Part shown: positions 1 through 64,000 of the stretch, one piece after another | How the letters are laid out: the number at the start of each line of letters is the position of its first letter | Numbering within the stretch: the stretch's first letter is position 1 | Source: Candidatus Aminicenantales bacterium | GTDB taxonomy: Bacteria > Acidobacteriota > Aminicenantia > Aminicenantales > Saccharicenantaceae | Length of the DNA: 64,000 nucleotides | Assembly: GCA_049513915.1 (NCBI GenBank) | Contig: JBEKVN010000001.1 | Span: forward strand, 158,283 to 222,282 | Reading direction: 5' to 3' | Notes under the pieces: model-generated | The model's input: the letters and a program-made list of their open reading frames with translations, nothing else | Database searches by the model: none | What the model was told of the DNA's origin: nothing | Program-made: the position numbers and the translations under genes

Positions 1-832
1 ACAGCAACAAGAGACGACCGCCGGCGTTATGAGTCTCACACGCTTTTTGGTAGAGCACCTGTTTAAGTGCCCTCTGAACTAGTCCCATCGGGGCACTCAA
101 AATGCGAACTCCAAATGCATATGCCCCGGCTATGGCAATTCCGAAAAAATGAGTTAGCAGGAATATCGGCAATCCTAGTGACAATGTGTTGATGAGATTA
201 GTGGACGCGGAATACACCGGAAAATCGTGATATTCTTTCGCCAATTGCCAAATACGTTTCCATCGAATTTTATCTCGTAATAGCCGGAGGTCTCTTGACA
301 CTACTCTCGCAAGATTCGCGCTGGCCAACGTATCTCCTAAAACCGCCGCGAAGACAAGCGCCGATGAGCCTCCTTTCAGATAACCCAGACCAAGCTGTGT
401 GCCATTAGTCGATATGCTGCGAATGACCTGTGAAGCTGAGGTATGTTTAAAGGATTTAACGCGGACACACCAGGCCTGACAGGCTTGATTGAGGCCGTCT
501 CCCAAAATAGCTAAAATCAGCAAGATCAGGATCCAGCTTTTGGGCGCCTTTATGAGACGCTGAACGTAACCCGGGGCAAGAAGGCAAATAACGAGGCAGA
601 TGGCGCTTATTATGGCGGTGGATATGCAAGAAAGCGCAAAAAGGTTAATGGCGTCATCTTTGTTCTTAGGCAGCATGATCGCCAAGCTATAATCCAAAGT
701 TAATCCAGCCGCGATGATACTTACGACGGCATAAAATGACCCAAACACGCCGAAGTCCGAGGGGGAATAAAGACGACTGATGAGAGGAGAAAGAGCAAAG
801 CCAAGGATCTGGGCCAAGGCCGTGCCAGACAT
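1..832 (-). CDS. Polysaccharide biosynthesis protein, Wzx-like flippase (PST/MOP family); N-terminus at 832, 3' end runs off window start
   Basis: Reverse-strand translation from ATG at 830-832 gives MSGTALAQILGFALSPLISRLYSPSDFGVFG... followed by multiple hydrophobic helices. This N-terminal pattern is typical of O-unit flippases. The ORF is not in the supplied track because it is open to the window edge. Confidence 0.55.
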   Translation of the reverse strand, partial: MSGTALAQILGFALSPLISRLYSPSDFGVFGSFYAVVSIIAAGLTLDYSLAIMLPKNKDDAINLFALSCISTAIISAICLVICLLAPGYVQRLIKAPKSWILILLILAILGDGLNQACQAWCVRVKSFKHTSASQVIRSISTNGTQLGLGYLKGGSSALVFAAVLGDTLASANLARVVSRDLRLLRDKIRWKRIWQLAKEYHDFPVYSASTNLINTLSLGLPIFLLTHFFGIAIAGAYAFGVRILSAPMGLVQRALKQVLYQKACETHNAGGRLLLL

Positions 833-1103
833 CACAATAAATAGGTTCTTAACGAAAGATGAGCCCCATATTTTGGAGGAGATTGAACGCAGATTACTCT
901 GAGAACTTCTGAAGCTCGATATCACTGTCACTGTTGGAATTCAACTCCAGACATGGGCAGCAACGTACTCAAATGATAGCCTCCACTTTCCAAATACTGC
1001 ACTGACCTACCCGCGCTCAATGTACCGCCTCTGAAGTGAGATTTTCAACATTTGGACCGATCCCCGTCGACGCGGCTTATCCCCACCGATTTCGGCTTCT
1101 CCT

Positions 1104-2234
1104 TCATTCCGGCGATGGTTCATCTTTTCTCCAAACCTCCCTCTCCGGGGAAAATGGGGCCTGCGTGCCTATCTGCGTGAATATCGCATCCATAATCCGG
1201 GACGTAAGCAGGATCTCGCGGTACGCAATGGGCACGGGCGCGCCGTCCGTGATCGAGCGATAGAATTCCTCGATCAGGTGCTTCTTGCCCGAATTCATGT
1301 GGAAGTCCCTCGCGAGGAATAATCGCGCATTGCGGAAGAAGCTCCCAACGTATTGCTTCGCAAACCCCGCCTGGGGCAGGAATTTCTCGGCGTAGCTCTT
1401 GAATCTTTCTCCTCGAAGCTTGATTAGCCATTGCTGATCCTCATCGAACACCAGGCTATTCTCGGGCCCATAGACGCGGAATTCGTGCAGGGACGGGCGC
1501 ATTTGGGAGGAAAACGTGAAATAGGCCGTGGTGCCTCCCTCTCCTTGAAGGATGACCCTGAGCTCGTCAATGATCTCGTTTTCTCCCAGTTGTTTCAGGA
1601 ACGGACTCACAAATCCATGGGCAATGACTTGAGGAGATTCGCCCGGGAGATACTCGGCGATCTTCGCGATCCCGTGGCTGATCGTATTATGCAGCAATCC
1701 GCCGGGCAAAGTGCGCGCCCAGTGCTGCTTATCTCCCAACAGGGCTTTCGTATAGGCGCTGTCCCCGAATTCGTAACACCAGGTACTCTCGATATGAACG
1801 GGGGTGCCGCCCAGGTACCCATCGCGGATCAGCTTGCGCATCCGCCTCGCTACCGCGCTGAACTGCTCATCGGTGCCCACGGTGAGCCTGAGGCCCGTCC
1901 GATCGGCCAGCGAGATGAGCTTCTCAGTCTCGACGGCATCTATGGCAAAGGGCTTTTCGACGTAAATATGACACCCGGCTTCCAAGCATTGTCTGCCGAT
2001 CTCATAATGACTTTGTGGCGGCGTTGTGATGTGGACGACATCCGGCTGGCCTTCTCTCAATAGGGGGTCGAGATGGCCATAAAATCGCTTGACGCGGAAT
2101 CTCTCGGCCAGCTGCTTGGCCATGAGTTCTTCCCGGTCGCAGGTGCCGATGATCTCGCAACCAGGAATCCTCTGGATTTGAGAGGCATGCGAATCGGCGA
2201 TCTTCCCGCATCCGACGATGGCGACCTTTAGCAT
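1104..2234 (-). CDS. Gfo/Idh/MocA-family NAD(P)-dependent oxidoreductase (sugar dehydrogenase)
   Basis: N-terminal Rossmann motif MLKVAIVGCGKIADSHA. Length and architecture are typical of the Gfo/Idh/MocA family, which includes the WbpB-like sugar-nucleotide oxidases. Confidence 0.75.
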   Translation of the reverse strand: MLKVAIVGCGKIADSHASQIQRIPGCEIIGTCDREELMAKQLAERFRVKRFYGHLDPLLREGQPDVVHITTPPQSHYEIGRQCLEAGCHIYVEKPFAIDAVETEKLISLADRTGLRLTVGTDEQFSAVARRMRKLIRDGYLGGTPVHIESTWCYEFGDSAYTKALLGDKQHWARTLPGGLLHNTISHGIAKIAEYLPGESPQVIAHGFVSPFLKQLGENEIIDELRVILQGEGGTTAYFTFSSQMRPSLHEFRVYGPENSLVFDEDQQWLIKLRGERFKSYAEKFLPQAGFAKQYVGSFFRNARLFLARDFHMNSGKKHLIEEFYRSITDGAPVPIAYREILLTSRIMDAIFTQIGTQAPFSPEREVWRKDEPSPE

Positions 2235-2283
2235 GATCGATCCTTTCCGCGCAAAACGCTAAGCCCGAACGCTAGCCAGATTT

Positions 2284-3339
2284 CTAGTGCGACCGAGATT
2301 CCCGACAGCTCTCAAAATAACTTCGCAGGCCTTCCGACGTCGTCACGCCGGGCTTCCAACCCACCATGTCCTTGATCTTGCGGTTGCTGTAATACGTTTT
2401 CTTCCAGGTCGCCGCCCATTCCCGGCGCGTGTAGACCGGCGGCAGCTGCCCGTGCGACCATTCCGAGTATTTTTCCCACAGGTAGCAAAAAAGGTAGCTG
2501 AAGGCGTGGGGGACGTAGATGGATTTGAACGATTTCACGTTTTTCTTGTAGAGACGCAAATAGCGCCTGGATGATGGCAGGTCGTCGTCGACGACGTTAA
2601 AGACCTCGCCTTCGATTCCGGCCTTGAGTCCGGCGAGGACGATGGCGTCGGCACAATTATCCAAATGCGTGAACGGAATAGGGTTTGCCCCCCCGAAGTG
2701 AAGATAGAGGCCAAACGAGTCGATCCCCACTCTCCCGGGAATGAAGTCCTTTCCCGGGCCATAGACACTGCCCGGCCGCACGATCACGTACGGAATGGCG
2801 TGCTTCCGCCCATACTCGATGACGAGCTCATCCTGCTTCACTTTGCCATAGCAGTAAGCCTCGGCGCGCGATTCAGGGTGCTCCTCCACCGGGCACGTTT
2901 CATCCAGGAGTCTCCATTGTGGCTTCTTCCGGTTCGTGTATACAGCGAACGAGCTGATGTTCACGAAACGCCGCAGGCACATATTTTCGAAGGCCGCATC
3001 CAGGAGGTTCCGCGTCGTGACCACGGAATTGAGGAAAGCGTCCGAAAACGCCTTCGTGCCGGATCCCGCCGCCAAGTGGTAAATTAGGGGTACGTCTTTA
3101 ACGAACTTTGTACAGTCCTCCCGGGATAAAAGCGTGCCGGTGACGATCTCGGTGCGGCCGAGCCCGTTATGGCGATCGATTTCCTTTTTTAATCTAGCTA
3201 GGTTGCTTGTGGACCTCGTCAAGCAGCGAATTCTACGAAAGCCCTTGTCGAGCAGACTGCCAACGACCCGCGGTCCGAGAAAACCCGCGGCCCCCGTGAC
3301 CAGGATAGGGTCATCGGATGTTGCTATTCCAAAGTCCAT
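2284..3339 (-). CDS. NAD-dependent epimerase/dehydratase (extended SDR) acting on a nucleotide sugar
   Basis: Motif ILVTGAAGFLG (GxxGxxG) close to the internal Met MDFG. The track ORF extends to 3396, but the start at 3339 places the Rossmann motif near the N-terminus. A catalytic YxxxK-like region (YCYGK) is present. Confidence 0.75.
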   Translation of the reverse strand: MDFGIATSDDPILVTGAAGFLGPRVVGSLLDKGFRRIRCLTRSTSNLARLKKEIDRHNGLGRTEIVTGTLLSREDCTKFVKDVPLIYHLAAGSGTKAFSDAFLNSVVTTRNLLDAAFENMCLRRFVNISSFAVYTNRKKPQWRLLDETCPVEEHPESRAEAYCYGKVKQDELVIEYGRKHAIPYVIVRPGSVYGPGKDFIPGRVGIDSFGLYLHFGGANPIPFTHLDNCADAIVLAGLKAGIEGEVFNVVDDDLPSSRRYLRLYKKNVKSFKSIYVPHAFSYLFCYLWEKYSEWSHGQLPPVYTRREWAATWKKTYYSNRKIKDMVGWKPGVTTSEGLRSYFESCRESRSH

Positions 3340-3823
3340 TGTCACATCTAGTCTCCAAAAGAGGCTTATTATACCCATTTCCTCACCCCTCCTCAAGCCA
3401 GTGCAGTGCTCAGCATGCCGTGGTCGCTAGACCTATGCGACATTAGGAGGGGTTCTTGCCAGAATGCCAATCAGCGAATCGGATATATTGCTTCCAATCA
3501 TATCGGATTACCGATCATCTGAAGCTGCGGTTTGAGACGGAAAAGCCTCCGCCGTTCCATTTTTTCGAGCAGGTTGCGCTTGCGGCGGCCGAGGAGAACG
3601 TGGACTATTTTTGACCATCTCAGTATTATGGGATGGGTAAGTCTGTCGCCTTTCTGCAGGCGTGGGGGGTTCTTCGTATCTATTGACACCGCCATGCGGC
3701 CAGCCATACACTTCCGGGATGGATAGGCGGGGAGATTCATCGTCAGGAGCTGGAATCAAGCTGATGAAAGGATAGTTTATTCTTACATCAGCCAGAATAT
3801 AGGCCATAAAGCTTATTAAGGGA

Positions 3824-4738
3824 GTGTCTGTGAATCCCATAAATGGGCTATTTAGAATATTATATTGGCCAGTATGCCGGGCGTATTCACGTCATTTAGG
3901 AGACAGACCGGCCGACGCTTTGCTTCGCTTCTTGTGCAGTACCTACTACTTGAGGGTTTATCGCCTTTGGCCTAATTTTGTGCAGCCACGCCGCTTTACC
4001 GAGAAGGTGTGGAGCCGCATGCTTCACGAGCGAGACCCCCTGTTCACATTGATCTCGGATAAGTTTCGGGTGCGGGACTATGTAGCCGAGAAGGTAGGCG
4101 GGGGGTACTTGATTGCACTGCTTTGGAGCGGAGAAAAGCCTGAAGAAATTCCCTTCGATAGATTACCAGACAAATTTGTAATGAAAACGAACCATGGGTG
4201 TGAATATAACATTATTGTTCAAGATAAAACACGACTGGACAAAAAGAAAGTAATTCTGCAGTTGAACAAATGGCTGGGCGAGAATTTTGGTAATGACACG
4301 TTTCTTGGTATAGCGTGGGCCTATAGGAATATCAAACCGCATATCATTATAGAAACTTTCCTGGAAGAGAATGGTCAGGCTCCAGTGGATTACAAGTTTT
4401 TTTGTTTTTCGGGTCGCGTGGAATTCTTTAAGATGGACTTTGATCGATTTAAGGGTCACTCGGAAACGTTTTTTGATAGAGATTTCAAAAGACTGGATCT
4501 TTTTGAGCCGGGGTTCAAACGGTATCAAGGAAAAGTTGAGTTGCCAAGAAATATTAACAATATGTTGCGTCTCGCGGAATCTTTGGCGGCGGGATTTGAT
4601 TTCATCAGAGTGGATCTTTACAGTATTGAGGATAAGATATACTTTAGTGAATTAACGCCCTATCCTGGCGGAGTATTCCATAAATTCGAGCCTGATTATT
4701 ATGATCATGTATTTGGTGAAAAGTGGAAGTGGAAATAA
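3824..4738 (+). CDS. TupA-like ATP-grasp protein (teichuronopeptide-type amino acid ligase family)
   Basis: Signature DYKFFCFSGRVEF is typical of ATPgrasp_TupA proteins found in polysaccharide loci. GTG start, preceded by AAGGGAG. Confidence 0.65.
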   Translation: MSVNPINGLFRILYWPVCRAYSRHLGDRPADALLRFLCSTYYLRVYRLWPNFVQPRRFTEKVWSRMLHERDPLFTLISDKFRVRDYVAEKVGGGYLIALLWSGEKPEEIPFDRLPDKFVMKTNHGCEYNIIVQDKTRLDKKKVILQLNKWLGENFGNDTFLGIAWAYRNIKPHIIIETFLEENGQAPVDYKFFCFSGRVEFFKMDFDRFKGHSETFFDRDFKRLDLFEPGFKRYQGKVELPRNINNMLRLAESLAAGFDFIRVDLYSIEDKIYFSELTPYPGGVFHKFEPDYYDHVFGEKWKWK

Positions 4739-4776
4739 AAGACAATCGCGCCTCCTGCCCCATTCGTGAGGGCAGG

Positions 4777-5685
4777 TCAGTTACGCTTTTTGGCCAAATC
4801 AAATCCCAGCATGGTTAATAACCAGCTCAGATGGTATGCACACTTCTCTAAATATTTGATCAGTGTATGACTCCCGATAAAGAAGCAAAATGGTAGTAAG
4901 AATGTATAAATCAATAATGCAGTTATGGCCTTAATCGGCACCAATACCTTGGATAATCCATGCAGCAGTGGCGCTCTATATTTTCGTTCGTTTGAGGCTT
5001 GCAGCAATGCACGCCTCAGATAATAACTTTTGGTCTGGCGCTCAGGAGGCACAACTTCGTAAACCGGTGCTTCTTCAACGGCAACAAAACGGTAGCCTAG
5101 TTGCATGGCCTCTCTGAAGAACTCTTTATCCGAACCGCTGGTTTTATACTCTATATCAAAACACAGTTGGTGTTCGCTAAAAACACGTTTTTTGAGAAGA
5201 ACATTTCCAGTACGGGTTTGGTCCCAGGACAGGAGTGTGCCTGTCCGGTGCACGGGTCGTTCACAGAGGTGGCTCTTAGCTAGCCATGAAGGCGGCGGTT
5301 GCTCGAAAAATGGAATGACAGGACCTAGTGCACCATCTACTCCAAATGTTTGGATTGCTTTATACATTGTCTTTAACCAATACGGCGGCGCGAATTCATC
5401 ATCGTCAATAATGCCGATGTAATTGCCTTTTGCCAATTGAAGGGCATGGTTTCTGGCTGCTGCAATCATTTGAACCGACTCGATCCCGTAGGTCAGATCC
5501 AAACCTAGTTCATCCTTTAATTGTGTTACTGTTTCTCTAGCAGGGCCTGCAGCGTCATTATCCGCAACAACCACTGAAAAATCAAAAAGATCGTCTGCTT
5601 CCTGCAGCGCCAATTTTCTCAAGAGACGCTCGAGCATCTGATTGCGGCGGAAAGTACAAATGCAAACCGAAATGTGGTCTTTCAT
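4777..5685 (-). CDS. Glycosyltransferase family 2
   Basis: ISVCICTFRRNQML plus VVVADNDAAG (DxD region) are GT-A fold hallmarks. Start chosen at the internal Met MKDH (5685). Confidence 0.75.
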   Translation of the reverse strand: MKDHISVCICTFRRNQMLERLLRKLALQEADDLFDFSVVVADNDAAGPARETVTQLKDELGLDLTYGIESVQMIAAARNHALQLAKGNYIGIIDDDEFAPPYWLKTMYKAIQTFGVDGALGPVIPFFEQPPPSWLAKSHLCERPVHRTGTLLSWDQTRTGNVLLKKRVFSEHQLCFDIEYKTSGSDKEFFREAMQLGYRFVAVEEAPVYEVVPPERQTKSYYLRRALLQASNERKYRAPLLHGLSKVLVPIKAITALLIYTFLLPFCFFIGSHTLIKYLEKCAYHLSWLLTMLGFDLAKKRN

Positions 5686-5718
5686 GAAAAATCCTTTTTT
5701 CGGCTCCAATATCGCAAT

Positions 5719-6822
5719 CTATTTAAATATCCCTATTTTCTTAATAGCCCTCTTAATTGATGGAAATATCCTATCGGCAGCACGAGCTAGTTTGGCTGTT
5801 CGTTCATTCGCATAACTATCGAATCTTCCAAGATACTTAACGTCCTGGCCGTTTTTTCCTGAAAGACCCACCTTGAAATGGTAGCCGCCTGGGTTTTCTA
5901 TAGGGTTGATGCCGTTGAGATTGTAATAACGGCATTCGTTATTCTTCATCCACTGGATGGCTTTCCATTGAAGCAGGTATGAGCCTTTATTGGTCATGCC
6001 TTCATCGTTTGTTGCGCCAAATAAATAAATGCCCGTATCTCCAACGAGTGAGCAAATAACCCCGGCCGAACTCACGCCGTCGGAATGGCAGAGAAAGATC
6101 CGCATCTTATATTCGGGCGGGAGATCTCTCTGGATCATTCTGAACTCGTTTATGTCGTTGGGCTCCGGGAATTTCTTTCTATCCAGCAAAGCCCGATAAA
6201 GTCCGATAAAGTCGGCAAAAAAACTGTCGTCTGCGCCTTCGATCACTTCCAGATTGTTGCGCTCTGACTTGTTCAGGCAATTTCGCCATTTTTGATCAAG
6301 TTTCTTTCGCACTTCATCTAATGGTTGGCTGATGTCCATGATAATTGTGCGGCCACGATTTTCTCGGGGAACGGGTGTGTACCCTTCTATTGATAAGATG
6401 TCGGTGTATATCTGAGAATTATCATCATACAAAATAGGGAAGATCCGCAGTATCAAGCCGCGCCGACAGACATATTCGTTTCTCAGCGAGCGGAGTGCCT
6501 GTTGAAAGATAGCTGGATCCGGGATTTGGTTCCGGGGCTGCCAGACGGGCGCCCATCTAATATATGCCGCACCTTGCCCTAGAAGCGGGATGCTCACGAG
6601 GCGTGCTTGTGCCGCTGCGACGGTTTTGTCGCCTGATCGCAAAACCATATGGGTGATATTATTTTCACCACAACGAACGGCGTCGTATGACCAGGTTTGA
6701 TAAATATTCGCATCAGAAAGTTGATTAAGAATTATGTGCCATTCCTGTTTGTTGATGGTGTCGAATTGCGCAATGTATCCATGATCAAGAGGTTTTGGTT
6801 TAGCGCCCATGGATATTGTCAA
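5719..6822 (-). CDS. FemAB-family / BioF2-like GNAT-fold aminoacyl- or acyl-transferase (paralog 1)
   Basis: The C-terminal region SYLLQWKAIQWMKNNECRYYNLNGI resembles the FemAB (peptidoglycan bridge-formation) family. A PEP-CTERM-associated FemAB subfamily exists. Confidence 0.55.
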   Translation of the reverse strand: MTISMGAKPKPLDHGYIAQFDTINKQEWHIILNQLSDANIYQTWSYDAVRCGENNITHMVLRSGDKTVAAAQARLVSIPLLGQGAAYIRWAPVWQPRNQIPDPAIFQQALRSLRNEYVCRRGLILRIFPILYDDNSQIYTDILSIEGYTPVPRENRGRTIIMDISQPLDEVRKKLDQKWRNCLNKSERNNLEVIEGADDSFFADFIGLYRALLDRKKFPEPNDINEFRMIQRDLPPEYKMRIFLCHSDGVSSAGVICSLVGDTGIYLFGATNDEGMTNKGSYLLQWKAIQWMKNNECRYYNLNGINPIENPGGYHFKVGLSGKNGQDVKYLGRFDSYANERTAKLARAADRIFPSIKRAIKKIGIFK

Positions 6823-7578
6823 CTAACTCCGATAGATTATTTCATTAAAATTGCCTACGTGAGCCGATTCCATTAGACTCAAATATTGGTCGCCGAGCAA
6901 ATATCCGATTTCATCGGCATTTTCCGGATGTACCTCAATTTCAACATTACTGCTGACGGCTCGATTGAAGATATTCCGGAGGCGTTCATGATTTTGCAGA
7001 GGCAAGATGCTGAAAAAGCAATCGGTTGAAATATATCTTCGGGCGATAATATTATCCAGGAGACGTCGATAGAAGAGATTGAATAAGTTTACTTCGCCCT
7101 TATCTAAGGTAAATGTCCTGCGCGCTCGCGCGCCTTTCGGAAGTATCTTGCCCATCAGCATATTCGCACAGAGATGCATGTGATGATGACCGTTGTAAAA
7201 GTCGGGCGCCTTGCCATACAGACGCATAAACTCTTCCAACTGCGCTTTAAACAAAAAGTCAAATGAATCGGCAAGCAAAGGGTTGTAGATGATTTGTGCT
7301 AGCTTGCTTTTCGAAAGATAGGATATCACCCTGCTGTGGCGATCACGAATATTCGAGGATATCTTGTCAACGCTAAACGGCATCGTAAAATTGATGTGCA
7401 ATCCCACTTCCATGCCGGCCTGCAAGGCCAGCGGGGCAGCACGTTTCGAATCCTCCATAAAAACCATTACACTTGCCGACGTAATGCTCTTGTTTGAAAA
7501 GCATTTAAGAATGCTGTCCGTGGCATGGCGGGTTTTGCCATAATCATCGGCTGTGATAATAATCATTGTCCTCGGCAA
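6823..7578 (-). CDS. ChbG/YdjC-family carbohydrate deacetylase
   Basis: N-terminal IIITADDYG matches the YdjC ITADDFG signature. Confidence 0.7.
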   Translation of the reverse strand: MPRTMIIITADDYGKTRHATDSILKCFSNKSITSASVMVFMEDSKRAAPLALQAGMEVGLHINFTMPFSVDKISSNIRDRHSRVISYLSKSKLAQIIYNPLLADSFDFLFKAQLEEFMRLYGKAPDFYNGHHHMHLCANMLMGKILPKGARARRTFTLDKGEVNLFNLFYRRLLDNIIARRYISTDCFFSILPLQNHERLRNIFNRAVSSNVEIEVHPENADEIGYLLGDQYLSLMESAHVGNFNEIIYRS

Positions 7579-8737
7579 TTGACTTAACGCATTGAGCGAT
7601 ATAGTCCATATGATGCAAATCTAAACCTTGATGAACAGGCAACGTCAAGAGATCATTTTTTAGATGGCGTGCTTCCGGAAATTCCCTCCAGTCAAAGCCC
7701 CGATGGTAAGAAGGCCAGCCGCCGACTAGTATGCCCTTAGATTCTAGTGCGTTACTCCAGAAGGTTCTGTCAGCAACAAAATAGGGAAAAGATAGGGGGC
7801 AAACACTATCAGGTAAATCATCAAACAGTATTTGTACAGACGGTATGTCACAGAGGGCTTTGTGTAAACGCTGGTAATTGCGCCGGCGCACCTCAACTAT
7901 TTCGTGAGGATTTGTTTTGCATATGATTCCCTTTGATAATCGTGATATGGCCCATCCAATCTTTCGTCCATCAAAATAGTTGCTCTTAGGCATTTCGCGT
8001 TCAACTTCAATATCTTGATTAACGGGGCCTTTTAACCAGCTCTTAGTAAGCAATTGGCGCGTGATGTCGTAACGCTGCCAGAATTGATTGGTATTCATAA
8101 ACCACTTTTTTAAAAGAGGTAAGCTATTGAGGATTATATTACGGGATTGCGGCTGCCTGAGGGGTTTCGTATCATTCAAAACAGTTCTGGTTTTAAAAAT
8201 TAAAGCACCGCCGTCCGGCACCGGCAAAGATTTTACAAAACTGTAGATTGCGGCATCTCCGATACGGCCAATTGTATTATGTGGGCTACGGCTGAAAAGA
8301 CATAATGCACAATCTTCCACCAGGAAAAGTCCTTTTTCCTTACACCATTTGGCAAGATCGTCAATTTCCTGGGGCCAACCAAAAAAGTGTGAAACATAGA
8401 TTAGTTTTGTCGACGGTGTGGAACGTCTTATGATGTCCTGCATATCGATTCTTGCTCTGTTGTCGATTCTATAGAAAATGACTTTTGCGCCCGTCCAGAC
8501 AAACGGGTCAATTTCCGCCCCGCAATTGTAGGCGGGAACCAGGACTTCGTCACCCGCTCCGATATTCACCAGTTGACAGATCAGATTAACGGCGTAACGT
8601 CCCTGATAGGTGTATATAACTTCAGCGTCTGAAAACCCGAAACCTTCAGGTAATGCTGACGGGGTAAAAAGCAATCCGGCAATAATTTGTGCCGGGCTTA
8701 ATCCCGGCCCATTACATGAGAGGAACTTAGCCGTCAT
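7544..8737 (-). CDS. DegT/DnrJ/EryC1/StrS-family PLP-dependent aminotransferase (sugar aminotransferase)
   Basis: GDEVLVPAYNCGAEIDPFVWTGAKVIFYRID is typical of the DegT fold. The track ORF (to 9106) carries a 123-aa Arg/Ser-rich N-extension that overlaps the upstream gene. ATG at 8735-8737 (MTAKF) leaves a 128-nt gap instead. Confidence 0.6.
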   Translation of the reverse strand: MTAKFLSCNGPGLSPAQIIAGLLFTPSALPEGFGFSDAEVIYTYQGRYAVNLICQLVNIGAGDEVLVPAYNCGAEIDPFVWTGAKVIFYRIDNRARIDMQDIIRRSTPSTKLIYVSHFFGWPQEIDDLAKWCKEKGLFLVEDCALCLFSRSPHNTIGRIGDAAIYSFVKSLPVPDGGALIFKTRTVLNDTKPLRQPQSRNIILNSLPLLKKWFMNTNQFWQRYDITRQLLTKSWLKGPVNQDIEVEREMPKSNYFDGRKIGWAISRLSKGIICKTNPHEIVEVRRRNYQRLHKALCDIPSVQILFDDLPDSVCPLSFPYFVADRTFWSNALESKGILVGGWPSYHRGFDWREFPEARHLKNDLLTLPVHQGLDLHHMDYIAQCVKSIAEDNDYYHSR

Positions 8738-8864
8738 AATTCTGCCGCAATTATTCAAGACTGCCGATATTGCGTAGCGACTTGCTCGACTATTGCATCC
8801 ATTGTTCTGGCGGCCAACAGAATCGCGCGATGCGATATGGGAACAGGCGTCCCAGGCTTTGCAC

Positions 8865-10385
8865 TCAATTCGTGCGACCGCCGGCGCGAATAATGTTCGT
8901 GGAGGAAACCGTAATAAATAGGACGATTGCCGATAGATACCCCGTGAAAGAATTAATTGAAGACTCACCCATGTTGTGAACCACCGACATGATAATATAG
9001 CAGATCCAAAGGGCTCCCCAATCGAAGTCATGGGAAAGTTCCCGATAAGCCTTCCTGCAGGAGGATAAGAAAAAAGACGAGACCAGCAAAATGCCGACGA
9101 TGCCAAGCCCTAAGAGCACGTCCAGATACCCATTGTGGGCTCCGGAGATTTGGAATAAGTCCTGTCTTCTAGGGGTCCAGAAGACTCCGAAGCCTCTTCC
9201 TACGAAGGGGCTCTTCATCACTGTTGGTACGAGAGAGGTCCATACTTGCGTCCTACCCGTTAGTGTCGCGTCCCGTCCCGCGGCGGAAGCGAAGAACCCC
9301 AACCTCGACCCACCGGTGAATATGGAAACAATTCCGAAAACAATGATGACGGTCACGAGTGTCGTTAATATGCCTCCCGATACCTGTATCTTGTTTCTCT
9401 TCGCTAGATGGAATCCGCCGTAAACCAGAAGCCCCGCACAAAGTGCATAGACAGATGTTGCGGAATAGAAGATACTACCCTGGGGTCCTCCCAATAGCCA
9501 AAAAGCAAGAGCCAAGAGCATTATTTCCGCGTAAGTCTGATACTTCCATCCAACAGGATTATTGCCCTGCCACCTCCTGATAAGCGACCAGATTAGGAAG
9601 GTTGCGGAAATAATACATAAGCAAGCGAGGCTGTTCTTATGGTTAGCAGCTCCTATCCACATCTCATCACCTGACCAGCGGTTATACAAGCGCCCGTATT
9701 CAGGGAAATATTTGATGAGAATCGGCGAAAAGGGAATAAGAATGTAAGTCGTCCTTTTTAGAATACTCTCCATCGCATGGCGGGGCGAAGGCTCCGAGAG
9801 GACGACGAAGGCCATTAAAATTGCCAATAATTCTTTGCCCCACCGTTTAATAGAAAGCAAGGGAAGGTCCGACCAGAGGGTGCTGATAAGCATGAAAATG
9901 ACCAGCGCCATCAACCAAGCGTTCTCTCTCATGGCGGCAGACCAGTTGAAATCTCTCCGGATGAGGATGACAATGCCCACCAGAATGAAAGCCGCCTGGA
10001 ACGCAAGGTCCAAATCGCCTCCCTGCTCGGGGTCGGAGCTCCAAACTCGAAACCATGCTGCTAAAGGCTTGCTGGCAGTAACAAGTATCCAGATTGTGGG
10101 AATCCAAAGTGTTCTACTTACGTCAGCGCTTTGTTTACGTTCGAGTCGAAGAAGGAAAAGAACGAACGCAATGCAAAGAACTAATGCGAGCGTTGGCGGC
10201 AAATATGTCTCCTCTTCACTTTTCCTCCCGTCAATATACCACTCCCAAGCCGGGTTTTTCAATGAGCGAAAAGGAATTGACGCTGGACAGGGAATGACAT
10301 AATTTATCTGAAGAGATGAACCTCCATGAAAATCCTTTTCTAGGTGGCCAACGCAGTATGGAATACTTGAGAAAATGAGATTCAA
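8865..10385 (-). CDS. O-antigen ligase/polymerase-like membrane protein (Wzy_C domain)
   Basis: More than 10 predicted TM helices and a periplasmic-loop motif SGAHNGYLDVLLGLGIVG typical of the Wzy_C/O-antigen ligase family. The true start is probably internal or non-ATG, because the ORF 5' end overlaps the divergent MBOAT gene. Confidence 0.55.
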   Translation of the reverse strand: MNLIFSSIPYCVGHLEKDFHGGSSLQINYVIPCPASIPFRSLKNPAWEWYIDGRKSEEETYLPPTLALVLCIAFVLFLLRLERKQSADVSRTLWIPTIWILVTASKPLAAWFRVWSSDPEQGGDLDLAFQAAFILVGIVILIRRDFNWSAAMRENAWLMALVIFMLISTLWSDLPLLSIKRWGKELLAILMAFVVLSEPSPRHAMESILKRTTYILIPFSPILIKYFPEYGRLYNRWSGDEMWIGAANHKNSLACLCIISATFLIWSLIRRWQGNNPVGWKYQTYAEIMLLALAFWLLGGPQGSIFYSATSVYALCAGLLVYGGFHLAKRNKIQVSGGILTTLVTVIIVFGIVSIFTGGSRLGFFASAAGRDATLTGRTQVWTSLVPTVMKSPFVGRGFGVFWTPRRQDLFQISGAHNGYLDVLLGLGIVGILLVSSFFLSSCRKAYRELSHDFDWGALWICYIIMSVVHNMGESSINSFTGYLSAIVLFITVSSTNIIRAGGRTN

Positions 10386-11820
10386 CTCCTTCTATTATCT
10401 GGGCTTCCTGACGATCGTCGTGCTCCTATATTATCTGGTCGGGTCCCGCTTTCGGTGGGCGTTGTTATTATTGGCCAGCTATTATTTCTATGCCTCCTGG
10501 AAACCGGAGTATCTCCTCCTCATCGCGGGGACCACGGTCATCAACTATTTTGTCGCCGTCCTCATGGCCCGCCGGGAGGAGAAGAGGAGAAGGCGCAAGT
10601 TCCTCCTGATATCGCTGGCTTCGGGCCTGGGGCTGCTGTTTGTTTTCAAGTATTTCAATTTCTTCTCCGCCTCCATCCAGGACATCCTGCGGGGAGCCGA
10701 TGTCTTTGTTAAAAGCCCACTTCTAAACATCATGATGCCCATCGGGATCTCTTTTTATACTCTCCAGACGATCGGCTACATCTTGGACGTTTATCATGGA
10801 AGAATTGAACCCGAACGTCATCTTGGGACGTTCGCCGTATACGTTTCTTTTTTCCCGATCGTCTTATCAGGCCCGATCGAGCGCTCGAAGCACCTCCTGC
10901 CGCAACTTCAACGTGAGAACAAAATGGCCTTTTCTTACGAGAATATTTCCAGGGGGGCGAAACTGATCATCCTGGGATTATTCTACAAGTTGGTGGTCGC
11001 CGACAGGGCGGCGATCTATGTGAACGCGGTTTTTGCCAACGCCGACAAGCACTCGGGCCTTACCTTTCTAGTCGCCACGATATTCTTCAGTTTTCAAATT
11101 TACAGCGACTTTGCCGGTTATTCATATGTCGCCATCGGGTCCGCCAAGCTTCTGGGCATCGATATCATGCAGAATTTCAACCGCCCCTTATTTGCCGCCT
11201 CCATCAAGGATTTCTGGCGCAGATGGCACATCTCGCTTTCCACCTGGCTCAGGGATTACGTCTTTCTCCCTCTGGCCTATTCCTTTTCGCGAATGCTGAA
11301 AAAAGAAAGATATCTGTCTATCCGGACGGACCGGATCATCTACTTCTGTGCCATTTTTGTCACTTTCTTCCTCTGCGGTCTCTGGCATGGTGCGAATTGG
11401 ACGTTTATCGTCTGGGGGTGCTTGCACGGCTTCTACCTGGCCGTTGAGAATATTCTGAAGCGGAAAACGAGGCCCCGGCTCTTGAACATTGGCCTCACCT
11501 ACATCCTTGTCTTGTTCACCTGGGTATTTTTCCGGGCGGCTTCGATCGGTGATGCCCTGGCCATTGTCGGCAAAATGTTTACGAAACCGGGTTCGCTTTA
11601 TATCCCCCAAGGTTCGGATATCGTCGCGCCAATTTATGCCGGGATGGCCATACTCATTTTGCTCGCGATGGAATTCAAGCAGGAATTTTTTCCAGCCCGG
11701 TTTTCCTTCTTTAATAACGAGCGGGAGCTCGTCCGCGTGTTTTCTTATGCGGCGATTATTGCCCTGATACTGAGTCTGGGAGTTTTTGATGGCGGGCAGT
11801 TCATCTATGCACAGTTCTGA
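10375..11820 (+). CDS. MBOAT-family membrane O-acyltransferase (AlgI/DltB-like)
   Basis: Classic MBOAT block FWRRWHISLSTWLRDYVF (with catalytic His) and a polytopic membrane topology. Confidence 0.85.
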   Translation: MRFNSFYYLGFLTIVVLLYYLVGSRFRWALLLLASYYFYASWKPEYLLLIAGTTVINYFVAVLMARREEKRRRRKFLLISLASGLGLLFVFKYFNFFSASIQDILRGADVFVKSPLLNIMMPIGISFYTLQTIGYILDVYHGRIEPERHLGTFAVYVSFFPIVLSGPIERSKHLLPQLQRENKMAFSYENISRGAKLIILGLFYKLVVADRAAIYVNAVFANADKHSGLTFLVATIFFSFQIYSDFAGYSYVAIGSAKLLGIDIMQNFNRPLFAASIKDFWRRWHISLSTWLRDYVFLPLAYSFSRMLKKERYLSIRTDRIIYFCAIFVTFFLCGLWHGANWTFIVWGCLHGFYLAVENILKRKTRPRLLNIGLTYILVLFTWVFFRAASIGDALAIVGKMFTKPGSLYIPQGSDIVAPIYAGMAILILLAMEFKQEFFPARFSFFNNERELVRVFSYAAIIALILSLGVFDGGQFIYAQF

Positions 11821-11826
11821 TCAACG

Positions 11827-12789
11827 ATGAATAAGCAGATATTGCTCCTCGTTTCCAAATCCATCAAAGTCATCCTCTGCATATTTCTCATCGATCTTAT
11901 TTTTGGAGAAATCCATAGGTACGTCTTTTTTCAGCAGACGTCGGGGAAATTCTACCGCATCAACTATACGATGGATGTATCGACCGACGAACTTCTCATT
12001 TTTGGCAGTTCCCACGCGGCCGCCCACTATGTTCCCGACGTCTTTGAAAAGGAACTGGGCTTATCCTGCTACAACGCGGGCGTCGCGGGGCAACAGATAT
12101 TGGTTCATAAGACGTTGCAGGAGATCATGCTCCAAAGAACGACTCCTAAGATCATGGTCTTGGATATCGATACGAATGGGTTTTATCAAGATACCTACCA
12201 TTACGATAGGCTGTCGGATCTCCATCCGTTCTATTCTAAGCATGCCGATATCATCGGGAAAGTCCTGGCCCTAAAGTCCGGGCTGACCAAGTATTTTCTC
12301 AGATCGAAGTTATATCAGTATAATTCAACGATTGTCCATGTCGTCAGGTACTGGCTCGCACCTCAAAGGGACAGGAAAGGGTACCAGGCGACATTTGTCG
12401 AGCTGCCCAAGCCGGCGCAAAGGGCGCCTGACCGGCGGGAGGACCAGCCACCCCCTGTACGAAAGACTAGGCCGTTCGATAAGAACCTGATTGCCGCTCT
12501 TGAGCAGTTCGTGCTAAACGCAAAGCAAAGGAATGTCGGACTTATTTTTACCATTTCTCCGACTCTCGACTATACAAGGACATCGGCTGATGATTCCGTG
12601 GAAGAAATACGCTCTATCGCCGACAAATACGGTATCGAATTAATCAACTATATCAACAACCCTGATTTTCTAGGTCACTACGAGCTATTCGCCGATTCCG
12701 GCCATTTGAATGACCCGGGGGCGAGATTGTTCTCCAGGATGGTTGCCGACAAGATCAAGCAAAAGTTCCCGGATCTTCTCCGGAACTAG
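11827..12789 (+). CDS. SGNH/DltD-AlgJ-like O-acyltransferase partner of the MBOAT protein
   Basis: N-terminal TM anchor, GDS-like block FGSSHAAAHY and C-terminal DxxH block FADSGHLND. Immediately downstream of the MBOAT gene, as in AlgI/AlgJ and DltB/DltD pairs. Confidence 0.55.
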   Translation: MNKQILLLVSKSIKVILCIFLIDLIFGEIHRYVFFQQTSGKFYRINYTMDVSTDELLIFGSSHAAAHYVPDVFEKELGLSCYNAGVAGQQILVHKTLQEIMLQRTTPKIMVLDIDTNGFYQDTYHYDRLSDLHPFYSKHADIIGKVLALKSGLTKYFLRSKLYQYNSTIVHVVRYWLAPQRDRKGYQATFVELPKPAQRAPDRREDQPPPVRKTRPFDKNLIAALEQFVLNAKQRNVGLIFTISPTLDYTRTSADDSVEEIRSIADKYGIELINYINNPDFLGHYELFADSGHLNDPGARLFSRMVADKIKQKFPDLLRN

Positions 12790-13954
12790 AGTATCCTTGG
12801 TTCACATTCCGAACTATGTACCTGATATCCTTGGGCTTGAGAGTGTAAAAACTGGGGATGACCAGCGTTCTTCTCAATGTGCGCTCAGCTGATGGACAGT
12901 CACCTTCATAGCCATAGTGTTCTGCGGCGCCCGTTATGACTTCTTCGTAAGGTCTCGATGTGCCGACCCCGCGGTCCCGAAGATAGGTCGCTATCATGTC
13001 CCGCTGTTCGGTCGACGGAAGAATGATGGGATACATGAAGCGATTGGAATAGGCCCGGGGCCTTTCGAGGCACAGCATTCGAGGATCCAATTGCAGATTG
13101 TGCTCGAAATACTCGGCGTTAGCCCTTTGCGATGCAATCATGGAATCCAGCCGGGGCATCCGTCTCCGGACCGTCGCCAAGTCCGATGCGAAGATGCGGC
13201 TTATGACAATAGGCGACTTATCCGCAAACTCGGTCTTTCTATTGTAAACGGCCCATATCCGGGAACCCACCAGCCCCCAGAGGGGCTGGCTGCGGAGCTT
13301 CGACCTGATATAGGTTTCCATGATGTGTTTCATTTCCTCGGCACGGGTGGGCACGGGCAGGGCCGCGGTCAATTCGGAGATGCGAGCGCGGAGATCCGTC
13401 TTGCCCGAATAGAGCGCTCCTCCCTCGCCCACGGAGAGGTATTTTCCCGACCGGAAGCTGAAGAAGGATATATCCCCGAATGACCCACAGGCTCGGCCGT
13501 CGAGCTTGCTTCCGATGGACTGGGCGCAATCTTCGATCACCGGCTTGCCCTCAATGATTTCGAGGATCTTCGGCATGTCGCAGAGGTTTCCGAACATGTG
13601 GACCGCCATCAGGACATCAATACCGGAACGCTTCGCCCGCAGGTCCTCGAGCGATATGCAGAAGGTCTCGGGATCTATGTCCAGAAACCTCGGCACGCAG
13701 TCCGCCGCCTTGATGGCCTTGAATACGACCGGGCAACAATAGAGAGGGACTCCGATCCTCGACCCAGGCGGCATACCGAGGGCCTTGAGGGCGACGATCA
13801 CCGCGGCTCTCGCCGATCTGACGGGGATCCCATTGCCAAGCCCCGGCAAGGAAATCGTAGTTTGGGATTCGACAGGTTTCCGCGCGGCTACCATGCCATG
13901 GACGACATCGCGAATGGAATACCGATGGAGTTCTGTTGGCATTAGACCTGACAT
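12755..13954 (-). CDS. DegT/DnrJ/EryC1/StrS-family aminotransferase
   Basis: PLP aminotransferase fold of the DegT type; its size and composition (399 aa) are typical. Confidence 0.75.
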   Translation of the reverse strand: MSGLMPTELHRYSIRDVVHGMVAARKPVESQTTISLPGLGNGIPVRSARAAVIVALKALGMPPGSRIGVPLYCCPVVFKAIKAADCVPRFLDIDPETFCISLEDLRAKRSGIDVLMAVHMFGNLCDMPKILEIIEGKPVIEDCAQSIGSKLDGRACGSFGDISFFSFRSGKYLSVGEGGALYSGKTDLRARISELTAALPVPTRAEEMKHIMETYIRSKLRSQPLWGLVGSRIWAVYNRKTEFADKSPIVISRIFASDLATVRRRMPRLDSMIASQRANAEYFEHNLQLDPRMLCLERPRAYSNRFMYPIILPSTEQRDMIATYLRDRGVGTSRPYEEVITGAAEHYGYEGDCPSAERTLRRTLVIPSFYTLKPKDIRYIVRNVNQGYSSSGEDPGTFA

Positions 13955-13961
13955 CGGCGCC

Positions 13962-14954
13962 TCAGGAGTTTCCCGTGCCGGAGTCTTTCAGCATATGTCT
14001 CTCGGCATCGACGATATCTCCTCCGCTGCGAACCCGGGCCGCTAGGCCGTAAAGGCGGTATTTCAGAGGACGAAGAGGATACTTCCATATGTAACCGTGC
14101 TTGAGTGTCGCCCCAAAGCGTTTCTTAAACAGGCCAAGCGCTTCTTGTTTTGAACCCTTCTCAGGGCTGATTCTGGCACCCACAAAATCATAAATTCGAA
14201 CGCCCAAGTTCTTGAACAGCCGGATGGCCTCCCAATATAGGAGCTTATTCGCGCCCTGTGGCTGGCCAAGCGCATTTCCGGCATAAATAGCATATGCGCA
14301 ATAATCGCTGTAAGCGAAGACACAAAAGCTTTGAGCGACGCCTTGCTGATCTGCGATCAAAAGTTTCCCGAATTCCGCAAGCCCCAATAGGTAGCCTTTA
14401 AAGGACTCCTGGTCCATGAAAGGGAGCTTCGAGCGCTTGAACGTATCCTTTATCAATTGATAAGCCCCTTCAAACTCTTCTCCGACCGCGTCCCGAATGA
14501 TAATGCCGGCCTTAGAAGCCGACTTGATATTCTGCCGGGTTATCCTGTCGATATTCTTCCATAGGACGTCTTCAGACTGACTTAAATCGATGACATAGCT
14601 GCCGTAGGGGGCGGCGTCGGCCCCATCCGGATAGGTACGGAAAATCGTATTCGTCGTCGCCGGAATGACCATGTCAGCGCCGATCGAGCGGAAATATTCG
14701 ATGGTTCCGTTCAAAAAGGACTTCTCTTCAGAGACGTCGAATCCCTGAACCATGGGAATGGTCTCGACCCGGAAGCGGACCATACGAAAGATGGCTTTCC
14801 GAACAATCGTGTAAGGCAGCACGCATCGGAGCTCACCCGATTCGGCAAACCCGCCCAGCCAGCCGTATTCGTCGCTCACCGCCTTCAAGAAGGATTCTTT
14901 GGCAAAAATGGGAAGCTCGGGGTGCCAGTTGATTTCGACGGGTTGAACTCTCAT
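13962..14954 (-). CDS. FemAB-family / BioF2-like GNAT-fold transferase (paralog 2)
   Basis: NKLLYWEAIRLFKNLGVRIYDFVG matches the C-terminal FemAB-type block. Confidence 0.55.
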   Translation of the reverse strand: MRVQPVEINWHPELPIFAKESFLKAVSDEYGWLGGFAESGELRCVLPYTIVRKAIFRMVRFRVETIPMVQGFDVSEEKSFLNGTIEYFRSIGADMVIPATTNTIFRTYPDGADAAPYGSYVIDLSQSEDVLWKNIDRITRQNIKSASKAGIIIRDAVGEEFEGAYQLIKDTFKRSKLPFMDQESFKGYLLGLAEFGKLLIADQQGVAQSFCVFAYSDYCAYAIYAGNALGQPQGANKLLYWEAIRLFKNLGVRIYDFVGARISPEKGSKQEALGLFKKRFGATLKHGYIWKYPLRPLKYRLYGLAARVRSGGDIVDAERHMLKDSGTGNS

Positions 14955-14980
14955 TTCATCCTTCTCAACGTGTTATCCGT

Positions 14981-15856
14981 CTATTGAAGATGGGCCAAGG
15001 CCTTTCCATAGTAGTCTCTAAGCCAGCGCATCTGCTCTTTTCTCCTGAATCGGACGAATTCCTCCGGGACCGGCTTGGCCGGATGAGTGATCATCCCCCA
15101 GAAGTATCCGGACAGAAGGAGAAACCCGGACAGGAACAGGGGCTTCGCGCTCATCTGATAGATCGAGCGCAAAAATTGCCAGACGGGATGAACCCCGAGC
15201 ATGTAGTCGCCGTGTCCGCTCTTGAAAGTATATTTCAGGAAGTGAGGGCCCGCTTTTCCCATGGGCCGGAGATGCAGGCAGGACTTTTCCGTGAAGGTCT
15301 CCGTTTTCCAACCCCTCATTCTCGCCGTCACGACGGCGGTAAGATCGATCCCTCCTCCTTTGAGTGGGATGTATCCTCCGATCGTCTCGAAGCATTCCCG
15401 CCGGAACAATTGGCAAGCCCCCGACACATGCTCCTTCCGGGAGAAACGATAGTCGTATTGGGCATCCCCCTCCCGGAAAGGCGTTCCAGCGACGCCCAGG
15501 GTCTTATCCTGGGCGAACTTGTTCAGCAAGAATTCAAAGTAATCAGCGTCAAAGGTGATGTCCGCATCGAGGTTGCCGATGATGTCGTACGGAATATGCC
15601 GTAACTTATCGCGGCCCGCGTTGAACGCTATGGCCTTGCCTCCGAAATGCCGCTCGGCCCGCTCGGGCATCCGCACGAGCTCCATCCAAGGATGTTCGCG
15701 GGCATATTTTTTGACGATCTTATCGGTTCCATCCGTGGAGCCGTCGCTGACGATCACCCACTTGGCCGGCTTGACGGTCTGGTGGATGACGGCTTGGATC
15801 GTCCGCTCGATGAAGGCCGCTTCATTCCGGGCCGGTGTGATAAGGACATAGGTCAT
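14981..15856 (-). CDS. Glycosyltransferase family 2
   Basis: VLITPARNEAAFIE and VIVSDGSTDGT are GT-A motifs. Confidence 0.75.
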   Translation of the reverse strand: MTYVLITPARNEAAFIERTIQAVIHQTVKPAKWVIVSDGSTDGTDKIVKKYAREHPWMELVRMPERAERHFGGKAIAFNAGRDKLRHIPYDIIGNLDADITFDADYFEFLLNKFAQDKTLGVAGTPFREGDAQYDYRFSRKEHVSGACQLFRRECFETIGGYIPLKGGGIDLTAVVTARMRGWKTETFTEKSCLHLRPMGKAGPHFLKYTFKSGHGDYMLGVHPVWQFLRSIYQMSAKPLFLSGFLLLSGYFWGMITHPAKPVPEEFVRFRRKEQMRWLRDYYGKALAHLQ

Positions 15857-16863
15857 GATCGTTCGTCCCGCCTCATGATCTTATCATGCACATCCCTGAA
15901 GGTTGAAATGGGGACGCCCCTGTCTCGCAGGTATGACAGGGAGGATTCGACGGTTTCGAGATCGACCAGGTCCTTCGTGTGACCGATGGCGACGATGGGC
16001 CGAAATACAGCGGGATTCCTTCGATCCTTCGCCATTTCCTGGTCCAGCATCCGGATCATTTCCGCCGCCGTCAAACGACAGAAATCGAGCTTCATCGGAT
16101 GGCGGAACCGTGCGAAATCCCTCAGACGGGCCAGCCCTTTTTGCCGATGCTGGGTTTTCGACGGGCTCTTTTGCTGCAAGCCGATTCGCTTGGCGGTGAA
16201 CATCTTCCATATCGGGACCATCTTGGTGAACGTCGGAATTTCGAGCAGGATCCCTCGGGAGTCGGGAACGTTGACGTCTTCGGAAAACGCCCAATAATAC
16301 CCGTTCTTGCGCGACCCGCGGTAATCGAGATTGTGCTGGTGTTGCAGTCCTCCTTTGAAGATGGAGGAGTCGACCCTGATGCCGTGCCCGGCGAGGGATT
16401 TTGCCGTGGCCCCGGTGGGCTGCAAGAGCCAATTCCCGGCCCGGAAGGACAGGGGGTGGTAGCCGGGCGCCCCAAGGGCCTTTTGGAGATACGCGATGGA
16501 GCGATCGATGATTTGATCTATCCGGCCCGGGGAAAGTCGACACAAGTTGTATTCGCCGTAATCAAGCTGCCATTGGGCGTCTTGGCGTCGCGCGTTATAC
16601 CACTGCGGATGCAGGTGGAGCCCGACCTCGAACCCCTCTCCATGGAATTCGCGGATCTGCCGTTCGACCAGGTCGATGGCCGGGTCCGCGCGCTCGGATC
16701 CTATGATCTCCAGCTCCGCGGCCTCGACGAAAACCACTGAGCGCGCGTTCCACTTCCGGAAGACGGCCTTCAACTTCTCGGCCGGCTCATAGACCAATTC
16801 CCTCAGCGAACCCTCGCCGTTACCGTAAATCTCGTAGTCAACCGTGAAAATGCACTCGATCAT
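15853..16863 (-). CDS. Polysaccharide deacetylase-family protein (PEP-CTERM-locus-type, CE4-like)
   Basis: CIFTVDYEIYG (Asp-x-Glu metal-binding-like) and VGLHLHPQW (His pair). Start at the internal Met (16863) forms an ATGA overlap with the upstream stop. Confidence 0.5.
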   Translation of the reverse strand: MIECIFTVDYEIYGNGEGSLRELVYEPAEKLKAVFRKWNARSVVFVEAAELEIIGSERADPAIDLVERQIREFHGEGFEVGLHLHPQWYNARRQDAQWQLDYGEYNLCRLSPGRIDQIIDRSIAYLQKALGAPGYHPLSFRAGNWLLQPTGATAKSLAGHGIRVDSSIFKGGLQHQHNLDYRGSRKNGYYWAFSEDVNVPDSRGILLEIPTFTKMVPIWKMFTAKRIGLQQKSPSKTQHRQKGLARLRDFARFRHPMKLDFCRLTAAEMIRMLDQEMAKDRRNPAVFRPIVAIGHTKDLVDLETVESSLSYLRDRGVPISTFRDVHDKIMRRDERS

Positions 16864-18059
16864 GGAACCGTCTTTCCCCGGCCCCCCTGTCCATCGAGGA
16901 GATTGGCCAGCGCCTGGAGCATCCACGCCTGAGACCACCTCATGAACGAGGTGCGTACCGTGAAGCGGGCATGTTTCTGGAAGTAGAAGAAACCCCGATT
17001 ATCCCACATGTTCCTCAGCGCCCAGCCGAGAACCGAGTCTGCGAGGTCGACGTTGTCCTTTCCGAAATCCCGGAACTCGGTCAGGGTGATCAGGCTTTGA
17101 GCGACGCTGTGGATGTCGATCGGGTAAGTGGCATCGTGATAGTACCGCGGCGCGCCGTCCTCCCGGAAAAAATGGGCCTTATAGAAATCGAAGCCGCGGC
17201 GGCTGGCTGATTCGAATTCCGTCGTTTGCCCGTATTCGCCGATACGCCGCAGTGCGACGAGATTGAAGCCCGTATGAAAGTTGTCGATCCATCGTTGGGC
17301 CGGCGCCTCGCCGTAATCCCAGGCGCCGTCCGCGTGCTGCTTCCCGACTGAGTAGCGCGCGGCGTCGAGGGCCGGCTCGAGGAACTTCCGTTCTCCCGCA
17401 AGCCGGCTGACCCGGCATAAGAACGCGGCGCCAAGAAGGTTGGCGTTATGGATTTCCGTCCGTTCCAAAGGGGTATAGCTGAAACAAGCCGTTGACGTCC
17501 CTTCTCTCCAAAAGAGCGTCTCCAGGATGAAGTCCGCGGTGCTGATCGCCGTATCAAGATGAGCGGGGTCATGTAAATACTCGAAAGCATCAAGCAGAGC
17601 ATTGGCGGCGAACGTCGAACAGATGATGTTTGGAGACCCTTTCGGCACGAGATAGGTCCTTGTTTGCCAATCGAAATTATACCCCCAACAGGAACGGCGT
17701 GGATGCCGAGACCGCAGGCCCAGGAGTTTGTCCGCCGTAAGGCTCGACAAGTCGTCTTTCCCGATAAGCCCGATTTTTTGAAGTCTCGTAATCGAGGAAA
17801 GGAAGAGCGCAATACCTTTCGGATTAGGGGTCCTCGGCACCAGGAGCAGAGGCCTGAGGTTGACGGGGCATCTTTTTACAGTTTGCGTTAGAAAGAGCCG
17901 GAAGAGCTTGAAGTTGAGGAAAGGGAAAGCCCTAAAAACCTTGCTGTTGAGCGCGTCGTAAGGGTCGAAACCCGCCCAATCATGGGCCCGGCAATAGGCC
18001 AGGAGCTTGAGCGTGGTCTCCTTGGCGCTCTCCCTGTCTGCGACTGTGGGATTGGCCAT
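16860..18059 (-). CDS. Conserved hypothetical protein, possibly an (alpha/alpha)6-barrel epimerase/hydrolase-like enzyme
   Basis: 399 aa, soluble, Trp-rich motifs (WGYNFDWQ, MWDNRGFFYF) that resemble six-hairpin sugar-modifying enzymes. No firm family assignment from sequence alone. Confidence 0.35.
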   Translation of the reverse strand: MANPTVADRESAKETTLKLLAYCRAHDWAGFDPYDALNSKVFRAFPFLNFKLFRLFLTQTVKRCPVNLRPLLLVPRTPNPKGIALFLSSITRLQKIGLIGKDDLSSLTADKLLGLRSRHPRRSCWGYNFDWQTRTYLVPKGSPNIICSTFAANALLDAFEYLHDPAHLDTAISTADFILETLFWREGTSTACFSYTPLERTEIHNANLLGAAFLCRVSRLAGERKFLEPALDAARYSVGKQHADGAWDYGEAPAQRWIDNFHTGFNLVALRRIGEYGQTTEFESASRRGFDFYKAHFFREDGAPRYYHDATYPIDIHSVAQSLITLTEFRDFGKDNVDLADSVLGWALRNMWDNRGFFYFQKHARFTVRTSFMRWSQAWMLQALANLLDGQGGRGKTVP

Positions 18060-18061
18060 GC

Positions 18062-19198
18062 TTATCCGACGGAAGCTGCCAGCAAATGCTCAAGGACCCT
18101 TTTCGCCGTGTGCCCGTCCCATAATGGCGGAATCTGTCCCGTTCGCTGTGGCCCATCAAGCACTGCGCTGACGTCGTCAATAAGGCTATCGAATTTCGTC
18201 AGACGGTTGCTTCCCATGGTCACCGTGACAGGCCGTTCCGTCGTCGGTCGGAGCGTCAGGCACGGAGTCCTGAAGAAGGTGGCTTCCTCTTGGAGACCTC
18301 CGGAATCCGTCAGCACGAGCCTGGCGTTCTCTGTGAGGCATAGAGATTCAAGATATCCGATCGGCTCCATTAAAAGCAGCCGACCCTCAGGCCGCGGGGT
18401 CAGCCCGAATTCGGTCAGGTTCTTGCGCGTGCGTGGATGAATCGGAAAGACCACCGGCAGGTCTTGCGAGAAATGTTCCAGGCCGGACATGATCGTCGAG
18501 AGATTGGTTCGCCCATCTACGTTTGACGGCCGGTGTAACGTAACATAAACAAAGCGGCCGGGTTCGAGGCCAAGTCTGGCCAGAGTGTCGAGTGAACGAG
18601 TCTTCGGCAGGCTCTCGATCAAGGAATCGATCATGATGTTGCCGACGAACTTGATCTTTTCCCCGGGAATCCCTTCATGCATAAGGTTCTCGTTGGCGTC
18701 CCGGGAGGGAGTGAGAAGCAGGTCCGCCAGGGTGTCGGTCACGATGCGATTGATTTCCTCGGGCATTGTCCGGTCGTAACTCCGAAGGCCTGCTTCAATA
18801 TGCGCGATGCGAATGCCCATTTTCGCGCAGACTAGGGCACAGGCCATCGTGGAGTTGACATCCCCCACGACCACCACCCAATCCGGCTTTTCCCGTTCGC
18901 AAACAGTCTCGAAACCCGTGAGTATCTTAGCCGTTTGAGTGGCATGCGAACCCGACCCGACTCCAAGATTGACATCGGGAGGGCGGATTCCGAGCTCCCG
19001 AAAGAAGACCTCGGACATGTTCGCGTCATAATGCTGTCCGGTATGAACGAGCAGCGCCTCTACCGTTAAGGCTGCCGGCTCCTTGATGGAATTATAGGCG
19101 CTGATTTGCTTTAGGAGAGGCCCCACCTTCATGAAATTCGGGCGGGCGCCCGCAACAACTATTATTTTCAGCTTTCGCATTCGTGCATCTTCGGCCAT
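18062..19198 (-). CDS. wecB: UDP-N-acetylglucosamine (or UDP-GlcNAc3NAcA) 2-epimerase, non-hydrolysing (copy 1)
   Basis: IIVVAGARPNFMKVGPL...HTGQHYD...DSGGLQEE are WecB/MnaA hallmarks. Confidence 0.85.
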   Translation of the reverse strand: MAEDARMRKLKIIVVAGARPNFMKVGPLLKQISAYNSIKEPAALTVEALLVHTGQHYDANMSEVFFRELGIRPPDVNLGVGSGSHATQTAKILTGFETVCEREKPDWVVVVGDVNSTMACALVCAKMGIRIAHIEAGLRSYDRTMPEEINRIVTDTLADLLLTPSRDANENLMHEGIPGEKIKFVGNIMIDSLIESLPKTRSLDTLARLGLEPGRFVYVTLHRPSNVDGRTNLSTIMSGLEHFSQDLPVVFPIHPRTRKNLTEFGLTPRPEGRLLLMEPIGYLESLCLTENARLVLTDSGGLQEEATFFRTPCLTLRPTTERPVTVTMGSNRLTKFDSLIDDVSAVLDGPQRTGQIPPLWDGHTAKRVLEHLLAASVG

Positions 19199-19200
19199 CG

Positions 19201-21288
19201 CTAAAGCTGTTCAGGCCGGACAGCAATTCTATGGCTTCCGGAACGCACCCTCTCAATCCGGATGATATCCTCGATGTGTTCGATGATATCATGCAAGGCG
19301 GCTCGGGGCCTGCTGTCAGGCTGCCGGACTTTGTCCCGGCGGACAAATTGGATTTTGGACGTGACTTCTTCGACGCTATGGATCATTGTCAGCCGGCCCT
19401 GCTTCTCGAGGCTGAGATCCACGGCCCCGGTTTTTCCGCGAAATATGCTGTAGACCGGTATCCCCAAGGCTGCGGCCTCGCGGTTCATGGTTCCGCCGCC
19501 GCTGACTACGAAATCGGAAAACCAGAGAAGGTCGAGGCCATTCACGGCCCAGGGGGGAACGAGGGTCTTTGCATCCACGAACCAACCAGGATGGTTCTCC
19601 CGGAAGCCCTCCTCCTGAGCATGGTTACGCGGCAACAGGATCGCCTGGATATTTGGAGTTTGGCAGATCCTCGACATCAGCTCGACAAGCAGCACATCGC
19701 TCTCCGGATTATAGTAGTGGGCTTCGTTCGCCGGAGGCCTCACGGTGACGATCATGTCCTCTTCGCGCACGCCCAACGTTGCCAATAGTGCGGCCGAAGG
19801 CTTGAATTCAGGGACGTAGACATCCTCCTTTATCCCCCGGTAATATCGGACTCGGCTGATCCTTGAGGGCAAGCCCTCCGGGGCCAGGGAATCCGGTACG
19901 ATCGCCCAGCGGGGGTGGGTCAGCGGGGCGGTCTTCGCGTATTCGTAGTCGGCGATGAGGATGGTCGGAATTCGAAGCAGATTGCAGGCCAGAGTTTGAG
20001 AGCGGGCCCCATGCGATAACGCCAGGCCCGGTTTCTGCCGGATGGCAAATGGGAGTAACTGTCCTGCTCGCCATAGCAGGCCAATGACCTTCATGACGGG
20101 GTTCTTGCCATAATGGCGGCCGACCTTGAGGTAATTAAGCCCGTTCTTGTCTGCAAGCTCGCAAACCTGGAACGCATCGCGGGCGGTCAGAACGACCTTG
20201 TGCCCTCGCCGTGTCAGTTCGCGGATAATCGGGATGAAGAAAGGAACGTGCGGCGTATTGTCGAGGTCAATCCAGATCTTTGTAGATGGCGTCGAAGTCT
20301 TTTGAATTTGCTGGAGCAAGTGCTCCTGCGGTAAAAGCTTGGCCCCTTCCGGAAGTGGGTAGCTGGGGTCATGCCAGGACATTGTTCTTCGCCAGAATCG
20401 AGCCATGTCTCGGGAAAGAACGTGCCAGTAATGATCCGCATATTTTGTTCGAACATAATCGAGGAACTCAAGGTAAAAATCAACCGGATATTCCTCGTAG
20501 GCCAAGGGACCTTCGCCAAAATTCATATAGTCGGGATGTGTATTCAACGCGGCCATCCCGCCTTTCTCGGCAATCCAGTCAACCTTCTGCTTCCAGATCT
20601 TTATGTCCTTTTCCTGCAGGATCACAAAGAGCCCGTGGTCTTGAGGCAACGTGTAGGGAATCTCAACATAGGTCCTCGTGTTCAGGGCGTTATTCGCCAT
20701 GAAGGGGAATATGGTCCCCACACCGTCGGATTGGGGCTCGAAAGGATCCGTATCGAAAGTGGAACAGGCATGCTTGATGGAGAGTTCGCCTATCCAACTG
20801 AGGTTGCGAAGCATGGACGGGGAGGTAAAGCCCTCCGCACCCCATTTCTTGAGGTAGCTATTTATTCGAGGCACCTTCTCGCAAAATTCAATCGGATTCC
20901 TGAAGAGCTTTCCGTCGTGCTTGAGCCCATGCACCCCGATTTCAAACCCCGACTCGTCCAGGCTATGCCGTAGGGAGGGGGGCAGGGGATAGTCCTCGGG
21001 CACGAAGTTGAACGATGAGCGGAAACCCAACTCCTTTTCCAATTTCATAAGCTTGGTACACTGCTTGAGGCCCTTTACGGAGTCCACATCGTGCTGAAGG
21101 ACCAACGCGAATTTCCTTTTTTCTGGCCAACCTTTCCAACCCTGGGGCGCCTGGGACGACTTGGGGTCAATCGGCCATACATTCGCGTATATTCTCCGTT
21201 TATGACGCGCGATCGTCCTTCTTATCCAAATCTGCAGCCTGCGCGGGAAGACGGGTTTTACCTGATAATAGATATCGATCAGCTTCAT
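19201..21288 (-). CDS. Two-domain protein: N-terminal polysaccharide deacetylase-like domain fused to a C-terminal DUF354 (GT-B-like) domain
   Basis: N-terminal half has FALVLQHDVDSVKGL and IGVHGLKHD (CE4-like). C-terminal half (TKIWIDLDNTPHVPFFIPIIRELTRRGHKV) matches DUF354 proteins, which have a Rossmann glycosyltransferase/epimerase-like fold. Confidence 0.5.
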   Translation of the reverse strand: MKLIDIYYQVKPVFPRRLQIWIRRTIARHKRRIYANVWPIDPKSSQAPQGWKGWPEKRKFALVLQHDVDSVKGLKQCTKLMKLEKELGFRSSFNFVPEDYPLPPSLRHSLDESGFEIGVHGLKHDGKLFRNPIEFCEKVPRINSYLKKWGAEGFTSPSMLRNLSWIGELSIKHACSTFDTDPFEPQSDGVGTIFPFMANNALNTRTYVEIPYTLPQDHGLFVILQEKDIKIWKQKVDWIAEKGGMAALNTHPDYMNFGEGPLAYEEYPVDFYLEFLDYVRTKYADHYWHVLSRDMARFWRRTMSWHDPSYPLPEGAKLLPQEHLLQQIQKTSTPSTKIWIDLDNTPHVPFFIPIIRELTRRGHKVVLTARDAFQVCELADKNGLNYLKVGRHYGKNPVMKVIGLLWRAGQLLPFAIRQKPGLALSHGARSQTLACNLLRIPTILIADYEYAKTAPLTHPRWAIVPDSLAPEGLPSRISRVRYYRGIKEDVYVPEFKPSAALLATLGVREEDMIVTVRPPANEAHYYNPESDVLLVELMSRICQTPNIQAILLPRNHAQEEGFRENHPGWFVDAKTLVPPWAVNGLDLLWFSDFVVSGGGTMNREAAALGIPVYSIFRGKTGAVDLSLEKQGRLTMIHSVEEVTSKIQFVRRDKVRQPDSRPRAALHDIIEHIEDIIRIERVRSGSHRIAVRPEQL

Positions 21289-21380
21289 GATCTTAAGCTC
21301 TTGCCCGCTTGGAAAATATAGCCAAAATTAGCCCTCAACGTCCCGGGTAATATACCATTTTTTGTGTTTTTTTTGAATGC

Positions 21381-21410
21381 TTGACAGGCGGCGGCTATTG
21401 TGGTTATAAG
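21381..21410 (+). promoter_or_regulatory. Candidate sigma70 promoter (TTGACA-N17-TTATAA) for the radical SAM operon, in a divergent intergenic region
   Basis: TTGACA at 21381-21386 and TTATAA at 21404-21409, preceded by a T-rich UP-like tract, about 85 nt upstream of the rSAM start. Confidence 0.4.
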
Positions 21411-21492
21411 TATTCCAAACACGGGGACCTAGGCCATGGGCCAGGCTCCGGACAGAATTGCGGGGCTAAATGCGCATTCAAGGGCCGCTCAG

Positions 21493-22935
21493 ATGAGAGT
21501 TGTTCTCATCAATCCTCCGACATCGTTCGAGCAGATCTACGGCGATTGGGATCTATCGGCGCTCGACACCTACACGCCACCCTTGGGGATCCTCCATATC
21601 GCCAGCTATATCAGAAAATTCGGGCACTCCGTGAAAATATTCGATCTCCAGCTTCCTGACCTGAAAATCTCGGATGCTATCCGACAAATCCGGTCCTGGC
21701 CCGCGGATATCGTCGGATTTACCGCCATGACCTCGAATTGCCGGAGCGCGCAGGAAATTGCCAAGGAAATCAAAAAGAGCCTTCCCGCCGTTCCCATCAT
21801 TCTGGGCGGGGCTCATATTTCGGCCGTTCCCACGGAAACCATGAAAAGATTCGTTGCCATCGATTTCGGCGTCATCGGAGAAGGCGAGGTCTCTTTTCTA
21901 GAGCTGCTTGGAAAAATCGCCGACGGGCAATCCGTTGCAGAGGTCAAGGGAATCGTCTGGCGGGCGGAAGACGGGAGGGCCGTCCTGAACGAGCCCCGGG
22001 CTCCCATCCAAAATCTGGACGACCTCCCGATGCCCGCCTGGGATCTCCTGGATCGTTTTCCCGAGGGCTATCCAAGCTCTCTCCTGGAGGCGAAGAGACT
22101 GCCGGGAACGGCAATCATGACGTCCCGAGGATGTCCATTTCACTGCACCTTCTGCGATCATCGGGTCTTCGGTTCGCGGGTCCGGCACTTTAGCGCGGAA
22201 TATTCCTTGAACATGATGAGACACTTGAAAAGCCGATATGACATAAGGGACCTGATGATCATCGACGACAATTTCCTGCTCGATAAAAGGAAGCTCTTCG
22301 AGATATGCGACGGGATGATGGCTGAAGATATGGATTTCACTTGGTATTGCATGGGCCACGAAAAATCCATGACAGACGACAGGCTGGCGAAGATCCGGGA
22401 AGCGGGATGTTGGTTCATTGAGATGGGTATAGAAAGCGGTAATGACGGTATTCTTGCGAAGATAAAGAAAGGGACAACAAAAGCCGACGTCGAAAGTGCG
22501 GTGAAACGGGCGAAGAAGGCGGGGTTGAAAATCAAAGGCAATTTCATTTTCGGATTTCCCGGCGAAACTCTCGAAACGTTGGAAGAAACAATCGAGTTCG
22601 CCTTGGGTCTCAAGATTGATTTCTTCCAACAAAACTTTTTGACCGTTTGGCCGGGGTGTGAGATAGCCGAGGAATTATCCAAAACGCCGCAGGCCGTTCA
22701 CAGGCTTGAAGATGATTGGGATAGGCTCGCCCATCAGAGGGCTACGTTCGTCCCCGCTGGAATGACTGGAGAACAGCTGGTCAAAGCTTCAAAAAGAGCA
22801 TTCCGGAGATTCTATCTGCGCCCTAGGATCATCAGCGGACTCATCCCGAGATTGGCATCGTGGCGGGGGCTAAAATTCGGCTTGCTCAGCTTCAGGGCAT
22901 TCCTGGGCACGATTTTCAGGCATAACACGGCTTGA
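21493..22935 (+). CDS. B12-binding-domain radical SAM protein (class B rSAM, probable C-methyltransferase or related)
   Basis: N-terminal Rossmann-like cobalamin-binding region (RVVLINPP...) followed by the radical SAM cluster motif SRGCPFHCTFCD (CxxxCxxC). The track ORF starts 19 codons upstream. Confidence 0.75.
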   Translation: MRVVLINPPTSFEQIYGDWDLSALDTYTPPLGILHIASYIRKFGHSVKIFDLQLPDLKISDAIRQIRSWPADIVGFTAMTSNCRSAQEIAKEIKKSLPAVPIILGGAHISAVPTETMKRFVAIDFGVIGEGEVSFLELLGKIADGQSVAEVKGIVWRAEDGRAVLNEPRAPIQNLDDLPMPAWDLLDRFPEGYPSSLLEAKRLPGTAIMTSRGCPFHCTFCDHRVFGSRVRHFSAEYSLNMMRHLKSRYDIRDLMIIDDNFLLDKRKLFEICDGMMAEDMDFTWYCMGHEKSMTDDRLAKIREAGCWFIEMGIESGNDGILAKIKKGTTKADVESAVKRAKKAGLKIKGNFIFGFPGETLETLEETIEFALGLKIDFFQQNFLTVWPGCEIAEELSKTPQAVHRLEDDWDRLAHQRATFVPAGMTGEQLVKASKRAFRRFYLRPRIISGLIPRLASWRGLKFGLLSFRAFLGTIFRHNTA

Positions 22936-23019
22936 CGTTGACAGGCCAGTTCCAAGGGTGTTACGGTATCCCGGATAGCAGCTGCCCGGAATCATGCTAT
23001 CCGAAAACGGGGCGGGAGA

Positions 23020-25302
23020 ATGAGCGCTAAGTCTGAAAAACAAACGCTTGCACGGCAGTTTACTTGGCTGGATCTGGTGAAGGCGGTTGCGCTCACCGGC
23101 ATCTTCCTCAACCATCTTGTCGAGAGGATATTCGGCTATCCGGAGATCGCCAACCCCCGCGTGGGGTGGCCTGCTTTCAGCGCGCGCTTTGAACAGCTGC
23201 GTCCTCTGACGGACCACGGCATCCTAAACGCTCCCATCAACCTCCTGCGCTGGACAGGATGGTTTGGCGAGCACGGTGTGGAGCTATTCCTGATCGTCAG
23301 CGGATTCGGCCTGACCTGGGGCCTCCTGGCCCGGTATGGAAACAAAGCTCTTCCGTTGCGTGATTTCTATTTCCGGAGGGCCGAGCGCATCTATCCCCTA
23401 TGGTGGGGGGCACACCTGGCCTTTATGGCCCTCTGGCTTCTGACCGGATTGGGATTGTCGATGGCCGATCCGGCCACCTATATGAGCTTTCTAGGCATCC
23501 GCGTTACGCCGTACCTGCTTTACTACTTCACGCCCGCTTGGTGGTATATCGGGCTCCTGCTCCAGCTCTACCTCGTATACCCGTTGCTGTGGGAGGCGCT
23601 TCGCCGCTGGAGCCCCGGAAAGCTTCTGATCGCGAGCTGCGGCATCGGCATCGCCGCCAGGGCTGTCGGATCGTTGATATTCACGAATTACCTGGAAGCA
23701 TGGCTGCGGGGTGCCATTTTTATTACCCGGCTGCCGGAGTTCGTGTTCGGCATCAGTCTTGCTGCTTGGATGTTCCGTGATCCCCAGCATATCGACGCCC
23801 GGATGCGCGCGCCGTCTACGATAATCTTAGCCCTGGCCGCCTGCCTCGTATCCTTCCCTCTGGCGTTAACGTTGCTCGGGATGGCGGTCGTGCCGTTCCT
23901 CCTTGGAGCGGGTATGTTGGTTCTTTTGTACGTCGTTCTGAGGAAAATCAAGAATTCAAAAAGGGGGATCGTCGGCCTGGGATCTTGGGTCGGCCGGCAT
24001 TCCTATTCTCTCTATATCGTCCACCATCCCTGCGTTCAGCTATTCATTCCGAAGGGACCAGCCGTATCGGGCAAAAGGGCCGTCGTTGGCTTCTTCATCG
24101 CCGTCATCGCCATGGCTATCAGTGCGTTGCTTCTGGAATTGGTGGTAAAACGCGTTTTGATGAGGCTGGGAAGATGGAAATTAAAAGTGGGGACGCTCGG
24201 CGCCGCGGCCCGCGTTGCCGTCATCGTGGCCGGGGTTGCGCTTGTTCTCGCCGCCGGCGACCTCGCGGTGCGCCGTTTCGCCCCGCAGGAAGTGCTCGGG
24301 TGGGGCGAACGGGCTTCCCTCGAACCCGATCCCGTGCTCGGGTGGCGGCTGAAGCCCTCGAGGACCACCCGGCTGCGCTGGGAGGGCTACGATTACACGG
24401 TGACATCGAACTCCCTCGGTTTCCCCGGGCCGGAATATCCCGAACTGAAAGAGCCGGGAGTGATCCGCGTCATGACGGTGGGCGATGCCTTTACCAGTGC
24501 CGAGGGAGTTAACACGGATCAGGCGTGGCCACGCTTGCTCGAGGCCGATTTGGCTCAGGGGCTTCCCGGTCAGCGGGTGGAAGTCTTGAATTTCGGCATT
24601 ACGGGTTTCGGCCCCATTCAGTACGCCCTCGTCTTCGAAAAGTATGCCCCAGTCTATAGACCGGATCTGTTGATCATCGGCTTTTTCGTCAACGAATACG
24701 AAGATGTGTCGATGAACGTGGAGAAGTTTCGTGATTCCATCGGCTTCGACCTTCCCTCCCAGGACAGCTGGCGGTCCATCGCTCAATTCGCGCAACTGCG
24801 GTCCTTCATCAAGCTGGAGCTCCGCCAGCCTCTTATGGAGCTGGTCGTTGGAAAACCTCGGGATCACGGCTATTTTCTCGGGAATTTTTCGGCCCTGGAA
24901 AAGGGAAGGACTGACATCAACGTCATTGGCCGGCAGCGCGTCGCCGAGCATCTCGAGCGGATCAAGGCGGTTGCCGACCGGATCGGCGCGAAGGTCCTGA
25001 TCGCCATGATCCCCGCTTCCGTGCAGGTTTGCGGACCCGCGCAGCTCGCTTATTACCCGAAGCCCGTGGACTTGACGGATTCCGAACGATTCGATATGGA
25101 ACAGCCGCAACGGATGACTCGCGGAATCGCCAGTTCGTTGGGCATCGCTTATCATGATCTGCGCGCGGTCCTCAAGTCCGTTGCAGGAGGCTGTGCGTAT
25201 CATCCCAAAAACATGCACTGGACCGTCGACGGTCACAAAGCCGTAGCCGAAGACCTTGCTCGAACATTGATTTCCGATCCGGACATCCTCCTGCGGCGAT
25301 GA
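23020..25302 (+). CDS. OatA-like O-acyltransferase: acyltransferase-3 membrane domain fused to a C-terminal SGNH hydrolase domain
   Basis: N-terminal 10-TM acyl_transf_3 region (LDLVKAVALTGIFLNH) and C-terminal SGNH block IRVMTVGDAFTSAEG. The architecture is that of OatA/peptidoglycan O-acetyltransferase. Confidence 0.7.
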   Translation: MSAKSEKQTLARQFTWLDLVKAVALTGIFLNHLVERIFGYPEIANPRVGWPAFSARFEQLRPLTDHGILNAPINLLRWTGWFGEHGVELFLIVSGFGLTWGLLARYGNKALPLRDFYFRRAERIYPLWWGAHLAFMALWLLTGLGLSMADPATYMSFLGIRVTPYLLYYFTPAWWYIGLLLQLYLVYPLLWEALRRWSPGKLLIASCGIGIAARAVGSLIFTNYLEAWLRGAIFITRLPEFVFGISLAAWMFRDPQHIDARMRAPSTIILALAACLVSFPLALTLLGMAVVPFLLGAGMLVLLYVVLRKIKNSKRGIVGLGSWVGRHSYSLYIVHHPCVQLFIPKGPAVSGKRAVVGFFIAVIAMAISALLLELVVKRVLMRLGRWKLKVGTLGAAARVAVIVAGVALVLAAGDLAVRRFAPQEVLGWGERASLEPDPVLGWRLKPSRTTRLRWEGYDYTVTSNSLGFPGPEYPELKEPGVIRVMTVGDAFTSAEGVNTDQAWPRLLEADLAQGLPGQRVEVLNFGITGFGPIQYALVFEKYAPVYRPDLLIIGFFVNEYEDVSMNVEKFRDSIGFDLPSQDSWRSIAQFAQLRSFIKLELRQPLMELVVGKPRDHGYFLGNFSALEKGRTDINVIGRQRVAEHLERIKAVADRIGAKVLIAMIPASVQVCGPAQLAYYPKPVDLTDSERFDMEQPQRMTRGIASSLGIAYHDLRAVLKSVAGGCAYHPKNMHWTVDGHKAVAEDLARTLISDPDILLRR

Positions 25303-26888
25303 ACGTGAACGATCTCTATCTTTATCGCATGGCTTTCATCCTTTTCGGAGCCGGCCTTGTTTCATTCGGCTTAATTTTTTCGCGCCGCAGGGACGGCTCA
25401 AGAAGCATAGCCTGGTGGGCCTTGAGTGGGTTCCTTTGCTTGAATATCGGTTTCGTCATCTATCTTTGGTTCAATCATATCCAATTCCCTTTGAACTTGG
25501 ACTTGATGGAAGGCACTATTTTGCAGGAATTCCAGCGGGCGGCTTCGTTTCAAGCGATTTATCCGGCTCCGACTCCAGGCTATATTCCTTTGGCCTACAA
25601 TCCGCTCTACTATTTCTTAGCTGTGCCCTTCAGTTGGATATTCGGAGTCAATCTGTTCACGTTGAGGTTCGCGGCCATTTTAGGGATGATGGGCAGCGGG
25701 GTTATCCTGTACCTCGTGGTGCGGAAAAAAACCAATTCCATTTGGTGGGGATTCGCAGCGGTCGGCCTTTTCGCGGGGGCCTATCGGGTCATGGACGCCT
25801 ACCTCGATTCCGCCCACTCGGACTCGTGGCTCCTGTTTTCCGCCCTCTTGGGGTCCTATCTCATCGACCGCAACAAGTCGAGGGCCTCAAGCCTCATCGG
25901 CGTCCTCGTTCTCGTATCGGCTTTCTGGTTCAAGCAGCACGGGGCTTTATTCGCCATCGGGGGCCTGCTCTATCTGACCCGGCGCGACGGCATCAAGGGC
26001 TCGATGGTCTATTGGCTGACGGCCATCGTTGCGGGACCGATCTTGTACATCTTCGCCGGCCCAACACTGTTCGGGCCATTCTTTCATTATTTCACGTGGG
26101 AAGTCCCCCGCAGATGGTCCTCGTTCGGATTGCATACGCTACGGCGATATTTCGGGTTCATCGCGCTTTCATACCCGATCCTGGCCCTTTCGGGCGGCCT
26201 GACGGTATTAGGGAAATTCGTGAAAGATACGAAAAAGCTGAGCATATGGGATGTCCAGTTCGTCTTCGCCCTGTTGAGCGGTTTCATGGGCAGCCTCGAT
26301 GCCGATTCATCGCACAACATCTACATCCCCATGGGAATGTGGTTCATTCTTCTGGGCTCTATCGGATTGTGGGAGTTCAGCCGAAAAAGGGAAACTCTCA
26401 AGAGGTTCGAGGTCCACATTTTCGCCCTCTTCGTAAGTCTCGCCTTCTTCATTTACAACCCAACGACGGTCATCGTTTCGCCGCGTGCCGACGCGGCCTA
26501 TAGCGAATTCGTCGGTGTCCTCAAAGGACTCAATGGGCCCGTTTATGCCCCTTCGCTCGGTCAGCTCCAGAAGGGCTACGCTTTCTATCCGGCAGCTCAT
26601 TGGGCGGCCTTGGAGGATATGATACGCGGGCCGGGTCTCGATACGAGAAACCATCCTAATACGCGCCGCTTCCTCGACCCCGTGATCAACCCCGGGGGGC
26701 CGGCCTATATATTTGCCAATTACCCGCTCGAGAAGTATCAATTCCTCGCGTTCTTGGAAGAGTATTATGTCCTGGCAGAGGATTTCGGGGATCGATTCAA
26801 AGCCCTGAGGGTCCTCCCGAAGCGCTGGGACCATGGCTGGCCCCGATACCTTTACCGACATCGAGGGTCCGAGACATCCGCGGAATGA
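25299..26888 (+). CDS. Polytopic membrane protein, GT-C-fold glycosyltransferase-like (ArnT/PMT-like)
   Basis: About 11 TM helices in the N-terminal two-thirds, a soluble C-terminal domain, and no other recognisable motifs. The call is from topology and context with the polyprenyl-P-sugar synthase gene. Confidence 0.45.
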   Translation: MNVNDLYLYRMAFILFGAGLVSFGLIFSRRRDGSRSIAWWALSGFLCLNIGFVIYLWFNHIQFPLNLDLMEGTILQEFQRAASFQAIYPAPTPGYIPLAYNPLYYFLAVPFSWIFGVNLFTLRFAAILGMMGSGVILYLVVRKKTNSIWWGFAAVGLFAGAYRVMDAYLDSAHSDSWLLFSALLGSYLIDRNKSRASSLIGVLVLVSAFWFKQHGALFAIGGLLYLTRRDGIKGSMVYWLTAIVAGPILYIFAGPTLFGPFFHYFTWEVPRRWSSFGLHTLRRYFGFIALSYPILALSGGLTVLGKFVKDTKKLSIWDVQFVFALLSGFMGSLDADSSHNIYIPMGMWFILLGSIGLWEFSRKRETLKRFEVHIFALFVSLAFFIYNPTTVIVSPRADAAYSEFVGVLKGLNGPVYAPSLGQLQKGYAFYPAAHWAALEDMIRGPGLDTRNHPNTRRFLDPVINPGGPAYIFANYPLEKYQFLAFLEEYYVLAEDFGDRFKALRVLPKRWDHGWPRYLYRHRGSETSAE

Positions 26889-26909
26889 CCGTTTTGGCCC
26901 GCTCTTCCG

Positions 26910-28262
26910 TTATCGGGCCGCTTTGTCGAATTCAGGGGAATGTTTAAACTCGCCGACGAACTCCAGGGCCTTCCCGTTCGCCAAAGCGACGATCTCATTG
27001 ACGTTATTGGTTCCGTTGGGGATTTGGGCCGAGTTGGCTATGAAGACATTCCTCATGGACGTTGCCGACGGCGGAAAAGATTTTTCGTAATAGTCGAGAG
27101 TCGGGATGACCGGGAAATCGACGATCCTGGAAATACATGAAGCGACGAGGTCGTCGGATCCCAGGTCCGGATACATGATCCTCAAGGATGAAAGAAATAT
27201 GTCTTTGACCGCCTCGTCGTCTTTCTGGAACAGGGGATCGCCTTTCGTCAGGTATCGCGGCAGGTAGACGAGGGAATGGCCTCCGAAATTGGCCCTGTCC
27301 ACCAGGGCCGTCATCTCGATGATCCCAGTGAAGGGGATGCTCCCCTCGGCGATATTCGTGATGTAGAAGTCCGATAGGGGTTTTTTGAGGATGAGCGCGG
27401 CGCAGAGTAGATCCTGATGAACGACGCTCTTCAGTCGCGCCGTTTCCTGGACTGACAGCTGGGGACACAGCTCCAGGATTCGCGTGCACGGGACGGTCAG
27501 GACGACTTTATCGAAGTGGCGGGATTCGCCTCTCCCGGTTTCTATCGTCACACGGGGACCCTCGTCCTTCACCTTATGGACACGCGTTCCGGCCAAGGTC
27601 GTAACGCCCCTGTCGTCGAGCGAGCGCTGCAACGCATCGATAATCGTTTGATAACCGCCGTCCACGTACCCGAACATTTCTTTCTTCAGGCCTGTCCGCC
27701 GGGCCGCATATAACCGCGAGATGTGGGCCCATATGAACGACGCGCTGGCGAGGCCGTAGTCGGCGCCCAGCTTGCTCTTGAGCAGGGGCAGCCACATCTT
27801 GTCGAACGTGGCCCGGCCGGAGTGCCTTTTGAGCCAATCGACGGCCGTGATCCTCTCCAATCGTCTCCAATTCTTGATCTTCGAGCCGTAGAATATCGTC
27901 CAGCCGAGACGGAATTTATCGAGGATATTCAGCGGCGGGAAAAGCAGGTATTCGACGAGGTTCGATATGGAATAGAGCTTGCCGTCCGCGCAATAGCCCG
28001 TTTTCGTCACGCCCCAGCTCAGCCGGTCCTTAAGCCCCAGTTCGTCGAGGAGGGACAACAGATGGGAATCGGACAGGAGAATGACATGATAAAACCGGTC
28101 CCATCGATAGTCCCCCATGGCGCACGAGGCGGCCACGCCGCCCGTGTTCTCGGAGGTTTCCATCAAGGTGACGTCCAGCCCCGATTCCGCCAGCCGGAGA
28201 GACAACGCCATCCCAAGCAGGCCCCCTCCGACGACTCCGACGGACAACCGGCTATTGGTCAT
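26910..28262 (-). CDS. FAD/NAD(P)-binding oxidoreductase (amine-oxidase/PPO-like fold)
   Basis: Dinucleotide-binding motif VGVVGGGLLGMALSLRLAESGLDVTLME at the chosen start (ATG 28260-28262). The 81-aa Ser/Pro/Thr-rich extension in the track ORF overlaps the upstream gene and is rejected. Confidence 0.65.
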   Translation of the reverse strand: MTNSRLSVGVVGGGLLGMALSLRLAESGLDVTLMETSENTGGVAASCAMGDYRWDRFYHVILLSDSHLLSLLDELGLKDRLSWGVTKTGYCADGKLYSISNLVEYLLFPPLNILDKFRLGWTIFYGSKIKNWRRLERITAVDWLKRHSGRATFDKMWLPLLKSKLGADYGLASASFIWAHISRLYAARRTGLKKEMFGYVDGGYQTIIDALQRSLDDRGVTTLAGTRVHKVKDEGPRVTIETGRGESRHFDKVVLTVPCTRILELCPQLSVQETARLKSVVHQDLLCAALILKKPLSDFYITNIAEGSIPFTGIIEMTALVDRANFGGHSLVYLPRYLTKGDPLFQKDDEAVKDIFLSSLRIMYPDLGSDDLVASCISRIVDFPVIPTLDYYEKSFPPSATSMRNVFIANSAQIPNGTNNVNEIVALANGKALEFVGEFKHSPEFDKAAR

Positions 28263-29331
28263 TTTTCCGGCGGAGGTCCTTGTGGATGGTCGTGTTGAGG
28301 TAGTAAAGCTCCTCGAAATAGCGCTTCTTCTGGAGGGAAAGAAGGCCGAGGCTGATGAGCTGGATGGCCACGAGCAGGGCGATGCCGCCGACGATGAACG
28401 AATGGGGCGAGGCTGCGAAGGCTGCGCCGATGGCGTCGGATAATCTGTAGTCGAAGGACAGGCCGGGGCCCGCGGCCTTGCGATAGGCGTGGATCGTGTG
28501 GACAACCGTCCAGGTCAACGGATAAAGGGAGAGCACGAAAAGAAGGCCGCCCGGGACGATGAAAAACATGAAGGGCCGGAAGATGTATCCGGAGAGGATG
28601 TGATGGACCATGCTCCTCGCGACCTTCAGGGACGATTTTCTCCGTACCGCGAGAGACCCTGTCTCAAGAGCCGGCTTCCAATCGAGATGGGCCGGGCATT
28701 CCATGATCCGGGCCCGCAGGATCTTTGCTTTGTAGATGATTTCCGGGTTGATCTCGACGTCCATAGACTTAAGGGTCAACCGACGCAGGAATTTGCCGTC
28801 GTAGGCACGGACCATACCCGTGATCGTCGTGAGCTTGTCGGACTGGCTGTCCTTGGCGACCGTCATAGCCAAAAAACGGTTGGCCCAAAAGCTCAGGAGC
28901 CTGCGGGCCCAGGGAACGTTCGAGACCTTGCCGCCCTTAGCGTAGGGAGAGGCGATAACGATCTTGGCCCCCGTCTCTTTCATCCGGGCCAGCATCCGGC
29001 CGACATGCGCGGGGGTGTAGCTGAGGTCGATGTCCAGGACGGCGACATAATCGCCCTTGCTTTCATTAAAGGCGAATCGGAGGGCCTGCCCGAGCTTGAA
29101 ATTGAACTTGTGATGGAGGACGACTACACGACCCCGCTCCGCCGCGAAAGAGTCGGCGATCTTGCCGGTCGCGTCGGTGCTCCCATCGTCGACCACGATC
29201 AGCTCCCAGCGGTATTCCGCCTCGAGGCTGGCCAGGTATTCGCAGATGATGGACAAATTGTGTTGGATGATCTGTTCTTCGTTGTAGGCCGGGACGATGA
29301 CCGTGAGGAGAGGCTTCTCTGGAGGCATCAT
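28252..29331 (-). CDS. GT2 polyprenyl-phosphate sugar synthase (DPM1/GtrB/ArnC-like) with C-terminal TM helices
   Basis: PLLTVIVPAYNEEQ, VVDDGSTD and DID motifs, plus two C-terminal membrane helices. This architecture is typical of bactoprenol-P-sugar synthases. Confidence 0.7.
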   Translation of the reverse strand: MMPPEKPLLTVIVPAYNEEQIIQHNLSIICEYLASLEAEYRWELIVVDDGSTDATGKIADSFAAERGRVVVLHHKFNFKLGQALRFAFNESKGDYVAVLDIDLSYTPAHVGRMLARMKETGAKIVIASPYAKGGKVSNVPWARRLLSFWANRFLAMTVAKDSQSDKLTTITGMVRAYDGKFLRRLTLKSMDVEINPEIIYKAKILRARIMECPAHLDWKPALETGSLAVRRKSSLKVARSMVHHILSGYIFRPFMFFIVPGGLLFVLSLYPLTWTVVHTIHAYRKAAGPGLSFDYRLSDAIGAAFAASPHSFIVGGIALLVAIQLISLGLLSLQKKRYFEELYYLNTTIHKDLRRKNDQ

Positions 29332-30305
29332 GCTCCTTTCGCCCTGAGGCTTCGGACCCTCGATCGCCCTTTTTTAACCATGAGCGATTCGGCATAGACA
29401 TCCATAGGCACGAGTTGGAACTTCTTCGAAAGGATTTCCATGACTCTCGAGAGCGCCCTCTGCTTCTTCTCTTTTATTATGTCCATGCCGGGAAAAAAGG
29501 CAAGCCCGGGAACCTCTTCGGCGCTCAGGAAATCGAGGGGATGGAGAAGGAAGCTCAGGCCGGTCCGGGTCCACCGGCACAAATTCGCGGCGGTCCCGAG
29601 ATAATCGAGCATCAAGGCGTCGGAAAAACGGGCCATATAGAGAAGATAGCTGAAATGGATCGGGACTTTGAAAAACGGCATAGTCGTCACGGGGATTTCC
29701 AACAAACGTCCTCCGCCTGGAAGAGCCCAAGAATAGGGTTTTACCGGCAGGAGGGCCTCGCGAAAGCCGCCGAAGAGCTTTTTCCGGTCCCTCTTTTCGT
29801 CGGGGGTGAGGTCGGATTTCCAGAAGTAATAGAGACGCCCAAGCGGGCCGATCCACGTCGGGAGCGTCGAAGCGTCATAGTTGTAGTCGAGCTCCTTCAA
29901 GACGAGGATTAAGTCTTCGCTCCAGCTGAAGCCCGGTCCGCGGAAGCCGGCCGGTCTTCGTCCTGTGGCTTCTTGGATGGCTTTTTCTGCAAGAAGGATC
30001 TCTTCCCGGATCTTCTCCCGTGGGAAAAGATGGAGCCACGGCTCGTGCCGATGGGAGTGATTCCCGACGTCGTGGCCGTTTCTGGTGATCTCGGCCAGGG
30101 CTCTACGGTTCTTGTCCAGCGCGGCATCCTGACCCACGACGAAGAAGGTCATTTTCAAGTCCAGGCGGCCGCAAAAATCGAGGACCTGCGGGATTAAGAT
30201 GTCCAAATAGGAAGGGTAATCCTCCCATCCCGTATCGCCGTGGGTCTTCACGTAGGACCACTTGTTGTCGAGGTCGAGAGAAAGCGCGGCCAGGGGCTTT
30301 TTCAT
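29328..30305 (-). CDS. Polysaccharide deacetylase (CE4, NodB homology domain)
   Basis: MTFFVVGQDA and GNHSHRHE are classic NodB motifs. Start at Met-30 (ATG 30303-30305) makes an ATGA overlap with the upstream stop. Confidence 0.75.
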   Translation of the reverse strand: MKKPLAALSLDLDNKWSYVKTHGDTGWEDYPSYLDILIPQVLDFCGRLDLKMTFFVVGQDAALDKNRRALAEITRNGHDVGNHSHRHEPWLHLFPREKIREEILLAEKAIQEATGRRPAGFRGPGFSWSEDLILVLKELDYNYDASTLPTWIGPLGRLYYFWKSDLTPDEKRDRKKLFGGFREALLPVKPYSWALPGGGRLLEIPVTTMPFFKVPIHFSYLLYMARFSDALMLDYLGTAANLCRWTRTGLSFLLHPLDFLSAEEVPGLAFFPGMDIIKEKKQRALSRVMEILSKKFQLVPMDVYAESLMVKKGRSRVRSLRAKGA

Positions 30306-31969
30306 GAGTGGACGGCCTTTTGGACCAGACGCGAGGCAAATCCGTCCCAACCGGCCGGTTCCTCCACCGGGCCGGGGTCGGCGAGGAGGCATCCGGTCGT
30401 GCAGGTTTCCGCGATGGCCTTGACTTTTTCGAAACCGGCCCGGTTGAACTCGTCCAAGGCATAGCGGTCGTTGGCAAAACGGATGAAGGAGTCGACCTCG
30501 TTGGAGAAGCCCGTCTTCATGGCCCGGAAGCCGTGGTAGACGGCGTCGACGAATTCGAGCGGTGGCCTGGTCTTGCCGCGTCCTAAGCCATGGAAGGCGA
30601 TGTCCTTAGCCGGACTATCCGTCCGGCCGAGCAGGTTGCAGCCGTCGAAGATGTGTTTCAATCTCGGCGCCGCCCGCAATATCGACTCCAAGTTCTCGCG
30701 GTAGGCGCGGTGGCCCGCGCAAAACACGAGCAGATCGGCTTTCCCGAGGGCTTCGTCAAGGTCCCGTGTGAAGTGCCCGGTGAGCCGGGATTTTTTCAAA
30801 TTCTGATCATCCTTTTTGACGTAGGGATCATGGAGAACGACATCGGCGCCCTTGGCCAGCAGCAAGTTGGCCAGGACGAGCGTCGGCGAATTACGGGTAT
30901 CCTCGGAGTCTGGACGGTAAGCCGTGCCCATGAGCGCGAGGGTTTTGCCGGCGACGTCCCCCGAGCGCCGCTCGATGAGCGAGATCGCCACGGCCGGGGA
31001 CTCGTCGTTGATACGCCGCGCTTCGAGGATCAGACTGGAGGACATGTCCCGGCCGCTCTCGATCTGCCTCCAAAGGAGGAGGATCCCGTCCTTGGGAAGG
31101 CAGTGCCCCCCGACCCCGACCGTCGGGATGAGCAGGCCGCCGGTCGGGACCTCGCTCGAGGCCGAGGAGGCCAGGTCGCTCCACGCCAGGCGCCGGTTGA
31201 CTTCATCCCGGATGCAGTAATAGTCGATATCCTTATCTTCGCAGGCCCGGGCGATTTCGACCGAGTAGGCGATCCGGACGTCACGGTAGGCGTTCTCGAG
31301 CGTTTTCACGATCTCCGCGGTGAGGCTGTTCGTGAGATGGAGCTTGCCGTTGCGGACGATCGAGGAATATAGGGAGTGGATGAGCTTCGGCGTTCGAGGG
31401 TCGAGCCCGCCGGCGACCTTGTCGGATCGCCTAATCCGCTCCACGAGCCGGCCGGGCATGACGCGATTGGGGCTGTTGCCGAGAAGGATCGTCCGGCCGT
31501 CGGCGAAACCATGCCGGCCGAAAAGGTCCGCGACCCAGGTGGCCATGGATGTCGGGGCGAGGGTGGACTCGAAGATGACCAAGGGAGTCTTCCCGGAACG
31601 CCTTCTCTTGAGGGCTTCCGCCGTTCGATGGATCGCGTCTTCCAAGGGCTCGTAATCGGGCCCGAACCCCTTTTTATCGGTCTGGACGCAGATAAGGATC
31701 GCATCGGCCTCTCTGAGGTCGGCGTAATCATGGCTGGCCGTCAGCCGTCCCCGAGCGTGCGCTTCGGCCACGATCCCATCGAGCTCGGGCTCGATCCCTC
31801 CGATGGGGGATTTTCCGCGATTGATCGCGTCCACCTTCCAGCCCGAGGTCGGGGAGGCACGTTGGATGACGACGACGCGATGGCCGGCTTCGGCGAGCAG
31901 GGCGGCCATCGGGACTCCGACGATGCCCGCTCCGATGACCGCAATGTCCTGGATTTCCGTTTCCGGCAT
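30302..31969 (-). CDS. UDP-sugar 6-dehydrogenase (UDP-glucose/GDP-mannose dehydrogenase family; WbpA/WecC-like) with C-terminal extension
   Basis: IAVIGAGIVGVPMAALLAEAGHRVVVI (NAD site) and GGHCLPKD (catalytic Cys). Start at ATG 31967-31969. Confidence 0.8.
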   Translation of the reverse strand: MPETEIQDIAVIGAGIVGVPMAALLAEAGHRVVVIQRASPTSGWKVDAINRGKSPIGGIEPELDGIVAEAHARGRLTASHDYADLREADAILICVQTDKKGFGPDYEPLEDAIHRTAEALKRRRSGKTPLVIFESTLAPTSMATWVADLFGRHGFADGRTILLGNSPNRVMPGRLVERIRRSDKVAGGLDPRTPKLIHSLYSSIVRNGKLHLTNSLTAEIVKTLENAYRDVRIAYSVEIARACEDKDIDYYCIRDEVNRRLAWSDLASSASSEVPTGGLLIPTVGVGGHCLPKDGILLLWRQIESGRDMSSSLILEARRINDESPAVAISLIERRSGDVAGKTLALMGTAYRPDSEDTRNSPTLVLANLLLAKGADVVLHDPYVKKDDQNLKKSRLTGHFTRDLDEALGKADLLVFCAGHRAYRENLESILRAAPRLKHIFDGCNLLGRTDSPAKDIAFHGLGRGKTRPPLEFVDAVYHGFRAMKTGFSNEVDSFIRFANDRYALDEFNRAGFEKVKAIAETCTTGCLLADPGPVEEPAGWDGFASRLVQKAVHS

Positions 31970-31971
31970 GA

Positions 31972-33873
31972 TCAATGCTTCTCCGGGCGCTTCTTGTCGA
32001 TGAATTCCCTGAACCAGAGCTCGAGAGCCAGAAGCCCCCAAAGGCGGCGGCCGAAGGCTTCCTCCTGGCTGATTAGCTTCTCGACCTGGGCCGGGGCGAA
32101 GAGGCCGCGGTCCTTGCAGGCCGAAGACAGGAGAATATCCTGGCAGAAACCTCTTAGCTTGTTCCTTGCCCAGAGGTGGAGCGGGACAGGGAATCCCATC
32201 TTGTCTTTTCGTCCTAGGATGACGGGCGGGAGCAGGTCCCTCAGCGCGTGTTTGAAGATGTACTTCATCTCCGCGCCCTTGAATTTCAGGGCGGGAGGCA
32301 TGGAAGTGACCAATTCCACCAGGCGGTGATCGAGAAGAGGAACCCGGGACTCGAGGGAGACGGCCATGGTGACCCGGTCTTCTACGTGGAGAAGGGCGGG
32401 CAGGCTGGCGGACAGGTCGAAATGAACCATCTTGTTGTAGTAGGACAAGGTGTTCGGATTGTTGAAGACCTGCTGGAACCTGGCGAATATTCGGTCGATG
32501 GAGAAGCTCCTGTTGAACTCGTAGCTCAGGATGCTCCGGTCGCTCCTCCCGCCCCTGTTGATCAGCCGGAAATACCGGGCGTCCATCGGCTCGAAAAGGC
32601 CGTCTTGCCAGAATTTCTGAAGCATGGGAACGTATTGCTTGACGGCCGGCAAGTTGGGCAGTATGGAGTGAAGGGAGACGATGTGCTCGCCCTCGTCGTT
32701 GGTCTCGAAGATGGCGCCCTTGAGTGCCTGTTCGAGATAAGCGATAACGTATCGCGTGTAGCCGCCGAAGATCTCGTCCCCGCCTTGGCCCCCGAGGACG
32801 ACTTTGACATGTTGGGCGGCCAGGCGAGAGACCATATATTGGGGGAAAAGCCCGGGCCCGGCCATCGGCTCGTCCATGTGATAGATCAAGCGGGGGAGGA
32901 GGGAAATGAAATCGTCCTCCGTCGGGAAGATTTCGAAGACGTCGGCTTCGCAGGCTGCGGCCACGGCCCGGGCGTAGGCGGTTTCATCGAATTCCGGGCC
33001 TTCCTTGAAGGCGCCCGTGAATGTCTTGAGCCGCTGCGGGTAAGCACGCGACGCCAGCATGGTGATCACGCTGGAATCGATCCCGCCGCTCAGATAGGCC
33101 CCTACGGGGACATCGCTTCTCAGCTGGATGCGGACCGAGTCCTCGAGCAGGCCCCTGAGCCGATCGGCGAAATCTGCTTCTGTGGTCCGGGTATCCACCG
33201 TGAAGTCCAGCTCCCAATATTTCACCGCCCTCGTGTCGTAGGTTTCGAGGTCGATGAGGAGATAGTAGGCCGGCGGGACCTTGTGAATACCTTTGAACAG
33301 AGTCTCGGAGTTGAAAACGAACTGAAGGACCAGATACTCTTGGATGGCATCCATGTCCGGTTCGGCCTTGACGGCCGGGTGCTCGAGCAGGGCCTTGATC
33401 TCCGAACCGAAGACGAGGTGCCGCTTGTCTTCGAAATAATAGAGGGGCTTGATGCCGAAATGATCCCGGGCGGCCATGACCCTCTTCCTTTCCCGATCGT
33501 AGAGCACAAATGCGAACATGCCGTTCAGGCGCCGGATGAAATCGGGGCCATCCTCGAGATAGAGATGCAGCATGACCTCGGTGTCGGATTGAGTGGAAAA
33601 GACGTGGCCGGCCTGCTTCAGGGACTCCCGCAATTCGATGTAGTTGTAGATCTCCCCGTTGAAGACGATGGTCAGGGGCCCAAAGCTCATCGGCTGCTTC
33701 CCCGATACGAGGTCGATGATGGAGAGCCGCTTGTGGTAGAGCCCGGCGCCCCCCTCGATCCAATGGCCCTCTTCGTCGGGACCGCGGTGGCTGATTTTTT
33801 CCGCCATCCGCGCGAGCAGGCGGAAATCGACAGGCGCTCGGTCTTTGTTGAAGATGCCCACGAAACCGCACAT
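31972..33873 (-). CDS. Asparagine synthase-family glutamine amidotransferase (EpsI/WbpS-like, probable uronate amidation)
   Basis: N-terminal nucleophile MCGFVGIF and PP-loop SGGIDSS in the synthetase domain. 633 aa. Confidence 0.85.
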   Translation of the reverse strand: MCGFVGIFNKDRAPVDFRLLARMAEKISHRGPDEEGHWIEGGAGLYHKRLSIIDLVSGKQPMSFGPLTIVFNGEIYNYIELRESLKQAGHVFSTQSDTEVMLHLYLEDGPDFIRRLNGMFAFVLYDRERKRVMAARDHFGIKPLYYFEDKRHLVFGSEIKALLEHPAVKAEPDMDAIQEYLVLQFVFNSETLFKGIHKVPPAYYLLIDLETYDTRAVKYWELDFTVDTRTTEADFADRLRGLLEDSVRIQLRSDVPVGAYLSGGIDSSVITMLASRAYPQRLKTFTGAFKEGPEFDETAYARAVAAACEADVFEIFPTEDDFISLLPRLIYHMDEPMAGPGLFPQYMVSRLAAQHVKVVLGGQGGDEIFGGYTRYVIAYLEQALKGAIFETNDEGEHIVSLHSILPNLPAVKQYVPMLQKFWQDGLFEPMDARYFRLINRGGRSDRSILSYEFNRSFSIDRIFARFQQVFNNPNTLSYYNKMVHFDLSASLPALLHVEDRVTMAVSLESRVPLLDHRLVELVTSMPPALKFKGAEMKYIFKHALRDLLPPVILGRKDKMGFPVPLHLWARNKLRGFCQDILLSSACKDRGLFAPAQVEKLISQEEAFGRRLWGLLALELWFREFIDKKRPEKH

Positions 33874-33886
33874 GCTTAAAGACCTC

Positions 33887-35005
33887 TCATTGGGTCAGCC
33901 CGGCCAGGATTTTGACGATCCGCTCGGATGTCTTGCCGTCCCCGAAATAGGGGGGAGGTTCCGGGAGGTCCGCGCGGTCCAATTTTGCAAAGGCCCGGAC
34001 GATGGCTTCGGTCTTTGCGCCCGCGACGATGTTCCAGCCGCTCTCCACCGTTTCCGTCCATTCAGTTTCGTCTCGCAGGGTGACGCAGGGGACACGGGCG
34101 AAATAGGCTTCCCGCTGAACACCCCCCGAGTCCGTCAATATGGCTTTGGCCTGAGACTCCAGGGCGACCATGTCCAGGTAGTTGATAGGAGGGATCAGCC
34201 GGACATGTCGATTCATGGGCATAGGGAGCTTATTGTCGAGCAGCGATTTGCGTGTCCGGGGATGAAGGGGCACGATAATCGGGCAGCGCTCGTTCGCCAG
34301 CTCCGAAAAGGAGGAGAAAATGGAATGTAATCGGACAGGATCATCGGCATTCTCCTGCCTGTGGACCGTGGCCAAACAATAAGAATGGCGCTTGAGATCG
34401 AGGGTCCGAAGGACTTCGGATGTCTTCAACGCGACTTTCTTGTGGAGCAGGAACGCATCCAACATGACGTCCCCGACCCGGTGGACGCCCCGGACGATGC
34501 CCTCCGTCTTCAGATTCAGGATGGACGCTTCCGTCGGGCAGAAGAGCAGGCTCGAGATCCGGTCCGTGAGTATCCGGTTGATTTCCTCGGGCATGCGGCG
34601 ATTATGGCTCCTCAAGCCGGCCTCGACGTGAGCGATCGGGATGTTCATTTTCACCGCGGCCAGCGCCCCGGCAAGAGTCGAATTCGTATCCCCATAGACG
34701 AGGGCCAGGTCCGGGCGTTCCTCTATCAAGACACCCTCGATGCGGGCCAGCATTTTGGCCGTCTGCTCGCCGTGTCGACCCGACCGTACGCCAAGATGAT
34801 ATTGGGGGGTGGGGATATCGAGCTGGTCGAAAAAAACCTGGCTCATTTCGGAGTCGTAATGCTGCCCCGTGTGGACCAGGACCTCATCCAGCCGCGGGGC
34901 CTGCTTTCGACGGTTGTAGGCCTTGATCGCCTTGTTCACAACGGCCGCCTTTACGAATTGCGGGCGTGTGCCCACGATCGTCACGAGCCGAACAGTCTTT
35001 TTCAT
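33887..35005 (-). CDS. wecB: UDP-N-acetylglucosamine 2-epimerase, non-hydrolysing (copy 2)
   Basis: VTIVGTRPQFVKAAVV...HTGQHYD...DSGGVQREA. A clear paralog of the 18062-19198 gene. Confidence 0.85.
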   Translation of the reverse strand: MKKTVRLVTIVGTRPQFVKAAVVNKAIKAYNRRKQAPRLDEVLVHTGQHYDSEMSQVFFDQLDIPTPQYHLGVRSGRHGEQTAKMLARIEGVLIEERPDLALVYGDTNSTLAGALAAVKMNIPIAHVEAGLRSHNRRMPEEINRILTDRISSLLFCPTEASILNLKTEGIVRGVHRVGDVMLDAFLLHKKVALKTSEVLRTLDLKRHSYCLATVHRQENADDPVRLHSIFSSFSELANERCPIIVPLHPRTRKSLLDNKLPMPMNRHVRLIPPINYLDMVALESQAKAILTDSGGVQREAYFARVPCVTLRDETEWTETVESGWNIVAGAKTEAIVRAFAKLDRADLPEPPPYFGDGKTSERIVKILAGLTQ

Positions 35006-35260
35006 TTGGTATCAATCACGACCATCATCAGCCGTCAAGTCGGCCGGATCCCAGCCGTGCTGCCGGATACCATTCTTGTTGTTTTAGGCAAAAATATCAA
35101 TACTCGTGACGGATTAGCTAGGGGGTGATAATTACGTGCCGAAGATCACCTCAAAGGGTGAGGCCGGGCGTCTCCATTTGCCCGGTTGACTATAAGGCGA
35201 GCGATCTTTCTTGATGTAAATGCCTCAATAGATATAATAGGGCCAGCGAACACGCCAACA

Positions 35261-36787
35261 ATGGCAAAAATCAGAGGGCTTTTGCGTTCCTTCGACAAAA
35301 ACTCACGGGCGGCCCTTTTCCCGATTCTTATCCATCTTTCCATCACTATTCCGCTGGCTGCGGCGCTCAACATATGGATCGATGAAGCCCATACGATGAA
35401 CACCATCAGCGGCTCCTTGTCTCATACGCTCGACAGGGCGATGAGTTTCGAGATGCAGCCTCCCTTGTACTTCATTTTCATGAACCTCTGGGCAAGATTG
35501 GGATCCTCGGTTCTTTTCCTGAGATTATTCTCCGTCCTCTGCATGATCTCGGCCATCTGGCTGGCCTCGCGGATATCGAAGAGCATGTTTCCCGAGCTCC
35601 ATCCCGGTTGGCTGCCTCTGGCCGTCGCGATCAATCCCTACGCTATATGGGCCGCGACGGAAATGCGGTTATATGCTTTCCTTGTCCTCTTGACTTCGGC
35701 CCTCCTCTTGACGTTCTACCAGGGATTCCTGTCGGACGACCCGGCAGCGAAGGGAAAAAGGAAATGGTTTTTCGTTTTTTGCGTGCTGTCCCTCTATACC
35801 CAGTATTACGCGGCATTCCTGCTCACAGCCATGTTCTTAGGGCTCGTTCTATTGAAGAGATGGGGGCCGCTGAAAAAGCTCGCTGGATATTATGTTTTGG
35901 TAGTCGCCAGCGTTCTTCCGATTCTCTTGGCCGCGGTGCGGCAGACGGCGCAGCACCGGAAGTTCATGATTGCCGATAACGGTGTCCTAAACTATTTATC
36001 CGTGGGAACTCGCTTCCTGCGCTATCTTTTGAGGCTGGAATGGATGCCCTCGCCGATCTACATGTTTATTTACACTGCCTGCCTGGCCGGCTTCCTGGGT
36101 TTTATCATGAAGCATCGTAAGAATCTCAGAGACGTACATAAAATGATTGGGGTCATGATCCTCATCGTCACAGTTTTTTACCTAGCATCCATGCCTTTTG
36201 TAAATAACGAACTGGTCAATACCAGACATACCACCGTACTGTTCATTCCCGCGCTCCTGCTACTGGTTGCCGCCCTGAGTCTCCTGCCTGCGGACCGAAG
36301 AAGGAAAAGTGCCATCGGTGCGCTCTTGGTAATGGCGTTGGCAAATGCAATCTACATGGTCGGGGAATACTCGCCAATGGCAAAATTCGGGGATTCTCGG
36401 AGAGTCGCCGAATACATCGCCAACAATGAAGTGTCCGGACAGCCCATATTGGTTTTCATATCAGAGTTGGCCCTGCCCTTCGCTTATTATTATTCGGGCA
36501 AAAATATCGTCATTCCGATACCGGATAAAGCTCCGACAACCTACTATGATGTGAACGACTTTGCCCTGAAAAGCGAACAGGATATCACTCGGGCTGTCGA
36601 TAGGGAGGGATTGCGGCCGGAGTATGTCTGGGTCGTCACTTGGGGATTATGCGAGTACCTTGGGGTGGACTATCACTGCGAAATATTGGAGAAATATATC
36701 CAGAATTCCTTCACCGTCGAAGACGATAAGAGCTTTTACCATTCAAGGGTACGCCTGCTACGCCTAAAGAACATAAGCGGACCATAA
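35261..36787 (+). CDS. GT-C-fold membrane glycosyltransferase (ArnT/PMT family-like)
   Basis: Short cytoplasmic N-terminus, TM1, then NIWIDEAHT (the DE motif in the first periplasmic loop typical of ArnT/PMT). More than 10 TM helices plus a C-terminal soluble domain. ATG 35261 is preferred over the TTG at 35186. Confidence 0.55.
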   Translation: MAKIRGLLRSFDKNSRAALFPILIHLSITIPLAAALNIWIDEAHTMNTISGSLSHTLDRAMSFEMQPPLYFIFMNLWARLGSSVLFLRLFSVLCMISAIWLASRISKSMFPELHPGWLPLAVAINPYAIWAATEMRLYAFLVLLTSALLLTFYQGFLSDDPAAKGKRKWFFVFCVLSLYTQYYAAFLLTAMFLGLVLLKRWGPLKKLAGYYVLVVASVLPILLAAVRQTAQHRKFMIADNGVLNYLSVGTRFLRYLLRLEWMPSPIYMFIYTACLAGFLGFIMKHRKNLRDVHKMIGVMILIVTVFYLASMPFVNNELVNTRHTTVLFIPALLLLVAALSLLPADRRRKSAIGALLVMALANAIYMVGEYSPMAKFGDSRRVAEYIANNEVSGQPILVFISELALPFAYYYSGKNIVIPIPDKAPTTYYDVNDFALKSEQDITRAVDREGLRPEYVWVVTWGLCEYLGVDYHCEILEKYIQNSFTVEDDKSFYHSRVRLLRLKNISGP

Positions 36788-38023
36788 TCAACTCACCAAG
36801 TTCAGTCTAAAAACAGCGTACTTCATCAAGGACTTGATATCACCGCCCCACTGCGTTTCCGCGCGGATGACCCAGTTTTTATCCGCTTGAAATGAATGTG
36901 TCGAAAAGTCGAACGACTTGATCTCGACATACTTCTCATCGATACAATACCCCCCCGTGCGGGCGCATTGATCCAGGGATTGGCGAGTCGGCGATTTCGG
37001 GGCCTCCGAATCATGAACGGAAACGTGCGAGTTCGGATAGAGCACGTACCTGGCCATGTGGAAATCGAGGGCGACGGGATCCGTGGATGCGGCGATGGCC
37101 TTGGTATGGGCGACCGGCAAATTGGTCCTATCGATAAGACCACAAAACTCCGCTGTGGTGATATTGAGGTAAGGCCTTCGGACAGTTTTTAGGAAATATC
37201 CAACCTCGGCGCCGAGCATCCCCGGAACAGGCCCTTTCTTCGACCAATTGAACGCGAACGAATGGAAATTGTGATAATGATCGACCAATTTGCCGCCGCC
37301 GATGGGACTTGATCCCCCGCTCAGATCACTGACTCCAAGGTAATTCTTGACGGAGCTGGTCATGCCGCAAAACTGGCTGTGATGGTTGAGCGCCGCGCAG
37401 TTGATGAATTTAACCGGCTGAGGAGTATATGAGTCCTTCTCCCAAGCGCCCCACCGATAATCGATGATTGTCCCCTTGTCCGTTCGGATGATGGGATAAC
37501 TCATGATGACTTCACGCTTGTTTAGCCCAGGCAGGCCGTTGTCCATGGCCAGAAGCGGGATACCGCCCGATCCGTCGCATAGCACATACCCCGGCCCGTC
37601 AGGGGGGGAGTAGACCCTTTTCCCGCCGCTCCCGACGTCGATAAGGTGACACACGGAAAACCGGTCTCCAAAGGCTTTCTTGAGGCGGTCGGCCAGGCCG
37701 TTGTAGCTCTTAATGCCGGGCAGATCCGAATTTCGATCGAAATCGGTGTGCCAGCCACCCGTTTCCCAAGGCCTGGAGCCCCTATGGACATTCTCCGCGA
37801 TTACGACTTCGCCCTTGAATCCGCCCCTCTTCTCCATGATCAGAGTGATCAGCGCTTCGACGGCGGCGATGTTGGGCGCGCCCTGGTTGAACCACTGAAG
37901 ATTCGGCTTGATGATGACGATGTCGTCATCGCCGAAGAGCCTTTCCGCGCCGCCCATCATCGCCAGGACTTTCTCCATGTTCTCGGAGGGGGATCCATTG
38001 ACGGCACGAAAGACCTTAGCCAT
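36788..38023 (-). CDS. DUF362-domain protein
   Basis: DDIVIIKPNL near the N-terminus and overall length match the DUF362 family. Function unknown. Confidence 0.5.
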   Translation of the reverse strand: MAKVFRAVNGSPSENMEKVLAMMGGAERLFGDDDIVIIKPNLQWFNQGAPNIAAVEALITLIMEKRGGFKGEVVIAENVHRGSRPWETGGWHTDFDRNSDLPGIKSYNGLADRLKKAFGDRFSVCHLIDVGSGGKRVYSPPDGPGYVLCDGSGGIPLLAMDNGLPGLNKREVIMSYPIIRTDKGTIIDYRWGAWEKDSYTPQPVKFINCAALNHHSQFCGMTSSVKNYLGVSDLSGGSSPIGGGKLVDHYHNFHSFAFNWSKKGPVPGMLGAEVGYFLKTVRRPYLNITTAEFCGLIDRTNLPVAHTKAIAASTDPVALDFHMARYVLYPNSHVSVHDSEAPKSPTRQSLDQCARTGGYCIDEKYVEIKSFDFSTHSFQADKNWVIRAETQWGGDIKSLMKYAVFRLNLVS

Positions 38024-38103
38024 GATATCCTTCTATTTCTTTAACGGGGGTTTCCTGGATTCCTTGGCGGACCAGCAAGTATCTCTGGCTTCATCCGACC
38101 TGA

Positions 38104-39099
38104 TCAGGTTACGATCTCCGGCACCGCGCCAGCCAAAATCGGAGGCAAGTGAAGGTACAACGTCGTGGAGCGCTTCCTTTCGATGTCCCGGTAGATGCTG
38201 CGAACTTGTTGCGGCGAAAGGCCGGTGTGTCCGCTGACCGTTTCGGCGTCGATGCCGTGGTTTTTTCCATAGAGGCAGAGGTCCATGATCTCGTAAGGAA
38301 CGGTGAAGTAGAATTCGTCCTGCCCCTGAGGCAGGGAATAGGTGTCCGTCGTCGGCGGTCGGCGGAGGACGGCCTCCGGCAAGCCCAAATGGCGCGCCAG
38401 CTGGTAGACCTGTGTCTTGTACAGGTGGGCGATGGGCTTGATGTCCGCGGCGCCGTCGCCGAGCTTGACGAAGAATCCCTGGTCGTATTCCAGCCGGTTA
38501 GGGGTGCCCGCGACGGCATAGTTGTGCTTATCGGCGTGGTAGTATTCCAGCATCTTCCTGATTCTTTGCTTGAAATTGGTGGCGGCCACGATGGCTAGAT
38601 AGGAATTCAAATCAAGCCGCTTTTTTATCTCCCTTCCATCCGGCGAAACGGCGACTATCGAGAACAGCGTGTAGGGCTTGTCCTCTCCGATGCCCGGCAA
38701 GACGAGCTTCGACTTCCATCCGGCGCCATATTTGGGAATGACCGACCGGACAGCTTCGTCATACTTGGTATAGAAGCCGGCGGCATCGAGGAGTGAGGAG
38801 ATGTCCCAGTGGACCTTTCGTATTCCTAGATGATCTGCAACCACCGAGCTCAGCGCCATTGTCTCGTCTGCAGAATGGCGTTCGGGCATCTGGAGGCCGA
38901 TGACCTTGTCTTTCCCGATGGCGCGAGCACACAAGGCCGCCGTGACACTGCTGTCGATCCCCCCGGAAATGCCGAGGATCAGGCCCCTCCGGCGGAGCCT
39001 CTTGGCCAAGGCCTCTCTTATCGAGAGAGCGATCCTCGCCACTTCGCGATCGCCATCGATCGTGAGAACCTCCCGGGAAAAATGAACGCCTGCCATCAT
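38104..39099 (-). CDS. NAD+ synthetase-like PP-loop ATP pyrophosphatase (NadE family, paralog 1)
   Basis: GLILGISGGIDSSVTAALCARAIG is the PP-loop SGGxDS motif. Size and C-terminal region are typical of NH3-dependent NadE. Confidence 0.7.
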   Translation of the reverse strand: MMAGVHFSREVLTIDGDREVARIALSIREALAKRLRRRGLILGISGGIDSSVTAALCARAIGKDKVIGLQMPERHSADETMALSSVVADHLGIRKVHWDISSLLDAAGFYTKYDEAVRSVIPKYGAGWKSKLVLPGIGEDKPYTLFSIVAVSPDGREIKKRLDLNSYLAIVAATNFKQRIRKMLEYYHADKHNYAVAGTPNRLEYDQGFFVKLGDGAADIKPIAHLYKTQVYQLARHLGLPEAVLRRPPTTDTYSLPQGQDEFYFTVPYEIMDLCLYGKNHGIDAETVSGHTGLSPQQVRSIYRDIERKRSTTLYLHLPPILAGAVPEIVT

Positions 39100-39173
39100 G
39101 TTAGCCTCGGGGCGCCTAGAGATCTTCTTCTGTCCTCAGTGTCAAAGAGCCAGTCCGTAAGGCGCATATCCTG

Positions 39174-39419
39174 TCAGGACACCTTTTTTTCCAGAAAGGC
39201 GCGGATGCTCGCGATCGAATCCAGGTTTTCGGGGACGAGCTCGTCGTCGTTCACTTTGATGTGATAATGCTGCTCGAGATGTGAGATAAGCTCAAGGACG
39301 CCCATGGAGTCGATGATTCCGGCGTCGACCAGCGATTCCTCGGCGCCCAGCGGCCTGTCGTCCCCGAAGAAGAATTTATCGGCCAGGAACCGACGGAGTT
39401 CTGCTTCAATGTCGGCCAT
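39174..39419 (-). CDS. Acyl carrier protein (ACP 1)
   Basis: 81 aa, acidic, phosphopantetheine site GIIDSMGVLEL. Confidence 0.8.
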   Translation of the reverse strand: MADIEAELRRFLADKFFFGDDRPLGAEESLVDAGIIDSMGVLELISHLEQHYHIKVNDDELVPENLDSIASIRAFLEKKVS

Positions 39420-39490
39420 GGCGATCGTCCTTTTCGTGAGGAGGGCATACCCCGATCTCCGCGGTGAAGATGCGGTCCGCCTCCCGAGTA

Positions 39491-39949
39491 TTATAACAAA
39501 TCATCGGGGATTTCCCTGCGACCGGCTTTCTTATCGGTATCGATCAGCTCGATATTCAAACCAGGCCGGGCGTAAAGAAAGGCGATTTTCTCGTTCTCGA
39601 AGGCCTCTCCGGGCTGTGGCTCCGCGATTACGCGCATTCCTTTCTTCCTCAACCGCTCGATTCCGGCGGCGAGGTTCGTGCATCTGAAGCAGATATGGTG
39701 GAGACCGCCTCCCTTGAGAGCGAATTGATAAATTGGAGATCGCTTATCGGAGGGCTCGATGAGCTTGACCAGGCAGGAATCCTTCTTGGCCAGGAAGATG
39801 ACGTTGACCTTCTGGCGGGTGTTGGCGACTTTTTCGGTTATCGGGACGTAGCCGAATAACGATGTCCATTGCTCAATGCCTTCGTCGAGCCGCTTGACGA
39901 CGAAACCTATGTGATCGATGACCATCGGTTCATTTCCATGGTGGATCAT
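39491..39949 (-). CDS. VOC-family (glyoxalase/methylmalonyl-CoA epimerase-like) protein
   Basis: VIDHIGFVV is the VOC beta-alpha-beta-beta-beta N-terminal module. 152 aa. Confidence 0.55.
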   Translation of the reverse strand: MIHHGNEPMVIDHIGFVVKRLDEGIEQWTSLFGYVPITEKVANTRQKVNVIFLAKKDSCLVKLIEPSDKRSPIYQFALKGGGLHHICFRCTNLAAGIERLRKKGMRVIAEPQPGEAFENEKIAFLYARPGLNIELIDTDKKAGRREIPDDLL

Positions 39950-40839
39950 TGCCGGTACTGGGTCCGCAAGGTGATTCCGAAATGGAGACGGATGAAGTCC
40001 AGAAAGTCCCTGTGCAGAGGATCGCGACTGAAGTCGGTATAAAAGTGCTCCAAGTCGTAGGAGATCTTCTTGTTGCCCTTCATGACCAATTCTATCGTGT
40101 TCGTATCGGGAAGGGAACAGAAGGCGCGGTCGTCCGGCAGCGTGTAACGACCGGAGTCCTTCTCGTGCTGGAATGGTATCGATCGGGCATCCAGGAACGA
40201 AGAAATGATTTTATCATGATAATAGGTTACGCTTTTTTTCGATATCCTTTGCAGCCGGACCAGGTCGTGGGTCGTGTATTGGTCCGGATCCTGCTGGATA
40301 ATGCTGTTCGGCCTGACGTGGCCTTGGACGACGACTCCCGGATTAATGATGCAGTTGCGCTCGATATGGGCGCCGGGCATGATGGTGACGGCCATGGCAA
40401 TCCAGACGAAATCATCGATGACGACGGGCGCGAATTTGGCGGGATACCCCATGGTCACAGGCAGGAAGGACCCGTGGGTGTACACGGTGCATCGAGGACC
40501 CAATCCAGAGTAAAAGCCCAAGGAGACGTCCTCGGCGCAGTGAATGATGCAATGGATGCCGAAAAACGAATTGTCCTTGCAGCTGAAGGAGGCCTTTCCC
40601 TTGATCTGAGTTCCATAGCTGATGATGGCATTGGCGCCCATGGACAGCTTGTGGACGTTGATGTACACCAGCCTCCTGATACTGATGTCGTTGCCGAGTG
40701 AGATCTCATCGGCATGCACGTACGTCATGATCGGAATGCGGACGTTTCTGCCGATTCGGTAACCGCAGAGCCGATAGAGGAACCTCGTCGGTGAAGAGGG
40801 GAGAAACACACATAGGACGGCGACGAGTTTCTTGAACAT
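39946..40839 (-). CDS. Hexapeptide-repeat (left-handed beta-helix) acyl/acetyltransferase with C-terminal extension
   Basis: Repeating [LIV]-G-x-x-x-x hexads (IGRNVRIPIMTYVHADEISLGNDISI...) in the N-terminal half. Confidence 0.55.
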   Translation of the reverse strand: MFKKLVAVLCVFLPSSPTRFLYRLCGYRIGRNVRIPIMTYVHADEISLGNDISIRRLVYINVHKLSMGANAIISYGTQIKGKASFSCKDNSFFGIHCIIHCAEDVSLGFYSGLGPRCTVYTHGSFLPVTMGYPAKFAPVVIDDFVWIAMAVTIMPGAHIERNCIINPGVVVQGHVRPNSIIQQDPDQYTTHDLVRLQRISKKSVTYYHDKIISSFLDARSIPFQHEKDSGRYTLPDDRAFCSLPDTNTIELVMKGNKKISYDLEHFYTDFSRDPLHRDFLDFIRLHFGITLRTQYRQ

Positions 40840-40841
40840 TT

Positions 40842-42425
40842 TTAACTTTCCTTCCCCCTATTATACATATTCTGAAAAAACCGGATACTGCCCGTTCTGT
40901 CCGGCTTTCCGATGTCGTTTTTGGGGATGGAGGCGACAATCAGCAAGGTCTGCGGAATCTTATAGTTAGGCAGCTTTTCGCGGCAATAATCGAGCATGCC
41001 GGCCGCCGCACCTGGAGTGTTCCGCATGGGGACGACCAGTCCCGCCAACCGATGACCTGCGAGCGGATCCGGGATCCCGAAAACGATGCATTCCACGACG
41101 CGGCCGGATTCCATGATGACATCCTCTATTTCCTGGGGATTGATTCGGTGCCCCCCGACTTTGAGCTGGTCGTCCTTCCGGCCCGTTACGTAGAGAAACC
41201 CGTCTTCGTCGAAATAACCAAGGTCGCCCGTGTGATATCCATGCTTATCCAGGACTTTTTTTGTCGACTCTTCATCCCGGAAATAGCCGATCATGATATT
41301 TTCCCCTTGCGCGACCAGCTCGCCCGTATCGCCGGGTTTTAAGACCTTGCCCGAATCGGAAAGGATCTTGATGGTCACCCCCGATATGGGCTTCCCGATG
41401 GAATCGATTTTCTTTAACAGGAATTCCGGCGCAAGATAGGCGAGGCGCGCTGCGGCCTCCGTGGCCCCGTACATGATGTAAAGTCTGGTATGGGGCGGGA
41501 GGACCCTCAACAGCTCGAGTTTGACGTATTTCGGCATATGTCCGCCCGCTTGCGAACAATAGCGGAGAGCGGGCAGCTTGTCGCGAAAGCAGGCCAGCGG
41601 CGACTTGAACAGCAGGTGGGCATACGTCGAGGGGACTCCGGAGAAACCGGTCACGCCCTCCGCGGCCATTTTTTTCAATACCGATGCCGTATAAGCGAAT
41701 TTGTTGTGAATAACGACCCTGCCTCCGACGGCGATGTGGGTATTGAGCAACGATTTGCCCATGACGTAGAAAAAGGGGAGTACGACCATCTGGACGTCAT
41801 GGGACGTGAGCTTCAGAAATTCGACGATGGAGCGTGTGTTTGCGATAATATTGGCATGCGTGAGCATGACACCCTTGGGCCTGCCCGCCGACCCTGAAGT
41901 GTAGACGATCATGGCGCATGTCCGAGGGTCGATGTCAAGGTCGGGATTGTTGTCTGATTGGGATGATAAGAGTGCAGGCAATAAGGCGCCGCCGCCAGGG
42001 TCGGATGATTCCGTCCGGCGGGCGTTGGCGACATAAATGTGGCGGATGTCGAGCCGCGACAAGTGGAGGGATGTGAGAATCGGCTCGAATCTTGACGAGA
42101 TGATCAGGACTTTTGGTCTCAGCTCTTCGAGCAATCCCTTTATCGTTTCGGGCTTCAGCCCGGTATTGAGGGCGACGGAAATGCCGCCCGCCTTCAGGAT
42201 GCCGTAGTAGCAAAAGATGTAGTCGGGGCTGTTTTCGGATATCAGGACGACCCGGTCGCCGGGTTGGACGCCGGCTTCGATAAGCCCATGGGCCAGCTGA
42301 TTGGCAAGACGGTTCATGTCCGCGTAGGACCGCCGCTCGTCATCGAATACGACGGCGACGGAATCGGGGAAGGATTCAGCGCTCCGTTCGAGAAAGTGAT
42401 GGATGAGCGTCTGCCCGGTCCTCAT
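40842..42425 (-). CDS. AMP-dependent synthetase/ligase (acyl-CoA or acyl-ACP ligase, copy 1)
   Basis: AMP-binding motif IVYTSGSAGRPKGVMLTH and the downstream YGATE and GDLG blocks. Confidence 0.8.
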   Translation of the reverse strand: MRTGQTLIHHFLERSAESFPDSVAVVFDDERRSYADMNRLANQLAHGLIEAGVQPGDRVVLISENSPDYIFCYYGILKAGGISVALNTGLKPETIKGLLEELRPKVLIISSRFEPILTSLHLSRLDIRHIYVANARRTESSDPGGGALLPALLSSQSDNNPDLDIDPRTCAMIVYTSGSAGRPKGVMLTHANIIANTRSIVEFLKLTSHDVQMVVLPFFYVMGKSLLNTHIAVGGRVVIHNKFAYTASVLKKMAAEGVTGFSGVPSTYAHLLFKSPLACFRDKLPALRYCSQAGGHMPKYVKLELLRVLPPHTRLYIMYGATEAAARLAYLAPEFLLKKIDSIGKPISGVTIKILSDSGKVLKPGDTGELVAQGENIMIGYFRDEESTKKVLDKHGYHTGDLGYFDEDGFLYVTGRKDDQLKVGGHRINPQEIEDVIMESGRVVECIVFGIPDPLAGHRLAGLVVPMRNTPGAAAGMLDYCREKLPNYKIPQTLLIVASIPKNDIGKPDRTGSIRFFQNMYNRGKES

Positions 42426-42442
42426 GTCCGCACTCCCACTCC

Positions 42443-43477
42443 TTATCCGACGAGCCTATAAAACAGCCTGCCAATGATGCGCAGAATGCTCGTCGGAGTC
42501 CTCGCGACGAGGAATCTCGATAATCCCCCGCGGCCGCGGTGCTCCGCAAGGTAAGCCTTCTCGCCGAGGTCGTAACGGAAATATTCCAGCACAGTTTCTT
42601 TCGCGCCCCATGCCCTTTTGTACCGCAAAAGGCCGCGGTTATCGATCTCGGTCCTGCCAAGGCTCATCGTCGCAAAATTTCGGTCATTGTACCAATTCAG
42701 GGCTTCCCACATGAGAAGATTGTTTGGTCTTAGACACTGGTGCTCCATCTCCGAAGCCCCGTACTTGAATAGGGCCTCGTTTCCGAAATGAAAAAAGATG
42801 GACGCCGCGATGACTTTGCCCGCGTGATAGGCGGAAAAAACCTGGCCGAGATCCCGGGAAAGGACATGTTCGAGGACGTTCTTGAAGAAGATGAAGGGCT
42901 GGGGTGGGAGGGCGTGCCTTTTTCTGGTCATGCAATTCAAGCGATAGAAGGATCTCAGAGATTCGGCCGAGCGGTCGGTCCGTACGGACACGCCCTCGCG
43001 GAGGGCTTTTTTGATGTTCCTTCGATTGTTGGAGCTTAGACTCTTAAAAAGGTCCGCCTTGGTCTTTCGGAGGCCGATTTCATGCATGAGATAAGTTTTC
43101 CATGCTGGTGCGCCCTCCGGGCCATACGGATCGTCCCGCCACTCGATGGATCGCCACCCGTTTTTTTCTCCGTAATCGATGGCGCTCTTCACCGCGGCCT
43201 TCAGCGACTCCGGCTCGAGGACATGAGGGGCGCATCGGTCCGTGAATGGGAGGGCCACCCCTCGTTTCCCTTTCAGGGGGCCATACACCTCCATCATGGG
43301 CATCAAAAGAGCGAGCCGTCCACTCTCCGAGGAAACGAAATAGAGGGGCTTGAATCGGTAGGTCGCTTGAAGGACCTTCGCCCAAGCCGATGTATGGAAA
43401 AACGAGTGGTCGTTGTTCTGCAACAAGACCTCGTCCCAATCGGGAGACTCGGCCGGGTTGAGAATCCGGAATTCCAT
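42443..43477 (-). CDS. FemAB-family / BioF2-like GNAT-fold transferase (paralog 3)
   Basis: MEFRILNPAESPDWDEVL...FFHTSAWAKVL is the typical N-terminus of the Acetyltransf_6/FemAB-like family. The C-terminal LLRYKRAWGAKE block is also typical. Confidence 0.55.
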   Translation of the reverse strand: MEFRILNPAESPDWDEVLLQNNDHSFFHTSAWAKVLQATYRFKPLYFVSSESGRLALLMPMMEVYGPLKGKRGVALPFTDRCAPHVLEPESLKAAVKSAIDYGEKNGWRSIEWRDDPYGPEGAPAWKTYLMHEIGLRKTKADLFKSLSSNNRRNIKKALREGVSVRTDRSAESLRSFYRLNCMTRKRHALPPQPFIFFKNVLEHVLSRDLGQVFSAYHAGKVIAASIFFHFGNEALFKYGASEMEHQCLRPNNLLMWEALNWYNDRNFATMSLGRTEIDNRGLLRYKRAWGAKETVLEYFRYDLGEKAYLAEHRGRGGLSRFLVARTPTSILRIIGRLFYRLVG

Positions 43478-43562
43478 CGATATTTCCTAATGATTCGTGT
43501 TTTTCGGTTCAAAGTCAAGGCCGGAAGCGGGGGGATTGGCTCAACGAGATCGCCGCGCCTTT

Positions 43563-44525
43563 CTACTGTAATATCGGCGGCGCCTGATTCAGGTGTCTGG
43601 TTGCATTGTATTTTGTGCCAAAATCCCTGAACGCCCTCCGGACCTGTTCCTCGGTTAGCGCCATGACACGACAGACCTCAGATATGTCGACCTTGTTCTC
43701 CCAGGCATAGAGCAGCAGATCGAGCTGGTTGAAGGGCATGCGGAAATACCATTCTTCATCAGTGACCGGCGCGCTGTAAGTATCCGGAGATGGGGCGCGT
43801 TCGAGTATTTTTTTGATAACTCCCAGATTTTCGGCCAATTGGAACACCTGATTTTTAAATAGATGGGCGATCGGCTCGATATCCACTCCTCCGTCACCGT
43901 ACTTGACGAACAACCCCTGCAGGGCTTCGCTCTTGTTGGTCGTCCCGCAGACCAGGAAGTTGCTTTTCTCTGCGAAATAATATTGGGTCATCATCCGAAC
44001 CCTGTGTTTGGTAGAGGTGGCCGCGATAATGCCGCGCGCCTGCGCATTGTTCAGGCGAGCACTTTTAGCAGCACCTGCGGGATCGATCACGGTCAACGTG
44101 AAGAAGTTTAAGTTGCCTCTATTGAGGATATCCGAAGGGAGCGTGATCTTCAGCCTATGCCCTTCGCTGAATTCAGGAAAGACCGATTTGGCGACCGCGT
44201 CTCTTTTCTCATACGTCCCGAAGGCCTCCAAAACCGGGGTGATATCGAATAGGATTGTTTTTATACCAAGCCGCTTCCCATAAAGCGAGGCGAACTCAGC
44301 GCTTTGCGGGCTCGATTCCTTGTCGGGAAGCAGCAAGCCCAGAACCTTTTCTTTGCCGATTGCCCTTGCCGATAACGCCGCACACAAAGCCGAATCTACT
44401 CCCCCGCTGAGGCCGATGACAAGGCCTTCTCGATGCATGGAGAGCAACTGATCCTTGATGAAAGCACAGATTCTATCGGCCTCAGATTCGCAGTCGATCT
44501 TGAGGACATCTTTGGTGAAATCCAT
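43563..44525 (-). CDS. NAD+ synthetase-like PP-loop ATP pyrophosphatase (NadE family, paralog 2)
   Basis: GLVIGLSGGVDSALCAALSARAIG PP-loop. A paralog of 38104-39099. Confidence 0.7.
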   Translation of the reverse strand: MDFTKDVLKIDCESEADRICAFIKDQLLSMHREGLVIGLSGGVDSALCAALSARAIGKEKVLGLLLPDKESSPQSAEFASLYGKRLGIKTILFDITPVLEAFGTYEKRDAVAKSVFPEFSEGHRLKITLPSDILNRGNLNFFTLTVIDPAGAAKSARLNNAQARGIIAATSTKHRVRMMTQYYFAEKSNFLVCGTTNKSEALQGLFVKYGDGGVDIEPIAHLFKNQVFQLAENLGVIKKILERAPSPDTYSAPVTDEEWYFRMPFNQLDLLLYAWENKVDISEVCRVMALTEEQVRRAFRDFGTKYNATRHLNQAPPILQ

Positions 44526-44668
44526 CGTGCGTTTCCTTTACCCAAACCCTTTATGTTTTTCGCATGGAGGACTGTCAAAGAGATAGCACCTCCATGCGGA
44601 CCAGTCAAGAGGGCGCTCCGGATAGCGTTTAATCTGGGGGAGATCGCCGCGCGGGTGCGGGTTGGTGT

Positions 44669-45718
44669 TCAGGCAGCTTTCTTCGAATAGTGTTTTAAGC
44701 CGAGACGCATGGCGCATTCATTCCGTAAAGACCAATACGTTTTGTGAAGATCAACGGCTTTCGCATGCCGTAACCGGTTGACATATCTAAGAGCGAATAA
44801 CGATCCGTAGAACTTTTCTCGACCATACTTCGAACCAGCCTGCAAAAAATAAACGAAAAGCCTGAATATCAAGAACCTCACCAGCCGTTCACGCGCAGGG
44901 GAACATGATTCATTGTGCTTACAAACTATGTAGGTTCTGTTCAGCATCTGCATCATCCCCATCTCTTTTCCGTCGACCCTTCTCGATGGGAAGGTGTAAT
45001 GGAAAACCCTGGCATTTTTGGCGCACACGATCAAGTGCTTTTTCAAAATGCCCAGCGACGCGTCGATATCCTCGCTCAAAGCGTATTCCCCAAGGGATTC
45101 ATCGAAGCCCATGCTCCTGATCAGGTCCGTCCGGAAGGACATCCTAAAGCCGGCCATGGGGCCTTGAACAATCGCATTCTCACCGGGCAACCAAAGCGGA
45201 GCCGTTAGAATGTCTTCAAAATAATAAAGAGGATCCGGGAAATACCTTGACAACAGAGGGTAGACAAATTGATGATATTGACGCTTTAACCCGTCCGTCA
45301 AAGTGATGTTGTAAAGCTTACGGCTAATCGATCCCAAAGGCGGATGCGCCGACTCCGCGGCGCAAACACCTCCGATCTTGTCATCGATGTCCTTCTCATA
45401 AACCCTCATGACGGAGGCGGCCGTATCGGGAAACCAGAGTGAATCGTCATCCGGGAATATCACAACCGGCGAGTTCACATGCTTCAGCCCGACATTGCGT
45501 TGATGCGCTGTCCCGGGTTCCGCGTGCAACAACACGAAGTTTATGGATTTGTCCGACACGCATAGCTTTCCGACTATCCTTTTAACGGTGTCGTGATCAT
45601 CGCTGGAATCCACGATGATGAAATTCGCGGGAGGCCTGCTTTGTGAAATCATGAGGGGCACAGAAACCGGAAGGATGACAGGCCTATTCCTCGTGACCAG
45701 GACGATGTCATATTCCAT
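44669..45718 (-). CDS. Glycosyltransferase family 2
   Basis: YDIVLVTRNRPVIL and IIVDSSDD motifs. Locally AT-rich gene. Confidence 0.7.
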   Translation of the reverse strand: MEYDIVLVTRNRPVILPVSVPLMISQSRPPANFIIVDSSDDHDTVKRIVGKLCVSDKSINFVLLHAEPGTAHQRNVGLKHVNSPVVIFPDDDSLWFPDTAASVMRVYEKDIDDKIGGVCAAESAHPPLGSISRKLYNITLTDGLKRQYHQFVYPLLSRYFPDPLYYFEDILTAPLWLPGENAIVQGPMAGFRMSFRTDLIRSMGFDESLGEYALSEDIDASLGILKKHLIVCAKNARVFHYTFPSRRVDGKEMGMMQMLNRTYIVCKHNESCSPARERLVRFLIFRLFVYFLQAGSKYGREKFYGSLFALRYVNRLRHAKAVDLHKTYWSLRNECAMRLGLKHYSKKAA

Positions 45719-45964
45719 GAGTCATCAGCCGCAATAGGTCATCAAGCTGCCGGGCGCCGAACCCTGTCCTTGCCCAAGAGAATGATCGCATCTCAGTTTT
45801 CTGAATGCCATGAAAAAGGACTTCGCCAACCCTCTCCCTTCTTCCGCCTATGATAATTTCCCCCGGATGCTTTGTAAAGAGGCTGAACCAGTTCAGGGGC
45901 CACTCGATAACGCCGGGGAAACGATAATACGGCGGAAGGTTGCGTCGCTCGGGCTACCGGTACT

Positions 45965-45992
45965 TGACACCGGTCCGCGGCCGAGGATAAAG
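45965..45992 (+). promoter_or_regulatory. Candidate promoter (TTGACA-N16-GATAAA) upstream of the GNAT/FkbH/ACP/ligase operon
   Basis: TTGACA at 45965-45970 and GATAAA at 45987-45992, about 20 nt before the first plus-strand gene start. Confidence 0.3.
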
Positions 45993-46013
45993 TAAACGAC
46001 GGGACGAACGGTC

Positions 46014-46973
46014 TTGATTATCGAGAGCTTTCGCGGCGATTTCGAACAGGCCGCTTCTTTGATCCAGCGCGCGTGGGCGGATAACGAAAAACAGCCGTTG
46101 CTCTACACGGCCGAATTCCTGGGCTCCTTGTTCGAGTATCCGGGCGCAGACCTTTCTCTCGCGCCGACCCTGTATGACGGGACGAAGCCGATAGCCTTCA
46201 CCGCGGGTTTTCCGCGCCGCTTGCGTTTCAAGGGCCGGGAATTGCGAATCGTCATCGGCTCATTCCTGAGCGTATCGAGCGAATTCAAAAAAAGGGGATA
46301 TGGCATTGTCCTTTGGAGTGAGCTCGTAAGGAGGGTGCAGGCCGCGGGCTTCGACGGCATGATGAACTACTGCGTCGAGGGAGAGCCGATGAACGGCATG
46401 ATCCTCGGTTGTTGCCGTCGGCTGAAGATGCCGGTCGAGCGCGTCTTTTCCATCCATTACCTTACCTGCTTACTTTGGCCGAAAGAACCCAACGCCGTGA
46501 AGAGAGAGCAGGGGGAGGGGGTCGTGGATACCTTTCTGGAATTGGCCGCTCCGATCGCGGACCGTGCGTCTCTATCTCGTATCTGGAGCAGGCCGGAAGC
46601 TGAGTGGCAGTGCTCTGGACGGCTTGGGGCCATCGTCGCCAGACGAGTCGTCGAGCGAAGCCAGGGGATCCTAACCGGCTACATCATGCAGGTCGCCGAC
46701 CCGAAGCGTACGAAGTGCCTTCTTATCGAGGACATCCTCTGGGGTAATTCGCAGCCGGAGGAACGATCGGAATTGGTCCTCCGGCTTAAGAACGAGGCCG
46801 CCGCGGCGGGGGCCAGGCTGGCCGTCGTCCCCGTCCTGGGTTATGGAGATATGGCCCCGTTCCTCTCAGCGGGTTTCCGTCCTTCACCTCGGATCGTGCA
46901 GGCGTATCTATCCGCCTGGTCTGGTCCGACAGACACGGGGACCCTTGACGCAATGTACCTGGACGTGTTTTGA
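46014..46973 (+). CDS. GNAT-family N-acyltransferase
   Basis: Acetyl-CoA-binding-like block FKKRGYGIVLWSELV. TTG start in track, so the 5' end is uncertain. Confidence 0.45.
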   Translation: MIIESFRGDFEQAASLIQRAWADNEKQPLLYTAEFLGSLFEYPGADLSLAPTLYDGTKPIAFTAGFPRRLRFKGRELRIVIGSFLSVSSEFKKRGYGIVLWSELVRRVQAAGFDGMMNYCVEGEPMNGMILGCCRRLKMPVERVFSIHYLTCLLWPKEPNAVKREQGEGVVDTFLELAAPIADRASLSRIWSRPEAEWQCSGRLGAIVARRVVERSQGILTGYIMQVADPKRTKCLLIEDILWGNSQPEERSELVLRLKNEAAAAGARLAVVPVLGYGDMAPFLSAGFRPSPRIVQAYLSAWSGPTDTGTLDAMYLDVF

Positions 46974-46995
46974 TGCGCAAGGTGGGCGACACAGC

Positions 46996-56606: not shown

Positions 56607-57188
56607 ATGGGTTTTTTCGTTCACGAAAGCTCTTACCTGGACGATGGCGTCATCATCGGAGAAGGTACAAAAATCTGGCATTTCTGCCATATTCAGAAGG
56701 GTGCTCAAGTAGGAAAAAACTGTACGCTCGGGCAGAACGTCAATGTCGGGAACAACGTCGTCATCGGGAATCACGTGAAGATCCAAAACAATGTCTCGGT
56801 CTACGAGGGCGTCACCCTCGAGGACTACGTCTTCTGCGGGCCATCCGTCGTTTTCACAAATATCATCAACCCGCGCAGCAAGTATCTCCAGTCCGGCGCG
56901 GAGTTCTACAAAAAAACGATCGTCCGCGAGGGGGCTACCCTCGGCGCCAACTGCACGGTCATGTGCGGGCACAATATCGGACGTTTCGCGTTCGTTGGAG
57001 CCGGAGCGGTCGTGACCAAGGATGTCCCGGATTTCGCGCTTGTCGTCGGATGTCCGGCGAAGGTCGCGGGGTGGGTCAGCGAAGCCGGAAAGCGCCTCGA
57101 GTTCAATAAGGACGGGCTGGCGTATTGTGAAAAATCGGGGGTGACGTATAGATTTGAAAAAGGCCACGTCGTGGAACTTAAGAAATAA
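56607..57188 (+). CDS. Hexapeptide-repeat N-acetyltransferase, WbpD-like (UDP-GlcNAc3NA N-acetyltransferase type)
   Basis: 193 aa LbH protein ([44 protein letters not shown]). It directly follows the WbpE/WbpB-like genes, as in wbp/wlb clusters. Confidence 0.7.
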
Positions 57189-57244
57189 GCTCTCCGCGCA
57201 TAGCTCGCCGGCCTGTTGATTCGTTCCCTCTTTTACGGTATAGC

Positions 57245-58375
57245 ATGGGCGACATGAGCCGCGAGTCGACGAGCGTCATGGTCCGGGAAGGCCGCGTGCT
57301 TTCGGTCGACCTTTTCCGCGGCGTCATCATGTTTCTCCTGATCGGCAAGGTGACCGGTTTGTACGACCTTCTCGCCGCGCCGGCCCTCGACGGGACGGTC
57401 GTCCACGCCCTGGGCCTCCAATTCCAGCACCACCCGTGGCACGGCCTGAGGCTGTGGGACCTCGGCCAGCCCTTTTTCATGTTCATCAGCGGTGTCGCTA
57501 TGGTCTTCTCCTACGAAAAGCGCTGGGAGCGGGGAGAGAGCTGGGGGACGATGCTGGGCCAGGCCCTGCGGCGGTCTTTCCTGCTGTTCGCGCTCGGCTG
57601 GGCGCTTTACCAGGTCGGTTCCGAGGCGGGCGGCTTCAAAGGCGCGTTTCTCTTCGACATCCTGCCCCAACTCGCTTTCGCCAGTCTCGTCGCTTTTCTT
57701 CTGATCAGGCGGCCGGCGCGGACGCAGATCGGCGTCGCCCTCGGCCTCGTCGTCCTGACGGAGCTCCTCTATCGCCTCTGGCCCGTCGCCGGCTTCGACC
57801 AGCCCTTTACGGCCGGTCATAACTTCGGCTCCTGGCTCGACACGGCCCTGTTCGGCGCGACCTCGGAGGAGTGTCTGGTCACCTTCAACATGGTGCCGGC
57901 GGCAGCATTTGCGATTCTTGGTGTTCTTGCCGCGGGTCTGCTCAAGAGCGGCCGATCGCAGAAGAAAAAGCTCATGAGCTTGGTTTGGACGGGCTTGGCG
58001 GGAGTCGCCCTGGGCCTCGCTCTCGATCCTCTGACGCCGGTCGTCAAGCGCCTCTGCACGAGCTCCTTCGTCATCCTGGGCGGGGGCCTGGCCTTCCTAT
58101 CTCTCGCCCTGGGGTATTGGCTGATCGACATCATGAAATTCCGGAAGCGGTCGGAGTTTTTCGTCATCGTGGGCATGAACCCGGTTTTCATCTACCTTTT
58201 CGCGCTCTCGGGCGGAGCGGATTGGCTCCACAGGATCGTCGCGCCGTTCTCCATGGCCTTCTCCGGATGGATGGGGGAGGGACCGGCCCGGATCCTGACG
58301 AGTTTGGCGGTCTGGGGCCTGTTGTGGGCCCTTACCTATTGGCTCTATCGGAGAAAGATCTTCATCAGGATCTAG
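57245..58375 (+). CDS. Polytopic membrane protein, DUF1624/HGSNAT-like putative transmembrane acyltransferase
   Basis: N-terminal RVLSVDLFRGVIMFLLI resembles the catalytic-domain start of heparan-alpha-glucosaminide N-acetyltransferase-like bacterial proteins. About 10 TM helices. Ends 11 nt before the exosortase gene. Confidence 0.45.
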   Translation: MGDMSRESTSVMVREGRVLSVDLFRGVIMFLLIGKVTGLYDLLAAPALDGTVVHALGLQFQHHPWHGLRLWDLGQPFFMFISGVAMVFSYEKRWERGESWGTMLGQALRRSFLLFALGWALYQVGSEAGGFKGAFLFDILPQLAFASLVAFLLIRRPARTQIGVALGLVVLTELLYRLWPVAGFDQPFTAGHNFGSWLDTALFGATSEECLVTFNMVPAAAFAILGVLAAGLLKSGRSQKKKLMSLVWTGLAGVALGLALDPLTPVVKRLCTSSFVILGGGLAFLSLALGYWLIDIMKFRKRSEFFVIVGMNPVFIYLFALSGGADWLHRIVAPFSMAFSGWMGEGPARILTSLAVWGLLWALTYWLYRRKIFIRI

Positions 58376-58386
58376 CGGATTCGTTC

Positions 58387-59277
58387 ATGAGGAAGAAGGA
58401 TTGGCTGTTCGCTTTATTGACAGCCGTGACGCTGGCGCTTGCCGTGCCGCCGCTTGTCGATCTGCTGCGGACAAGGTGGTTATCGGAGTACTACGGTCAT
58501 ATCTCTTTGATCCCGATCGTCAGCGCTTACCTAATGTTCCGGCGCAGAAGGGAGATATTCCGGGGGACGGCATCGGGCCATCCTTGGGGGATTCTGGCCG
58601 CGGCGGCGGGCGTCGGGCTGTATGTGGCCGGCAGGTTCCTCGGCGGGGGGTTCGACGTCCGGGCCTCGCTGACGACCCTCGGGGCGCTTCTCTTCTGGTG
58701 CGGCTCCTATCTCTTGCTTTACGGAAAGAACGGCAGCCGGCGGGCCTTCTTCCCGCTCGCCTTCCTTCTTTTCGCCGTACCCATCCCGGCCCCAATTATT
58801 GAGAAGATCATCGCCGTCCTTGTCGTCGGCTCGGCCTACATGACCCGCCTGTTGTTGGTGGGTTTGGGCGTGCCGTTCGTTCAGGAAGGGCCCGTATTCC
58901 GCCTCCCCGGCTTCGCTATCGAGATCGCCCAGGAATGCAGCGGGATCCGATCGAGCCTGGCCCTCCTCATCACCACAGTCCTGGCCGGGCAGATCTTTTT
59001 GAAGAAGTTTTGGAAGCAAGCCCTGTTGGCCCTGGCCGTATTCCCCGTGGCCTTGTTCAAGAATGCCATCCGGATCGTCACCCTTTATCTGCTGTCCTAT
59101 TTTGTGGACATGAGGATTATTAAAGGGGGGTTCCTGCACAGGTCAGGGGGCTTCATTTTCTTCGGCTTGGGACTAGTCGTGCTGGCTTCGATCCTCTGGC
59201 TTCTCAGGGAGGGGGAGGGCCGAAGATCCGGGGCAAAAATGGACCTGGGGGATTTTAAAGGCAAGAAAATAAATTAG
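58387..59277 (+). CDS. Exosortase (EpsH/Xrt family transpeptidase)
   Basis: Conserved N-terminal YYGHISLIPIVSAYLMFRRR, active-site Cys block IEIAQECSGIRSS, Arg block LFKNAIRIVT, and about 8 TM helices. ATG 58387 is in frame within the longer track ORF 57871..59277. Confidence 0.8.
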   Translation: MRKKDWLFALLTAVTLALAVPPLVDLLRTRWLSEYYGHISLIPIVSAYLMFRRRREIFRGTASGHPWGILAAAAGVGLYVAGRFLGGGFDVRASLTTLGALLFWCGSYLLLYGKNGSRRAFFPLAFLLFAVPIPAPIIEKIIAVLVVGSAYMTRLLLVGLGVPFVQEGPVFRLPGFAIEIAQECSGIRSSLALLITTVLAGQIFLKKFWKQALLALAVFPVALFKNAIRIVTLYLLSYFVDMRIIKGGFLHRSGGFIFFGLGLVVLASILWLLREGEGRRSGAKMDLGDFKGKKIN

Positions 59278-59321
59278 ATAGGTAGGAGGGGGTGATTTTT
59301 TCCCGTTTAGGCTATTTCTGA

Positions 59322-59350
59322 TTGACAACAAGGGCGGCTTGTGCGATATT
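59322..59350 (+). promoter_or_regulatory. Candidate strong sigma70 promoter (TTGACA-N17-GATATT) plus AAGGAGG Shine-Dalgarno for the PEP-CTERM mini-protein
   Basis: Perfect -35 at 59322-59327, 17-nt spacer, -10 GATATT at 59345-59350. SD AAGGAGG at 59381-59387, 6 nt before ATG 59394. Confidence 0.45.
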
Positions 59351-59393
59351 TGGCTAGCCAAGTTTTCTCTAATCGTGGAAAAGGAGGCTTTTG

Positions 59394-59648
59394 ATGAAAA
59401 GAGCCAAAATCGTCGTTCTCTCAGTGATTCTGCTATTCTTCGTCCTGTCGACGGTGGCCAGCGCCGCGGGGATGTGGCCCGGCTGGTGGAAATCGAAAAC
59501 GGACCAGCATAGTGGCACGACCGGCACTGCCGGCGGCACAGGAAGCAGCGCCGTTTCCGTCCCCGAGCCTGCGATTATCGCCCTTCTCGGCGCCGGCCTG
59601 GTTTCCCTCGGTCTTTATGCCAAAAGGAAACGCGGCAAGAAGCAGTAA
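59394..59648 (+). CDS. Tiny PEP-CTERM sorting-domain protein (signal peptide + ~30-aa Trp/Gly/Thr-rich segment + PEP-CTERM anchor)
   Basis: MKRAKIVVLSVILLFFVLSTVASA (signal peptide), then AGMWPGWWKSKTDQHSGTTGTAGGTGSSAVS, then VPEP-AIIALLGAGLVSLGLYA-KRKRGKKQ (PEP motif, TM helix, basic tail). This is the canonical exosortase-target C-terminus. It lies directly downstream of the exosortase. Confidence 0.75.
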   Translation: MKRAKIVVLSVILLFFVLSTVASAAGMWPGWWKSKTDQHSGTTGTAGGTGSSAVSVPEPAIIALLGAGLVSLGLYAKRKRGKKQ

Positions 59649-59684
59649 TCGCCGGAAAATTCTTTCCTGACTTTTGAAATGACG

Positions 59685-59708
59685 GGAGGCCCCTAAGAAG
59701 GGGCTTCC
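59685..59708 (+). terminator. Possible hairpin terminator downstream of the PEP-CTERM gene
   Basis: GGAGGCCCCT-AAGA-AGGGGCTTCC forms a 10-bp stem (one G·U) with a 4-nt loop. There is no clear U-tract, so the call is weak. Confidence 0.25.
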
Positions 59709-59803
59709 GTGGTTGGCACGGCCTGCCCTGACCCCATATACCTTCTTGTCTCATTCCCTTATTTATGCTATCGTCCCGAGAAAGTGACAGAGGAGGGGTC
59801 TTC

Positions 59804-59923
59804 TTGATCATCGTAGGCGAACGCCTCAACTCCAGCCGGGAAGTCGTCCTCGAGGCGCTCCAAAAAAAGGACGCCGACTATCTCAGCTACATCCGGGAAC
59901 AGGCGAAAAAGTCGGGGGCGTAG
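59804..59923 (+). pseudogene. Truncated remnant (39 codons) of a methyltetrahydrofolate pterin-binding domain gene (MetH/MtrH-type)
   Basis: TTG start with GGAGG SD. The translation LIIVGERLNSSREVVLEALQKKDADYLSYIREQAKKSGA* matches the start of the pterin-binding domain (E. coli MetH: [38 protein letters not shown]). It then stops and abuts the convergent HMT/MTHFR gene. Confidence 0.4.
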
Positions 59924-59930
59924 GCCAGGC

Positions 59931-61754
59931 CTACAGGACTTGCAGGACCTCTAGCGCAAGGTCATATTTCCCCAGCGGCGGGCTTATCTGGACACCCTGA
60001 ACCATGCCCTTGATCCTGCCCAGAATGTCCCGGGCAATCTCCACACCTTCCCGCCGGGCGCTCTCGGGACTCTGATCCTGCGCGCGGCGCATCCGTTCCA
60101 TGATTTCGTCAGGGATCGAGGTGCCGGGCACCTCATTGTGCATGAATTCGGCGTTTCTTAGGCTCCACAGCGGCCAGATGCCCCCGAGAATGGGAACCCC
60201 GCACGATCCCGTCCTCTTGAGAAATTGCTCGAGAAGGCGGACGTCGAAAACCGGCTGGGTGATGGCGAATTCAGCCCCGGCTTCCACCTTCCGCTCAAAC
60301 CGGTGAATTTCGTTGTTGAGGTCTATAGCCCCTGGGTTGACGCCGACTCCAACTAAGAACGAGGTCGGCTTATCCATCTTTTTCCCGCCGATGTCGAAGC
60401 CGCGGTTGAGGCAGCTGACGAAGCCCGCGAGGCCGATCGAATCGACGTCAAAAACCGCTGTCGCATCCGGATAATCTCCGAGTTTGGGCGGATCGCCCGT
60501 GATGATTAAGATATTCTGGATATGTTGGGCCTGCAGGCCTAGAAAATCCGACTGTATCCCGAGGAGGTTCCGGTCGCGGCACGTGTAGTGCAGGATGATG
60601 TCCATCTTGGTGGTGGCCGTCAAAATGGAGGCAAGGGCCATGGGACTCATCCGGGCGCTGGCCCGGGGCCCATCGGGGATGTTTATCCCATCCACCCCGT
60701 GTTTCTCGAGTTTCCGGACGGCCTCGATCGCCGGGGACGGGTCATGCCCGCGGGGCGGCACGACTTCGACGCTGGTCACGAATTTTCTGTCCGCGAGTTT
60801 TTTCCCGAGGGCGGACTTCTCTCGGATCGGAATTTGCGGCGCGCCCCGGGCCTCGGCAAGATGTCTAGCGGCCGGCATCACCCGCCTGGGCGGTTGCAGC
60901 GCTTTTATCGCGGATCTCATGGCCTTGATGTGGGCCGGAGTCGTGCCGCAGCATCCGCCGACGATCCTTACGCCGGTCATGATAAACCGTTTGGCGTATT
61001 CAGCCATGTAGTCGGGCGAACAGAGATAAAGGTTTCGCCCGTCGACTTCCCGGGGCATGCCGGCGTTGGGCATGGCCGATAGGGGAAGGGCGGTGATTTT
61101 CATCATCCGCTCGATGCATTGGAGCATGAGGGCGGGCCCGACGCTGCAGTTGACCCCAATAACCTGAACGTCCAGGCTTTCGAGCTCTTTGGTAAAAACT
61201 TCCGGAGTCGTGCCGTATAAGCTGTTGCCGTCTTCTCCGATGGTCATCTCGGCGATCACAGGGATATCCGGGGCGGCCTCCCGGATTCCCCGGACGGCGT
61301 GCTCGATTTCATGGACGGCCGCGAACGTTTCCAAAATGAAAACGTCCACTCCGCCTTCCTGAAGGGACCGGGCTTGCTCGGCGAACGCGTCTTCGGCCTC
61401 TTCGGCCGCGAGTTGCCCCCAGGGCTCGACCTTGACCCCAAGGGGGCCTATTGAGCCGGCCAGAAATACGTCGGGGCCGGCTTCCTCGCGCGCGATCCGG
61501 GCGCCGGCACGATTGATTTCGGCGACCTTGTCGTTGAGTCCGTACTTCTTGAGCTTGAAACGGTTCGCCCCGAACGTATTGGTCTCGATGATGTCCGCTC
61601 CGCTCCGGACATATTCGCGGTGGATCTCTTGAACAATACTGGCATTGGTCAGGTTGAGCTCGTCAAAACACGTATTCAGGTAGATCCCCTTGCTGTAGAG
61701 CATGGTTCCCATGCCGCCGTCGCCAAGAAGGATCCTCTCCGCAAGCGCGTCCAA
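59931..61754 (-). CDS. Bifunctional homocysteine S-methyltransferase / 5,10-methylenetetrahydrofolate reductase
   Basis: N-terminal LLGDGGMGTML...ETNTF (HMT domain with Zn-binding GGCCGTTP later) and a C-terminal MTHFR-like TIM-barrel half. Confidence 0.8.
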   Translation of the reverse strand: MDALAERILLGDGGMGTMLYSKGIYLNTCFDELNLTNASIVQEIHREYVRSGADIIETNTFGANRFKLKKYGLNDKVAEINRAGARIAREEAGPDVFLAGSIGPLGVKVEPWGQLAAEEAEDAFAEQARSLQEGGVDVFILETFAAVHEIEHAVRGIREAAPDIPVIAEMTIGEDGNSLYGTTPEVFTKELESLDVQVIGVNCSVGPALMLQCIERMMKITALPLSAMPNAGMPREVDGRNLYLCSPDYMAEYAKRFIMTGVRIVGGCCGTTPAHIKAMRSAIKALQPPRRVMPAARHLAEARGAPQIPIREKSALGKKLADRKFVTSVEVVPPRGHDPSPAIEAVRKLEKHGVDGINIPDGPRASARMSPMALASILTATTKMDIILHYTCRDRNLLGIQSDFLGLQAQHIQNILIITGDPPKLGDYPDATAVFDVDSIGLAGFVSCLNRGFDIGGKKMDKPTSFLVGVGVNPGAIDLNNEIHRFERKVEAGAEFAITQPVFDVRLLEQFLKRTGSCGVPILGGIWPLWSLRNAEFMHNEVPGTSIPDEIMERMRRAQDQSPESARREGVEIARDILGRIKGMVQGVQISPPLGKYDLALEVLQVL

Positions 61755-61911
61755 AAATGGATTTTTGATGTGTCGGCCCCCGCTTTCAGCGTGTTTTCGT
61801 TACAGAGCGATTATAAGGAGCGGTCTCGCGAAAAGTCAAACGACTGCGAAAAACCGTTCCGTGCGGGTCTTGATTCTTCTTTCCCTTTTGGGGTAATCAT
61901 AGAGGAGCGCC

Positions 61912-62586
61912 ATGGAAACGATCGACCGCATCCCTGTCACGCTCGACCCCGCCGCCGTCGCCAAACGCCTGAGGCACAACCCGGCACGCGCCTCTTCCGT
62001 AAACCTCGACGAGCTCCTCGCCCTGGCCGGCTCGCTCATTCGCCTGCGCGCCGTCTACGAGGTCTCCTATACGGGCGCGAAAGGGGAGGACACAGTCGAA
62101 GTGGCCGGCGTCACATTCCGCAGCCGCATCCTTCGCCGCAACCTCGACCAGGCCCAGAAGGTCTTCCCGTTCATCATGACCGCGGGGCCCGCGCTAGAGG
62201 CCGCCGCGACTTCCTCGGGCGACCTGCTCAAGCAGTATTACCTCGAGGAAATGGCCAATATCGCCCTCGAGAACGGCGCCGCGTGGCTCGCCGAACGCCT
62301 CAAAACGCGCTATGGACTTCCAGGGCTCGCCAGCATGGACCCCGGCTCGCTCGAGGATTGGCCGATCACCGAGCAGCCGAAGCTTTTCTCGATCTTAGGC
62401 GACACGGAACGGCTCGTCGGCGTGCGCCTCACGGACAGCATGCTCATGATCCCGCGGAAGTCCATTTCGGGCATTTTCTTTCCGTCGGAGGAGGGGTTCT
62501 CGTCCTGCCAGCTCTGCGACCGGGATGCCTGCCCGGCCCGGCGCGGCCCATACGATGAAGTTATGGCCATTAATTACAAAGCGTAA
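61912..62586 (+). CDS. Stand-alone vitamin-B12-dependent methionine synthase activation (AdoMet-binding) domain-like protein
   Basis: 224-aa soluble protein with the composition and length of the MetH reactivation domain. It sits next to the HMT/MTHFR gene, as in split-MetH organisms. Confidence 0.45.
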   Translation: METIDRIPVTLDPAAVAKRLRHNPARASSVNLDELLALAGSLIRLRAVYEVSYTGAKGEDTVEVAGVTFRSRILRRNLDQAQKVFPFIMTAGPALEAAATSSGDLLKQYYLEEMANIALENGAAWLAERLKTRYGLPGLASMDPGSLEDWPITEQPKLFSILGDTERLVGVRLTDSMLMIPRKSISGIFFPSEEGFSSCQLCDRDACPARRGPYDEVMAINYKA

Positions 62587-62600
62587 TAATAAATGGGTAA

Positions 62601-62685
62601 TAAATGGGGACGGTCCTGTTTTCCCGATCGGTCCCAACGGGTCGAGTTATGATTCTTCAGAAAGAAACCAGGACCGTCCCTATTT
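62601..62685. repeat. Hairpin element copy 1: 12-20-bp inverted repeat (AAATGGGGACGGTCCTG...CAGGACCGTCCCTATTT) around a ~48-nt loop, followed by a T-run
   Basis: GGGACGGTCCTG at 62607-62618 pairs perfectly with CAGGACCGTCCC at 62669-62680. The same arm sequence recurs at 63635/63706. Located between the MetH-activation gene stop and the peptidase gene. Confidence 0.6.
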
Positions 62686-62698
62686 TTGAGGAGGCGCC

Positions 62699-63625
62699 AT
62701 GAAAAAAGCCCTATTTGCCCTGTTCATTCTCGCGGCCCTCGCCGCACTGATCATTCCCTTCCTTCCCGCCAATCTCCCGGCCCAGCAACGTGATGCCCAG
62801 AAGCTCAAAGTCTTCATTTCGGCCGACATGGAAGGGATCACGGGTGTTGTCGCCTCCGAACAAACGACCCCCGGCAACCCTGAATACGCCGCCGCCAGGA
62901 AATGGATGGCCGAGGACGTCAACGCCGCGGTTGAGGGCGCCCTCCGCGCCGGCGCGACCGAGGTCGTCGTCAACGATTCCCACGGCAGCCAGCGCAACAT
63001 CGACCCCGGCGACATCCACCCCAAGGCCATCCTCATCTCGGGCTACCCCAAGCCGCTTTCGATGATGCAGGGGATCGACGAATCCTATAACGCCGTCCTC
63101 TTCATCGGCTACCACGCTGGCGCCGGCACCCAGGACGCGGTCCTCGACCATACGATCTCGGGGAGCGTCGTCCAGAGTGTCAAAGTCAACGGGATGGAAC
63201 TGCCCGAGCTCGGGCTCAACGCGGCCATCGCCGGCGCCTACAACGTGCCCGTCGTCTTCATCAGCGGCGACGTGGCCGTCTGCCGCCAGGCGAAGACGAT
63301 CCTGGGCGGTGACGTCGTCACGGCGCCCGTCAAGGACGGTATCGGGCGCACGGCCGCCCGCCTCGTCCCCTTCGCCGAGGCCCGCCGCGGCATCCGCGAC
63401 CGGGTGACCGATGCCCTCCGCAAACTGGGCCAGGTTAAGCCCTTCAAGATCGCGGCGCCCTGCCGGTTCGAGCTCATGTTCTACATCTCGGCCCAGGCGG
63501 ACATGGCCATGTATTTTCCGAACGTCCAGAGGGTGAACTCGCGGACCGTGGCCTTCACGTCCGATGATTATCTCAAGGGATTCAAGACGCTCCGGGGGAT
63601 GATCGCCATCGCGCCCGGGCGGTGA
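62699..63625 (+). CDS. Peptidase family M55 (D-aminopeptidase DppA-like) with N-terminal signal/TM segment
   Basis: KVFISADMEGITGVV matches the DppA N-terminal motif. Hydrophobic leader ALFALFILAALAALIIPFL. Confidence 0.7.
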   Translation: MKKALFALFILAALAALIIPFLPANLPAQQRDAQKLKVFISADMEGITGVVASEQTTPGNPEYAAARKWMAEDVNAAVEGALRAGATEVVVNDSHGSQRNIDPGDIHPKAILISGYPKPLSMMQGIDESYNAVLFIGYHAGAGTQDAVLDHTISGSVVQSVKVNGMELPELGLNAAIAGAYNVPVVFISGDVAVCRQAKTILGGDVVTAPVKDGIGRTAARLVPFAEARRGIRDRVTDALRKLGQVKPFKIAAPCRFELMFYISAQADMAMYFPNVQRVNSRTVAFTSDDYLKGFKTLRGMIAIAPGR

Positions 63626-63634
63626 CGGCTAACT

Positions 63635-63726
63635 AAATGGGGACGGTCCTGGTTTTCCTTGGCTAATGGCCGGAAGGAGAGGATCTGGGGAAATCCGTAC
63701 GGCGAAACCAGGACCGTCCCCATTTA
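63635..63726. repeat. Hairpin element copy 2: perfect 21-bp inverted repeat (AAATGGGGACGGTCCTGGTTT / AAACCAGGACCGTCCCCATTT) around a 49-nt loop
   Basis: Arms at 63635-63655 and 63706-63726 are exact reverse complements. The arm sequence is shared with copy 1 and the loop differs. Located between the convergent peptidase and ABC permease genes. Confidence 0.65.
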
Positions 63727-63729
63727 GGC

Positions 63730-64000
63730 TTATTCCCACCGGAACGTTTTCGCCGAGACGATTCCTCCCACGACCAGGAATCCCGCCAGCACCACGACCT
63801 CCGTGATGTGCTTTGACCAGGGATTGCCGATCCAGAGCCCCTGCATGAGGTTCACGACGTGGGTCATCGGGAAGACTTTGCTGACCGACCGCATGGCGGC
63901 CGGGAAGATCTCCTTCGGCACCGTCGCCCCGGACAGGAAAATGTTCGGAAAGTAGAGGAGCATCCCGAAGATCTGGGCGACGCGCGACGTCCGGGCCAGG
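63730..64000 (-). CDS. ABC-2-type transporter permease, C-terminal part (5' end beyond window)
   Basis: C-terminal sequence ...LSGATVPKEIFPAAMRSVSKVFPMTHVVNLMQGLWIG... is typical of ABC-2 permease last helices. The ORF is open at the window end. Confidence 0.45.
   Translation of the reverse strand, partial: LARTSRVAQIFGMLLYFPNIFLSGATVPKEIFPAAMRSVSKVFPMTHVVNLMQGLWIGNPWSKHITEVVVLAGFLVVGGIVSAKTFRWE

Follow-up and report, generated by a model that had tools for sequence, protein, structure and literature searches.

Several systems provide precedents for the reaction scheme proposed below, among them NodC/NodB/NodA, MshA/MshB/MshC, PIG-A/PIG-L, HpnI/HpnK and LpxA/LpxC/LpxD. In the synthesis of Nod factor, NodC builds the HexNAc unit, which loses one N-acetyl group through the action of the CE4-fold NodB and is N-acylated at the freed amine in the NodA step. 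In the Pel system, the PelX epimerase supplies an unusual UDP-HexNAc, which is used by the GT4 enzyme PelF, and the CE4 protein PelA partly de-N-acetylates the product. The Pfam family DUF354 is long established and occurs widely among bacteria and archaea. Its putative glycosyltransferase catalytic residues have been described as poorly conserved and its function as obscure (PMC4520260), and the papers found to name it assign it no function.

Here we describe a gene, found in a 64,000-nucleotide stretch of DNA (the window), in which a DUF354 domain is joined to a CE4-like domain with a deacetylase fold. The fusion is genuine, and its two-domain form is widely conserved. We propose, at a little short of an even chance, that it would be bifunctional, with HexNAc transfer by DUF354 followed by de-N-acetylation by the CE4-like domain and re-acylation by a FemAB-like enzyme.

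Architecture and distribution of the fusion

The 695-residue protein is an exact match to MGA2531531.1, a “DUF354 domain-containing protein” deposited at NCBI from a Candidatus Aminicenantales metagenome-assembled genome (MAG). Its AF2 model (pLDDT 89, pTM 0.88) is composed of two domains, both of high confidence, which are connected by a variable linker that contains no consensus residues in the alignment (A1) and where pLDDT falls to 66–67 in blocks 301–320. Neither a signal peptide nor a TM segment was found in the protein, which is probably cytoplasmic and membrane-peripheral and part of an exopolysaccharide or glycoconjugate pathway. A phmmer search of PDB sequences with the whole protein gave a single match, C1r, which is spurious. 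A promoter-like site lies 60 nt upstream of the start, within the divergent intergenic region 21289–21435; the number of such sites in this region is not above chance, and its evidence is its position. The features of the locus are collected in Table 1.

Table 1. Features of the fusion gene and its operon (positions in the window)
Feature	Position	Strand	Basis
Fusion gene, 695 aa	19201..21288	(-)	ORF list, ATG start; exact database match
CE4-like (deacetylase-fold) N-domain, aa 1-~303	20380..21288	(-)	Foldseek, PDB profile search, residue conservation
Variable interdomain linker, aa ~304-335	20284..20379	(-)	Lower confidence
DUF354 (PF04007) GT-B-fold domain, aa 337-654	19327..20280	(-)	Pfam, Foldseek, invariant columns
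Promoter-like site TTCAAA-17-TATATT with TG	21349..21377	(-)	Consensus scan
WecB-type non-hydrolysing UDP-GlcNAc 2-epimerase	18062..19198	(-)	2 nt downstream of fusion
p399, unannotated cytoplasmic (α/α)6-barrel protein	16860..18059	(-)	Start 2 nt past WecB stop
p361/336, unannotated protein	15853..16863	(-)	Junction, orthologue alignments
GT2 glycosyltransferase, 291 aa	14981..15856	(-)	PF00535 E 1e-20; conserved in cassette
FemAB-like/Acetyltransf_6 protein, putative aminoacyl or acyl transferase	13962..14954	(-)	Pfam; TIGR03019-like
DegT/DnrJ/EryC1-type sugar aminotransferase, last cassette gene	12755..13954	(-)	Pfam E 4e-43

Full-length orthologues of ~690 aa are found in more than 120 protein clusters (90%-clusters) and in many GTDB species. 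The best 120 clusters listed share 54–85% identity with the query, measure 606–734 aa and in most cases span 96–100% of its length. Continuous full-length matches are present in Aminicenantes, Saccharicenans, Verrucomicrobiota, Tepidanaerobacteraceae and Syntrophus MAGs. Many related genomes encode only one of the two domains, DUF354 or the N-domain, and the HSPs are split in a few MAG loci (L017, L021), as would be the case if two separate genes had been joined by an assembly or frameshift artefact of the MAG. The probability of this explanation is negligible, given the spread of the full-length fusion over these clusters and several phyla, the occurrence of the identical 695-residue protein on two contigs (291,881 and 47,370 bp) and in the records of NCBI, JGI, ENA and Logan, and the existence of a fusion in the reverse order, DUF354 followed by the N-domain (P0164). 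An earlier note on this DNA, which had flagged the risk of such an artefact, had also called the fusion unusual. The word is too strong, since Aminicenantes and Verrucomicrobiota metagenomes commonly contain the fusion and both halves are already named in the JGI label of some members, [quoted passage not shown].

Operon context

The fusion is the first gene of a seven-gene operon, followed by WecB, p399, a 336-residue protein, a GT2 enzyme, a FemAB-like protein and a DegT protein, with junctions that are 2 nt long or overlapping. The TAG stop of the fusion (19203–19201) is followed by CG and then by the ATG of the WecB ORF at 19198, the 2-nt spacing already reported in the earlier note. Since WecB homologues align only from aa 7–10 of this ORF, the second ATG at 19180 may be the real start, which lengthens the spacer to 20 nt and keeps the tight packing. 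The assignment of WecB is clear (Epimerase_2, E 7e-99; NCBIfam wecB equivalog, 297.6 bits with a cutoff of 210), and a WecB-type epimerase is found directly downstream of the fusion in 12 of 12 fused loci. A second wecB at 33887–35005 agrees with the note's designation of this one as copy 1.

The third protein, p399, has no Pfam or NCBIfam family, and phmmer against PDB sequences returned nothing meaningful. Its AF2 model (pLDDT 86.8) is matched by Foldseek to GH76 and AGE-family epimerases, with a resemblance to free-sugar enzymes (cellobiose-, glucose- and GlcNAc-2-epimerases, YihS). It belongs to a sizeable family that has no profile model and is, by synteny, the tightest partner of DUF354 across phyla. 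Orthologues of the next protein, p361/336, align from aa 21–26, and its likely start, ATG 16863, overlaps the p399 stop (ATGA). It is possibly a second divergent CE4-like enzyme: two of ten orthologues have a sub-threshold PF01522 match. In hhalign of the N-domain and p361/336 profiles, 15 columns only are aligned, around GFEVG.H. BLASTP of the N-domain against the 361-residue protein was not significant, and phmmer of the latter against PDB sequences found nothing meaningful. The protein at 13962–14954 scores 38.1 bits with TIGR03019 (FemAB, XrtA/PEP-CTERM-associated), below the cutoff of 260, and is classed as a member of the FemAB-like/Acetyltransf_6 superfamily only. The DegT gene has an equal position in two of the other loci (L003 and L006).

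Many loci, that of the cultured Paludibaculum fermentans (L027) among them, contain an otherwise equal cassette with an unfused DUF354 that lacks the N-domain; the core therefore consists of DUF354, WecB and the (α/α)6 protein, to which the deacetylase domain is added as an accessory without defining it. A link of the HpnI/HpnK/HpnJ type, through the divergent B12-radical-SAM gene at 21436–22935, was considered and rejected; this neighbour is absent beside the fusion in loci L001–L006, and with 187 bits it falls well short of the HpnJ cutoff of 577.

The DUF354 domain

The C-terminal half aligns with positions 2–325 of the 349 in PF04007 (118.9 bits, cutoff 22; E 3.4e-34). The residues D341, D343, N344, K395, K400, G427, D447-Y448-E449, K487-E488, G598-G599 and N602-R603-E604 are invariant. 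The AF2 model and Foldseek reveal a GT-B fold, with two Rossmann-like α/β/α domains and an interdomain cleft, and a structural comparison of the kind that the earlier note had recommended matches this half to WecB, NeuC and GT1 enzymes with Foldseek probability 1.00 over 380–400 columns. The TMt values are 0.59–0.69 for UDP-GlcNAc 2-epimerases/NeuC versus 0.51–0.55 for GT1 enzymes, and UDP-GlcNAc/UDP-ManNAc3NAcA 2-epimerases or NeuC account for 37 of the 50 listed matches. With deep alignments (shallow ones were uninformative), hhalign aligns DUF354 and WecB profiles over 330 columns (E 9e-6), the motifs GxHY, KP…G, T..xPxN, PR and SGG..E being common to both; the same comparison with GT4 gives no signal. 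In a BLASTP comparison, the C-terminal half and the WecB encoded beside it match with E 0.006. By fold as well as by profile, DUF354 lies closer to Epimerase_2 than to GT4. No match of the fusion protein to PF02350 or TIGR00236 exceeds the cutoff, and PF02350 appears as a precomputed extra match in two orthologue clusters (P0057 and P0061).

The DUF354 sequence SGGGTMNRE aligns with DSGGxQEE of WecB, which we take to be the UDP-binding motif of the E. coli enzyme. The catalytic acid/base residues of E. coli WecB, presumably D95, E117, E131 and H213 as mapped by motif, are paired by hhalign, at low per-column confidence, with S/A428, A446 (adjacent to D447), a gap and R517, respectively. The epimerase catalytic residues appear not to be conserved in DUF354, and for this reason a transferase role is favoured, not proven.

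The same structural, profile and BLASTP similarities, and the resemblance of p399 to free-sugar epimerases, would also suit a diverged WecB/NeuC-type UDP-sugar enzyme (an epimerase, a UDP-eliminating hydrolase or the like) that acts on a nucleotide sugar or a free sugar. The CE4-like domain would then deacetylate a small sugar and the AGE-like p399 would epimerise or isomerise it, yielding an unusual amino-sugar precursor. We consider this unlikely. Beyond the mismatch at D95, E131 and H213 in the low-confidence alignment, the adjacent gene already provides a genuine WecB, the cassette contains no genes for sugar reactivation (kinase, nucleotidyltransferase, NeuB/NeuA type), and the relatives of the N-domain are most often joined to true glycosyltransferases (see below).

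The CE4-like N-terminal domain

The N-terminal half matches no Pfam or NCBIfam family at threshold. Polysacc_deac_1 (PF01522) reaches E 0.14 and 12.6 bits, below the gathering score of 23.1 bits, and distant relatives of the domain come closer (E 2–6e-4, 20–22 bits). The label CE4-like is therefore given on fold and motif evidence. Foldseek of the AF2 model finds 3rxz_A, a putative polysaccharide deacetylase (E 7e-9, 309 columns, TMt 0.61), and with it the distorted (β/α) barrel of deacetylases; it is the one CE4 entry among the 50 listed matches because GT-B matches dominate. A profile search of PDB sequences gave four marginal matches, all CE4 deacetylases, whose CE4 motif aligns with the HxxxH region of the domain. 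The division of the protein into a CE4-like and a DUF354 half, made in the earlier note, is thus upheld by Pfam for the second half and by fold and motifs for the first, for which the PF01522 match that the note had in view stays below threshold.

Among 150 representatives of 55% identity or less, H66-D67-V-(D/E)69, H120-x3-H124 and H251 are 97–100% conserved, and D179, D181, E184, Q216, D217 and D253 are near-invariant too. H66, D67, D69, H120, H124, H251 and D253 are putative metal or catalytic residues. The domain also contains a conserved cationic amphipathic helix (aa 16–33, charge +8, muH 0.61). No profile model exists for its family, which counts about 1,900 representatives at 50% identity. 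BoPDA (PMC11713874) was rejected as a relative, its CE4-in-CBM architecture being unrelated.

The CE4 family includes O-acetyl esterases as well. The domain might accordingly be an O-deacetylase or esterase, or be inactive, or serve as a carbohydrate-binding or scaffolding module that positions DUF354, with no N-deacetylation in any of these cases. Apart from the missing threshold match, motif 1 is H-D-V-(D/E) and not TFDD, the canonical motif-3 Arg was not found in the domain (the sole aligned Arg, in 3rxz, pairs with T155/S156), and some CE4 members are reported to lack deacetylase activity (PMC4505593). We nevertheless judge this reading quite improbable, as the near-invariance of the putative metal and acid/base residues across ~150 representatives is unexpected for a scaffold, and the FemAB-like fusions and neighbours fit a freed amine.

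Fusion partners and the FemAB link

The partners of the N-domain were surveyed in its top 150 representatives. GT4 enzymes are found in 47, on the C-terminal side of the N-domain in 34 and on the N-terminal side in 13; this class was set by phmmer against the GT4 segments of three representatives, and eight members are Pfam-confirmed. DUF354 is the partner in 10, in both orders. Others carry Glyco_tran_28_C above threshold (P0132), Alg14 with Glyco_tran_28_C below threshold (P0122), or a FemAB-like/Acetyltransf_6 region (P0121, P0153 and P0170). What is new here is that relatives of one N-domain are fused to GT4, an Alg14/GT28-type region, DUF354 or FemAB-like acyltransferases; fusions of the domain with GT-B transferases of the HexNAc type recur, as do fusions with the class of N-acylating enzymes that the operon also encodes. 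Such partners would suit a pathway in which HexNAc is transferred, de-N-acetylated and then N-(amino)acylated, as in NodC/NodB/NodA or MshA/MshB/MshC. The substitution of DUF354 for transferases would likewise point to a transferase, an argument that is suggestive only, since not every partner is a transferase, as the FemAB fusions illustrate. FemAB-like genes are found near fused DUF354 in 5 of 12 loci versus 3 of 40 for unfused DUF354 (Fisher p 0.011, an optimistic value because the loci are phylogenetically non-independent).

Proposed function

The preferred scheme starts from what the analysis shows: which domains the protein contains, that their fusion is conserved, how the operon is built, which neighbours are conserved and which other partners the N-domain is fused to. 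From these we infer UDP-ManNAc as substrate, a glycosyl-transferring DUF354, the succession of the reactions, the acceptor and an association with the membrane. WecB would make UDP-ManNAc out of UDP-GlcNAc. DUF354, as a GT-B relative of UDP-GlcNAc 2-epimerases that has kept the SGGG…E nucleotide-binding motif and apparently not the epimerase acid/base residues, would bind the UDP-HexNAc from WecB and move the HexNAc onto a (lipid-)linked acceptor. The CE4-like domain, with a conserved putative site of the Asp/His/His type, would then strip the N-acetyl group, and the FemAB-like enzyme or enzymes of the operon would re-acylate or aminoacylate the freed amine. The coupled step of deacetylation plus glycosyl transfer or epimerisation put forward in the earlier note is consistent with the partner architectures, and the WecB neighbour that it invoked is conserved in all 12 fused loci; of its two alternatives, glycosyl transfer is tentatively preferred.

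A broader version, doubtful in its full extent, would make DUF354 a new glycosyltransferase family derived from UDP-GlcNAc 2-epimerases, using UDP-ManNAc and partnered by p399, whose conservation extends from Acidobacteriota as far as Patescibacteria and DPANN archaea. The fused form would channel its product to the cytoplasmic CE4-like de-N-acetylase for amino-acid attachment by FemAB-like enzymes, leading to N-aminoacyl-mannosamine envelope polysaccharides.

The fusion, the invariant WecB neighbour and the interchangeable partners of the N-domain give a testable hypothesis for DUF354, in which transfer from UDP-ManNAc or UDP-GlcNAc would be followed by de-N-acetylation and N-(amino)acylation. 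They also bring out two sizeable families without profile models, the CE4-like N-domain and p399, both of which belong to pathways for envelope polysaccharides in phyla with few cultured members (Aminicenantes, Verrucomicrobiota, Acidobacteriota).

Comparison with known systems

As the glycosyltransferase-then-deacetylase logic is well known, the proposed enzyme would extend a known scheme and introduce no new principle. The Epimerase_2 enzymes (WecB, MnaA, NeuC, WbpI) are the best structural and profile match of DUF354 and share its SGG…E motif. Unlike them, the fusion has no PF02350 match, the equivalents of D95, E131 and H213 appear not to be conserved in a profile alignment of low confidence, and DUF354 has an invariant set of its own (D341, D343, N344, K395, K400, D447-Y-E449, K487-E488).

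The Pel system also combines a sugar-nucleotide epimerase, a GT-B enzyme and a CE4 domain. Its epimerase is a 4-epimerase, whereas a 2-epimerase is encoded here, and PelA is periplasmic and acts on a polymer, whereas the CE4-like domain described here lacks a signal peptide and forms one protein with a cytoplasmic GT-B domain. NodC/NodB/NodA follow the logic that is proposed to run in the cytoplasm for the fusion (glycosyltransferase, CE4-fold deacetylase, N-acylation); FemAB-like enzymes would be the acylators in our case. However, NodC is a GT2 enzyme and not a GT-B/DUF354 protein, the three Nod enzymes are separate, NodB matches PF01522 well where the N-domain is below threshold, and the sugar is GlcNAc, here probably ManNAc given the WecB neighbour. 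In the pairs MshA/MshB, BshA/BshB, PIG-A/PIG-L and BtrM/BtrD, a GT-B enzyme adds GlcNAc and a dedicated deacetylase frees the amine for acylation or ligation. These deacetylases have the LmbE/PIG-L fold instead of CE4 and are unfused, and DUF354 has no profile similarity to GT4; relatives of the N-domain, for their part, are actually fused to GT4 enzymes.

Results

The ORF in which an earlier note saw a deacetylase-like half fused to a C-terminal DUF354 domain is present on the minus strand, starts with ATG and encodes 695 residues. Its TAG stop (19203–19201) is followed by CG and then by the start codon of the next ORF (ATG, 19198), and the claimed 2-nt gap to wecB copy 1 is thus read in the junction sequence itself. 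The exact database match is NCBI MGA2531531.1 ('DUF354 domain-containing protein'), from a 291,881-bp contig of a Candidatus Aminicenantales MAG. The protein has neither signal peptide nor transmembrane segment; a conserved amphipathic helix of charge +8 (residues 16–33) could anchor it at the membrane.

A frameshift or assembly artefact as the origin of the fusion is excluded by full-length homologues in many clusters and phyla. The best-scoring 120 fusion clusters (54–85% identity, 606–734 aa) mostly cover 96–100% of the query. Calling the fusion unusual was an overstatement: the architecture is common, and JGI already names both halves on some of these clusters, as 'predicted glycosyltransferase/peptidoglycan/xylan/chitin deacetylase (PgdA/CDA1 family)'. 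GTDB species representatives contain at least 593 related stretches. Full-length fusions are present in Aminicenantes, Saccharicenans, many Verrucomicrobiota, one Tepidanaerobacteraceae MAG and one Syntrophus MAG. DUF354 alone is found in many Acidobacteriota, Paludibaculum fermentans, a Bradyrhizobium, Geobacter, Nitrospira and others, and the N-domain alone in several deltaproteobacterial MAGs and one MAG each of Bryobacteraceae, Verrucomicrobia and Kiritimatiellia. Tandem stand-alone DUF354 genes, followed by p399 and GT2 in a Rugosimonospora MAG (L038, 509–2765) and by WecB in a Nitrospiraceae MAG (L047, 4841–7032), suggest local duplication in some lineages.

The N-terminal half is CE4-like by fold, motif and distant relatives, but not at database thresholds: Pfam and NCBIfam searches recognised no family in it, and Polysacc_deac_1 (PF01522) reached only E 0.14, under its gathering score. 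Four further kinds of evidence therefore carry the CE4-like call. The fusion was modelled by AlphaFold2 with 58 orthologues in the alignment (mean pLDDT 89, pTM 0.88; linker at ~301–335 of lower confidence), and Foldseek matches the N-half of the model in the PDB to the putative polysaccharide deacetylase 3rxz_A (E 7e-9, TMt 0.61 over 309 columns). A profile search of PDB chains gave four marginal matches in all, every one a CE4 deacetylase aligned at the H-x3-H region, and remoter members of the family match PF01522 at E 2–6e-4. Over 150 representatives, each at most 55% identical to the query, H66-D67-V-(D/E)69, H120, H124, D179, D181, Q216-D217 and H251-P-D253 are 97–100% conserved, and D125 and E184 about 90%. 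Judged from sequence, an active metal-dependent hydrolase with a variant CE4 motif set would be expected to show such conservation, so that an inactive domain, or one that is not an N-deacetylase, is less likely. Since the N-domain lacks the canonical TFDD motif and no motif-3 Arg was located in it, we do not count it as a member of CE4 as Pfam defines that family.

Residues 1–330 retrieved 1,928 relatives at E≤1e-3 (1,193 at E≤1e-10) from 1.84 billion representatives at 50% identity, and the best 150 of the 1,928 were sorted into architectures with phmmer, using the window domains and the GT4 segments of three representatives. The N-domain stands by itself in 75, many of them fragments; by phmmer class it precedes GT4 in 34 (P0261 confirmed by Pfam) and follows it in 13 (seven so confirmed), and it precedes DUF354 in eight and follows it in two. 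It is joined to a downstream Alg14/Glyco_tran_28_C region in P0122 (both matches under Pfam cutoffs), to an upstream Glyco_tran_28_C in P0132, and to a FemAB-like/Acetyltransf_6 domain in P0121, P0153 and P0170. By these counts, the partner to which the N-domain is repeatedly joined is a GT-B HexNAc-type transferase in some proteins and, in others, the N-acylating class encoded separately in the operon; such alternative joining is a signature of consecutive pathway steps. The N-domain forms a large family without a Pfam model, stand-alone or fused, with DUF354 in both orders.

The C-terminal half is DUF354, as proposed: PF04007 matches residues 337–654, nearly its whole length (118.9 bits, E 3.4e-34). 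A GT fold was predicted for DUF354, its function being called obscure (PMC4520260); we found no other paper that discusses that function in the literature searched. Foldseek puts UDP-GlcNAc 2-epimerases, NeuC and WbpI-type epimerases first (E ~3e-10, TMt 0.59–0.69), and GT1 glycosyltransferases give similar E-values but lower TM-scores (0.51–0.55). With deeper alignments, hhalign gave E 9e-6 (single comparison) for DUF354 against a WecB profile, with 330 columns aligned, and no signal against a GT4 profile. As modelled, the C-half is a GT-B fold nearest to epimerases. This closer resemblance to Epimerase_2 supports the main alternative to the chain proposed below, in which DUF354 would be an epimerase- or hydrolase-like enzyme on a nucleotide sugar or free sugar and p399 its AGE-like partner; we consider this reading less likely than that chain. 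DUF354 shares with WecB the motifs GxHY, KP…G, T..xPxN, PR and SGG..E, the last of which, mapped here by motif, we take to bind UDP in E. coli WecB. The WecB catalytic residues D95, E131 and H213 fall on S/A428, a gap and R517 (low per-column confidence), and DUF354 has invariants of its own (D341, D343, N344, K395, K400, D447-Y448-E449, K487-E488, N602-R603-E604). It thus appears to be a nucleotide-sugar enzyme derived from Epimerase_2 whose catalytic set differs.

The fusion is the first gene of a packed operon and is followed by the WecB, p399, p361, GT2, FemAB-like and DegT genes, an order that recurs in independent contigs. WecB copy 1 scores 297.6 bits with the NCBIfam equivalog model of non-hydrolysing UDP-GlcNAc 2-epimerase WecB, whose cutoff is 210. 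Because orthologous WecBs align from residue 7–10 only, its translation may in fact begin at the second ATG (19180); the two genes are tightly packed whichever start holds. Among loci with enough flanking DNA, which are not phylogenetically independent, WecB lies immediately downstream, within 3 kb, in 12/12 fused versus 19/40 unfused DUF354 loci, and a FemAB-like gene is near in 5/12 versus 3/40 (Fisher p 0.011). The B12-binding radical SAM gene divergent from the fusion has HpnJ as top NCBIfam match (187 bits, far under the cutoff of 577) and is absent beside the fusion in loci L001–L006.

The cytoplasmic 399-aa protein p399 belongs to no Pfam or NCBIfam family; AlphaFold2 predicts for it (pLDDT 86.8) an (α/α)6 barrel resembling GH76 mannanases and AGE-family sugar 2-epimerases. 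Stand-alone DUF354 in distant lineages (among them Bacteroidia, Ignavibacteriota, Kapaibacterium, Patescibacteria and a Iainarchaeum archaeon) has a p399 homologue immediately upstream, without WecB. p399 is the most widely conserved DUF354 neighbour (loci L075–L081, L086). The likely start of the next ORF, p361, is the ATG at 16863, which gives ~336 aa as in its orthologues. No family was found for it; two of ten orthologues match Polysacc_deac_1 below threshold, and the GFEVG.H motif alone aligns with the N-domain. p361 may itself be CE4-like, a second divergent enzyme of that kind.

A large exopolysaccharide locus takes up the whole window, with Wzy, MBOAT, a WecC-like dehydrogenase, several GT2s and the genes tabulated here. 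Its three FemAB-like genes, YdjC, canonical CE4, hexapeptide acyltransferase and two AMP-binding enzymes make an unusually rich set of tailoring genes for N-deacetylation and re-acylation in one polysaccharide locus. In a second module, CE4 and GT2 genes come after the dehydrogenase, AsnB and WecB copy 2; the module resembles exosortase/PEP-CTERM-associated EPS gene sets, and in locus L003 the fusion has an exosortase EpsH gene nearby.

Features of the fusion operon and the surrounding locus (window positions)
Feature	Position	Strand	Remark
FemAB-like/Acetyltransf_6	5719–6822	-	
YdjC deacetylase	6823–7578		
FemAB-like/Acetyltransf_6	13962–14954	-	
p361 ORF, as listed (361 aa)	15853–16938	-	4-nt overlap with GT2
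p399	16860–18059	-	stop overlaps p361 start (ATGA)
WecB copy 1	18062–19198	-	Epimerase_2 E 7e-99; 2-nt spacer to p399
Fusion	19201–21288	-	2-nt spacer to WecB
B12-binding radical SAM	21436–22935	+	
Canonical CE4	29328–30392		
Second module	30302–35005	-	
UDP-sugar dehydrogenase	30302–32041	-	
AsnB-type amidotransferase	31972–33873	-	
WecB copy 2	33887–35005	-	
Hexapeptide acyltransferase	39946–40839		
FemAB-like/Acetyltransf_6	42443–43477	-	

Discussion

In the mechanism that we propose, WecB would provide UDP-ManNAc, DUF354 would move HexNAc onto an acceptor, probably lipid-linked, the fused CE4-like domain would strip the acetyl group in the cytoplasm, and the freed amine would then be acylated or aminoacylated by FemAB-like enzymes. 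The full chain is a tentative prediction, with a chance of being right that falls somewhat short of even. The fusion provides a solid lead, one that can be tested, to the function of DUF354 and of two unannotated partner families, its proposed function being predicted from sequence, models and context. It is unsurprising in principle, and systems that couple a glycosyltransferase to a de-N-acetylase are already known; the novelty lies in the union of an uncharacterised Epimerase_2-like GT-B family and an unmodelled cytoplasmic CE4-like family on one polypeptide. The proposed chain mirrors the established schemes NodC/NodB/NodA, MshA/MshB/MshC, PIG-A/PIG-L and LpxA/LpxC/LpxD.

Follow-up and report, generated by a model that had tools for sequence, protein, structure and literature searches.

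We propose that a class-B radical SAM protein encoded in a Candidatus Aminicenantales MAG performs a radical tailoring step in a glycosylation pathway that uses a lipid carrier and resembles the Arn and Gtr ("three-component") systems, with C-methylation as its likeliest reaction. We put the probability of this reading at about 45%. The domain content, the folds, the distinctness of the protein family and the gene associations are directly supported, and we infer the substrate, the order of the steps and the chemistry of the pathway.

The gene is located in an exosortase-linked glycan locus within the window, the whole stretch of 64,000 nucleotides that was analysed. It is the first of three genes on the plus strand, which encode the radical SAM protein (rSAM), an AT3/SGNH-like acyltransferase and a GT-C protein; all three ORFs were found in the order in which the original prediction had placed them. 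The NCBI gene call (MGA2531532.1) gives rSAM 499 aa at 21436-22935. We put its start at 21493 because homologs and the conserved ATGAGAGT point there, and the protein thus has 480 aa (21493-22935). rSAM belongs to the class-B radical SAM superfamily by its core, its B12-binding domain and its overall fold, as had been predicted from an N-terminal B12-binding domain and CxxxCxxC. Pfam revealed B12-binding (PF02310) at residues 45-157 with 85.3 bits against a cutoff of 32.1, so that the Rossmann B12 motif is present, and Radical_SAM (PF04055) at residues 229-389 with 89.4 bits against 29.5. C233-P-F-H-C237-T-F-C240 is invariant across 24 homologs, as are GG(A)H at 124-127 and T99 in the B12 domain. 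The score of this domain suggests that rSAM binds cobalamin. The DxHxxG His ligand is absent from the domain, and base-off/His-off class-B structures likewise lack it. Additional invariant cysteines (C291, C305 and C325) sit within the barrel region. No SPASM, Fer4 or other extra domain was detected by Pfam (E<=0.01). In the structure model the C-terminus forms three helices, and the net charge of the last 60 residues is +11, while that of the entire protein is +2.

The folds of TsrM, OxsB, MgmA, CysS and TokK match that of rSAM with E-values of 1e-22 to 1e-25 and TM-scores of 0.63-0.72. The best solved match, both by structure (1.8e-26, TM 0.70/0.77) and by sequence (2.5e-21), is AprD4, whose substrate is an amino sugar. 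Thus, rSAM might be an AprD4-like dehydratase/deoxygenase or another redox radical enzyme that produces a deoxy or keto sugar. The adjacent FAD oxidoreductase, a frequent partner of the family (16 of the 25 loci surveyed below), would then be its redox partner, a pairing modelled on AprD4 with AprD3, and the Rossmann domain at the N-terminus might work without cobalamin. This is unlikely; the similarity is confined to the radical SAM core (residues 193-411), the B12-binding domain, at 85 bits, is far over its threshold and conserved throughout the family, and TsrM, OxsB, CysS and TokK match nearly as well.

rSAM reached no NCBIfam equivalog. Each of the 24 family members matches HpnJ (TIGR03471) better than any other curated model (best E 2.8e-59), but rSAM itself scored 187.4 bits against a cutoff of 577.6, about one third, and was not assigned to HpnJ. 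BchE (TIGR02026; 166.6 bits against 481.35) and HpnR (106.4 against 650) were rejected as well, and HpnP was missing from the NCBIfam matches. Hopanoid neighbours (shc, hpnH, hpnI, hpnK) were not found in the window or in related loci, where hopanoid-like matches were limited to sub-threshold HpnA-, HpnB- and HpnE-like ones, and no locus has photosynthesis genes. With all scores far under the curated cutoffs and no hopanoid or bacteriochlorophyll synteny, rSAM is placed outside the BchE/HpnP-like clades. The best curated matches, HpnJ and BchE, are non-methylases, and the best solved match, AprD4, is a cobalamin-independent dehydratase. By its sequences the rSAM family is distinct from every curated equivalog, unnamed, widespread and highly conserved, and no description of it was found in the literature. 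It forms a tight clade, in which one 50%-identity representative scored 617 bits and the next at most 375 bits. At 90% identity the family falls into more than 120 clusters; it keeps at least 50% identity across Acidobacteriota, Bacteroidota, Planctomycetota and archaea, with members in Bacteroidales, Holophagae, Planctomycetota, Methanocellaceae and Hodarchaeota. It is large and consistently glycan-associated, and the view that class-B radical SAM enzymes are rare in exopolysaccharide pathways does not hold for it.

The second gene (23020-25302, plus strand) encodes a fusion protein in which an AT3 acyltransferase is joined to an SGNH-like domain of atypical sequence. Acyl_transf_3 (PF01757) scored 90.9 bits against a cutoff of 31, and the AT3 hallmarks, namely H41 as the TM1 His, F90-x-I-S-G-F96 and R120xxR123, are conserved. 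The SGNH/GDSL-like C-terminal region stays under the Pfam cutoff (Lipase_GDSL_2, 26.3 against 32.9), so that the AT3 part of the predicted acyltransferase-3/SGNH fusion is confirmed and the SGNH part is not secured by Pfam. The protein resembles the AT3-SGNH O-acetyltransferases OafA, OafB and OatA in its two-domain architecture and AT3 hallmark residues. However, those enzymes have a GDS block I and DxxH, whereas here block I is an invariant G-D-A-F-x-S and the C-terminal motif is N-M-H-W, and the SGNH domain scores under the cutoff.

The third protein (25299-26888, plus strand) is a polytopic membrane protein, and its model (pLDDT 90) indicates a GT-C membrane fold, as predicted. Foldseek matched the model to ArnT, AftA, AglB, AftB and PglB, the top 20 or so PDB matches were all GT-C enzymes, and the first was ArnT (5f15, E 3.2e-6, TM 0.52). 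By sequence, PMT_2 reached only 20.1 bits against a cutoff of 26.1, and the family profile had no match among PDB sequences. After TM2, an invariant E71 and a consensus D68 are candidates for the acidic catalytic residue of the first outer loop.

rSAM and AT3 are separated by 84 nt with no terminator-like site in the gap, and the AT3 and GT-C genes share 4 nt (ATGA). Upstream, in the divergent intergenic region, is a putative promoter-like element, TTGACA-N18-TATAAG (21381-21410, plus strand), whose -35 starts at 21381. It occurs once in the window against 0.06 expected by chance; TTGA of the -35 is invariant in three relatives, and the element is almost whole in one locus (L001). A stricter promoter scan of the window did not call it because the final -10 base is not T. 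It is plausible from the nucleotide sequence that the element acts as a promoter and that the three genes are co-transcribed, as had been claimed. On the other side of this region are, on the minus strand, a DUF354 fusion protein (19201-21288) and a second WecB (18062-19198), both assigned by Pfam and NCBIfam. Both are lineage-specific: among the related loci, only those of close relatives (L002, L020 and L022) have them.

A cassette on the minus strand converges on the three genes. It opens with a WecB UDP-GlcNAc 2-epimerase (33887-35005; TIGR00236, 322.8 bits against 210), followed by an AsnB-type glutamine amidotransferase (31972-33873; TIGR01536, 521.5 bits; the XrtA-system amidotransferase model gave 481 against 817). 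Next is a long nucleotide-sugar dehydrogenase of the UDP-N-acetyl-mannosamine type (30302-31975, a boundary set from the gene calls of L076; TIGR03026, 271.8 bits against 189.8), whose top partial matches are UDP-ManNAc dehydrogenase models. Then come a NodB/CE4 polysaccharide deacetylase (29328-30305; Polysacc_deac_1, 70 bits) with an HSHRH metal motif and a GT2 with two C-terminal TM helices (28252-29328). The closest PDB relatives of the latter are DPMS (5mlz, 2.3e-16), ArnC and GtrB, and its partial NCBIfam matches are PgfS, AglJ, PpgS and ArnC; it is thus, as judged by homology, a predicted polyprenyl-phosphate sugar synthase. The final gene encodes an FAD-dependent oxidoreductase of the amine-oxidase/PRK07233 family (26910-28262; NF005560, 416.5 bits against 252). 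A second GT-C membrane protein, GT39/ArnT-like (35261-36787, plus strand), is divergent from the cassette and co-varies with it. PF13231 is present in many of its homologs, which are annotated as GT39 or ArnT-like, and in Bacteroidales-type cassettes (L004, L008, L031 and L033) its homolog comes after GT2.

We used tblastn to score which genes accompany rSAM in 25 informative non-redundant loci, mostly short metagenomic contigs. At least two of the NodB deacetylase, the FAD oxidoreductase and the DPMS/ArnC/GtrB-like GT2 were present in 17 of them, which often add a UDP-ManNAc-type dehydrogenase and AsnB. The deacetylase was the top partner of rSAM (18/25); AsnB was found in 10/25 and AT3 or GT-C in 7/25. 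This core cassette was missing, within the available flanks, from about 30% of the loci, and these remain glycan loci. Immediate neighbours on the same strand were GT2 (8 loci), AT3 (8), deacetylase (4) and GT-C-like proteins (at least 4), and deacetylase-GT2 fusions were seen in L006 and L009. Thus, adjacency to AT3 recurs in several lineages, but the commonest partners of rSAM are the genes of the convergent cassette, not AT3 and GT-C. It could be argued that rSAM, AT3 and GT-C stand in a row only in this lineage and do not work together, with AT3 and GT-C serving an unrelated acceptor. Many rSAM loci lack both genes, and the AT3+GT-C pair exists without rSAM in L019 and, with the identical 4-nt overlap and also without sugar genes, in Anaerolineaceae (L018). 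We regard a chance arrangement as improbable, however, since AT3 homologs of 29-78% identity are directly beside rSAM in at least five separate lineages (L026, L029, L031, L049 and the clade of the window) and GT-C homologs are beside it in L039 and L011.

The wider locus is a surface-glycan locus, as had been proposed for exopolysaccharide, with an exosortase at 57871-59277 (TIGR02602, 127.9 against 105.55). It also has three FemAB-like genes and adenylating enzymes. rSAM might therefore act as RiPP-type enzymes do and methylate a protein or peptide, such as a PEP-CTERM protein or the peptide that FemAB adds to the glycan; two models of RiPP methylases, ApyD and rSAM_ocin_1, do match it partially. 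This is very improbable; these scores (about 150 bits) are far under the cutoffs of 750 and 282, and in distant lineages the conserved neighbourhood has recurrent sugar genes only, and no FemAB or adenylation genes. Since FemAB genes are missing at those loci, conservation gives no support to the peptide substrate that had been predicted beside a sugar. A methionine-cycle gene, suggested as a source of methyl groups, is real; it lies 37 kb off, beyond the exosortase, and nothing ties it to rSAM.

In the proposed pathway, WecB, the UDP-ManNAc-type dehydrogenase and AsnB would produce an N-acetyl-amino-uronic acid or its amide, and GT2, by homology, would put this sugar on polyprenyl phosphate. 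Three enzymes, namely the NodB deacetylase, the FAD oxidoreductase and rSAM with its cobalamin, would modify the carried sugar on the cytoplasmic side of the membrane; auxiliary enzymes that tailor lipid-linked donors have precedent (PMC11127046). rSAM would probably add a methyl group to a sugar at an unactivated carbon, the type of reaction known from MoeK5, GenK and GenD1 in antibiotic biosynthesis, and the basic amphipathic C-terminal tail of rSAM may dock at the membrane. After a flippase has moved the product across the membrane, a GT-C enzyme would transfer it to a surface glycan, and the AT3-SGNH protein would O-acylate it outside the cell. A crude search of the window for small multi-TM ORFs outside the called genes gave no flippase of the GtrA, SMR or MATE type, and the flippase could be encoded elsewhere. 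The predicted C-methylation of a sugar stays the likeliest reaction because methylases make up most of the class-B enzymes characterised so far, with MoeK5 and GenK among them as C-methylases of sugars (PMC9204698, PMC12931638), but neither the sequence nor the fold of rSAM tells methylases from non-methylases, and no discriminating feature was found.

Another possibility, which we consider doubtful, is a non-methylating radical rearrangement of the HpnJ/OxsB type. Here, H-atom abstraction would lead to contraction or rearrangement of the ring of a de-N-acetylated, lipid-carried amino sugar, giving a carbocyclic or branched sugar, and GT2, deacetylase and rSAM would mirror HpnI, HpnK and HpnJ of hopanoid cyclitol-ether synthesis. 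Besides the leading HpnJ matches, the partners of rSAM fit this, as the deacetylase comes first and the lipid-loading GT2 next, the enzyme logic of HpnI/K/J (PMC9204698). On the other hand, the HpnJ score is low (187 against 577.6), the reaction of HpnJ is itself a proposed one, and a published SSN co-clusters HpnJ with the methylases Fom3 and MoeK5, so that a protein may resemble HpnJ without sharing its reaction. Moreover, the deacetylase of the window locus is of the NodB/CE4 type, whereas HpnK is a YdjC-type deacetylase. Slightly less probable is the full version, in which rSAM contracts the ring or rearranges the carbon skeleton of a polyprenyl-phosphate-linked, de-N-acetylated amino-uronic sugar and GT-C enzymes install the resulting carbocyclic or branched "pseudo-sugar" in surface glycans of bacteria and archaea. 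If true, surface glycans would gain a new class of building block, and three-component glycosylation its first radical step.

Among known systems, AprD4, the radical SAM 1,2-diol dehydratase of apramycin, shares about 20% identity with rSAM, in the radical SAM core only. A 2026 review groups it with enzymes unrelated to the B12-dependent set, and it illustrates that a similar fold can be without cobalamin. The HpnJ/HpnI/HpnK system also combines a GT2, a deacetylase and a B12-type radical SAM enzyme on a lipid-attached amino sugar; here, in contrast, there are no hopanoid genes nearby, the deacetylase is of another family, and a polyprenyl-P-type GT2 and GT-C are present. The locus resembles Arn (ArnC, ArnD, ArnT) and Gtr systems in having a DPMS/ArnC/GtrB-like GT2, a NodB-family deacetylase and an ArnT-fold GT-C together, with a UDP-sugar dehydrogenase feeding the pathway. 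Unlike them, no flippase was found in the window, and the B12-type radical SAM enzyme and the FAD oxidoreductase are extra, being in no described three-component system. Like the pathway proposed here, that of MoeK5 involves a uronic acid on a lipid and amidotransferases of the AsnB type. MoeK5, GenK and GenD1, the sugar C-methyltransferases of moenomycin and gentamicin, share the class-B architecture with rSAM, as compared by description, and methylate unactivated sugar carbons (PMC9204698, PMC12931638). They belong to actinomycete antibiotic pathways, whereas rSAM is found in the setting of a primary glycan of the cell surface, together with polyprenyl-P/GT-C machinery.

The three plus-strand open reading frames of the original prediction, encoding a class-B radical SAM enzyme (rSAM), an acyltransferase (AT3-SGNH, 23020-25302) and a GT-C-like protein (25299-26888), were present as described. 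Pfam analysis of the rSAM revealed a B12-binding domain at residues 45-157 (85.3 bits) and a Radical_SAM core at residues 229-389 (89.4 bits). Neither a SPASM domain, whose absence had been queried, nor any further Pfam domain was detected. The C233-x3-C237-x2-C240 motif is unchanged across 24 homologs. NCBI places the start of the gene at 21436, giving 499 aa (MGA2531532.1); homologs start at window residue M20 and the region around that ATG is kept in close relatives, and thus the gene likely spans 21493-22935 and encodes 480 aa. The residue C408 is nearly invariant, and C291, C305 and C325 are invariant; these cysteines lie in the barrel region outside CxxxCxxC and do not form a SPASM motif. 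They could be H-atom donors in the active site or cluster ligands. Residues 440-499 (window 22753-22935) are helical and amphipathic and bear a net charge of +11, compared with +2 for the whole protein, and this basic C-terminal tail is kept across the family. This suggests membrane docking or peripheral membrane association. NCBI annotation in this region is unspecific ("radical SAM protein", "acyltransferase family protein", "hypothetical protein", "FAD-dependent oxidoreductase"). Homology searches missed the exact entry MGA2531532.1 and returned a best match of 85% identity, because a 55-aa fragment serves as the representative of its 90%-identity cluster; the mismatch with the 100% obtained for a neighbouring protein is therefore a database artefact.

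Position 21381, from which the transcription unit had been drawn, is the -35 element of TTGACA-N18-TATAAG. This candidate promoter occurs once in the window (0.06 copies expected by chance) and is partly conserved in three relatives, and a stricter consensus promoter scan did not flag it. No terminator was predicted in the 84-nt gap between the rSAM and AT3-SGNH genes, and the AT3-SGNH and GT-C ORFs share a 4-nt overlap.

When classified with radical SAM family HMMs, as had been proposed, the rSAM reached no NCBIfam equivalog cutoff. The scores were 187 for HpnJ (cutoff 577.6), 167 for BchE (481), 143 for PhpK (600), 106 for HpnR (650) and 79 for AprD4 (500), and all 24 sampled family members likewise fell below every cutoff. 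These cutoffs, together with gene context, ruled out BchE, HpnJ or HpnR identity. The solved proteins nearest in sequence are all remote (AprD4 at 2.5e-21, MgmA, TokK, TsrM, OxsB and CysS). In a fold search, AprD4, TsrM, OxsB, MgmA, CysS and TokK were nearly tied (E 1e-22 to 1e-26, TM 0.63-0.72), and methylases could not be separated from non-methylases. Thus, class-B membership is solid, yet neither sequence nor fold tells the chemistry, and a review of the field makes the same general point (PMC9204698).

The family comprises more than 120 clusters at 90% identity, which are 50-85% identical to the query. When 1.84 billion representatives were searched exhaustively, it appeared as one 50%-identity cluster (617 bits), the next match scoring at most 375 bits. 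Named carriers are metagenome-assembled genomes (MAGs) of Bacteroidales, Holophagae, Planctomycetota, Acidobacteriota, Prolixibacteraceae, Methanocellaceae and Hodarchaeota, and a genome scan found 8 family loci only, each in a MAG. Four proteins of 2000-2300 aa (P0353, P0358, P0362 and P0375) contain 4-7 tandem stretches that are about 30% identical to this rSAM, and they resemble arrays of several B12-rSAM domains. A further radical SAM gene often occurs together with the family member, and none is present in the window. It is a divergent B12-rSAM paralog in two loci (L003, 6350-7765; L007, 5233-6678) and UPF0004/MiaB-like in a Bacteroidales-type cassette (L004, 11523-12731). In a Methanocellaceae MAG (L009), the cluster at 2157-12389 holds a deacetylase-GT2 fusion, two more deacetylases and, in one same-strand run, a MiaB-like (UPF0004) rSAM, the family rSAM and two more B12-rSAM paralogs.

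To survey the neighbourhood, window proteins were scored by tblastn against 75 loci, of which 51 had a homolog of at least 50% identity, 42 were non-redundant and 25 had at least 6 kb of flank. As raw co-occurrence by tblastn over these 25 mostly short metagenomic contigs, not profile searches, the rSAM was accompanied by a NodB deacetylase in 18, an FAD oxidoreductase in 16 and a C-terminally membrane-anchored GT2 in 14; at least two of these three were present in 17/25. A UDP-sugar dehydrogenase and AsnB were each found in 10/25, AT3-SGNH in 6/25, a window-type GT-C in 5/25, and either of the last two in 7/25. Immediate adjacency (same strand, <400 nt) was counted over all 42 non-redundant loci. 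GT2 directly adjoined the rSAM in 8/42, as did an AT3-type acyltransferase, the latter count taking in 29-30%-identical AT3s within Bacteroidales-type cassettes; a deacetylase did so in 4/42 and a GT-C-like membrane protein in at least 4/42. In the window, the core partners form a convergent minus-strand operon at 26910-35005 (FAD oxidoreductase, GT2, NodB deacetylase, UDP-ManNAc-type dehydrogenase, AsnB and WecB) whose genes overlap or abut. The rSAM loci that lack this cassette keep glycan genes, namely a PMT_2 GT-C, RmlD/epimerase genes or a GT4. The survey indicates that the predicted three-gene unit is real but is one edge of a larger, more strongly conserved system, not the whole of it. 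We also considered that the rSAM cassette and the AT3+GT-C pair are two unrelated modules. This is only partly right: in Anaerolineaceae the pair, with the same 4-nt overlap, stands alone without the rSAM or sugar genes, yet in several lineages AT3 lies next to the rSAM. An independent assembly of the same organism from Logan (L076) breaks within the FAD-oxidoreductase gene (its position 1, window ~27.6 kb), beside the GT-C/AT3/rSAM block, which could reflect strain heterogeneity or mere coverage.

The cassette resembles known lipid-carrier pathways. ArnD is a NodB-family deacetylase. The window likewise combines a GT2, a NodB-family deacetylase, ArnT-fold GT-Cs and a UDP-sugar dehydrogenase, in likeness to the Arn pathway and to Gtr-type "three-component" glycosylation. 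By definition, three-component periplasmic glycosylation comprises a polyprenyl-phosphate sugar synthase, a flippase and a GT-C; in some cases, auxiliary enzymes also modify the donor on its lipid carrier (PMC11127046). The best solved relatives of the GT2 are Pyrococcus dolichol-phosphate-mannose synthase, ArnC and GtrB; its partial curated matches are PgfS, AglJ, PpgS and ArnC, and it ends in two transmembrane helices. Deacetylase-GT2 fusions, which tie those two steps together, occur in Holophagae and Methanocellaceae. The presence of WecB, the UDP-ManNAc-type dehydrogenase and AsnB points to an N-acetyl-amino-uronic acid, or the amide of one, as the sugar. The window yielded no flippase candidate; an ORF at 35186-36787, considered for this role, was instead assigned as a second GT-C (35261-36787, +). 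This protein is polytopic, unannotated and without a Pfam match, and its homologs contain PMT_2 and are annotated as GT39 or ArnT-like. Since its homolog follows GT2 in distant cassettes, it may be the cognate transferase of the core cassette. The first GT-C scored below threshold for PMT_2 (20.1 against 26.1). A profile of its family matched no PDB sequence and only structure comparison succeeded: the model (pLDDT 90) matched GT-C enzymes only, ArnT first. The AT3 domain of AT3-SGNH (90.9 bits) has the hallmarks H41, F-x-I-S-G-F and RxxR. Its SGNH-like C-terminal domain is below the Pfam threshold and atypical: at residues 488-496 and 731-739, an invariant G-D-A-F-x-S replaces GDS and N-M-H-W replaces DxxH. 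This puts Ala at the canonical nucleophile position; S493 may be the nucleophile. These motifs hold in orthologs down to 48% identity (Anaerolineaceae).

Because the rSAM needs SAM and reducing equivalents, it must act in the cytoplasm, and its substrate would thus be a nucleotide-linked or polyprenyl-phosphate-linked sugar. In our analysis, the single most likely reaction is methylation of an unactivated carbon of this sugar. C-methylation is preferred because methylation dominates class-B chemistry and because sugar C-methylases of the class exist, namely MoeK5, GenK and GenD1 (PMC9204698, PMC12931638); MoeK5, GenK and Fom3 were compared with the family by published description. We tentatively give this reaction and the Arn/Gtr-like pathway, taken jointly, a probability of about 45%. 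The main rival is an HpnJ/OxsB-like rearrangement. HpnJ is the top curated match of the rSAM, and a GT2, deacetylase, rSAM logic parallels HpnI/K/J (PMC9204698); against this rival, HpnJ falls into one cluster with the methylases Fom3 and MoeK5 (PMC9204698), and we consider the rearrangement unlikely. The rSAM might instead be an AprD4-like dehydratase, or have a redox role, in partnership with the FAD enzyme, though this seems quite improbable.

The 60 kb around these genes make up a large surface-glycan locus, and the label "EPS locus" was fair. It holds an exosortase (127.9 against 105.55), a Wzy_C protein, several GT2s, DegT aminotransferases, three FemAB-like genes, adenylating enzymes and a DltB-like MBOAT. 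Aminoacylation-type machinery is extensive at 3824-14954 and 38104-50686. It includes a TupA-like ATP-grasp (3824-4738), FemAB-like genes (5719-6822, 13962-14954 and 42443-43477), the DltB-like MBOAT with DUF1574 (10375-12789), two NAD-synthase-like genes (38104-39099 and 43563-44525) and two adenylating enzymes (40842-42425 and the DltA-like 49004-50686); in L076, a PP-binding carrier is called within the 39.1-39.9 kb gap. A peptide substrate for the rSAM is highly improbable, since its family shows no conserved association with the FemAB and adenylation genes. At 57245-59277, the exosortase (above the EpsH model cutoff) adjoins a NagX-like membrane N-acetyltransferase ORF, and the two overlap in the present calls; the true start of the exosortase is probably downstream of its ORF start. 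A 695-aa fusion at 19201-21288 (-) occurs only in close relatives; DUF354 is confined to its C-terminal half (337-654), and its conserved N-terminal ~330 residues matched no Pfam family. Of the methionine-cycle genes suggested as methyl suppliers, the bifunctional homocysteine methyltransferase/MTHFR (59931-61754) is real, but 37 kb separate it from the rSAM and the link is positional only.

In summary, an unnamed rSAM family, whose members keep at least 50% identity over a range that runs from Acidobacteriota to methanogenic and Asgard archaea, is recurrently embedded in an Arn/Gtr-like lipid-carrier glycosylation cassette. From this context we predict that many uncultured organisms of sediment, peat and soil would display on their surfaces an undescribed amino-uronic sugar altered by radical chemistry, through either C-methylation or rearrangement. 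The context also offers rSAM enzymologists a defined, testable substrate hypothesis, and the practical consequence is modest until the product is identified. Nearly all known class-B radical SAM enzymes belong to antibiotic, cofactor, lipid or protein-modification pathways. The 2022 and 2026 reviews of cobalamin-dependent members include none from cell-surface glycan assembly (PMC9204698, PMC12931638), and searching the literature for B12-rSAM enzymes linked to EPS, O-antigen or GT-C gave no relevant result. Each of the pathway components is of a known kind; the placement of a B12-rSAM with an FAD oxidoreductase inside a lipid-carrier/GT-C glycosylation cassette, conserved in both prokaryotic domains, appears to be undescribed.

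Follow-up and report, generated by a model that had tools for sequence, protein, structure and literature searches.

The window, a 64-kb stretch of DNA, contains two genes for NadE-like PP-loop proteins, here called NadE-1 and NadE-2. Both belong to a block of nine co-directional genes with intergenic gaps of −4 to 143 nt, in the order GT2 glycosyltransferase, NadE-2, FemAB-like protein, ANL ligase, hexapeptide acyltransferase, VOC/glyoxalase protein, ACP, NadE-1, and DUF362 protein. A short way downstream of the block lie genes for an AsnB-type amidotransferase, a UDP-ManNAc-dehydrogenase-like protein, and WecB. From its exosortase gene, the region as a whole can be classed as an exosortase/PEP-CTERM-type exopolysaccharide (EPS) locus. 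The features are as follows:

30302–32041, minus strand: nucleotide-sugar (UDP-ManNAc-type) dehydrogenase, uronic-acid-forming step (TIGR03026, 272 bits)
31972–33873, minus strand: AsnB-type glutamine-dependent amidotransferase (TIGR01536, 521 bits; intact MCG N terminus; SGGIDS PP-loop)
33887–35005, minus strand: WecB UDP-GlcNAc 2-epimerase (TIGR00236, 323 bits)
36788–38023, minus strand: DUF362 protein, last gene of the block (Pfam DUF362, 1.4e-07)
38104–39099, minus strand: NadE-1, NadE-like PP-loop enzyme, NF002048 clade 1 (orthologs with 57 to 88% identity, beside ligase, ACP, and AsnB)
39174–39419, minus strand: 81-aa stand-alone carrier protein (ACP/PCP type), directly upstream of NadE-1 (Pfam PP-binding, 1.6e-07; IDSMG motif with Ser38)
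39491–39949, minus strand: VOC/glyoxalase-fold protein, methylmalonyl-CoA-epimerase-like (Glyoxalase_4, 2.6e-21; TIGR03081, 67.7 bits, below the cut-off of 115)
39946–40839, minus strand: hexapeptide-repeat (left-handed beta-helix) acyltransferase (Pfam Hexapep; weak WcaF/WbbJ-type matches)
40842–42425, minus strand: ANL-family adenylating ligase, acyl-CoA/ACP ligase type (AMP-binding and AMP-binding_C)
42443–43477, minus strand: FemAB-family/Acetyltransf_6 protein, PEP-CTERM-associated type (TIGR03019, 109.9 bits, below the cut-off of 260; Pfam FemAB, Acetyltransf_6)
43563–44525, minus strand: NadE-2, NadE-like PP-loop enzyme, NF002048 clade 2 (orthologs with 66 to 83% identity, in polysaccharide loci with ligase/ACP or another family paralog)
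44669–45718, minus strand: GT2 glycosyltransferase, first gene of the block (Pfam Glycos_transf_2)
57871–59277, plus strand: exosortase, EpsH family (Pfam Exosortase_EpsH, 1.3e-44)

A weakly supported promoter-like site (45878–45850, minus strand) lies upstream of the GT2 gene, and the block pairs its two NadE-like genes with a single ACP and a single ligase.

The translation of NadE-1 (331 aa) carries the PP-loop ISGGIDSS at residues 44 to 51, and that of NadE-2 (320 aa) the PP-loop LSGGVDSA. The initial annotation gave the coordinates exactly, and the PP-loops that it named are present; its description of the proteins as being of NadE-like length was imprecise, as both exceed canonical single-domain NadE (250 to 285 aa) by about 50 to 60 aa because of an internal insertion. 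It had also placed them among ACP, ligase, and FemAB genes rather than NAD-salvage genes, with an AsnB-family amidotransferase and a uronic-acid pathway already in the locus. The nine-gene block and its downstream neighbors bear this out, and no NAD-salvage gene was found in the 64-kb window.

The ligase scores 338 bits on the exosortase-associated ligase model TIGR03098, below the cut-off of 592; its A4 region, PFFYVMG, lacks the Asp that binds an alpha-amino group, and its closest stand-alone solved structures are fatty-acyl, feruloyl, oxalyl, o-succinylbenzoyl, and malonyl-CoA ligases. The NCBIfam models closest to the carrier, all below cut-off, are those of the ligase-loaded carriers OlsHI ACP, AmcB, AsbD, and DltC. 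The hexapeptide acyltransferase, a candidate acyl-ACP:sugar transferase, is syntenic in three related loci (L004, L095, and L106), and the VOC/glyoxalase gene in the same three and in L093. The DUF362 gene again adjoins NadE-1 in L002, L008, L093, and L127; a search for relatives of solved structure found none for its product. The AsnB-type protein scores 481 bits on TIGR03108, the XrtA/PEP-CTERM amidotransferase model, below the cut-off of 817.

Both NadE-like proteins match Pfam NAD_synthase far beyond chance (E = 1.1e-52 for NadE-1 and 6.1e-54 for NadE-2) and share 41% identity over their full length. Their own model is NF002048 (PRK00876, an "NAD(+) synthase" subfamily; cut-off 313), on which they score 488 and 390 bits, respectively. 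They stay below the cut-offs of the orthodox NadE equivalogs NF010587 (173 and 198 bits; cut-off 255), NF001979 (105 and 113 bits; cut-off 250), and NF010588 (87 and 85 bits; cut-off 479), and share 19 to 28% identity with solved NadE structures. NadE-1 and NadE-2 are thus members of a large, widespread NadE-like subfamily that is distinct from orthodox NadE and for which a literature search found no papers. Both proteins pass the equivalog-domain model TIGR00552 "nadE" (162 and 171 bits; cut-off 63.65), and the public annotation of both is NAD(+) synthase.

This label invites the reading that they are genuine NH3-dependent NAD+ synthetases, either housekeeping copies or extra copies feeding NAD+ to the dehydrogenases of the locus. 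In its favor, the catalytic core is intact, and the window, which was the stretch searched, holds no other NadE homolog. Key residues (B. subtilis numbering) were scored in 61 orthologs of each clade. The ATP, Mg, and catalytic set S46, G48, D50, S51, R139, T157, E162, D173, K186, and P207 is invariant in all of them, and this complete ATP-pyrophosphatase machinery suggests that the proteins have kept the ability to adenylate a carboxylate (or carbonyl) with ATP. Of the residues tabulated as NaAD contacts, R137, Y144, and D177 and an aromatic residue at 257 are also present, as are N133 and F167 in NadE-1; the published table lists R137, N133, and D177 under dimer interface and salt bridges as well (Table S4, PMC3376133).

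Four other nicotinate/NaAD contacts are replaced in 100% of both clades, namely, Thr169 by Val, Lys258 by Leu, Leu211 by Thr, and Ala209 by Thr or Pro; the corresponding residues of NadE-1 are V211, L316, T253, and T251. Among NAD synthetase structures tabulated previously, Thr169 and Lys258 are present in 11 of 11, and Ala209 and Leu211 in 10 of 11 (Table S4, PMC3376133). Position 169 is Val in 389 of 422 full-length family proteins and Thr in none of the 422. The NadE-2 clade shows the further changes Asn133 to Ser or Cys, Phe167 to Leu, and Thr208 to Ser or Cys. Even the Francisella enzyme, which is NaMN specific, retains the FTK and PSAGLW motifs. The pattern suggests that the nicotinate/NaAD pocket has been rebuilt.

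A confident AlphaFold2 model of NadE-1 (pLDDT 88, pTM 0.88) has the NadE fold and places the insertion of about 50 aa as a three-strand beta unit at residues 119 to 161, directly before the helix with N175, R179, and R181. In this model, the insertion would adjoin the substrate site, in the substrate/dimer region.

Besides these lost contacts, the insertion, and the orthodox cut-offs that are not reached, two to three paralogs occur per related locus, linkage to ligase and ACP extends across phyla and includes gene fusions (both below), and NAD-pathway genes are absent nearby. Geobacter bemidjiensis has an extra single-domain NADS homolog besides its glutaminase-linked housekeeping one (2012 census, Table S3, PMC3376133), which is a lead only, as it could belong to another subfamily. 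Identity as NAD+ synthetases is therefore very unlikely.

A sulfur-transfer role of the LarE, MnmA, or TtuA type, in which the adenylated carboxylate becomes a thiocarboxylate, is still more improbable. It draws on the LarE and MnmA models, which match weakly at the N terminus, and on the Cys found in the NadE-2 clade at the Thr208 (54 of 61) and Asn133 (44 of 61) positions. However, the matches are limited to the PP-loop and fall far below cut-off (29.6 versus 150 bits), both positions are Ser in the NadE-2 of the window and Thr and Asn in clade 1, and sulfur-relay genes are absent nearby.

Synteny was assessed around NadE-1 orthologs in 45 species-level loci from about 10 phyla, all of which extend 5 kb or more to either side; a partner was counted within 5 kb, and on the same strand for ligase, ACP, and AsnB. 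An ANL ligase is found in 37 of the 45 loci and a small carrier protein in 33; the family's third conserved partner, an AsnB-type amidotransferase, is found in 30. At least one of the three is present in 40 loci, and the remaining 5 have none within 5 kb. Gene order is permuted between groups (Aminicenantes, Desulfobacterota, Geobacterales, Fibrobacterota, Verrucomicrobiota, Planctomycetota, Actinomycetota, Nitrospirota, Elusimicrobia, and Chloroflexota). NadE-2 orthologs stand directly after an ACP-ligase gene pair or alongside NadE-1 or NadE-3 plus a ligase, and a third NadE-like clade has the same ligase/ACP linkage as NadE-1. The loci of NadE-1 orthologs are exosortase/PEP-CTERM exopolysaccharide loci, with genes for Wzz/GNVR, Poly_export, BBP2_2 porin, Bac_transf, DUF3473 deacetylase, and exosortase; family members likewise have an exosortase gene in their vicinity in L002, L092, and 11 genome loci. 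The distribution is sporadic, with 57 to 65% identity between phyla, which fits transfer with EPS loci rather than vertical inheritance of a housekeeping gene.

These counts bear on the two examples offered in the initial annotation, uronamide formation and activation for aminoacyl transfer by FemAB-like enzymes, neither of which is the best-supported variant: FemAB genes occur within 5 kb in only 4 of the 45 loci and UDP-sugar dehydrogenase genes in 6, versus the 37 with a ligase. As uronamide synthases, the proteins would act directly on a uronic acid, either of a nucleotide sugar (such as the UDP-ManNAcA that WecB and the dehydrogenase would supply) or of the polymer, and amidate its C6 with no involvement of the ACP/ligase module. 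WecB, dehydrogenase, and AsnB are all close by in the window, and a UDP-sugar dehydrogenase gene directly follows NadE-2 orthologs in L090/L112, L092, L101, and L104 and lies near them in L004, L010, and L087. The retained Arg137, with Asn133 in NadE-1, binds the NaAD pyrophosphate in real NadE and could bind a nucleotide-sugar diphosphate here. Known uronamide-forming enzymes, however, belong to other families, such as the AsnB-type WbpS and an ATP-grasp enzyme in Campylobacter jejuni; the window already has an AsnB-type enzyme, and the gene fusions are left unexplained. We regard uronamide synthesis as unlikely.

The fusions join NadE-like domains to the carrier machinery itself. P0244 (849 aa) is a ligase-NadE fusion and P0339 a partial one, P0241 joins NadE to an AcpS-type phosphopantetheinyl transferase (PPTase), and P0246 has the architecture NadE-AMP-binding_C-PCP. 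In P0246, the NadE-like domain stands where the N-terminal ANL domain would, before an A_sub-PCP pair in which Asn replaces the A10 lysine, and its gene adjoins a normal ligase-PCP, two alpha/beta hydrolases, and an Sfp-type PPTase. This arrangement suggests chemistry without ammonia, in which the adenylated carboxylate would pass to a phosphopantetheine thiol (a non-ANL loading domain) or to the amine of a carrier-bound unit (an amide ligase), building a linker that may serve as the exosortase's acceptor. PP-loop enzymes with nonammonia nucleophiles include TilS, argininosuccinate synthetase, and beta-lactam synthetase, and the NadE paralogs mostly come with a carrier or ligase of their own, as in L127. 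Yet no such precedent is known in the NadE family, a carrier-loading ANL ligase is nearly always present already, and the P0246 architecture, which occurs once in 5.8 billion clustered sequences, may reflect a local rearrangement. Such chemistry therefore seems quite doubtful.

Since family members nearly always have an ACP and an acid-activating ligase as neighbors, with fusions to them in some cases, modification of a polysaccharide side chain is the most likely role rather than NAD synthesis. We favor, at a probability of roughly 60%, ATP-dependent carboxylate-adenylating and probably amidating enzymes of a carrier-protein-dependent side-chain pathway in exosortase/PEP-CTERM-type EPS loci that do not form NAD. 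This reading stands on the family placement, the conserved catalytic residues, the lost NaAD contacts, the conserved synteny, and the gene fusions. The same evidence supports the central proposal of the initial annotation, that these are not housekeeping NadE but adenylating PP-loop enzymes turned to a sugar or acyl carboxylate of polysaccharide synthesis; of the findings it had named as counterevidence, neither full retention of the NaAD-binding residues nor a place among the orthodox NadE models was observed. From adjacency and fusion we infer that the substrate is an ACP-borne acyl unit; an amide as the product and the nature of the acyl unit are likewise inferred.

In the proposed pathway, the ANL ligase would charge the 81-aa carrier with a nonamino carboxylic acid, plausibly a di- or polycarboxylate, bound as a thioester. 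The NadE-like enzyme would then adenylate a remaining free carboxylate of the carrier-bound unit and convert it to an amide, for which free ammonia is the simplest source because no glutaminase domain or subunit is attached. The AsnB-type enzyme may carry out another amidation in this pathway, one that depends on glutamine, and the finished acyl group would be transferred to an amino sugar of the polymer by the hexapeptide and/or FemAB-type acyltransferase. NadE-1, NadE-2, and the third clade found elsewhere would then be substrate-specialized versions of one enzyme.

Both paralogs lie where the initial annotation had placed them, and the PP-loop it had described is present in the translations as ISGGIDSS in NadE-1 and LSGGVDSA in NadE-2.

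38104-39099, minus strand: NadE-1, 331 aa
43563-44525, minus strand: NadE-2, 320 aa

Aligned end to end, NadE-1 and NadE-2 share 41% identity, and each matches the Pfam NAD_synthase family (PF02540; E = 1.1e-52 for NadE-1 and 6.1e-54 for NadE-2) in two stretches with an insertion between them. A tblastn search of the window with the NadE proteins of Bacillus subtilis and Escherichia coli retrieved these two genes alone, at 24 to 28% identity. The database entries that match them at 100% (P0001 and P0121) carry the NCBI name "NAD(+) synthase," which is also the name of the model NF002048 (PRK00876, of type "subfamily"). With a cut-off of 313 bits, this model scores 488.2 bits for NadE-1, whose residues 5 to 324 align to profile positions 5 to 324 of 330, and 389.8 bits for NadE-2. 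The permissive domain model TIGR00552 is also passed (162 and 171 bits; cut-off, 63.65), but the orthodox NadE equivalogs are not, namely, NF010587 (173 and 198 bits against 255), NF001979 (105 and 113 against 250), NF010588 (87 and 85 against 479), and NF002730 (about 20 against 473). The subfamily is set apart from orthodox NadE by this separation of HMM scores together with its signature residues.

A sequence search of the PDB found no solved structure for the NF002048 subfamily, and the best match was the NadE of Pyrococcus horikoshii (2e18; 1e-29). A confident AlphaFold2 model built from 122 homologs (pLDDT, 88.1; pTM, 0.88) retrieved only NAD or NMN synthetases among the top 50 Foldseek matches, with a probability of 1.0 and 17 to 26% identity, and the best of these reached a TM score on the target of 0.82 to 0.87. 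The fold is thus that of NadE (EC 6.3.1.5; B. subtilis 1NSY/1KQP, E. coli 1WXI, and P. horikoshii 2E18), with which the window proteins share the SGGxDS PP-loop, the residues for ATP and Mg, Asp173 (B. subtilis numbering here and below), and the single-domain form without a glutaminase. They differ from NadE in overall sequence (19 to 28% identity) and in an insertion of about 50 residues, modeled as three beta-strands (129 to 133, 147 to 151, and 157 to 161) directly preceding the long helix that bears the equivalents of Asn133, Arg137, and Arg139.

De Ingeniis et al. (2012; PMC3376133, Table S4) tabulated the contacts to ATP, Mg, and NaAD for 11 solved NAD synthetases that between them cover every structural branch. 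The corresponding positions were read off an alignment of B. subtilis NadE (100% identical to 1ee1_A) and E. coli NadE with 61 sequences of the NadE-1 clade and 61 of the NadE-2 clade. No substitution occurs among the 122 orthologs at Asp173, the catalytic residue, or at the ligands of ATP, PPi, and Mg, except at the Thr208 site, which is Cys or Ser in the NadE-2 clade. The initial annotation had regarded the two proteins as probably repurposed, and the nicotinate/NaAD contacts agree with it, as four of those that are constant in real NadE are invariantly replaced in both clades. Thr169 is replaced by Val and Leu211 by Thr in 61 of 61 sequences of each clade; so is Lys258 by Leu, provided that MAFFT has correctly aligned the TxHK motif with TxYL/TxHL. 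Ala209 is replaced by Thr (60 of 61) or Pro (61 of 61), and the NadE-2 clade additionally has Cys or Ser for Asn133 and Leu for Phe167. The residues retained are Arg137, which all solved branches share (as they do Asn133 and an aromatic at position 167), together with Tyr144, Asp177, and an aromatic residue at position 257. Table S4 (PMC3376133) also places Arg137, Asp177, and Asn133 among its dimer-interface and salt-bridge entries. All searches together gave 422 full-length family proteins, in which the Thr169 site is Val 389 times and never Thr; the signature GxFVKxGDG, PxxDTYS, and TxY/HL is kept in all three clades of the subfamily. An FTK motif in four NadE-2 orthologs was dismissed because its position is 119, whereas FVK still occupies the genuine site. 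Within the NadE-2 clade, the Asn133 and Thr208 sites are Cys in 44 and 54 of the 61 sequences, respectively, and NadE-2 of the window has Ser at both (S171 and S246).

The NMN synthetase of Francisella tularensis (3FIU), among the best structural matches of the window proteins, is the precedent within the NadE family for a change of substrate, to NaMN (PMC3376133). That enzyme still acts on a nicotinate nucleotide and retains the FTK and PSAGLW motifs despite the switch, whereas the window proteins have lost both, which argues against any nicotinate substrate. A genuine NAD synthase, as the database name and the shared fold and PP-loop would have it, is now unlikely. As read from the alignments, the proteins form a distinct NadE-derived subfamily with a remodeled substrate pocket and a predicted adenylation core that is intact.

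In the window, the two copies belong to a single exopolysaccharide (EPS) operon, in a codirectional block with intergenic gaps of −4 to 143 nt. Its order is GT2, NadE-2, a FemAB-like gene, an ANL ligase, a hexapeptide acyltransferase, a VOC/glyoxalase protein, an 81-aa carrier protein (ACP), NadE-1, and a DUF362 protein, followed downstream by WecB, an AsnB-type amidotransferase, a UDP-ManNAc-type dehydrogenase, a deacetylase, and a further GT2.

40842-42425, minus strand: ANL ligase
39174-39419, minus strand: carrier protein (ACP), 81 aa
36788-38023, minus strand: DUF362 protein
31972-33873, minus strand: AsnB-type amidotransferase

A scan for promoters and terminators between 36.5 and 46.2 kb gave 12 terminator-like sites against 11.1 in shuffled sequence, and the block is compatible with a single transcription unit. 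The ligase reads PFFYVMG in its A4 region, which lacks the aspartate, so activation of an alpha-amino acid is unlikely; of the stand-alone enzymes with solved structures, fatty-acyl, feruloyl, oxalyl, o-succinylbenzoyl, and malonyl-CoA ligases are closest to it. Both ligase and carrier fall below every NCBIfam equivalog cut-off. The AsnB-type protein is complete, with an MCG N terminus and an SGGIDS loop. The idea that it serves as a mere glutaminase subunit for a NadE-like enzyme was rejected, since it has an intact Cys2 and a synthetase PP-loop of its own. The DUF362 protein, without a solved relative, recurs beside NadE-1 orthologs in four loci (L002, L008, L093, and L127) and is also seen elsewhere in such loci.

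The whole EPS locus occupies about 12.7 to 59.3 kb of the window, with an exosortase gene at its end. It holds a second carrier-protein-style side-chain module on the strand opposite to the NadE block, for which no ACP ORF was identified, as well as further tailoring genes and several large ORFs without a Pfam or NCBIfam match (ORFs of 858, 533, 361, and 399 aa).

46843-48744, plus strand: FkbH-domain protein, glyceryl-loading type (second module)
49004-50686, plus strand: DltA-like amino-acid adenylating enzyme (second module; TIGR01733, 311 bits; cut-off, 317)
51044-51523, plus strand: small hexapeptide transferase (second module)
13962-14954, minus strand: second FemAB-like gene
18062-19198, minus strand: second WecB
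21436-22935, plus strand: B12-binding radical SAM enzyme
23020-25302, plus strand: Acyl_transf_3-GDSL fusion
51707-54283, plus strand: without Pfam/NCBIfam match
35186-36787, plus strand: without Pfam/NCBIfam match
15853-18059, minus strand: without Pfam/NCBIfam match

The second FemAB-like and WecB genes, the radical SAM enzyme, and the Acyl_transf_3-GDSL fusion suggest an unusually heavily decorated polymer. The locus is flanked (59931-61754, minus strand, and 62699-63625, plus strand) by an S-methyl_trans+MTHFR fusion, a Peptidase_M55, and a GFO/IDH/MocA oxidoreductase. The latter two also flank NadE-2 orthologs in L086 and L090 to L092, which looks like a lineage-conserved locus boundary.

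The context of NadE-1 was followed across GTDB, with one genome scanned for each species, and at least 591 relatives were found. The best 80 of these are 57 to 78% identical and are spread over Aminicenantes, Desulfobacterota, Geobacterales, Fibrobacterota, Verrucomicrobiota, Planctomycetota, Actinomycetota, Nitrospirota, Elusimicrobia, Chloroflexota, and others. Neighbors within 5 kb were counted by tblastn and all-against-all clustering in those 45 loci whose flanks reach 5 kb or more on each side. An ANL ligase on the same strand is present in 37 of the 45, a carrier protein in 33, and an AsnB-type amidotransferase of about 660 aa in 30, and at least one of the three occurs in 40. Less frequent are a UDP-sugar dehydrogenase and a hexapeptide transferase (6 loci each) and FemAB and DUF362 (4 each). 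Three metagenomic orthologs show the synteny ligase-(hexapeptide-VOC)-ACP-NadE, with an orthologous NadE-2 adjacent in two of them. The order varies between lineages (AsnB>NadE>ACP>ligase, ligase>NadE>ACP, or ACP>AsnB>ligase>NadE), and this permutation indicates that the linkage is selected for and does not reflect shared ancestry of one operon. In Desulfobacterota, the surroundings are the XrtA/PEP-CTERM core of Wzz/GNVR, ParA-like kinase, Poly_export, BBP2_2 porin, Bac_transf, DUF3473 deacetylase, and exosortase; an exosortase gene is present in the window, L002, L092, and 11 genome loci.

NadE-2 orthologs (66 to 83% identity) come from Acidobacteriota, Desulfobacterota, Atribacterota, and one metagenome-assembled genome labeled Nanoarchaeota, and those examined lie in polysaccharide loci in every case. 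In 19 of 38 loci of at least 4 kb, NadE-2 is accompanied by a ligase and another family paralog, NadE-1 or NadE-3; ACP>ligase is followed directly by NadE-2 in 6, and a UDP-sugar dehydrogenase stands immediately downstream in 5. NadE-3 is a third clade (321 aa; about 45% identity to each paralog of the window) in which the ligase always follows directly and a NadE-2 ortholog is usually found a few kilobases away.

L086, 9913-10878: NadE-3
L090, 12835-13800: NadE-3
L091, 10325-11290: NadE-3

About 15 further loci carry NadE-3, and L127 holds all three clades together, so that the copy number, two in the window, reaches three per locus elsewhere. The Nanoarchaeota-labeled genome (GCA_043818675.1, L088) carries its ortholog, of 74% identity, in a Wzx/Wzy-type glycan locus, either by interdomain transfer or through a binning error. 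An obligate NadE-1/NadE-2 heterodimer was rejected, as only 4 of 80 NadE-1 orthologs have a NadE-2 within 5 kb and each clade is found alone with ligase and ACP.

Fusions were sought among 1.84 billion representatives clustered at 50% identity, which gave 381 clusters at E ≤ 1e-30. The protein P0244 (849 aa) joins AMP-binding, AMP-binding_C, and NadE-like domains through a clean linker, and P0339 has the same architecture up to the contig end. In P0241, the NadE-like domain is fused to an AcpS-type phosphopantetheinyl transferase. In P0246 it is followed by AMP-binding_C and a PCP, with the A10 Lys changed to Asn, and stands where the ANL N-terminal domain would be. The P0246 locus (L149, 7207-13594) encodes a ligase-PCP, the NadE-A_sub-PCP protein, a GDSL lipase, two alpha/beta hydrolases, and an Sfp-type PPTase, but this architecture is a singleton in a database of 5.8 billion clusters and is taken as a lead only. 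The C-terminal extension of P0242 was discarded as a fusion, being Arg/Pro-rich, of low complexity, and probably frameshift read-through. Unlike NadE, the subfamily occurs in multiple copies per locus, inside exosortase EPS loci, with an obligate-looking linkage to ligase/carrier and AsnB and with occasional fusion.

This setting resembles that of DltA/DltC, AsbC/AsbD, and AmcH/AmcB, where an adenylating enzyme loads a stand-alone carrier and the acyl group is tailored and then moved to an amine; the nearest models of the window ACP are such ligase-loaded carriers. Further modules of ligase, carrier, and acyltransferase are RfbKLMNO of Vibrio cholerae O1 (tetronate) and BtrI/J/K/H of butirosin, and we know of none among those named here with a NadE-family enzyme. 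In the favored reading, the NadE-like enzyme would adenylate the free carboxylate of a carrier-borne acyl unit and amidate it with ammonia, and a hexapeptide or FemAB-type transferase may then carry the acyl unit to the polymer.

In polysaccharide and polyketide pathways, enzymes of the AsnB family (TIGR03108, XrtA/PEP-CTERM type; examples are WbpS for uronamide and OxyD for malonamyl starter units) use ATP to adenylate a carboxylate and then amidate it. A member of this family is the third conserved neighbor of the NadE-like genes, but these enzymes form a PP-loop family of their own, to which an Ntn glutaminase is fused. NadE-1 and NadE-2 lack a glutaminase; an Asn_synthase match is marginal (16.4 bits; cut-off, 21) and seen in NadE-1 only. 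WbuX, WbpG, and PseA (TIGR03573) are PP-loop ATPases of glycan loci that introduce nitrogen via adenylation, forming an amidine on an N-acetyl group with HisH/HisF-like partner subunits. Neither NadE-1 nor NadE-2 matches this model at E ≤ 0.01 in NCBIfam, and no HisH/HisF-like partners occur among the annotated window genes. Models of LarE and tRNA thiolases are not passed either (TIGR00268, 29.6 and 23.7 bits against 150; MnmA, at most 25 against 236 to 364).

Uronamide formation, which the initial annotation had offered as an example, retains some support for NadE-2 because its orthologs adjoin a dehydrogenase, but it leaves the ligase/ACP linkage and the fusions unexplained. An outcome on the carrier that does not involve ammonia, either thioester loading or amide ligation, is improbable beside amidation of the carrier-borne unit. 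We hold it similarly doubtful that NF002048 as a whole is a carrier-dependent PP-loop class, acting on a phosphopantetheine-tethered substrate or loading the carrier, as the NadE-A_sub-PCP fusion suggests for a NadE-like domain in place of an ANL domain. Such a class might build an amide linker on the EPS, perhaps the long-sought site at which exosortase anchors PEP-CTERM proteins, and the FemAB-built cross-bridge used by sortase A would be the analogue of this linker.

Neither the subfamily nor NadE homologs in polysaccharide loci or linked to carriers are mentioned in the full-text literature searched, including PMC3376133, PMC7196632, and PMC1569441. Extra single-domain NADS copies are listed for Geobacter bemidjiensis, where one stands beside the glutaminase-linked housekeeping gene, and for Pelobacter propionicus and Anaeromyxobacter (PMC3376133, Table S3); the G. 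bemidjiensis copy would fit this picture if it belongs to the subfamily. Other families already provide PP-loop adenylating amidotransferases recruited to glycan pathways. Three points appear to be undescribed, namely, that the NadE family has been so recruited, that it is linked to carrier proteins, and how large the misannotated group is, as thousands of proteins are automatically named "NAD(+) synthase" through the NF002048 model (at least 8,000 word-sharing matches per query). If these proteins make no NAD, the NAD step is credited to the wrong gene, or spurious duplicates are counted, in metabolic reconstructions of Aminicenantes, Desulfobacterota, Geobacterales, Verrucomicrobiota, Planctomycetota, and others.

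To our knowledge, nobody has yet established the chemistry of the accessory enzymes of exosortase/PEP-CTERM EPS loci. In these loci, the ANL ligase, the carrier protein, and the NadE-like and AsnB-like enzymes define a conserved four-part module that is small and soluble and offers a handle on the polymer side chain, and possibly on the exosortase attachment target. If the proposed activity is true, the NadE family would gain its first member with a nonpyridine substrate.

Follow-up and report, generated by a model that had tools for sequence, protein, structure and literature searches.

The window, meaning the whole 64-kb stretch of DNA that was analysed, comes from a MAG of Aminicenantales (Acidobacteriota). 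An exosortase gene and a very short PEP-CTERM gene, called here the mini gene, are located side by side at the distal end of a ~58-kb exopolysaccharide locus of the Wbp type. The positions of both genes, of the elements around them and of the relevant genes of the locus are presented in Table 1.

Table 1. Genes and sequence elements of the exosortase locus (position 1 is the first letter of the window)
Feature	Position	Strand	Remarks
FemAB-family genes (two others of the locus)	5719-6822, 13962-14954	both -	PF02388 matches within the FemAB set
Polysaccharide deacetylase, VimE-like role proposed	29328-30392	-	TIGR03006 48.7 bits, below cutoff 276; other deacetylase models
FemAB/VimA-like acyl(aminoacyl)transferase	42443-43477	-	TIGR03019 109.9 bits, below cutoff 260
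WbpE-like UDP-sugar 3-aminotransferase (DegT family)	54499-55647	+	PF01041 397.6 bits; opens the gene run that ends in the exosortase
WbpB-like UDP-GlcNAcA 3-dehydrogenase (GFO/IDH/MocA family)	55644-56591	+	phmmer against PDB: WbpB 3oa2, 382 bits, E 1.5e-113; start as called on the identical contig L001 (315 aa)
WbpD/WlbB-like 3-N-acetyltransferase (hexapeptide repeat)	56607-57188	+	phmmer against PDB: 3mqg, 224 bits, E 1.3e-65; PF00132
NagX/HGSNAT-related polytopic membrane protein	57245-58375	+	376 aa; 11 nt separate its end from the exosortase start
Exosortase	58387-59277	+	296 aa, ATG start; candidate catalytic residues Cys184, Arg229, His251
Sigma-70-type promoter of the mini gene, TTGACA-N17-(TG)cGATATT	59322-59350	+	10/12 matches; TG upstream of the -10
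Shine-Dalgarno site AAGGAGG	59381-59387	+	6 nt before the ATG of the mini gene
Mini PEP-CTERM gene	59394-59648	+	84 codons; 116 nt past the exosortase stop codon
Predicted Sec-type signal peptide, residues 1-24	59394-59465	+	by inspection: n-region MKRAK, h-region IVVLSVILLFFVLSTV, c-region ASA
Predicted mature peptide AGMWPGWWKSKTDQHSGTTGTAGGTGSSAVS, residues 25-55 (31 aa)	59466-59558	+	WPGW[WF]K motif and variable Gly/Thr/Ser linker
VPEP sorting motif, residues 56-59	59559-59570	+	E58 and P59 invariant
TM helix AIIALLGAGLVSLGLYA and basic cluster KRKRGKKQ, residues 60-84 and stop codon	59571-59648	+	most conserved part of the family
GC-rich hairpin, GGGAGGCCCCU-AAGA-AGGGGCUUCC	59682-59710	+	3' of the mini-gene stop; z = -2.0; weak evidence

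The product of the exosortase gene matches the models PF09721 (154.8 bits, cutoff 25.7) and TIGR02602 (129.8 bits, cutoff 105.55) and carries the TIGR04178 signature (56 bits, cutoff 23). The earlier note had recognised an exosortase with Cys and Arg motifs at this position, and this assignment holds. The putative catalytic residues Cys184 (ECSGIRS), Arg229 (KNAIRI) and His251 (FLHRSGG), which correspond to the Cys/Arg/His triad of exosortases (10.1101/2023.06.07.544157), are invariant in the alignment of four orthologues with identities down to 54%. Typing by subfamily HMMs, which had been proposed as a check, gave passing scores for the family-level models, while every named Xrt subtype remained below its cutoff. 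The values in bits and the cutoffs are 143.5/208 for XrtA (TIGR03109), 147.3/300 for XrtC, 127.2/400 for XrtD, 124.8/425 for XrtW, 109.6/313 for XrtV and 84.2/275 for XrtB. XrtH, J, M, N and T, CrtA and CrtC are likewise not reached, with scores that are lower still. As judged from these sequence scores, the enzyme is a member of an unnamed clade. A search of its sequence against the PDB returned nothing at E <= 1.

The chain of the mini-protein can be divided as MKRAKIVVLSVILLFFVLSTVASA / AGMWPGWWKSKTDQHSGTTGTAGGTGSSAVS / VPEP / AIIALLGAGLVSLGLYA / KRKRGKKQ. Read from the sequence, it has the tripartite PEP-CTERM architecture, in which the motif abuts a TM helix followed by a basic cluster, together with an N-terminal signal peptide. 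The model TIGR02595 is matched with 24.7 bits (cutoff 16) over residues 56-80 of 84 and PF07589 with 23.8 bits (cutoff 20.7), and the gene described earlier, with its four elements and its distance from the exosortase, was found at exactly the coordinates given for it. Cleavage of the signal peptide is predicted, by eye, after ASA. The earlier expectation that about 30 residues would be left after both cleavages agrees with the predicted mature stretch. A regex scan of the 64-kb window found this PEP-CTERM-like tail and no other.

The mini gene has at least 44 full-length homologues, of which 40 match TIGR02595. A lack of conservation or of PEP-CTERM matches had been named as the result that would overturn the proposal; the opposite was found. 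The wider family comprises about 150 mini-proteins of 42-120 aa with a common tail, [VA]-[AP]-E-P followed by LLGAGLVSLGxYAKRKR. Residues E58 and P59 are invariant in the 44 homologues. The first Pro of PEP is retained in the window copy; across 139 family members, the motif is VAEP in 71 and VPEP in 49. When 1.84 billion representatives were searched with a profile, the best matches were nearly all 56-100 aa long, and no protein outside the range of 42-120 aa carried the tail flavour LLGAGLVSLGxYAKRKR. Comparison of the tail in the window and in the related locus L008 gives a ratio of synonymous to non-synonymous changes of 16:5 over 30 codons. The number of full-length homologues and the synonymous excess in the tail place the ORF beyond chance, and these sequence data support the mini gene as a genuine, conserved PEP-CTERM protein. 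In the signal-peptide region, compared between the window and L005, there are 7 synonymous and 13 non-synonymous changes, which indicates looser constraint than in the tail. Purifying selection within the mini gene is strongest on the tail. The signal peptide is kept in the core group of Aminicenantales. The N-terminal hydrophobic region was also considered as a retained anchor; this was rejected and a cleaved signal peptide is preferred, because the region evolves faster than the tail.

The mature region is variable. Its estimated length across 128 family members has a median of 27 aa and a range of 2-65, and its composition over the family is 16% Gly, 10% Pro, 9% Thr and 8% Ser. The aromatic cluster WPGWW, to which the earlier note had drawn attention, is conserved in the core Aminicenantales group only; outside it, the cluster is replaced by FGPRRRPGH, LGPRRRHGD, GPGPGPDGPHGPNGPP or KDGDKGPIGVPKKIGHGHKGGRHG, and Trp makes up only 3.6% of the estimated mature regions of the family. 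The G/T/S tract, earlier taken as a plausible O-glycosylation or EPS-attachment site, turned out to be a low-complexity linker of variable length, with indels and little conservation, and no sign of glycosylation was found in it. In one variant of 56 aa (P0055) the mature peptide is reduced to a few residues; its sole source is a single 1.1-kb contig and it is therefore too weak to build on. The poor conservation of the mature peptide, like the few residues in P0055, is unusual for a functional cargo. In a paralogous subfamily (L111, L114, L116, P0112, P0070) the tail is kept, the EP motif is missing and no exosortase is nearby. Some long proteins, among them P0050 (2500 aa), contain 4-10 matches to the mini profile and were considered as polyproteins of mini units. 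These candidates were rejected: their tails are of the generic VPEPST...RRRR type, and gene calling has joined into each of them several ordinary PEP-CTERM proteins that are unrelated to the mini family.

The sigma-70-type promoter and the Shine-Dalgarno site of the mini gene were both located as the earlier note had read them, near-consensus and strong, respectively. A scan of 3 kb gave two promoter-like sites of such quality against 0.6 expected. Over 31 distinct orthologous intergenic regions, TTGACA and GAtAaT are kept at 80% or more, and the GGAG of the Shine-Dalgarno site is kept as well. These elements suggest that the mini gene may be strongly expressed.

It is important to compare the arrangement of the two genes in related genomes. 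All seven exosortases of the genome collection with at least 50% identity have a mini gene 25-210 nt downstream (7/7); one of these mini genes is frameshifted, in a long-read MAG. At identities of 41% or less, none of the 19 exosortases inspected has such a neighbour, and some lie among classical XrtA neighbours (EpsI-like and TPR lipoprotein genes). A search of metagenomes for mini PEP-CTERM genes located together with exosortases, also proposed in the earlier note, found an exosortase upstream in 19 of the 21 mini loci whose contigs extend at least 500 nt in that direction. The two genes are adjacent in every locus from the exact-protein look-up that has enough flank (L001-L008, L118). Consecutive or nearby genes for enzyme and target, by which Haft recognises a dedicated system, were therefore found in the seven clade genomes, the 19 metagenome contigs and the look-up loci. 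These sequence comparisons support a tight and specific pairing of the mini gene with the exosortase clade of the window. Neither the window nor the flanks of L010-L016 (10 kb) showed a further PEP-CTERM tail. In L002, a 627-aa PKD/beta-helix protein is encoded after the mini gene. Such tails are absent from this protein and from the 858-aa ORF without a family match in the window (51707-54283).

The gene set of the Wbp pathway, for the synthesis of UDP-2,3-diacetamido-2,3-dideoxy-uronic acid, is present in the window. In a phmmer search of the PDB, the WbpE-like protein matches WbpE (3nyu/3nu7, 305 bits, E 6e-90). The role of WbpA is filled by an NDP-sugar 6-dehydrogenase (TIGR03026, 271.8 bits) and that of WbpI by two WecB-type 2-epimerases (TIGR00236, 322.8 and 297.6 bits), in both cases at the family level only. 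Homologues of Asn synthase are also present in the locus. The companion models of the XrtA system are matched below cutoff by a ligase (338 bits, cutoff 592) and an amidotransferase (481 bits, cutoff 817), and no EpsI, PrsK, PrsR or PrsT was found in the scanned ORFs of the window, which comprise all but roughly twelve of the smaller ones.

The membrane protein encoded directly before the exosortase is related to the transmembrane glucosamine N-acetyltransferases NagX and HGSNAT; it scores 136 bits with the NagX model NF046061, below the cutoff of 480, and its orthologue in L008 has a weak match to PF07786. The NagX-like gene adjoins the exosortase in the window and in L002, L005, L008, L012-L014 and L118, is found 4 kb upstream in L015, and is missing beside the pair in L011 and L016. 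The loci L105, L107 and L117 have a NagX-like match and a space of ~1.4 kb that separates the exosortase from the mini gene, and the NagX-like gene probably occupies this space. The NagX-like gene is a conserved third member of the module. The genes directly upstream of the module differ among relatives, with WbpE/B/D in the window and AMP-ligase, ACP, Asn-synthase and NAD-synthase-like genes elsewhere. Therefore the tie of the module to one particular sugar is loose.

The configuration may be compared with that of known sorting systems. The earlier note regarded a stand-alone substrate of peptide size as atypical. This stands for the size in comparison with the usual PEP-CTERM proteins, which occur in many copies (on average above 10 in each genome; Haft 2006, PMC1569441), but not for the position, because a sortase beside a single target has precedent. 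One enzyme with one adjacent target constitutes the dedicated system of Haft (PMC3237569; 10.1101/2023.06.07.544157), and for rhombosortase the adjacency is found in single-target genomes and is absent in multi-target ones (Haft, PMC3237569). The window pair resembles such systems (JDVT-CTERM/MrtJ, single-target rhombosortase genomes and the Gram-negative dedicated sortase TIGR03784) in the consecutive genes, in the regular co-occurrence across lineages and in a flavour of sorting signal that is private to the target, here the mini-protein. However, this target is nearly free of cargo, with low-complexity residues and no folded domain, and its gene has a conserved strong promoter of its own rather than being merely co-operonic.

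With XrtA/EpsH (Haft et al. 2006) the window system shares the enzyme family PF09721/TIGR02602 with its triad and the order of motif, TM helix and basic cluster in the signal. FemAB-like, acyl-CoA ligase, Asn-synthase-like amidotransferase and deacetylase genes surround the exosortase as in EPS loci of XrtA. It differs in that the enzyme and the companion genes stay below the XrtA-system cutoffs, in having no EpsI or Prs genes in the scanned ORFs, in having one adjoining target of peptide size instead of many dispersed larger ones, and in the Ala that the mini family usually has for the first Pro of PEP. The tail is also similar to that of PepA of Zoogloea resiniphila, an abundant PEP-CTERM protein required for EPS-dependent floc formation, whose model NF033554 matches it with 29.9 bits. 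This value is far below the cutoff of 80, PepA is much longer (~260 aa), and the likeness covers only the sorting signal with the low-complexity residues that precede it.

Two comparisons concern the possible acceptor. In the T9SS the acceptor of the sortase is an amino-acid-modified sugar of the Wbp/Vim type; the gene set builds a modified diamino-uronic sugar that is amide-linked to the C-termini of the cargo, and the same set has been noted around exosortases (Veith et al. 2020, PMC7468200). The window locus has WbpB/E/D homologues, FemAB/VimA-family enzymes, a deacetylase and an Asn-synthase-like gene, as in the PorU/A-LPS system. In contrast, PorU, a periplasmic/OM gingipain-like protease, and the CTD signal are unrelated to exosortase, and no T9SS genes were seen here. 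For ArtA/PGF-CTERM in Haloferax volcanii and RrtA/GlyGly-CTERM in Vibrio cholerae, the C-terminal helix is removed within the membrane and, coupled to this, an anchor is attached, which is a lipid for ArtA and contains glycerophosphoethanolamine for RrtA (10.1101/2023.06.07.544157; PMC7468200). A similar coupling of intramembrane helix removal to anchoring is only proposed here. The substrates of those enzymes are large and folded and their acceptors are lipids, whereas the mini substrate is a peptide and its genomic context points to a glycan.

These data allow us to propose, with a probability of about 60%, that the exosortase and the mini-protein form a dedicated pair in which the mini-protein is processed at its EP motif; the term dedicated is based on adjacency and on the flavour of the tail. 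The mini gene would be transcribed alone from its conserved near-consensus promoter and translated via its strong Shine-Dalgarno site. The 84-aa pre-protein would pass through Sec and be cut by signal peptidase I after ASA, and a peptide of ~31-35 residues would then be held at the inner membrane by the C-terminal helix and the KRKRGKKQ cluster acting as a stop-transfer signal. The exosortase, by means of Cys184, Arg229 and His251, would read the clade-specific motif and tail, cut at the EP motif via a thio-acyl intermediate and discard the helix. This intermediate would be resolved by an amine acceptor. The likeliest acceptor would be an amino-acid-decorated or de-N-acetylated 2,3-diamino-uronic-acid sugar from the same locus, made by the products of WbpE/B/D, the three FemAB/VimA-like genes, the deacetylase and the amidotransferases. 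By analogy with the T9SS, this gene content makes an amino-sugar acceptor plausible, and the combination of WbpE/B/D with the three FemAB/VimA-like genes and the deacetylase suggests an aminoacyl-sugar. We nevertheless regard a glycan acceptor for the mini-peptide as a tentative proposal, somewhat doubtful as it stands. The product would be a glycan bearing a short Gly/Pro/Thr-rich peptide at high stoichiometry, and the co-conserved NagX/HGSNAT-like transmembrane N-acyltransferase would probably modify a periplasmic amine in the same pathway. It is more speculative that the mini-peptide serves as a stoichiometric building block, amide-linked to the aminoacyl- or amino-sugar or ligated head-to-tail, to give a peptide-polysaccharide or polypeptide matrix.

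The mini-protein could also be simply the shortest of many ordinary PEP-CTERM substrates that share the exosortase, so that adjacency would have no special meaning. Genomes with PEP-CTERM proteins usually have more than 10 targets on average (PMC1569441), the inspected part of the present genome is only 64 kb, and the XrtA and XrtC scores of the enzyme are nearly those of a divergent member. We consider this improbable: all clade members found, with exosortase identities as low as 50%, have the two genes adjacent, this arrangement is lacking outside the clade, and the tail flavour is confined to the short proteins among the 1.84 billion representatives. The absence of a second PEP-CTERM tail from the window and from the flanks of L010-L016 argues in the same direction, as does the behaviour of rhombosortase, whose target is adjacent when the genome has a single one but not when it has several (PMC3237569).

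Two further readings assign the mini-protein another role. It may be no cargo at all. As a partner of the exosortase that spans the membrane with two helices, it would act, for example, as a pseudo-substrate, primer, inhibitor or activator; its hydrophobic ends would be functional and its variable middle a mere loop. The distribution of conservation would fit this, being highest in the tail helix and basic cluster, and extending to the N-terminal hydrophobic region in the core group, while the middle is hypervariable and sometimes very short; the tail-bearing paralogues without EP motif and exosortase would fit as well. However, the presumed scissile residues E58 and P59 are invariant, the N-terminus is a canonical n-h-c region with AXA that evolves faster than the tail, like cleaved signal peptides, and a strong independent promoter suits a stoichiometric product better than a regulator. 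This role is therefore quite unlikely. The least likely is a maturation of the AgrB/AgrD type, in which a polytopic Cys protease trims the tail and frees an extracellular peptide, possibly cyclised or ligated head-to-tail, with the function of a signal, antimicrobial or matrix fibre. The layout would fit this: the gene beside the membrane Cys protease has a strong promoter and encodes a tiny precursor whose flanks are conserved and whose core is hypervariable, and the acyl-enzyme could in principle be resolved by the N-terminal amine of the same or a neighbouring peptide. Against this, no sensor kinase, response regulator or immunity/export gene was found beside the pair in any locus, the pair is consistently located at the edge of an EPS locus, and the composition rich in Gly, Pro, Thr and Ser is spacer-like rather than that of a bioactive peptide.

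Exosortases were predicted in 2006, and neither the reaction that they carry out, hydrolysis or transpeptidation, nor its acceptor has been established so far (10.1101/2023.06.07.544157; PMC7468200). The architecture of a dedicated system is already known, as stated above; here it is combined with an unnamed exosortase clade and a cargo of peptide size. The interest is limited by this known concept, by the uncultured state of the organisms and by the inferred nature of every chemical step. Among the papers covered by a literature search, none ties Aminicenantes to exosortase or PEP-CTERM, and nothing relevant was found for Acidobacteria. A conserved one-to-one pair with a cargo of this size is the simplest conceivable exosortase substrate. 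Dozens of relatives retain the pairing with a tiny target, which makes it a possible minimal model for exosortase attachment. Reconstitution would be possible with three genes (NagX-like, exosortase and mini gene), and because the cargo has only ~30 residues, the acceptor at its C-terminus could be read by mass spectrometry (intact mass and MS/MS) of one small conjugate. If the proposal is true, the peptide-polysaccharide (or polypeptide) matrix would be a kind of material not yet described, and the locus may point to peptide-decorated EPS in an abundant, uncultured lineage of sediments. The unnamed clade and its private VAEP-type signal flavour could also become annotation models for Aminicenantia and other Acidobacteriota.

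The RNA elements of the region were also considered. An Rfam scan over the entire window gave zero matches, and the 116-nt region between the two genes folds no better than its shuffles (z = +0.6); for these reasons no riboswitch or leader RNA is proposed. The hairpin 3' of the mini gene resembles a terminator but was rejected as a canonical intrinsic one: in the window no T-run follows it, and the terminator scan did not call it. The counterpart of this hairpin in L002 has altered bases and is followed by UUUUU.

The exosortase and the short gene that follows it are listed in the table below with their expression signals and the putative decoration genes of the surrounding locus. The exosortase passes PF09721 (154.8 bits), the TIGR02602 subfamily model (129.8 bits, cutoff 105.55) and the TIGR04178 exosortase/archaeosortase signature. 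The Cys and Arg motifs that the earlier note had assigned to it are invariant, Cys184, Arg229 and His251 being unchanged in orthologues down to 54% identity. The clade falls under the cutoff of all named Xrt models. The second gene encodes a mini protein with the layout, read from the sequence, MKRAKIVVLSVILLFFVLSTVASA/AGMWPGWWKSKTDQHSGTTGTAGGTGSSAVS/VPEP/AIIALLGAGLVSLGLYA/KRKRGKKQ. Its scores exceed the thresholds of the two curated PEP-CTERM models, TIGR02595 with 24.7 bits (cutoff 16) and PF07589 with 23.8 bits (cutoff 20.7), so that the 84-codon VPEP gene proposed earlier stands, with its spacing from the exosortase exact. NCBI lists the identical protein, from a Candidatus Aminicenantales MAG, under the name 'PEP-CTERM sorting domain-containing protein'.

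Features of the exosortase and mini gene and of the surrounding glycan/EPS locus
Feature	Position	Strand	Remarks
TupA-like ATP-grasp	3824-4738		
FemAB-family gene	5719-6822	-	
FemAB-family gene	13962-14954	-	
NAD-synthase-like gene	38104-39099		
FemAB-family gene	42443-43477	-	
NAD-synthase-like gene	43563-44525		
FkbH-domain protein	46843-48744		
Exosortase ORF	58387-59277	+	ATG start, 296 aa, polytopic
Mini-gene promoter	59322-59350	+	TTGACA-N17-GATATT, TG upstream; promoter scan, 10/12 positions match
Shine-Dalgarno			AAGGAGG, 6 nt upstream of mini-gene ATG
Mini gene	59394-59648	+	84 codons, exactly 116 nt downstream of exosortase ORF
GC-rich hairpin	59682-59710		3' of mini-gene stop, z = -2.0

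A word-indexed search with the mini protein gave 48 clusters, nearly all full-length and 58-89 aa long, of which 44 were aligned. The predicted signal peptide is conserved, as is a WPGW[WF]K motif; the linker is rich in Gly, Thr, Asn and His and varies in length. The C-terminus is very strongly kept, with S-V-[AP]-E-P followed by LLGAGLVSLGxYAKRKRGKKQ, and residues Glu58 and Pro59 of the mini protein are invariant in the 44 sequences. PEP-CTERM model matches in relatives, which the earlier note had made a check of its proposal, were found in 40 of the 44 homologues (TIGR02595). In the tail, synonymous differences exceed non-synonymous ones by 16:5 over 30 codons (window versus the related locus L008), while constraint on the signal-peptide codons is looser (7:13, versus L005). 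From the alignment and the codon comparison, the mini ORF is a real coding gene with the sorting signal as its most constrained part. In L012 (6246-6475), from a Microflora Danica (MFD) MAG, a one-base frameshift splits the gene between ...SVAEPAAML and LLGAGLVSLGVYAKKKRSKKQ; this is probably a long-read indel error and not a pseudogene.

Exact-protein look-ups showed that in all sufficiently flanked contigs (L001-L008 and L118) the gene for a NagX-like membrane protein is followed by the exosortase and then by the mini gene. A genome collection in which each species is represented once holds seven exosortases at least 50% identical to that of the window, and each of the seven is followed at 25-210 nt by a small PEP-CTERM gene; one of these pairs is the long-read L012 with its frameshift-split mini gene. 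No such downstream gene accompanies any of the 19 inspected exosortases at <=41% identity, several of which have instead classical XrtA neighbours (such as an EpsI-like gene of 213 aa or a TPR lipoprotein). Co-location in metagenomes, a further check proposed earlier, was seen in 19 of 21 contigs retrieved via the mini tail and having at least 500 nt of sequence upstream, where an exosortase precedes the mini gene. Across the three sources, then, the pairing is clade-specific and robust. In L105, L107 and L117 a gap of about 1.4 kb between the two genes is probably filled by the NagX-like gene, because a NagX-like match is present on these contigs. Every relative is a MAG or a metagenome contig, and the taxonomic labels of some look doubtful. 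L010, L011 and L013 ('uncultured Eubacteriales'), L016 ('candidate division NC10') and the protein P0018 ('Chloroflexi') come from Aminicenantes-type, syntenic loci, and their labels are likely mislabels or binning errors.

The near-consensus promoter and AAGGAGG sequence described earlier for the mini gene were both located. Over 31 distinct orthologous intergenic regions, distant subgroups included, the elements TTGACA, GAtAaT and GGAG are each kept in 80% or more of the sequences, and this conservation supports an independent, strong sigma-70 promoter. The hairpin after the mini gene is followed by a U-run in relatives but not in the window, and therefore its evidence here is weak. A scan of the entire window against Rfam gave no family matches. 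Just 3' of the exosortase stop, at 59290-59302 (GGGGGTGATTTTT), a G-run is followed by TGATTTT. This element lies 10-20 nt past the stop, with the -35 hexamer about 20-30 nt further downstream, and is kept in all loci of the core group, the core Aminicenantales carrying WPGW[WF]K (window, L002, L005, L012, L013, L090-L098 and L118). Possible identities are a regulator site, an UP-like element and a terminator remnant.

A search of 1.84 billion representative proteins with the profile of the 44 homologues, run without a word index, gave 494 matches with E <= 1e-3, of which 36 had E <= 1e-10. The best matches are nearly all 56-100 aa long, and the few long proteins among them each match via 4-10 separate tails. 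That these are polyproteins of the mini family was rejected, as they are ordinary PEP-CTERM proteins fused in the gene call, with generic VPEPST...RRRR tails. P0050 (2500 aa), P0071, P0077, P0082, P0095, P0101 and P0113 contain 2-10 internal complete tails with a new signal peptide after each; proteins of this type look like tandem ordinary genes that were fused because stop codons were missed or because an alternative genetic code is in use. The LLGAGLVSLGxYAKRKR-type tail, judged from these sequences, appears to be private to the mini proteins. A regex scan of the 64-kb window found a PEP-CTERM-like tail only in the mini protein.

Among 150 retrieved proteins of <=120 aa from both searches, 71 carry VAEP as the sorting motif and 49 carry VPEP. 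The mature part is estimated at a median of 27 residues (range 2-65); it is 16% Gly, 10% Pro, 9% Thr and 8% Ser, Trp accounting for only 3.6%. Members outside the core group have wholly different mature sequences, for example FGPRRRPGH, LGPRRRHGD, GPGPGPDGPHGPNGPP and KDGDKGPIGVPKKIGHGHKGGRHG. The Trp-rich character attributed earlier to the substrate is thus a local and not a family trait.

Upstream of the module formed by the three genes, nearly the entire window is a single glycan/EPS locus. Directly before the module are close homologues of enzymes with solved structures that synthesise UDP-2,3-diacetamido-2,3-dideoxy-uronic acids, with 305 bits to WbpE, 382 bits to WbpB and 224 bits to WbpD/WlbB. 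Elsewhere the locus holds one NDP-sugar 6-dehydrogenase, two WecB-type epimerases, a polysaccharide deacetylase, an Asn-synthase-like amidotransferase, and Wzy_C, MBOAT and Acyl_transf_3 proteins. Two adenylating enzymes, one followed by an ACP gene (gene calls of the identical contig L001), together with the FemAB, NAD-synthase-like, FkbH and TupA-like genes, suggest an unusually heavy aminoacyl/acyl decoration of the polysaccharide. Several locus genes match XrtA-system equivalog models, every one below cutoff, and EpsI and PrsK/R/T were absent among the window ORFs scanned. Relatives carry other genes just upstream of the module, which is thus tied to the EPS locus generally and not to the Wbp genes in particular. 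The locus also encodes an 858-aa predicted lipoprotein (51707-54283, +; lipobox LAVSC), present on L001 as well, with no Pfam or NCBIfam match and no PEP-CTERM tail. Immediately downstream of the module, on the opposite strand, is a 607-aa fused homocysteine S-methyltransferase and MTHFR (59931-61754, -); most related loci also keep an M55 D-aminopeptidase (62699-63625) downstream. The two genes probably represent unrelated synteny that flanks the module and marks the end of the EPS locus.

The NagX-like protein scores 136 bits against the NagX model (cutoff 480), and for this reason its assignment as a NagX/HGSNAT-like transmembrane N-acyltransferase holds at family level only. Its gene is co-conserved with the exosortase-mini pair, and the protein probably acts on a periplasmic amine belonging to the same pathway. 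The mini pre-protein would be exported by Sec and cut by signal peptidase after ASA, leaving a membrane-tethered peptide of about 31-35 residues. The exosortase would then recognise the private tail, cut at the EP motif via a Cys184 acyl intermediate and hand the peptide over to an amine acceptor, for which an aminoacyl- or amino-sugar of the EPS is the most plausible candidate. Beyond gene structure, pairing and promoter conservation, we infer these steps by analogy with archaeosortase A, rhombosortase and type IX secretion (T9SS).

In T9SS the acceptor of cargo C-termini is a diamino-uronic sugar that is made by the Wbp/Vim pathway and carries an amino-acid modification; VimA is a member of the pepcterm_femAB family TIGR03019, and it has been speculated that exosortases could use a like acceptor (Veith et al. 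2020, PMC7468200). The window locus holds the Wbp/Vim-type gene set. The architecture is already a known kind, since Haft has defined as a 'dedicated system' any sorting enzyme that has one target encoded beside it (PMC3237569; 10.1101/2023.06.07.544157); the exosortase and its adjacent mini target resemble such a system. In the libraries and papers searched we found no description of the present exosortase clade, below every named Xrt cutoff, of its VAEP-type tail flavour, or of the peptide-sized, low-complexity target with a separate promoter.

Two variants of the mini protein were also observed. P0055 (L120, 110-280), seen on one 1.15-kb contig only, is a 56-aa member with about 4 residues (GYSV) in the mature region before VAEP; if real, it would mean that the cargo is dispensable. 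In a paralogous subfamily of about 85 aa (L111 606-833, L114 2811-3041, L116 3670-3765, also P0112 and P0070), the signal peptide and the ...LVSLGIYAKRKQRK tail are kept, with QPGT (or IKTF) in place of [AP]EP. The 2.8-3.5 kb upstream of these genes hold no exosortase, and their products may be non-cleavable relatives of the mini substrate.
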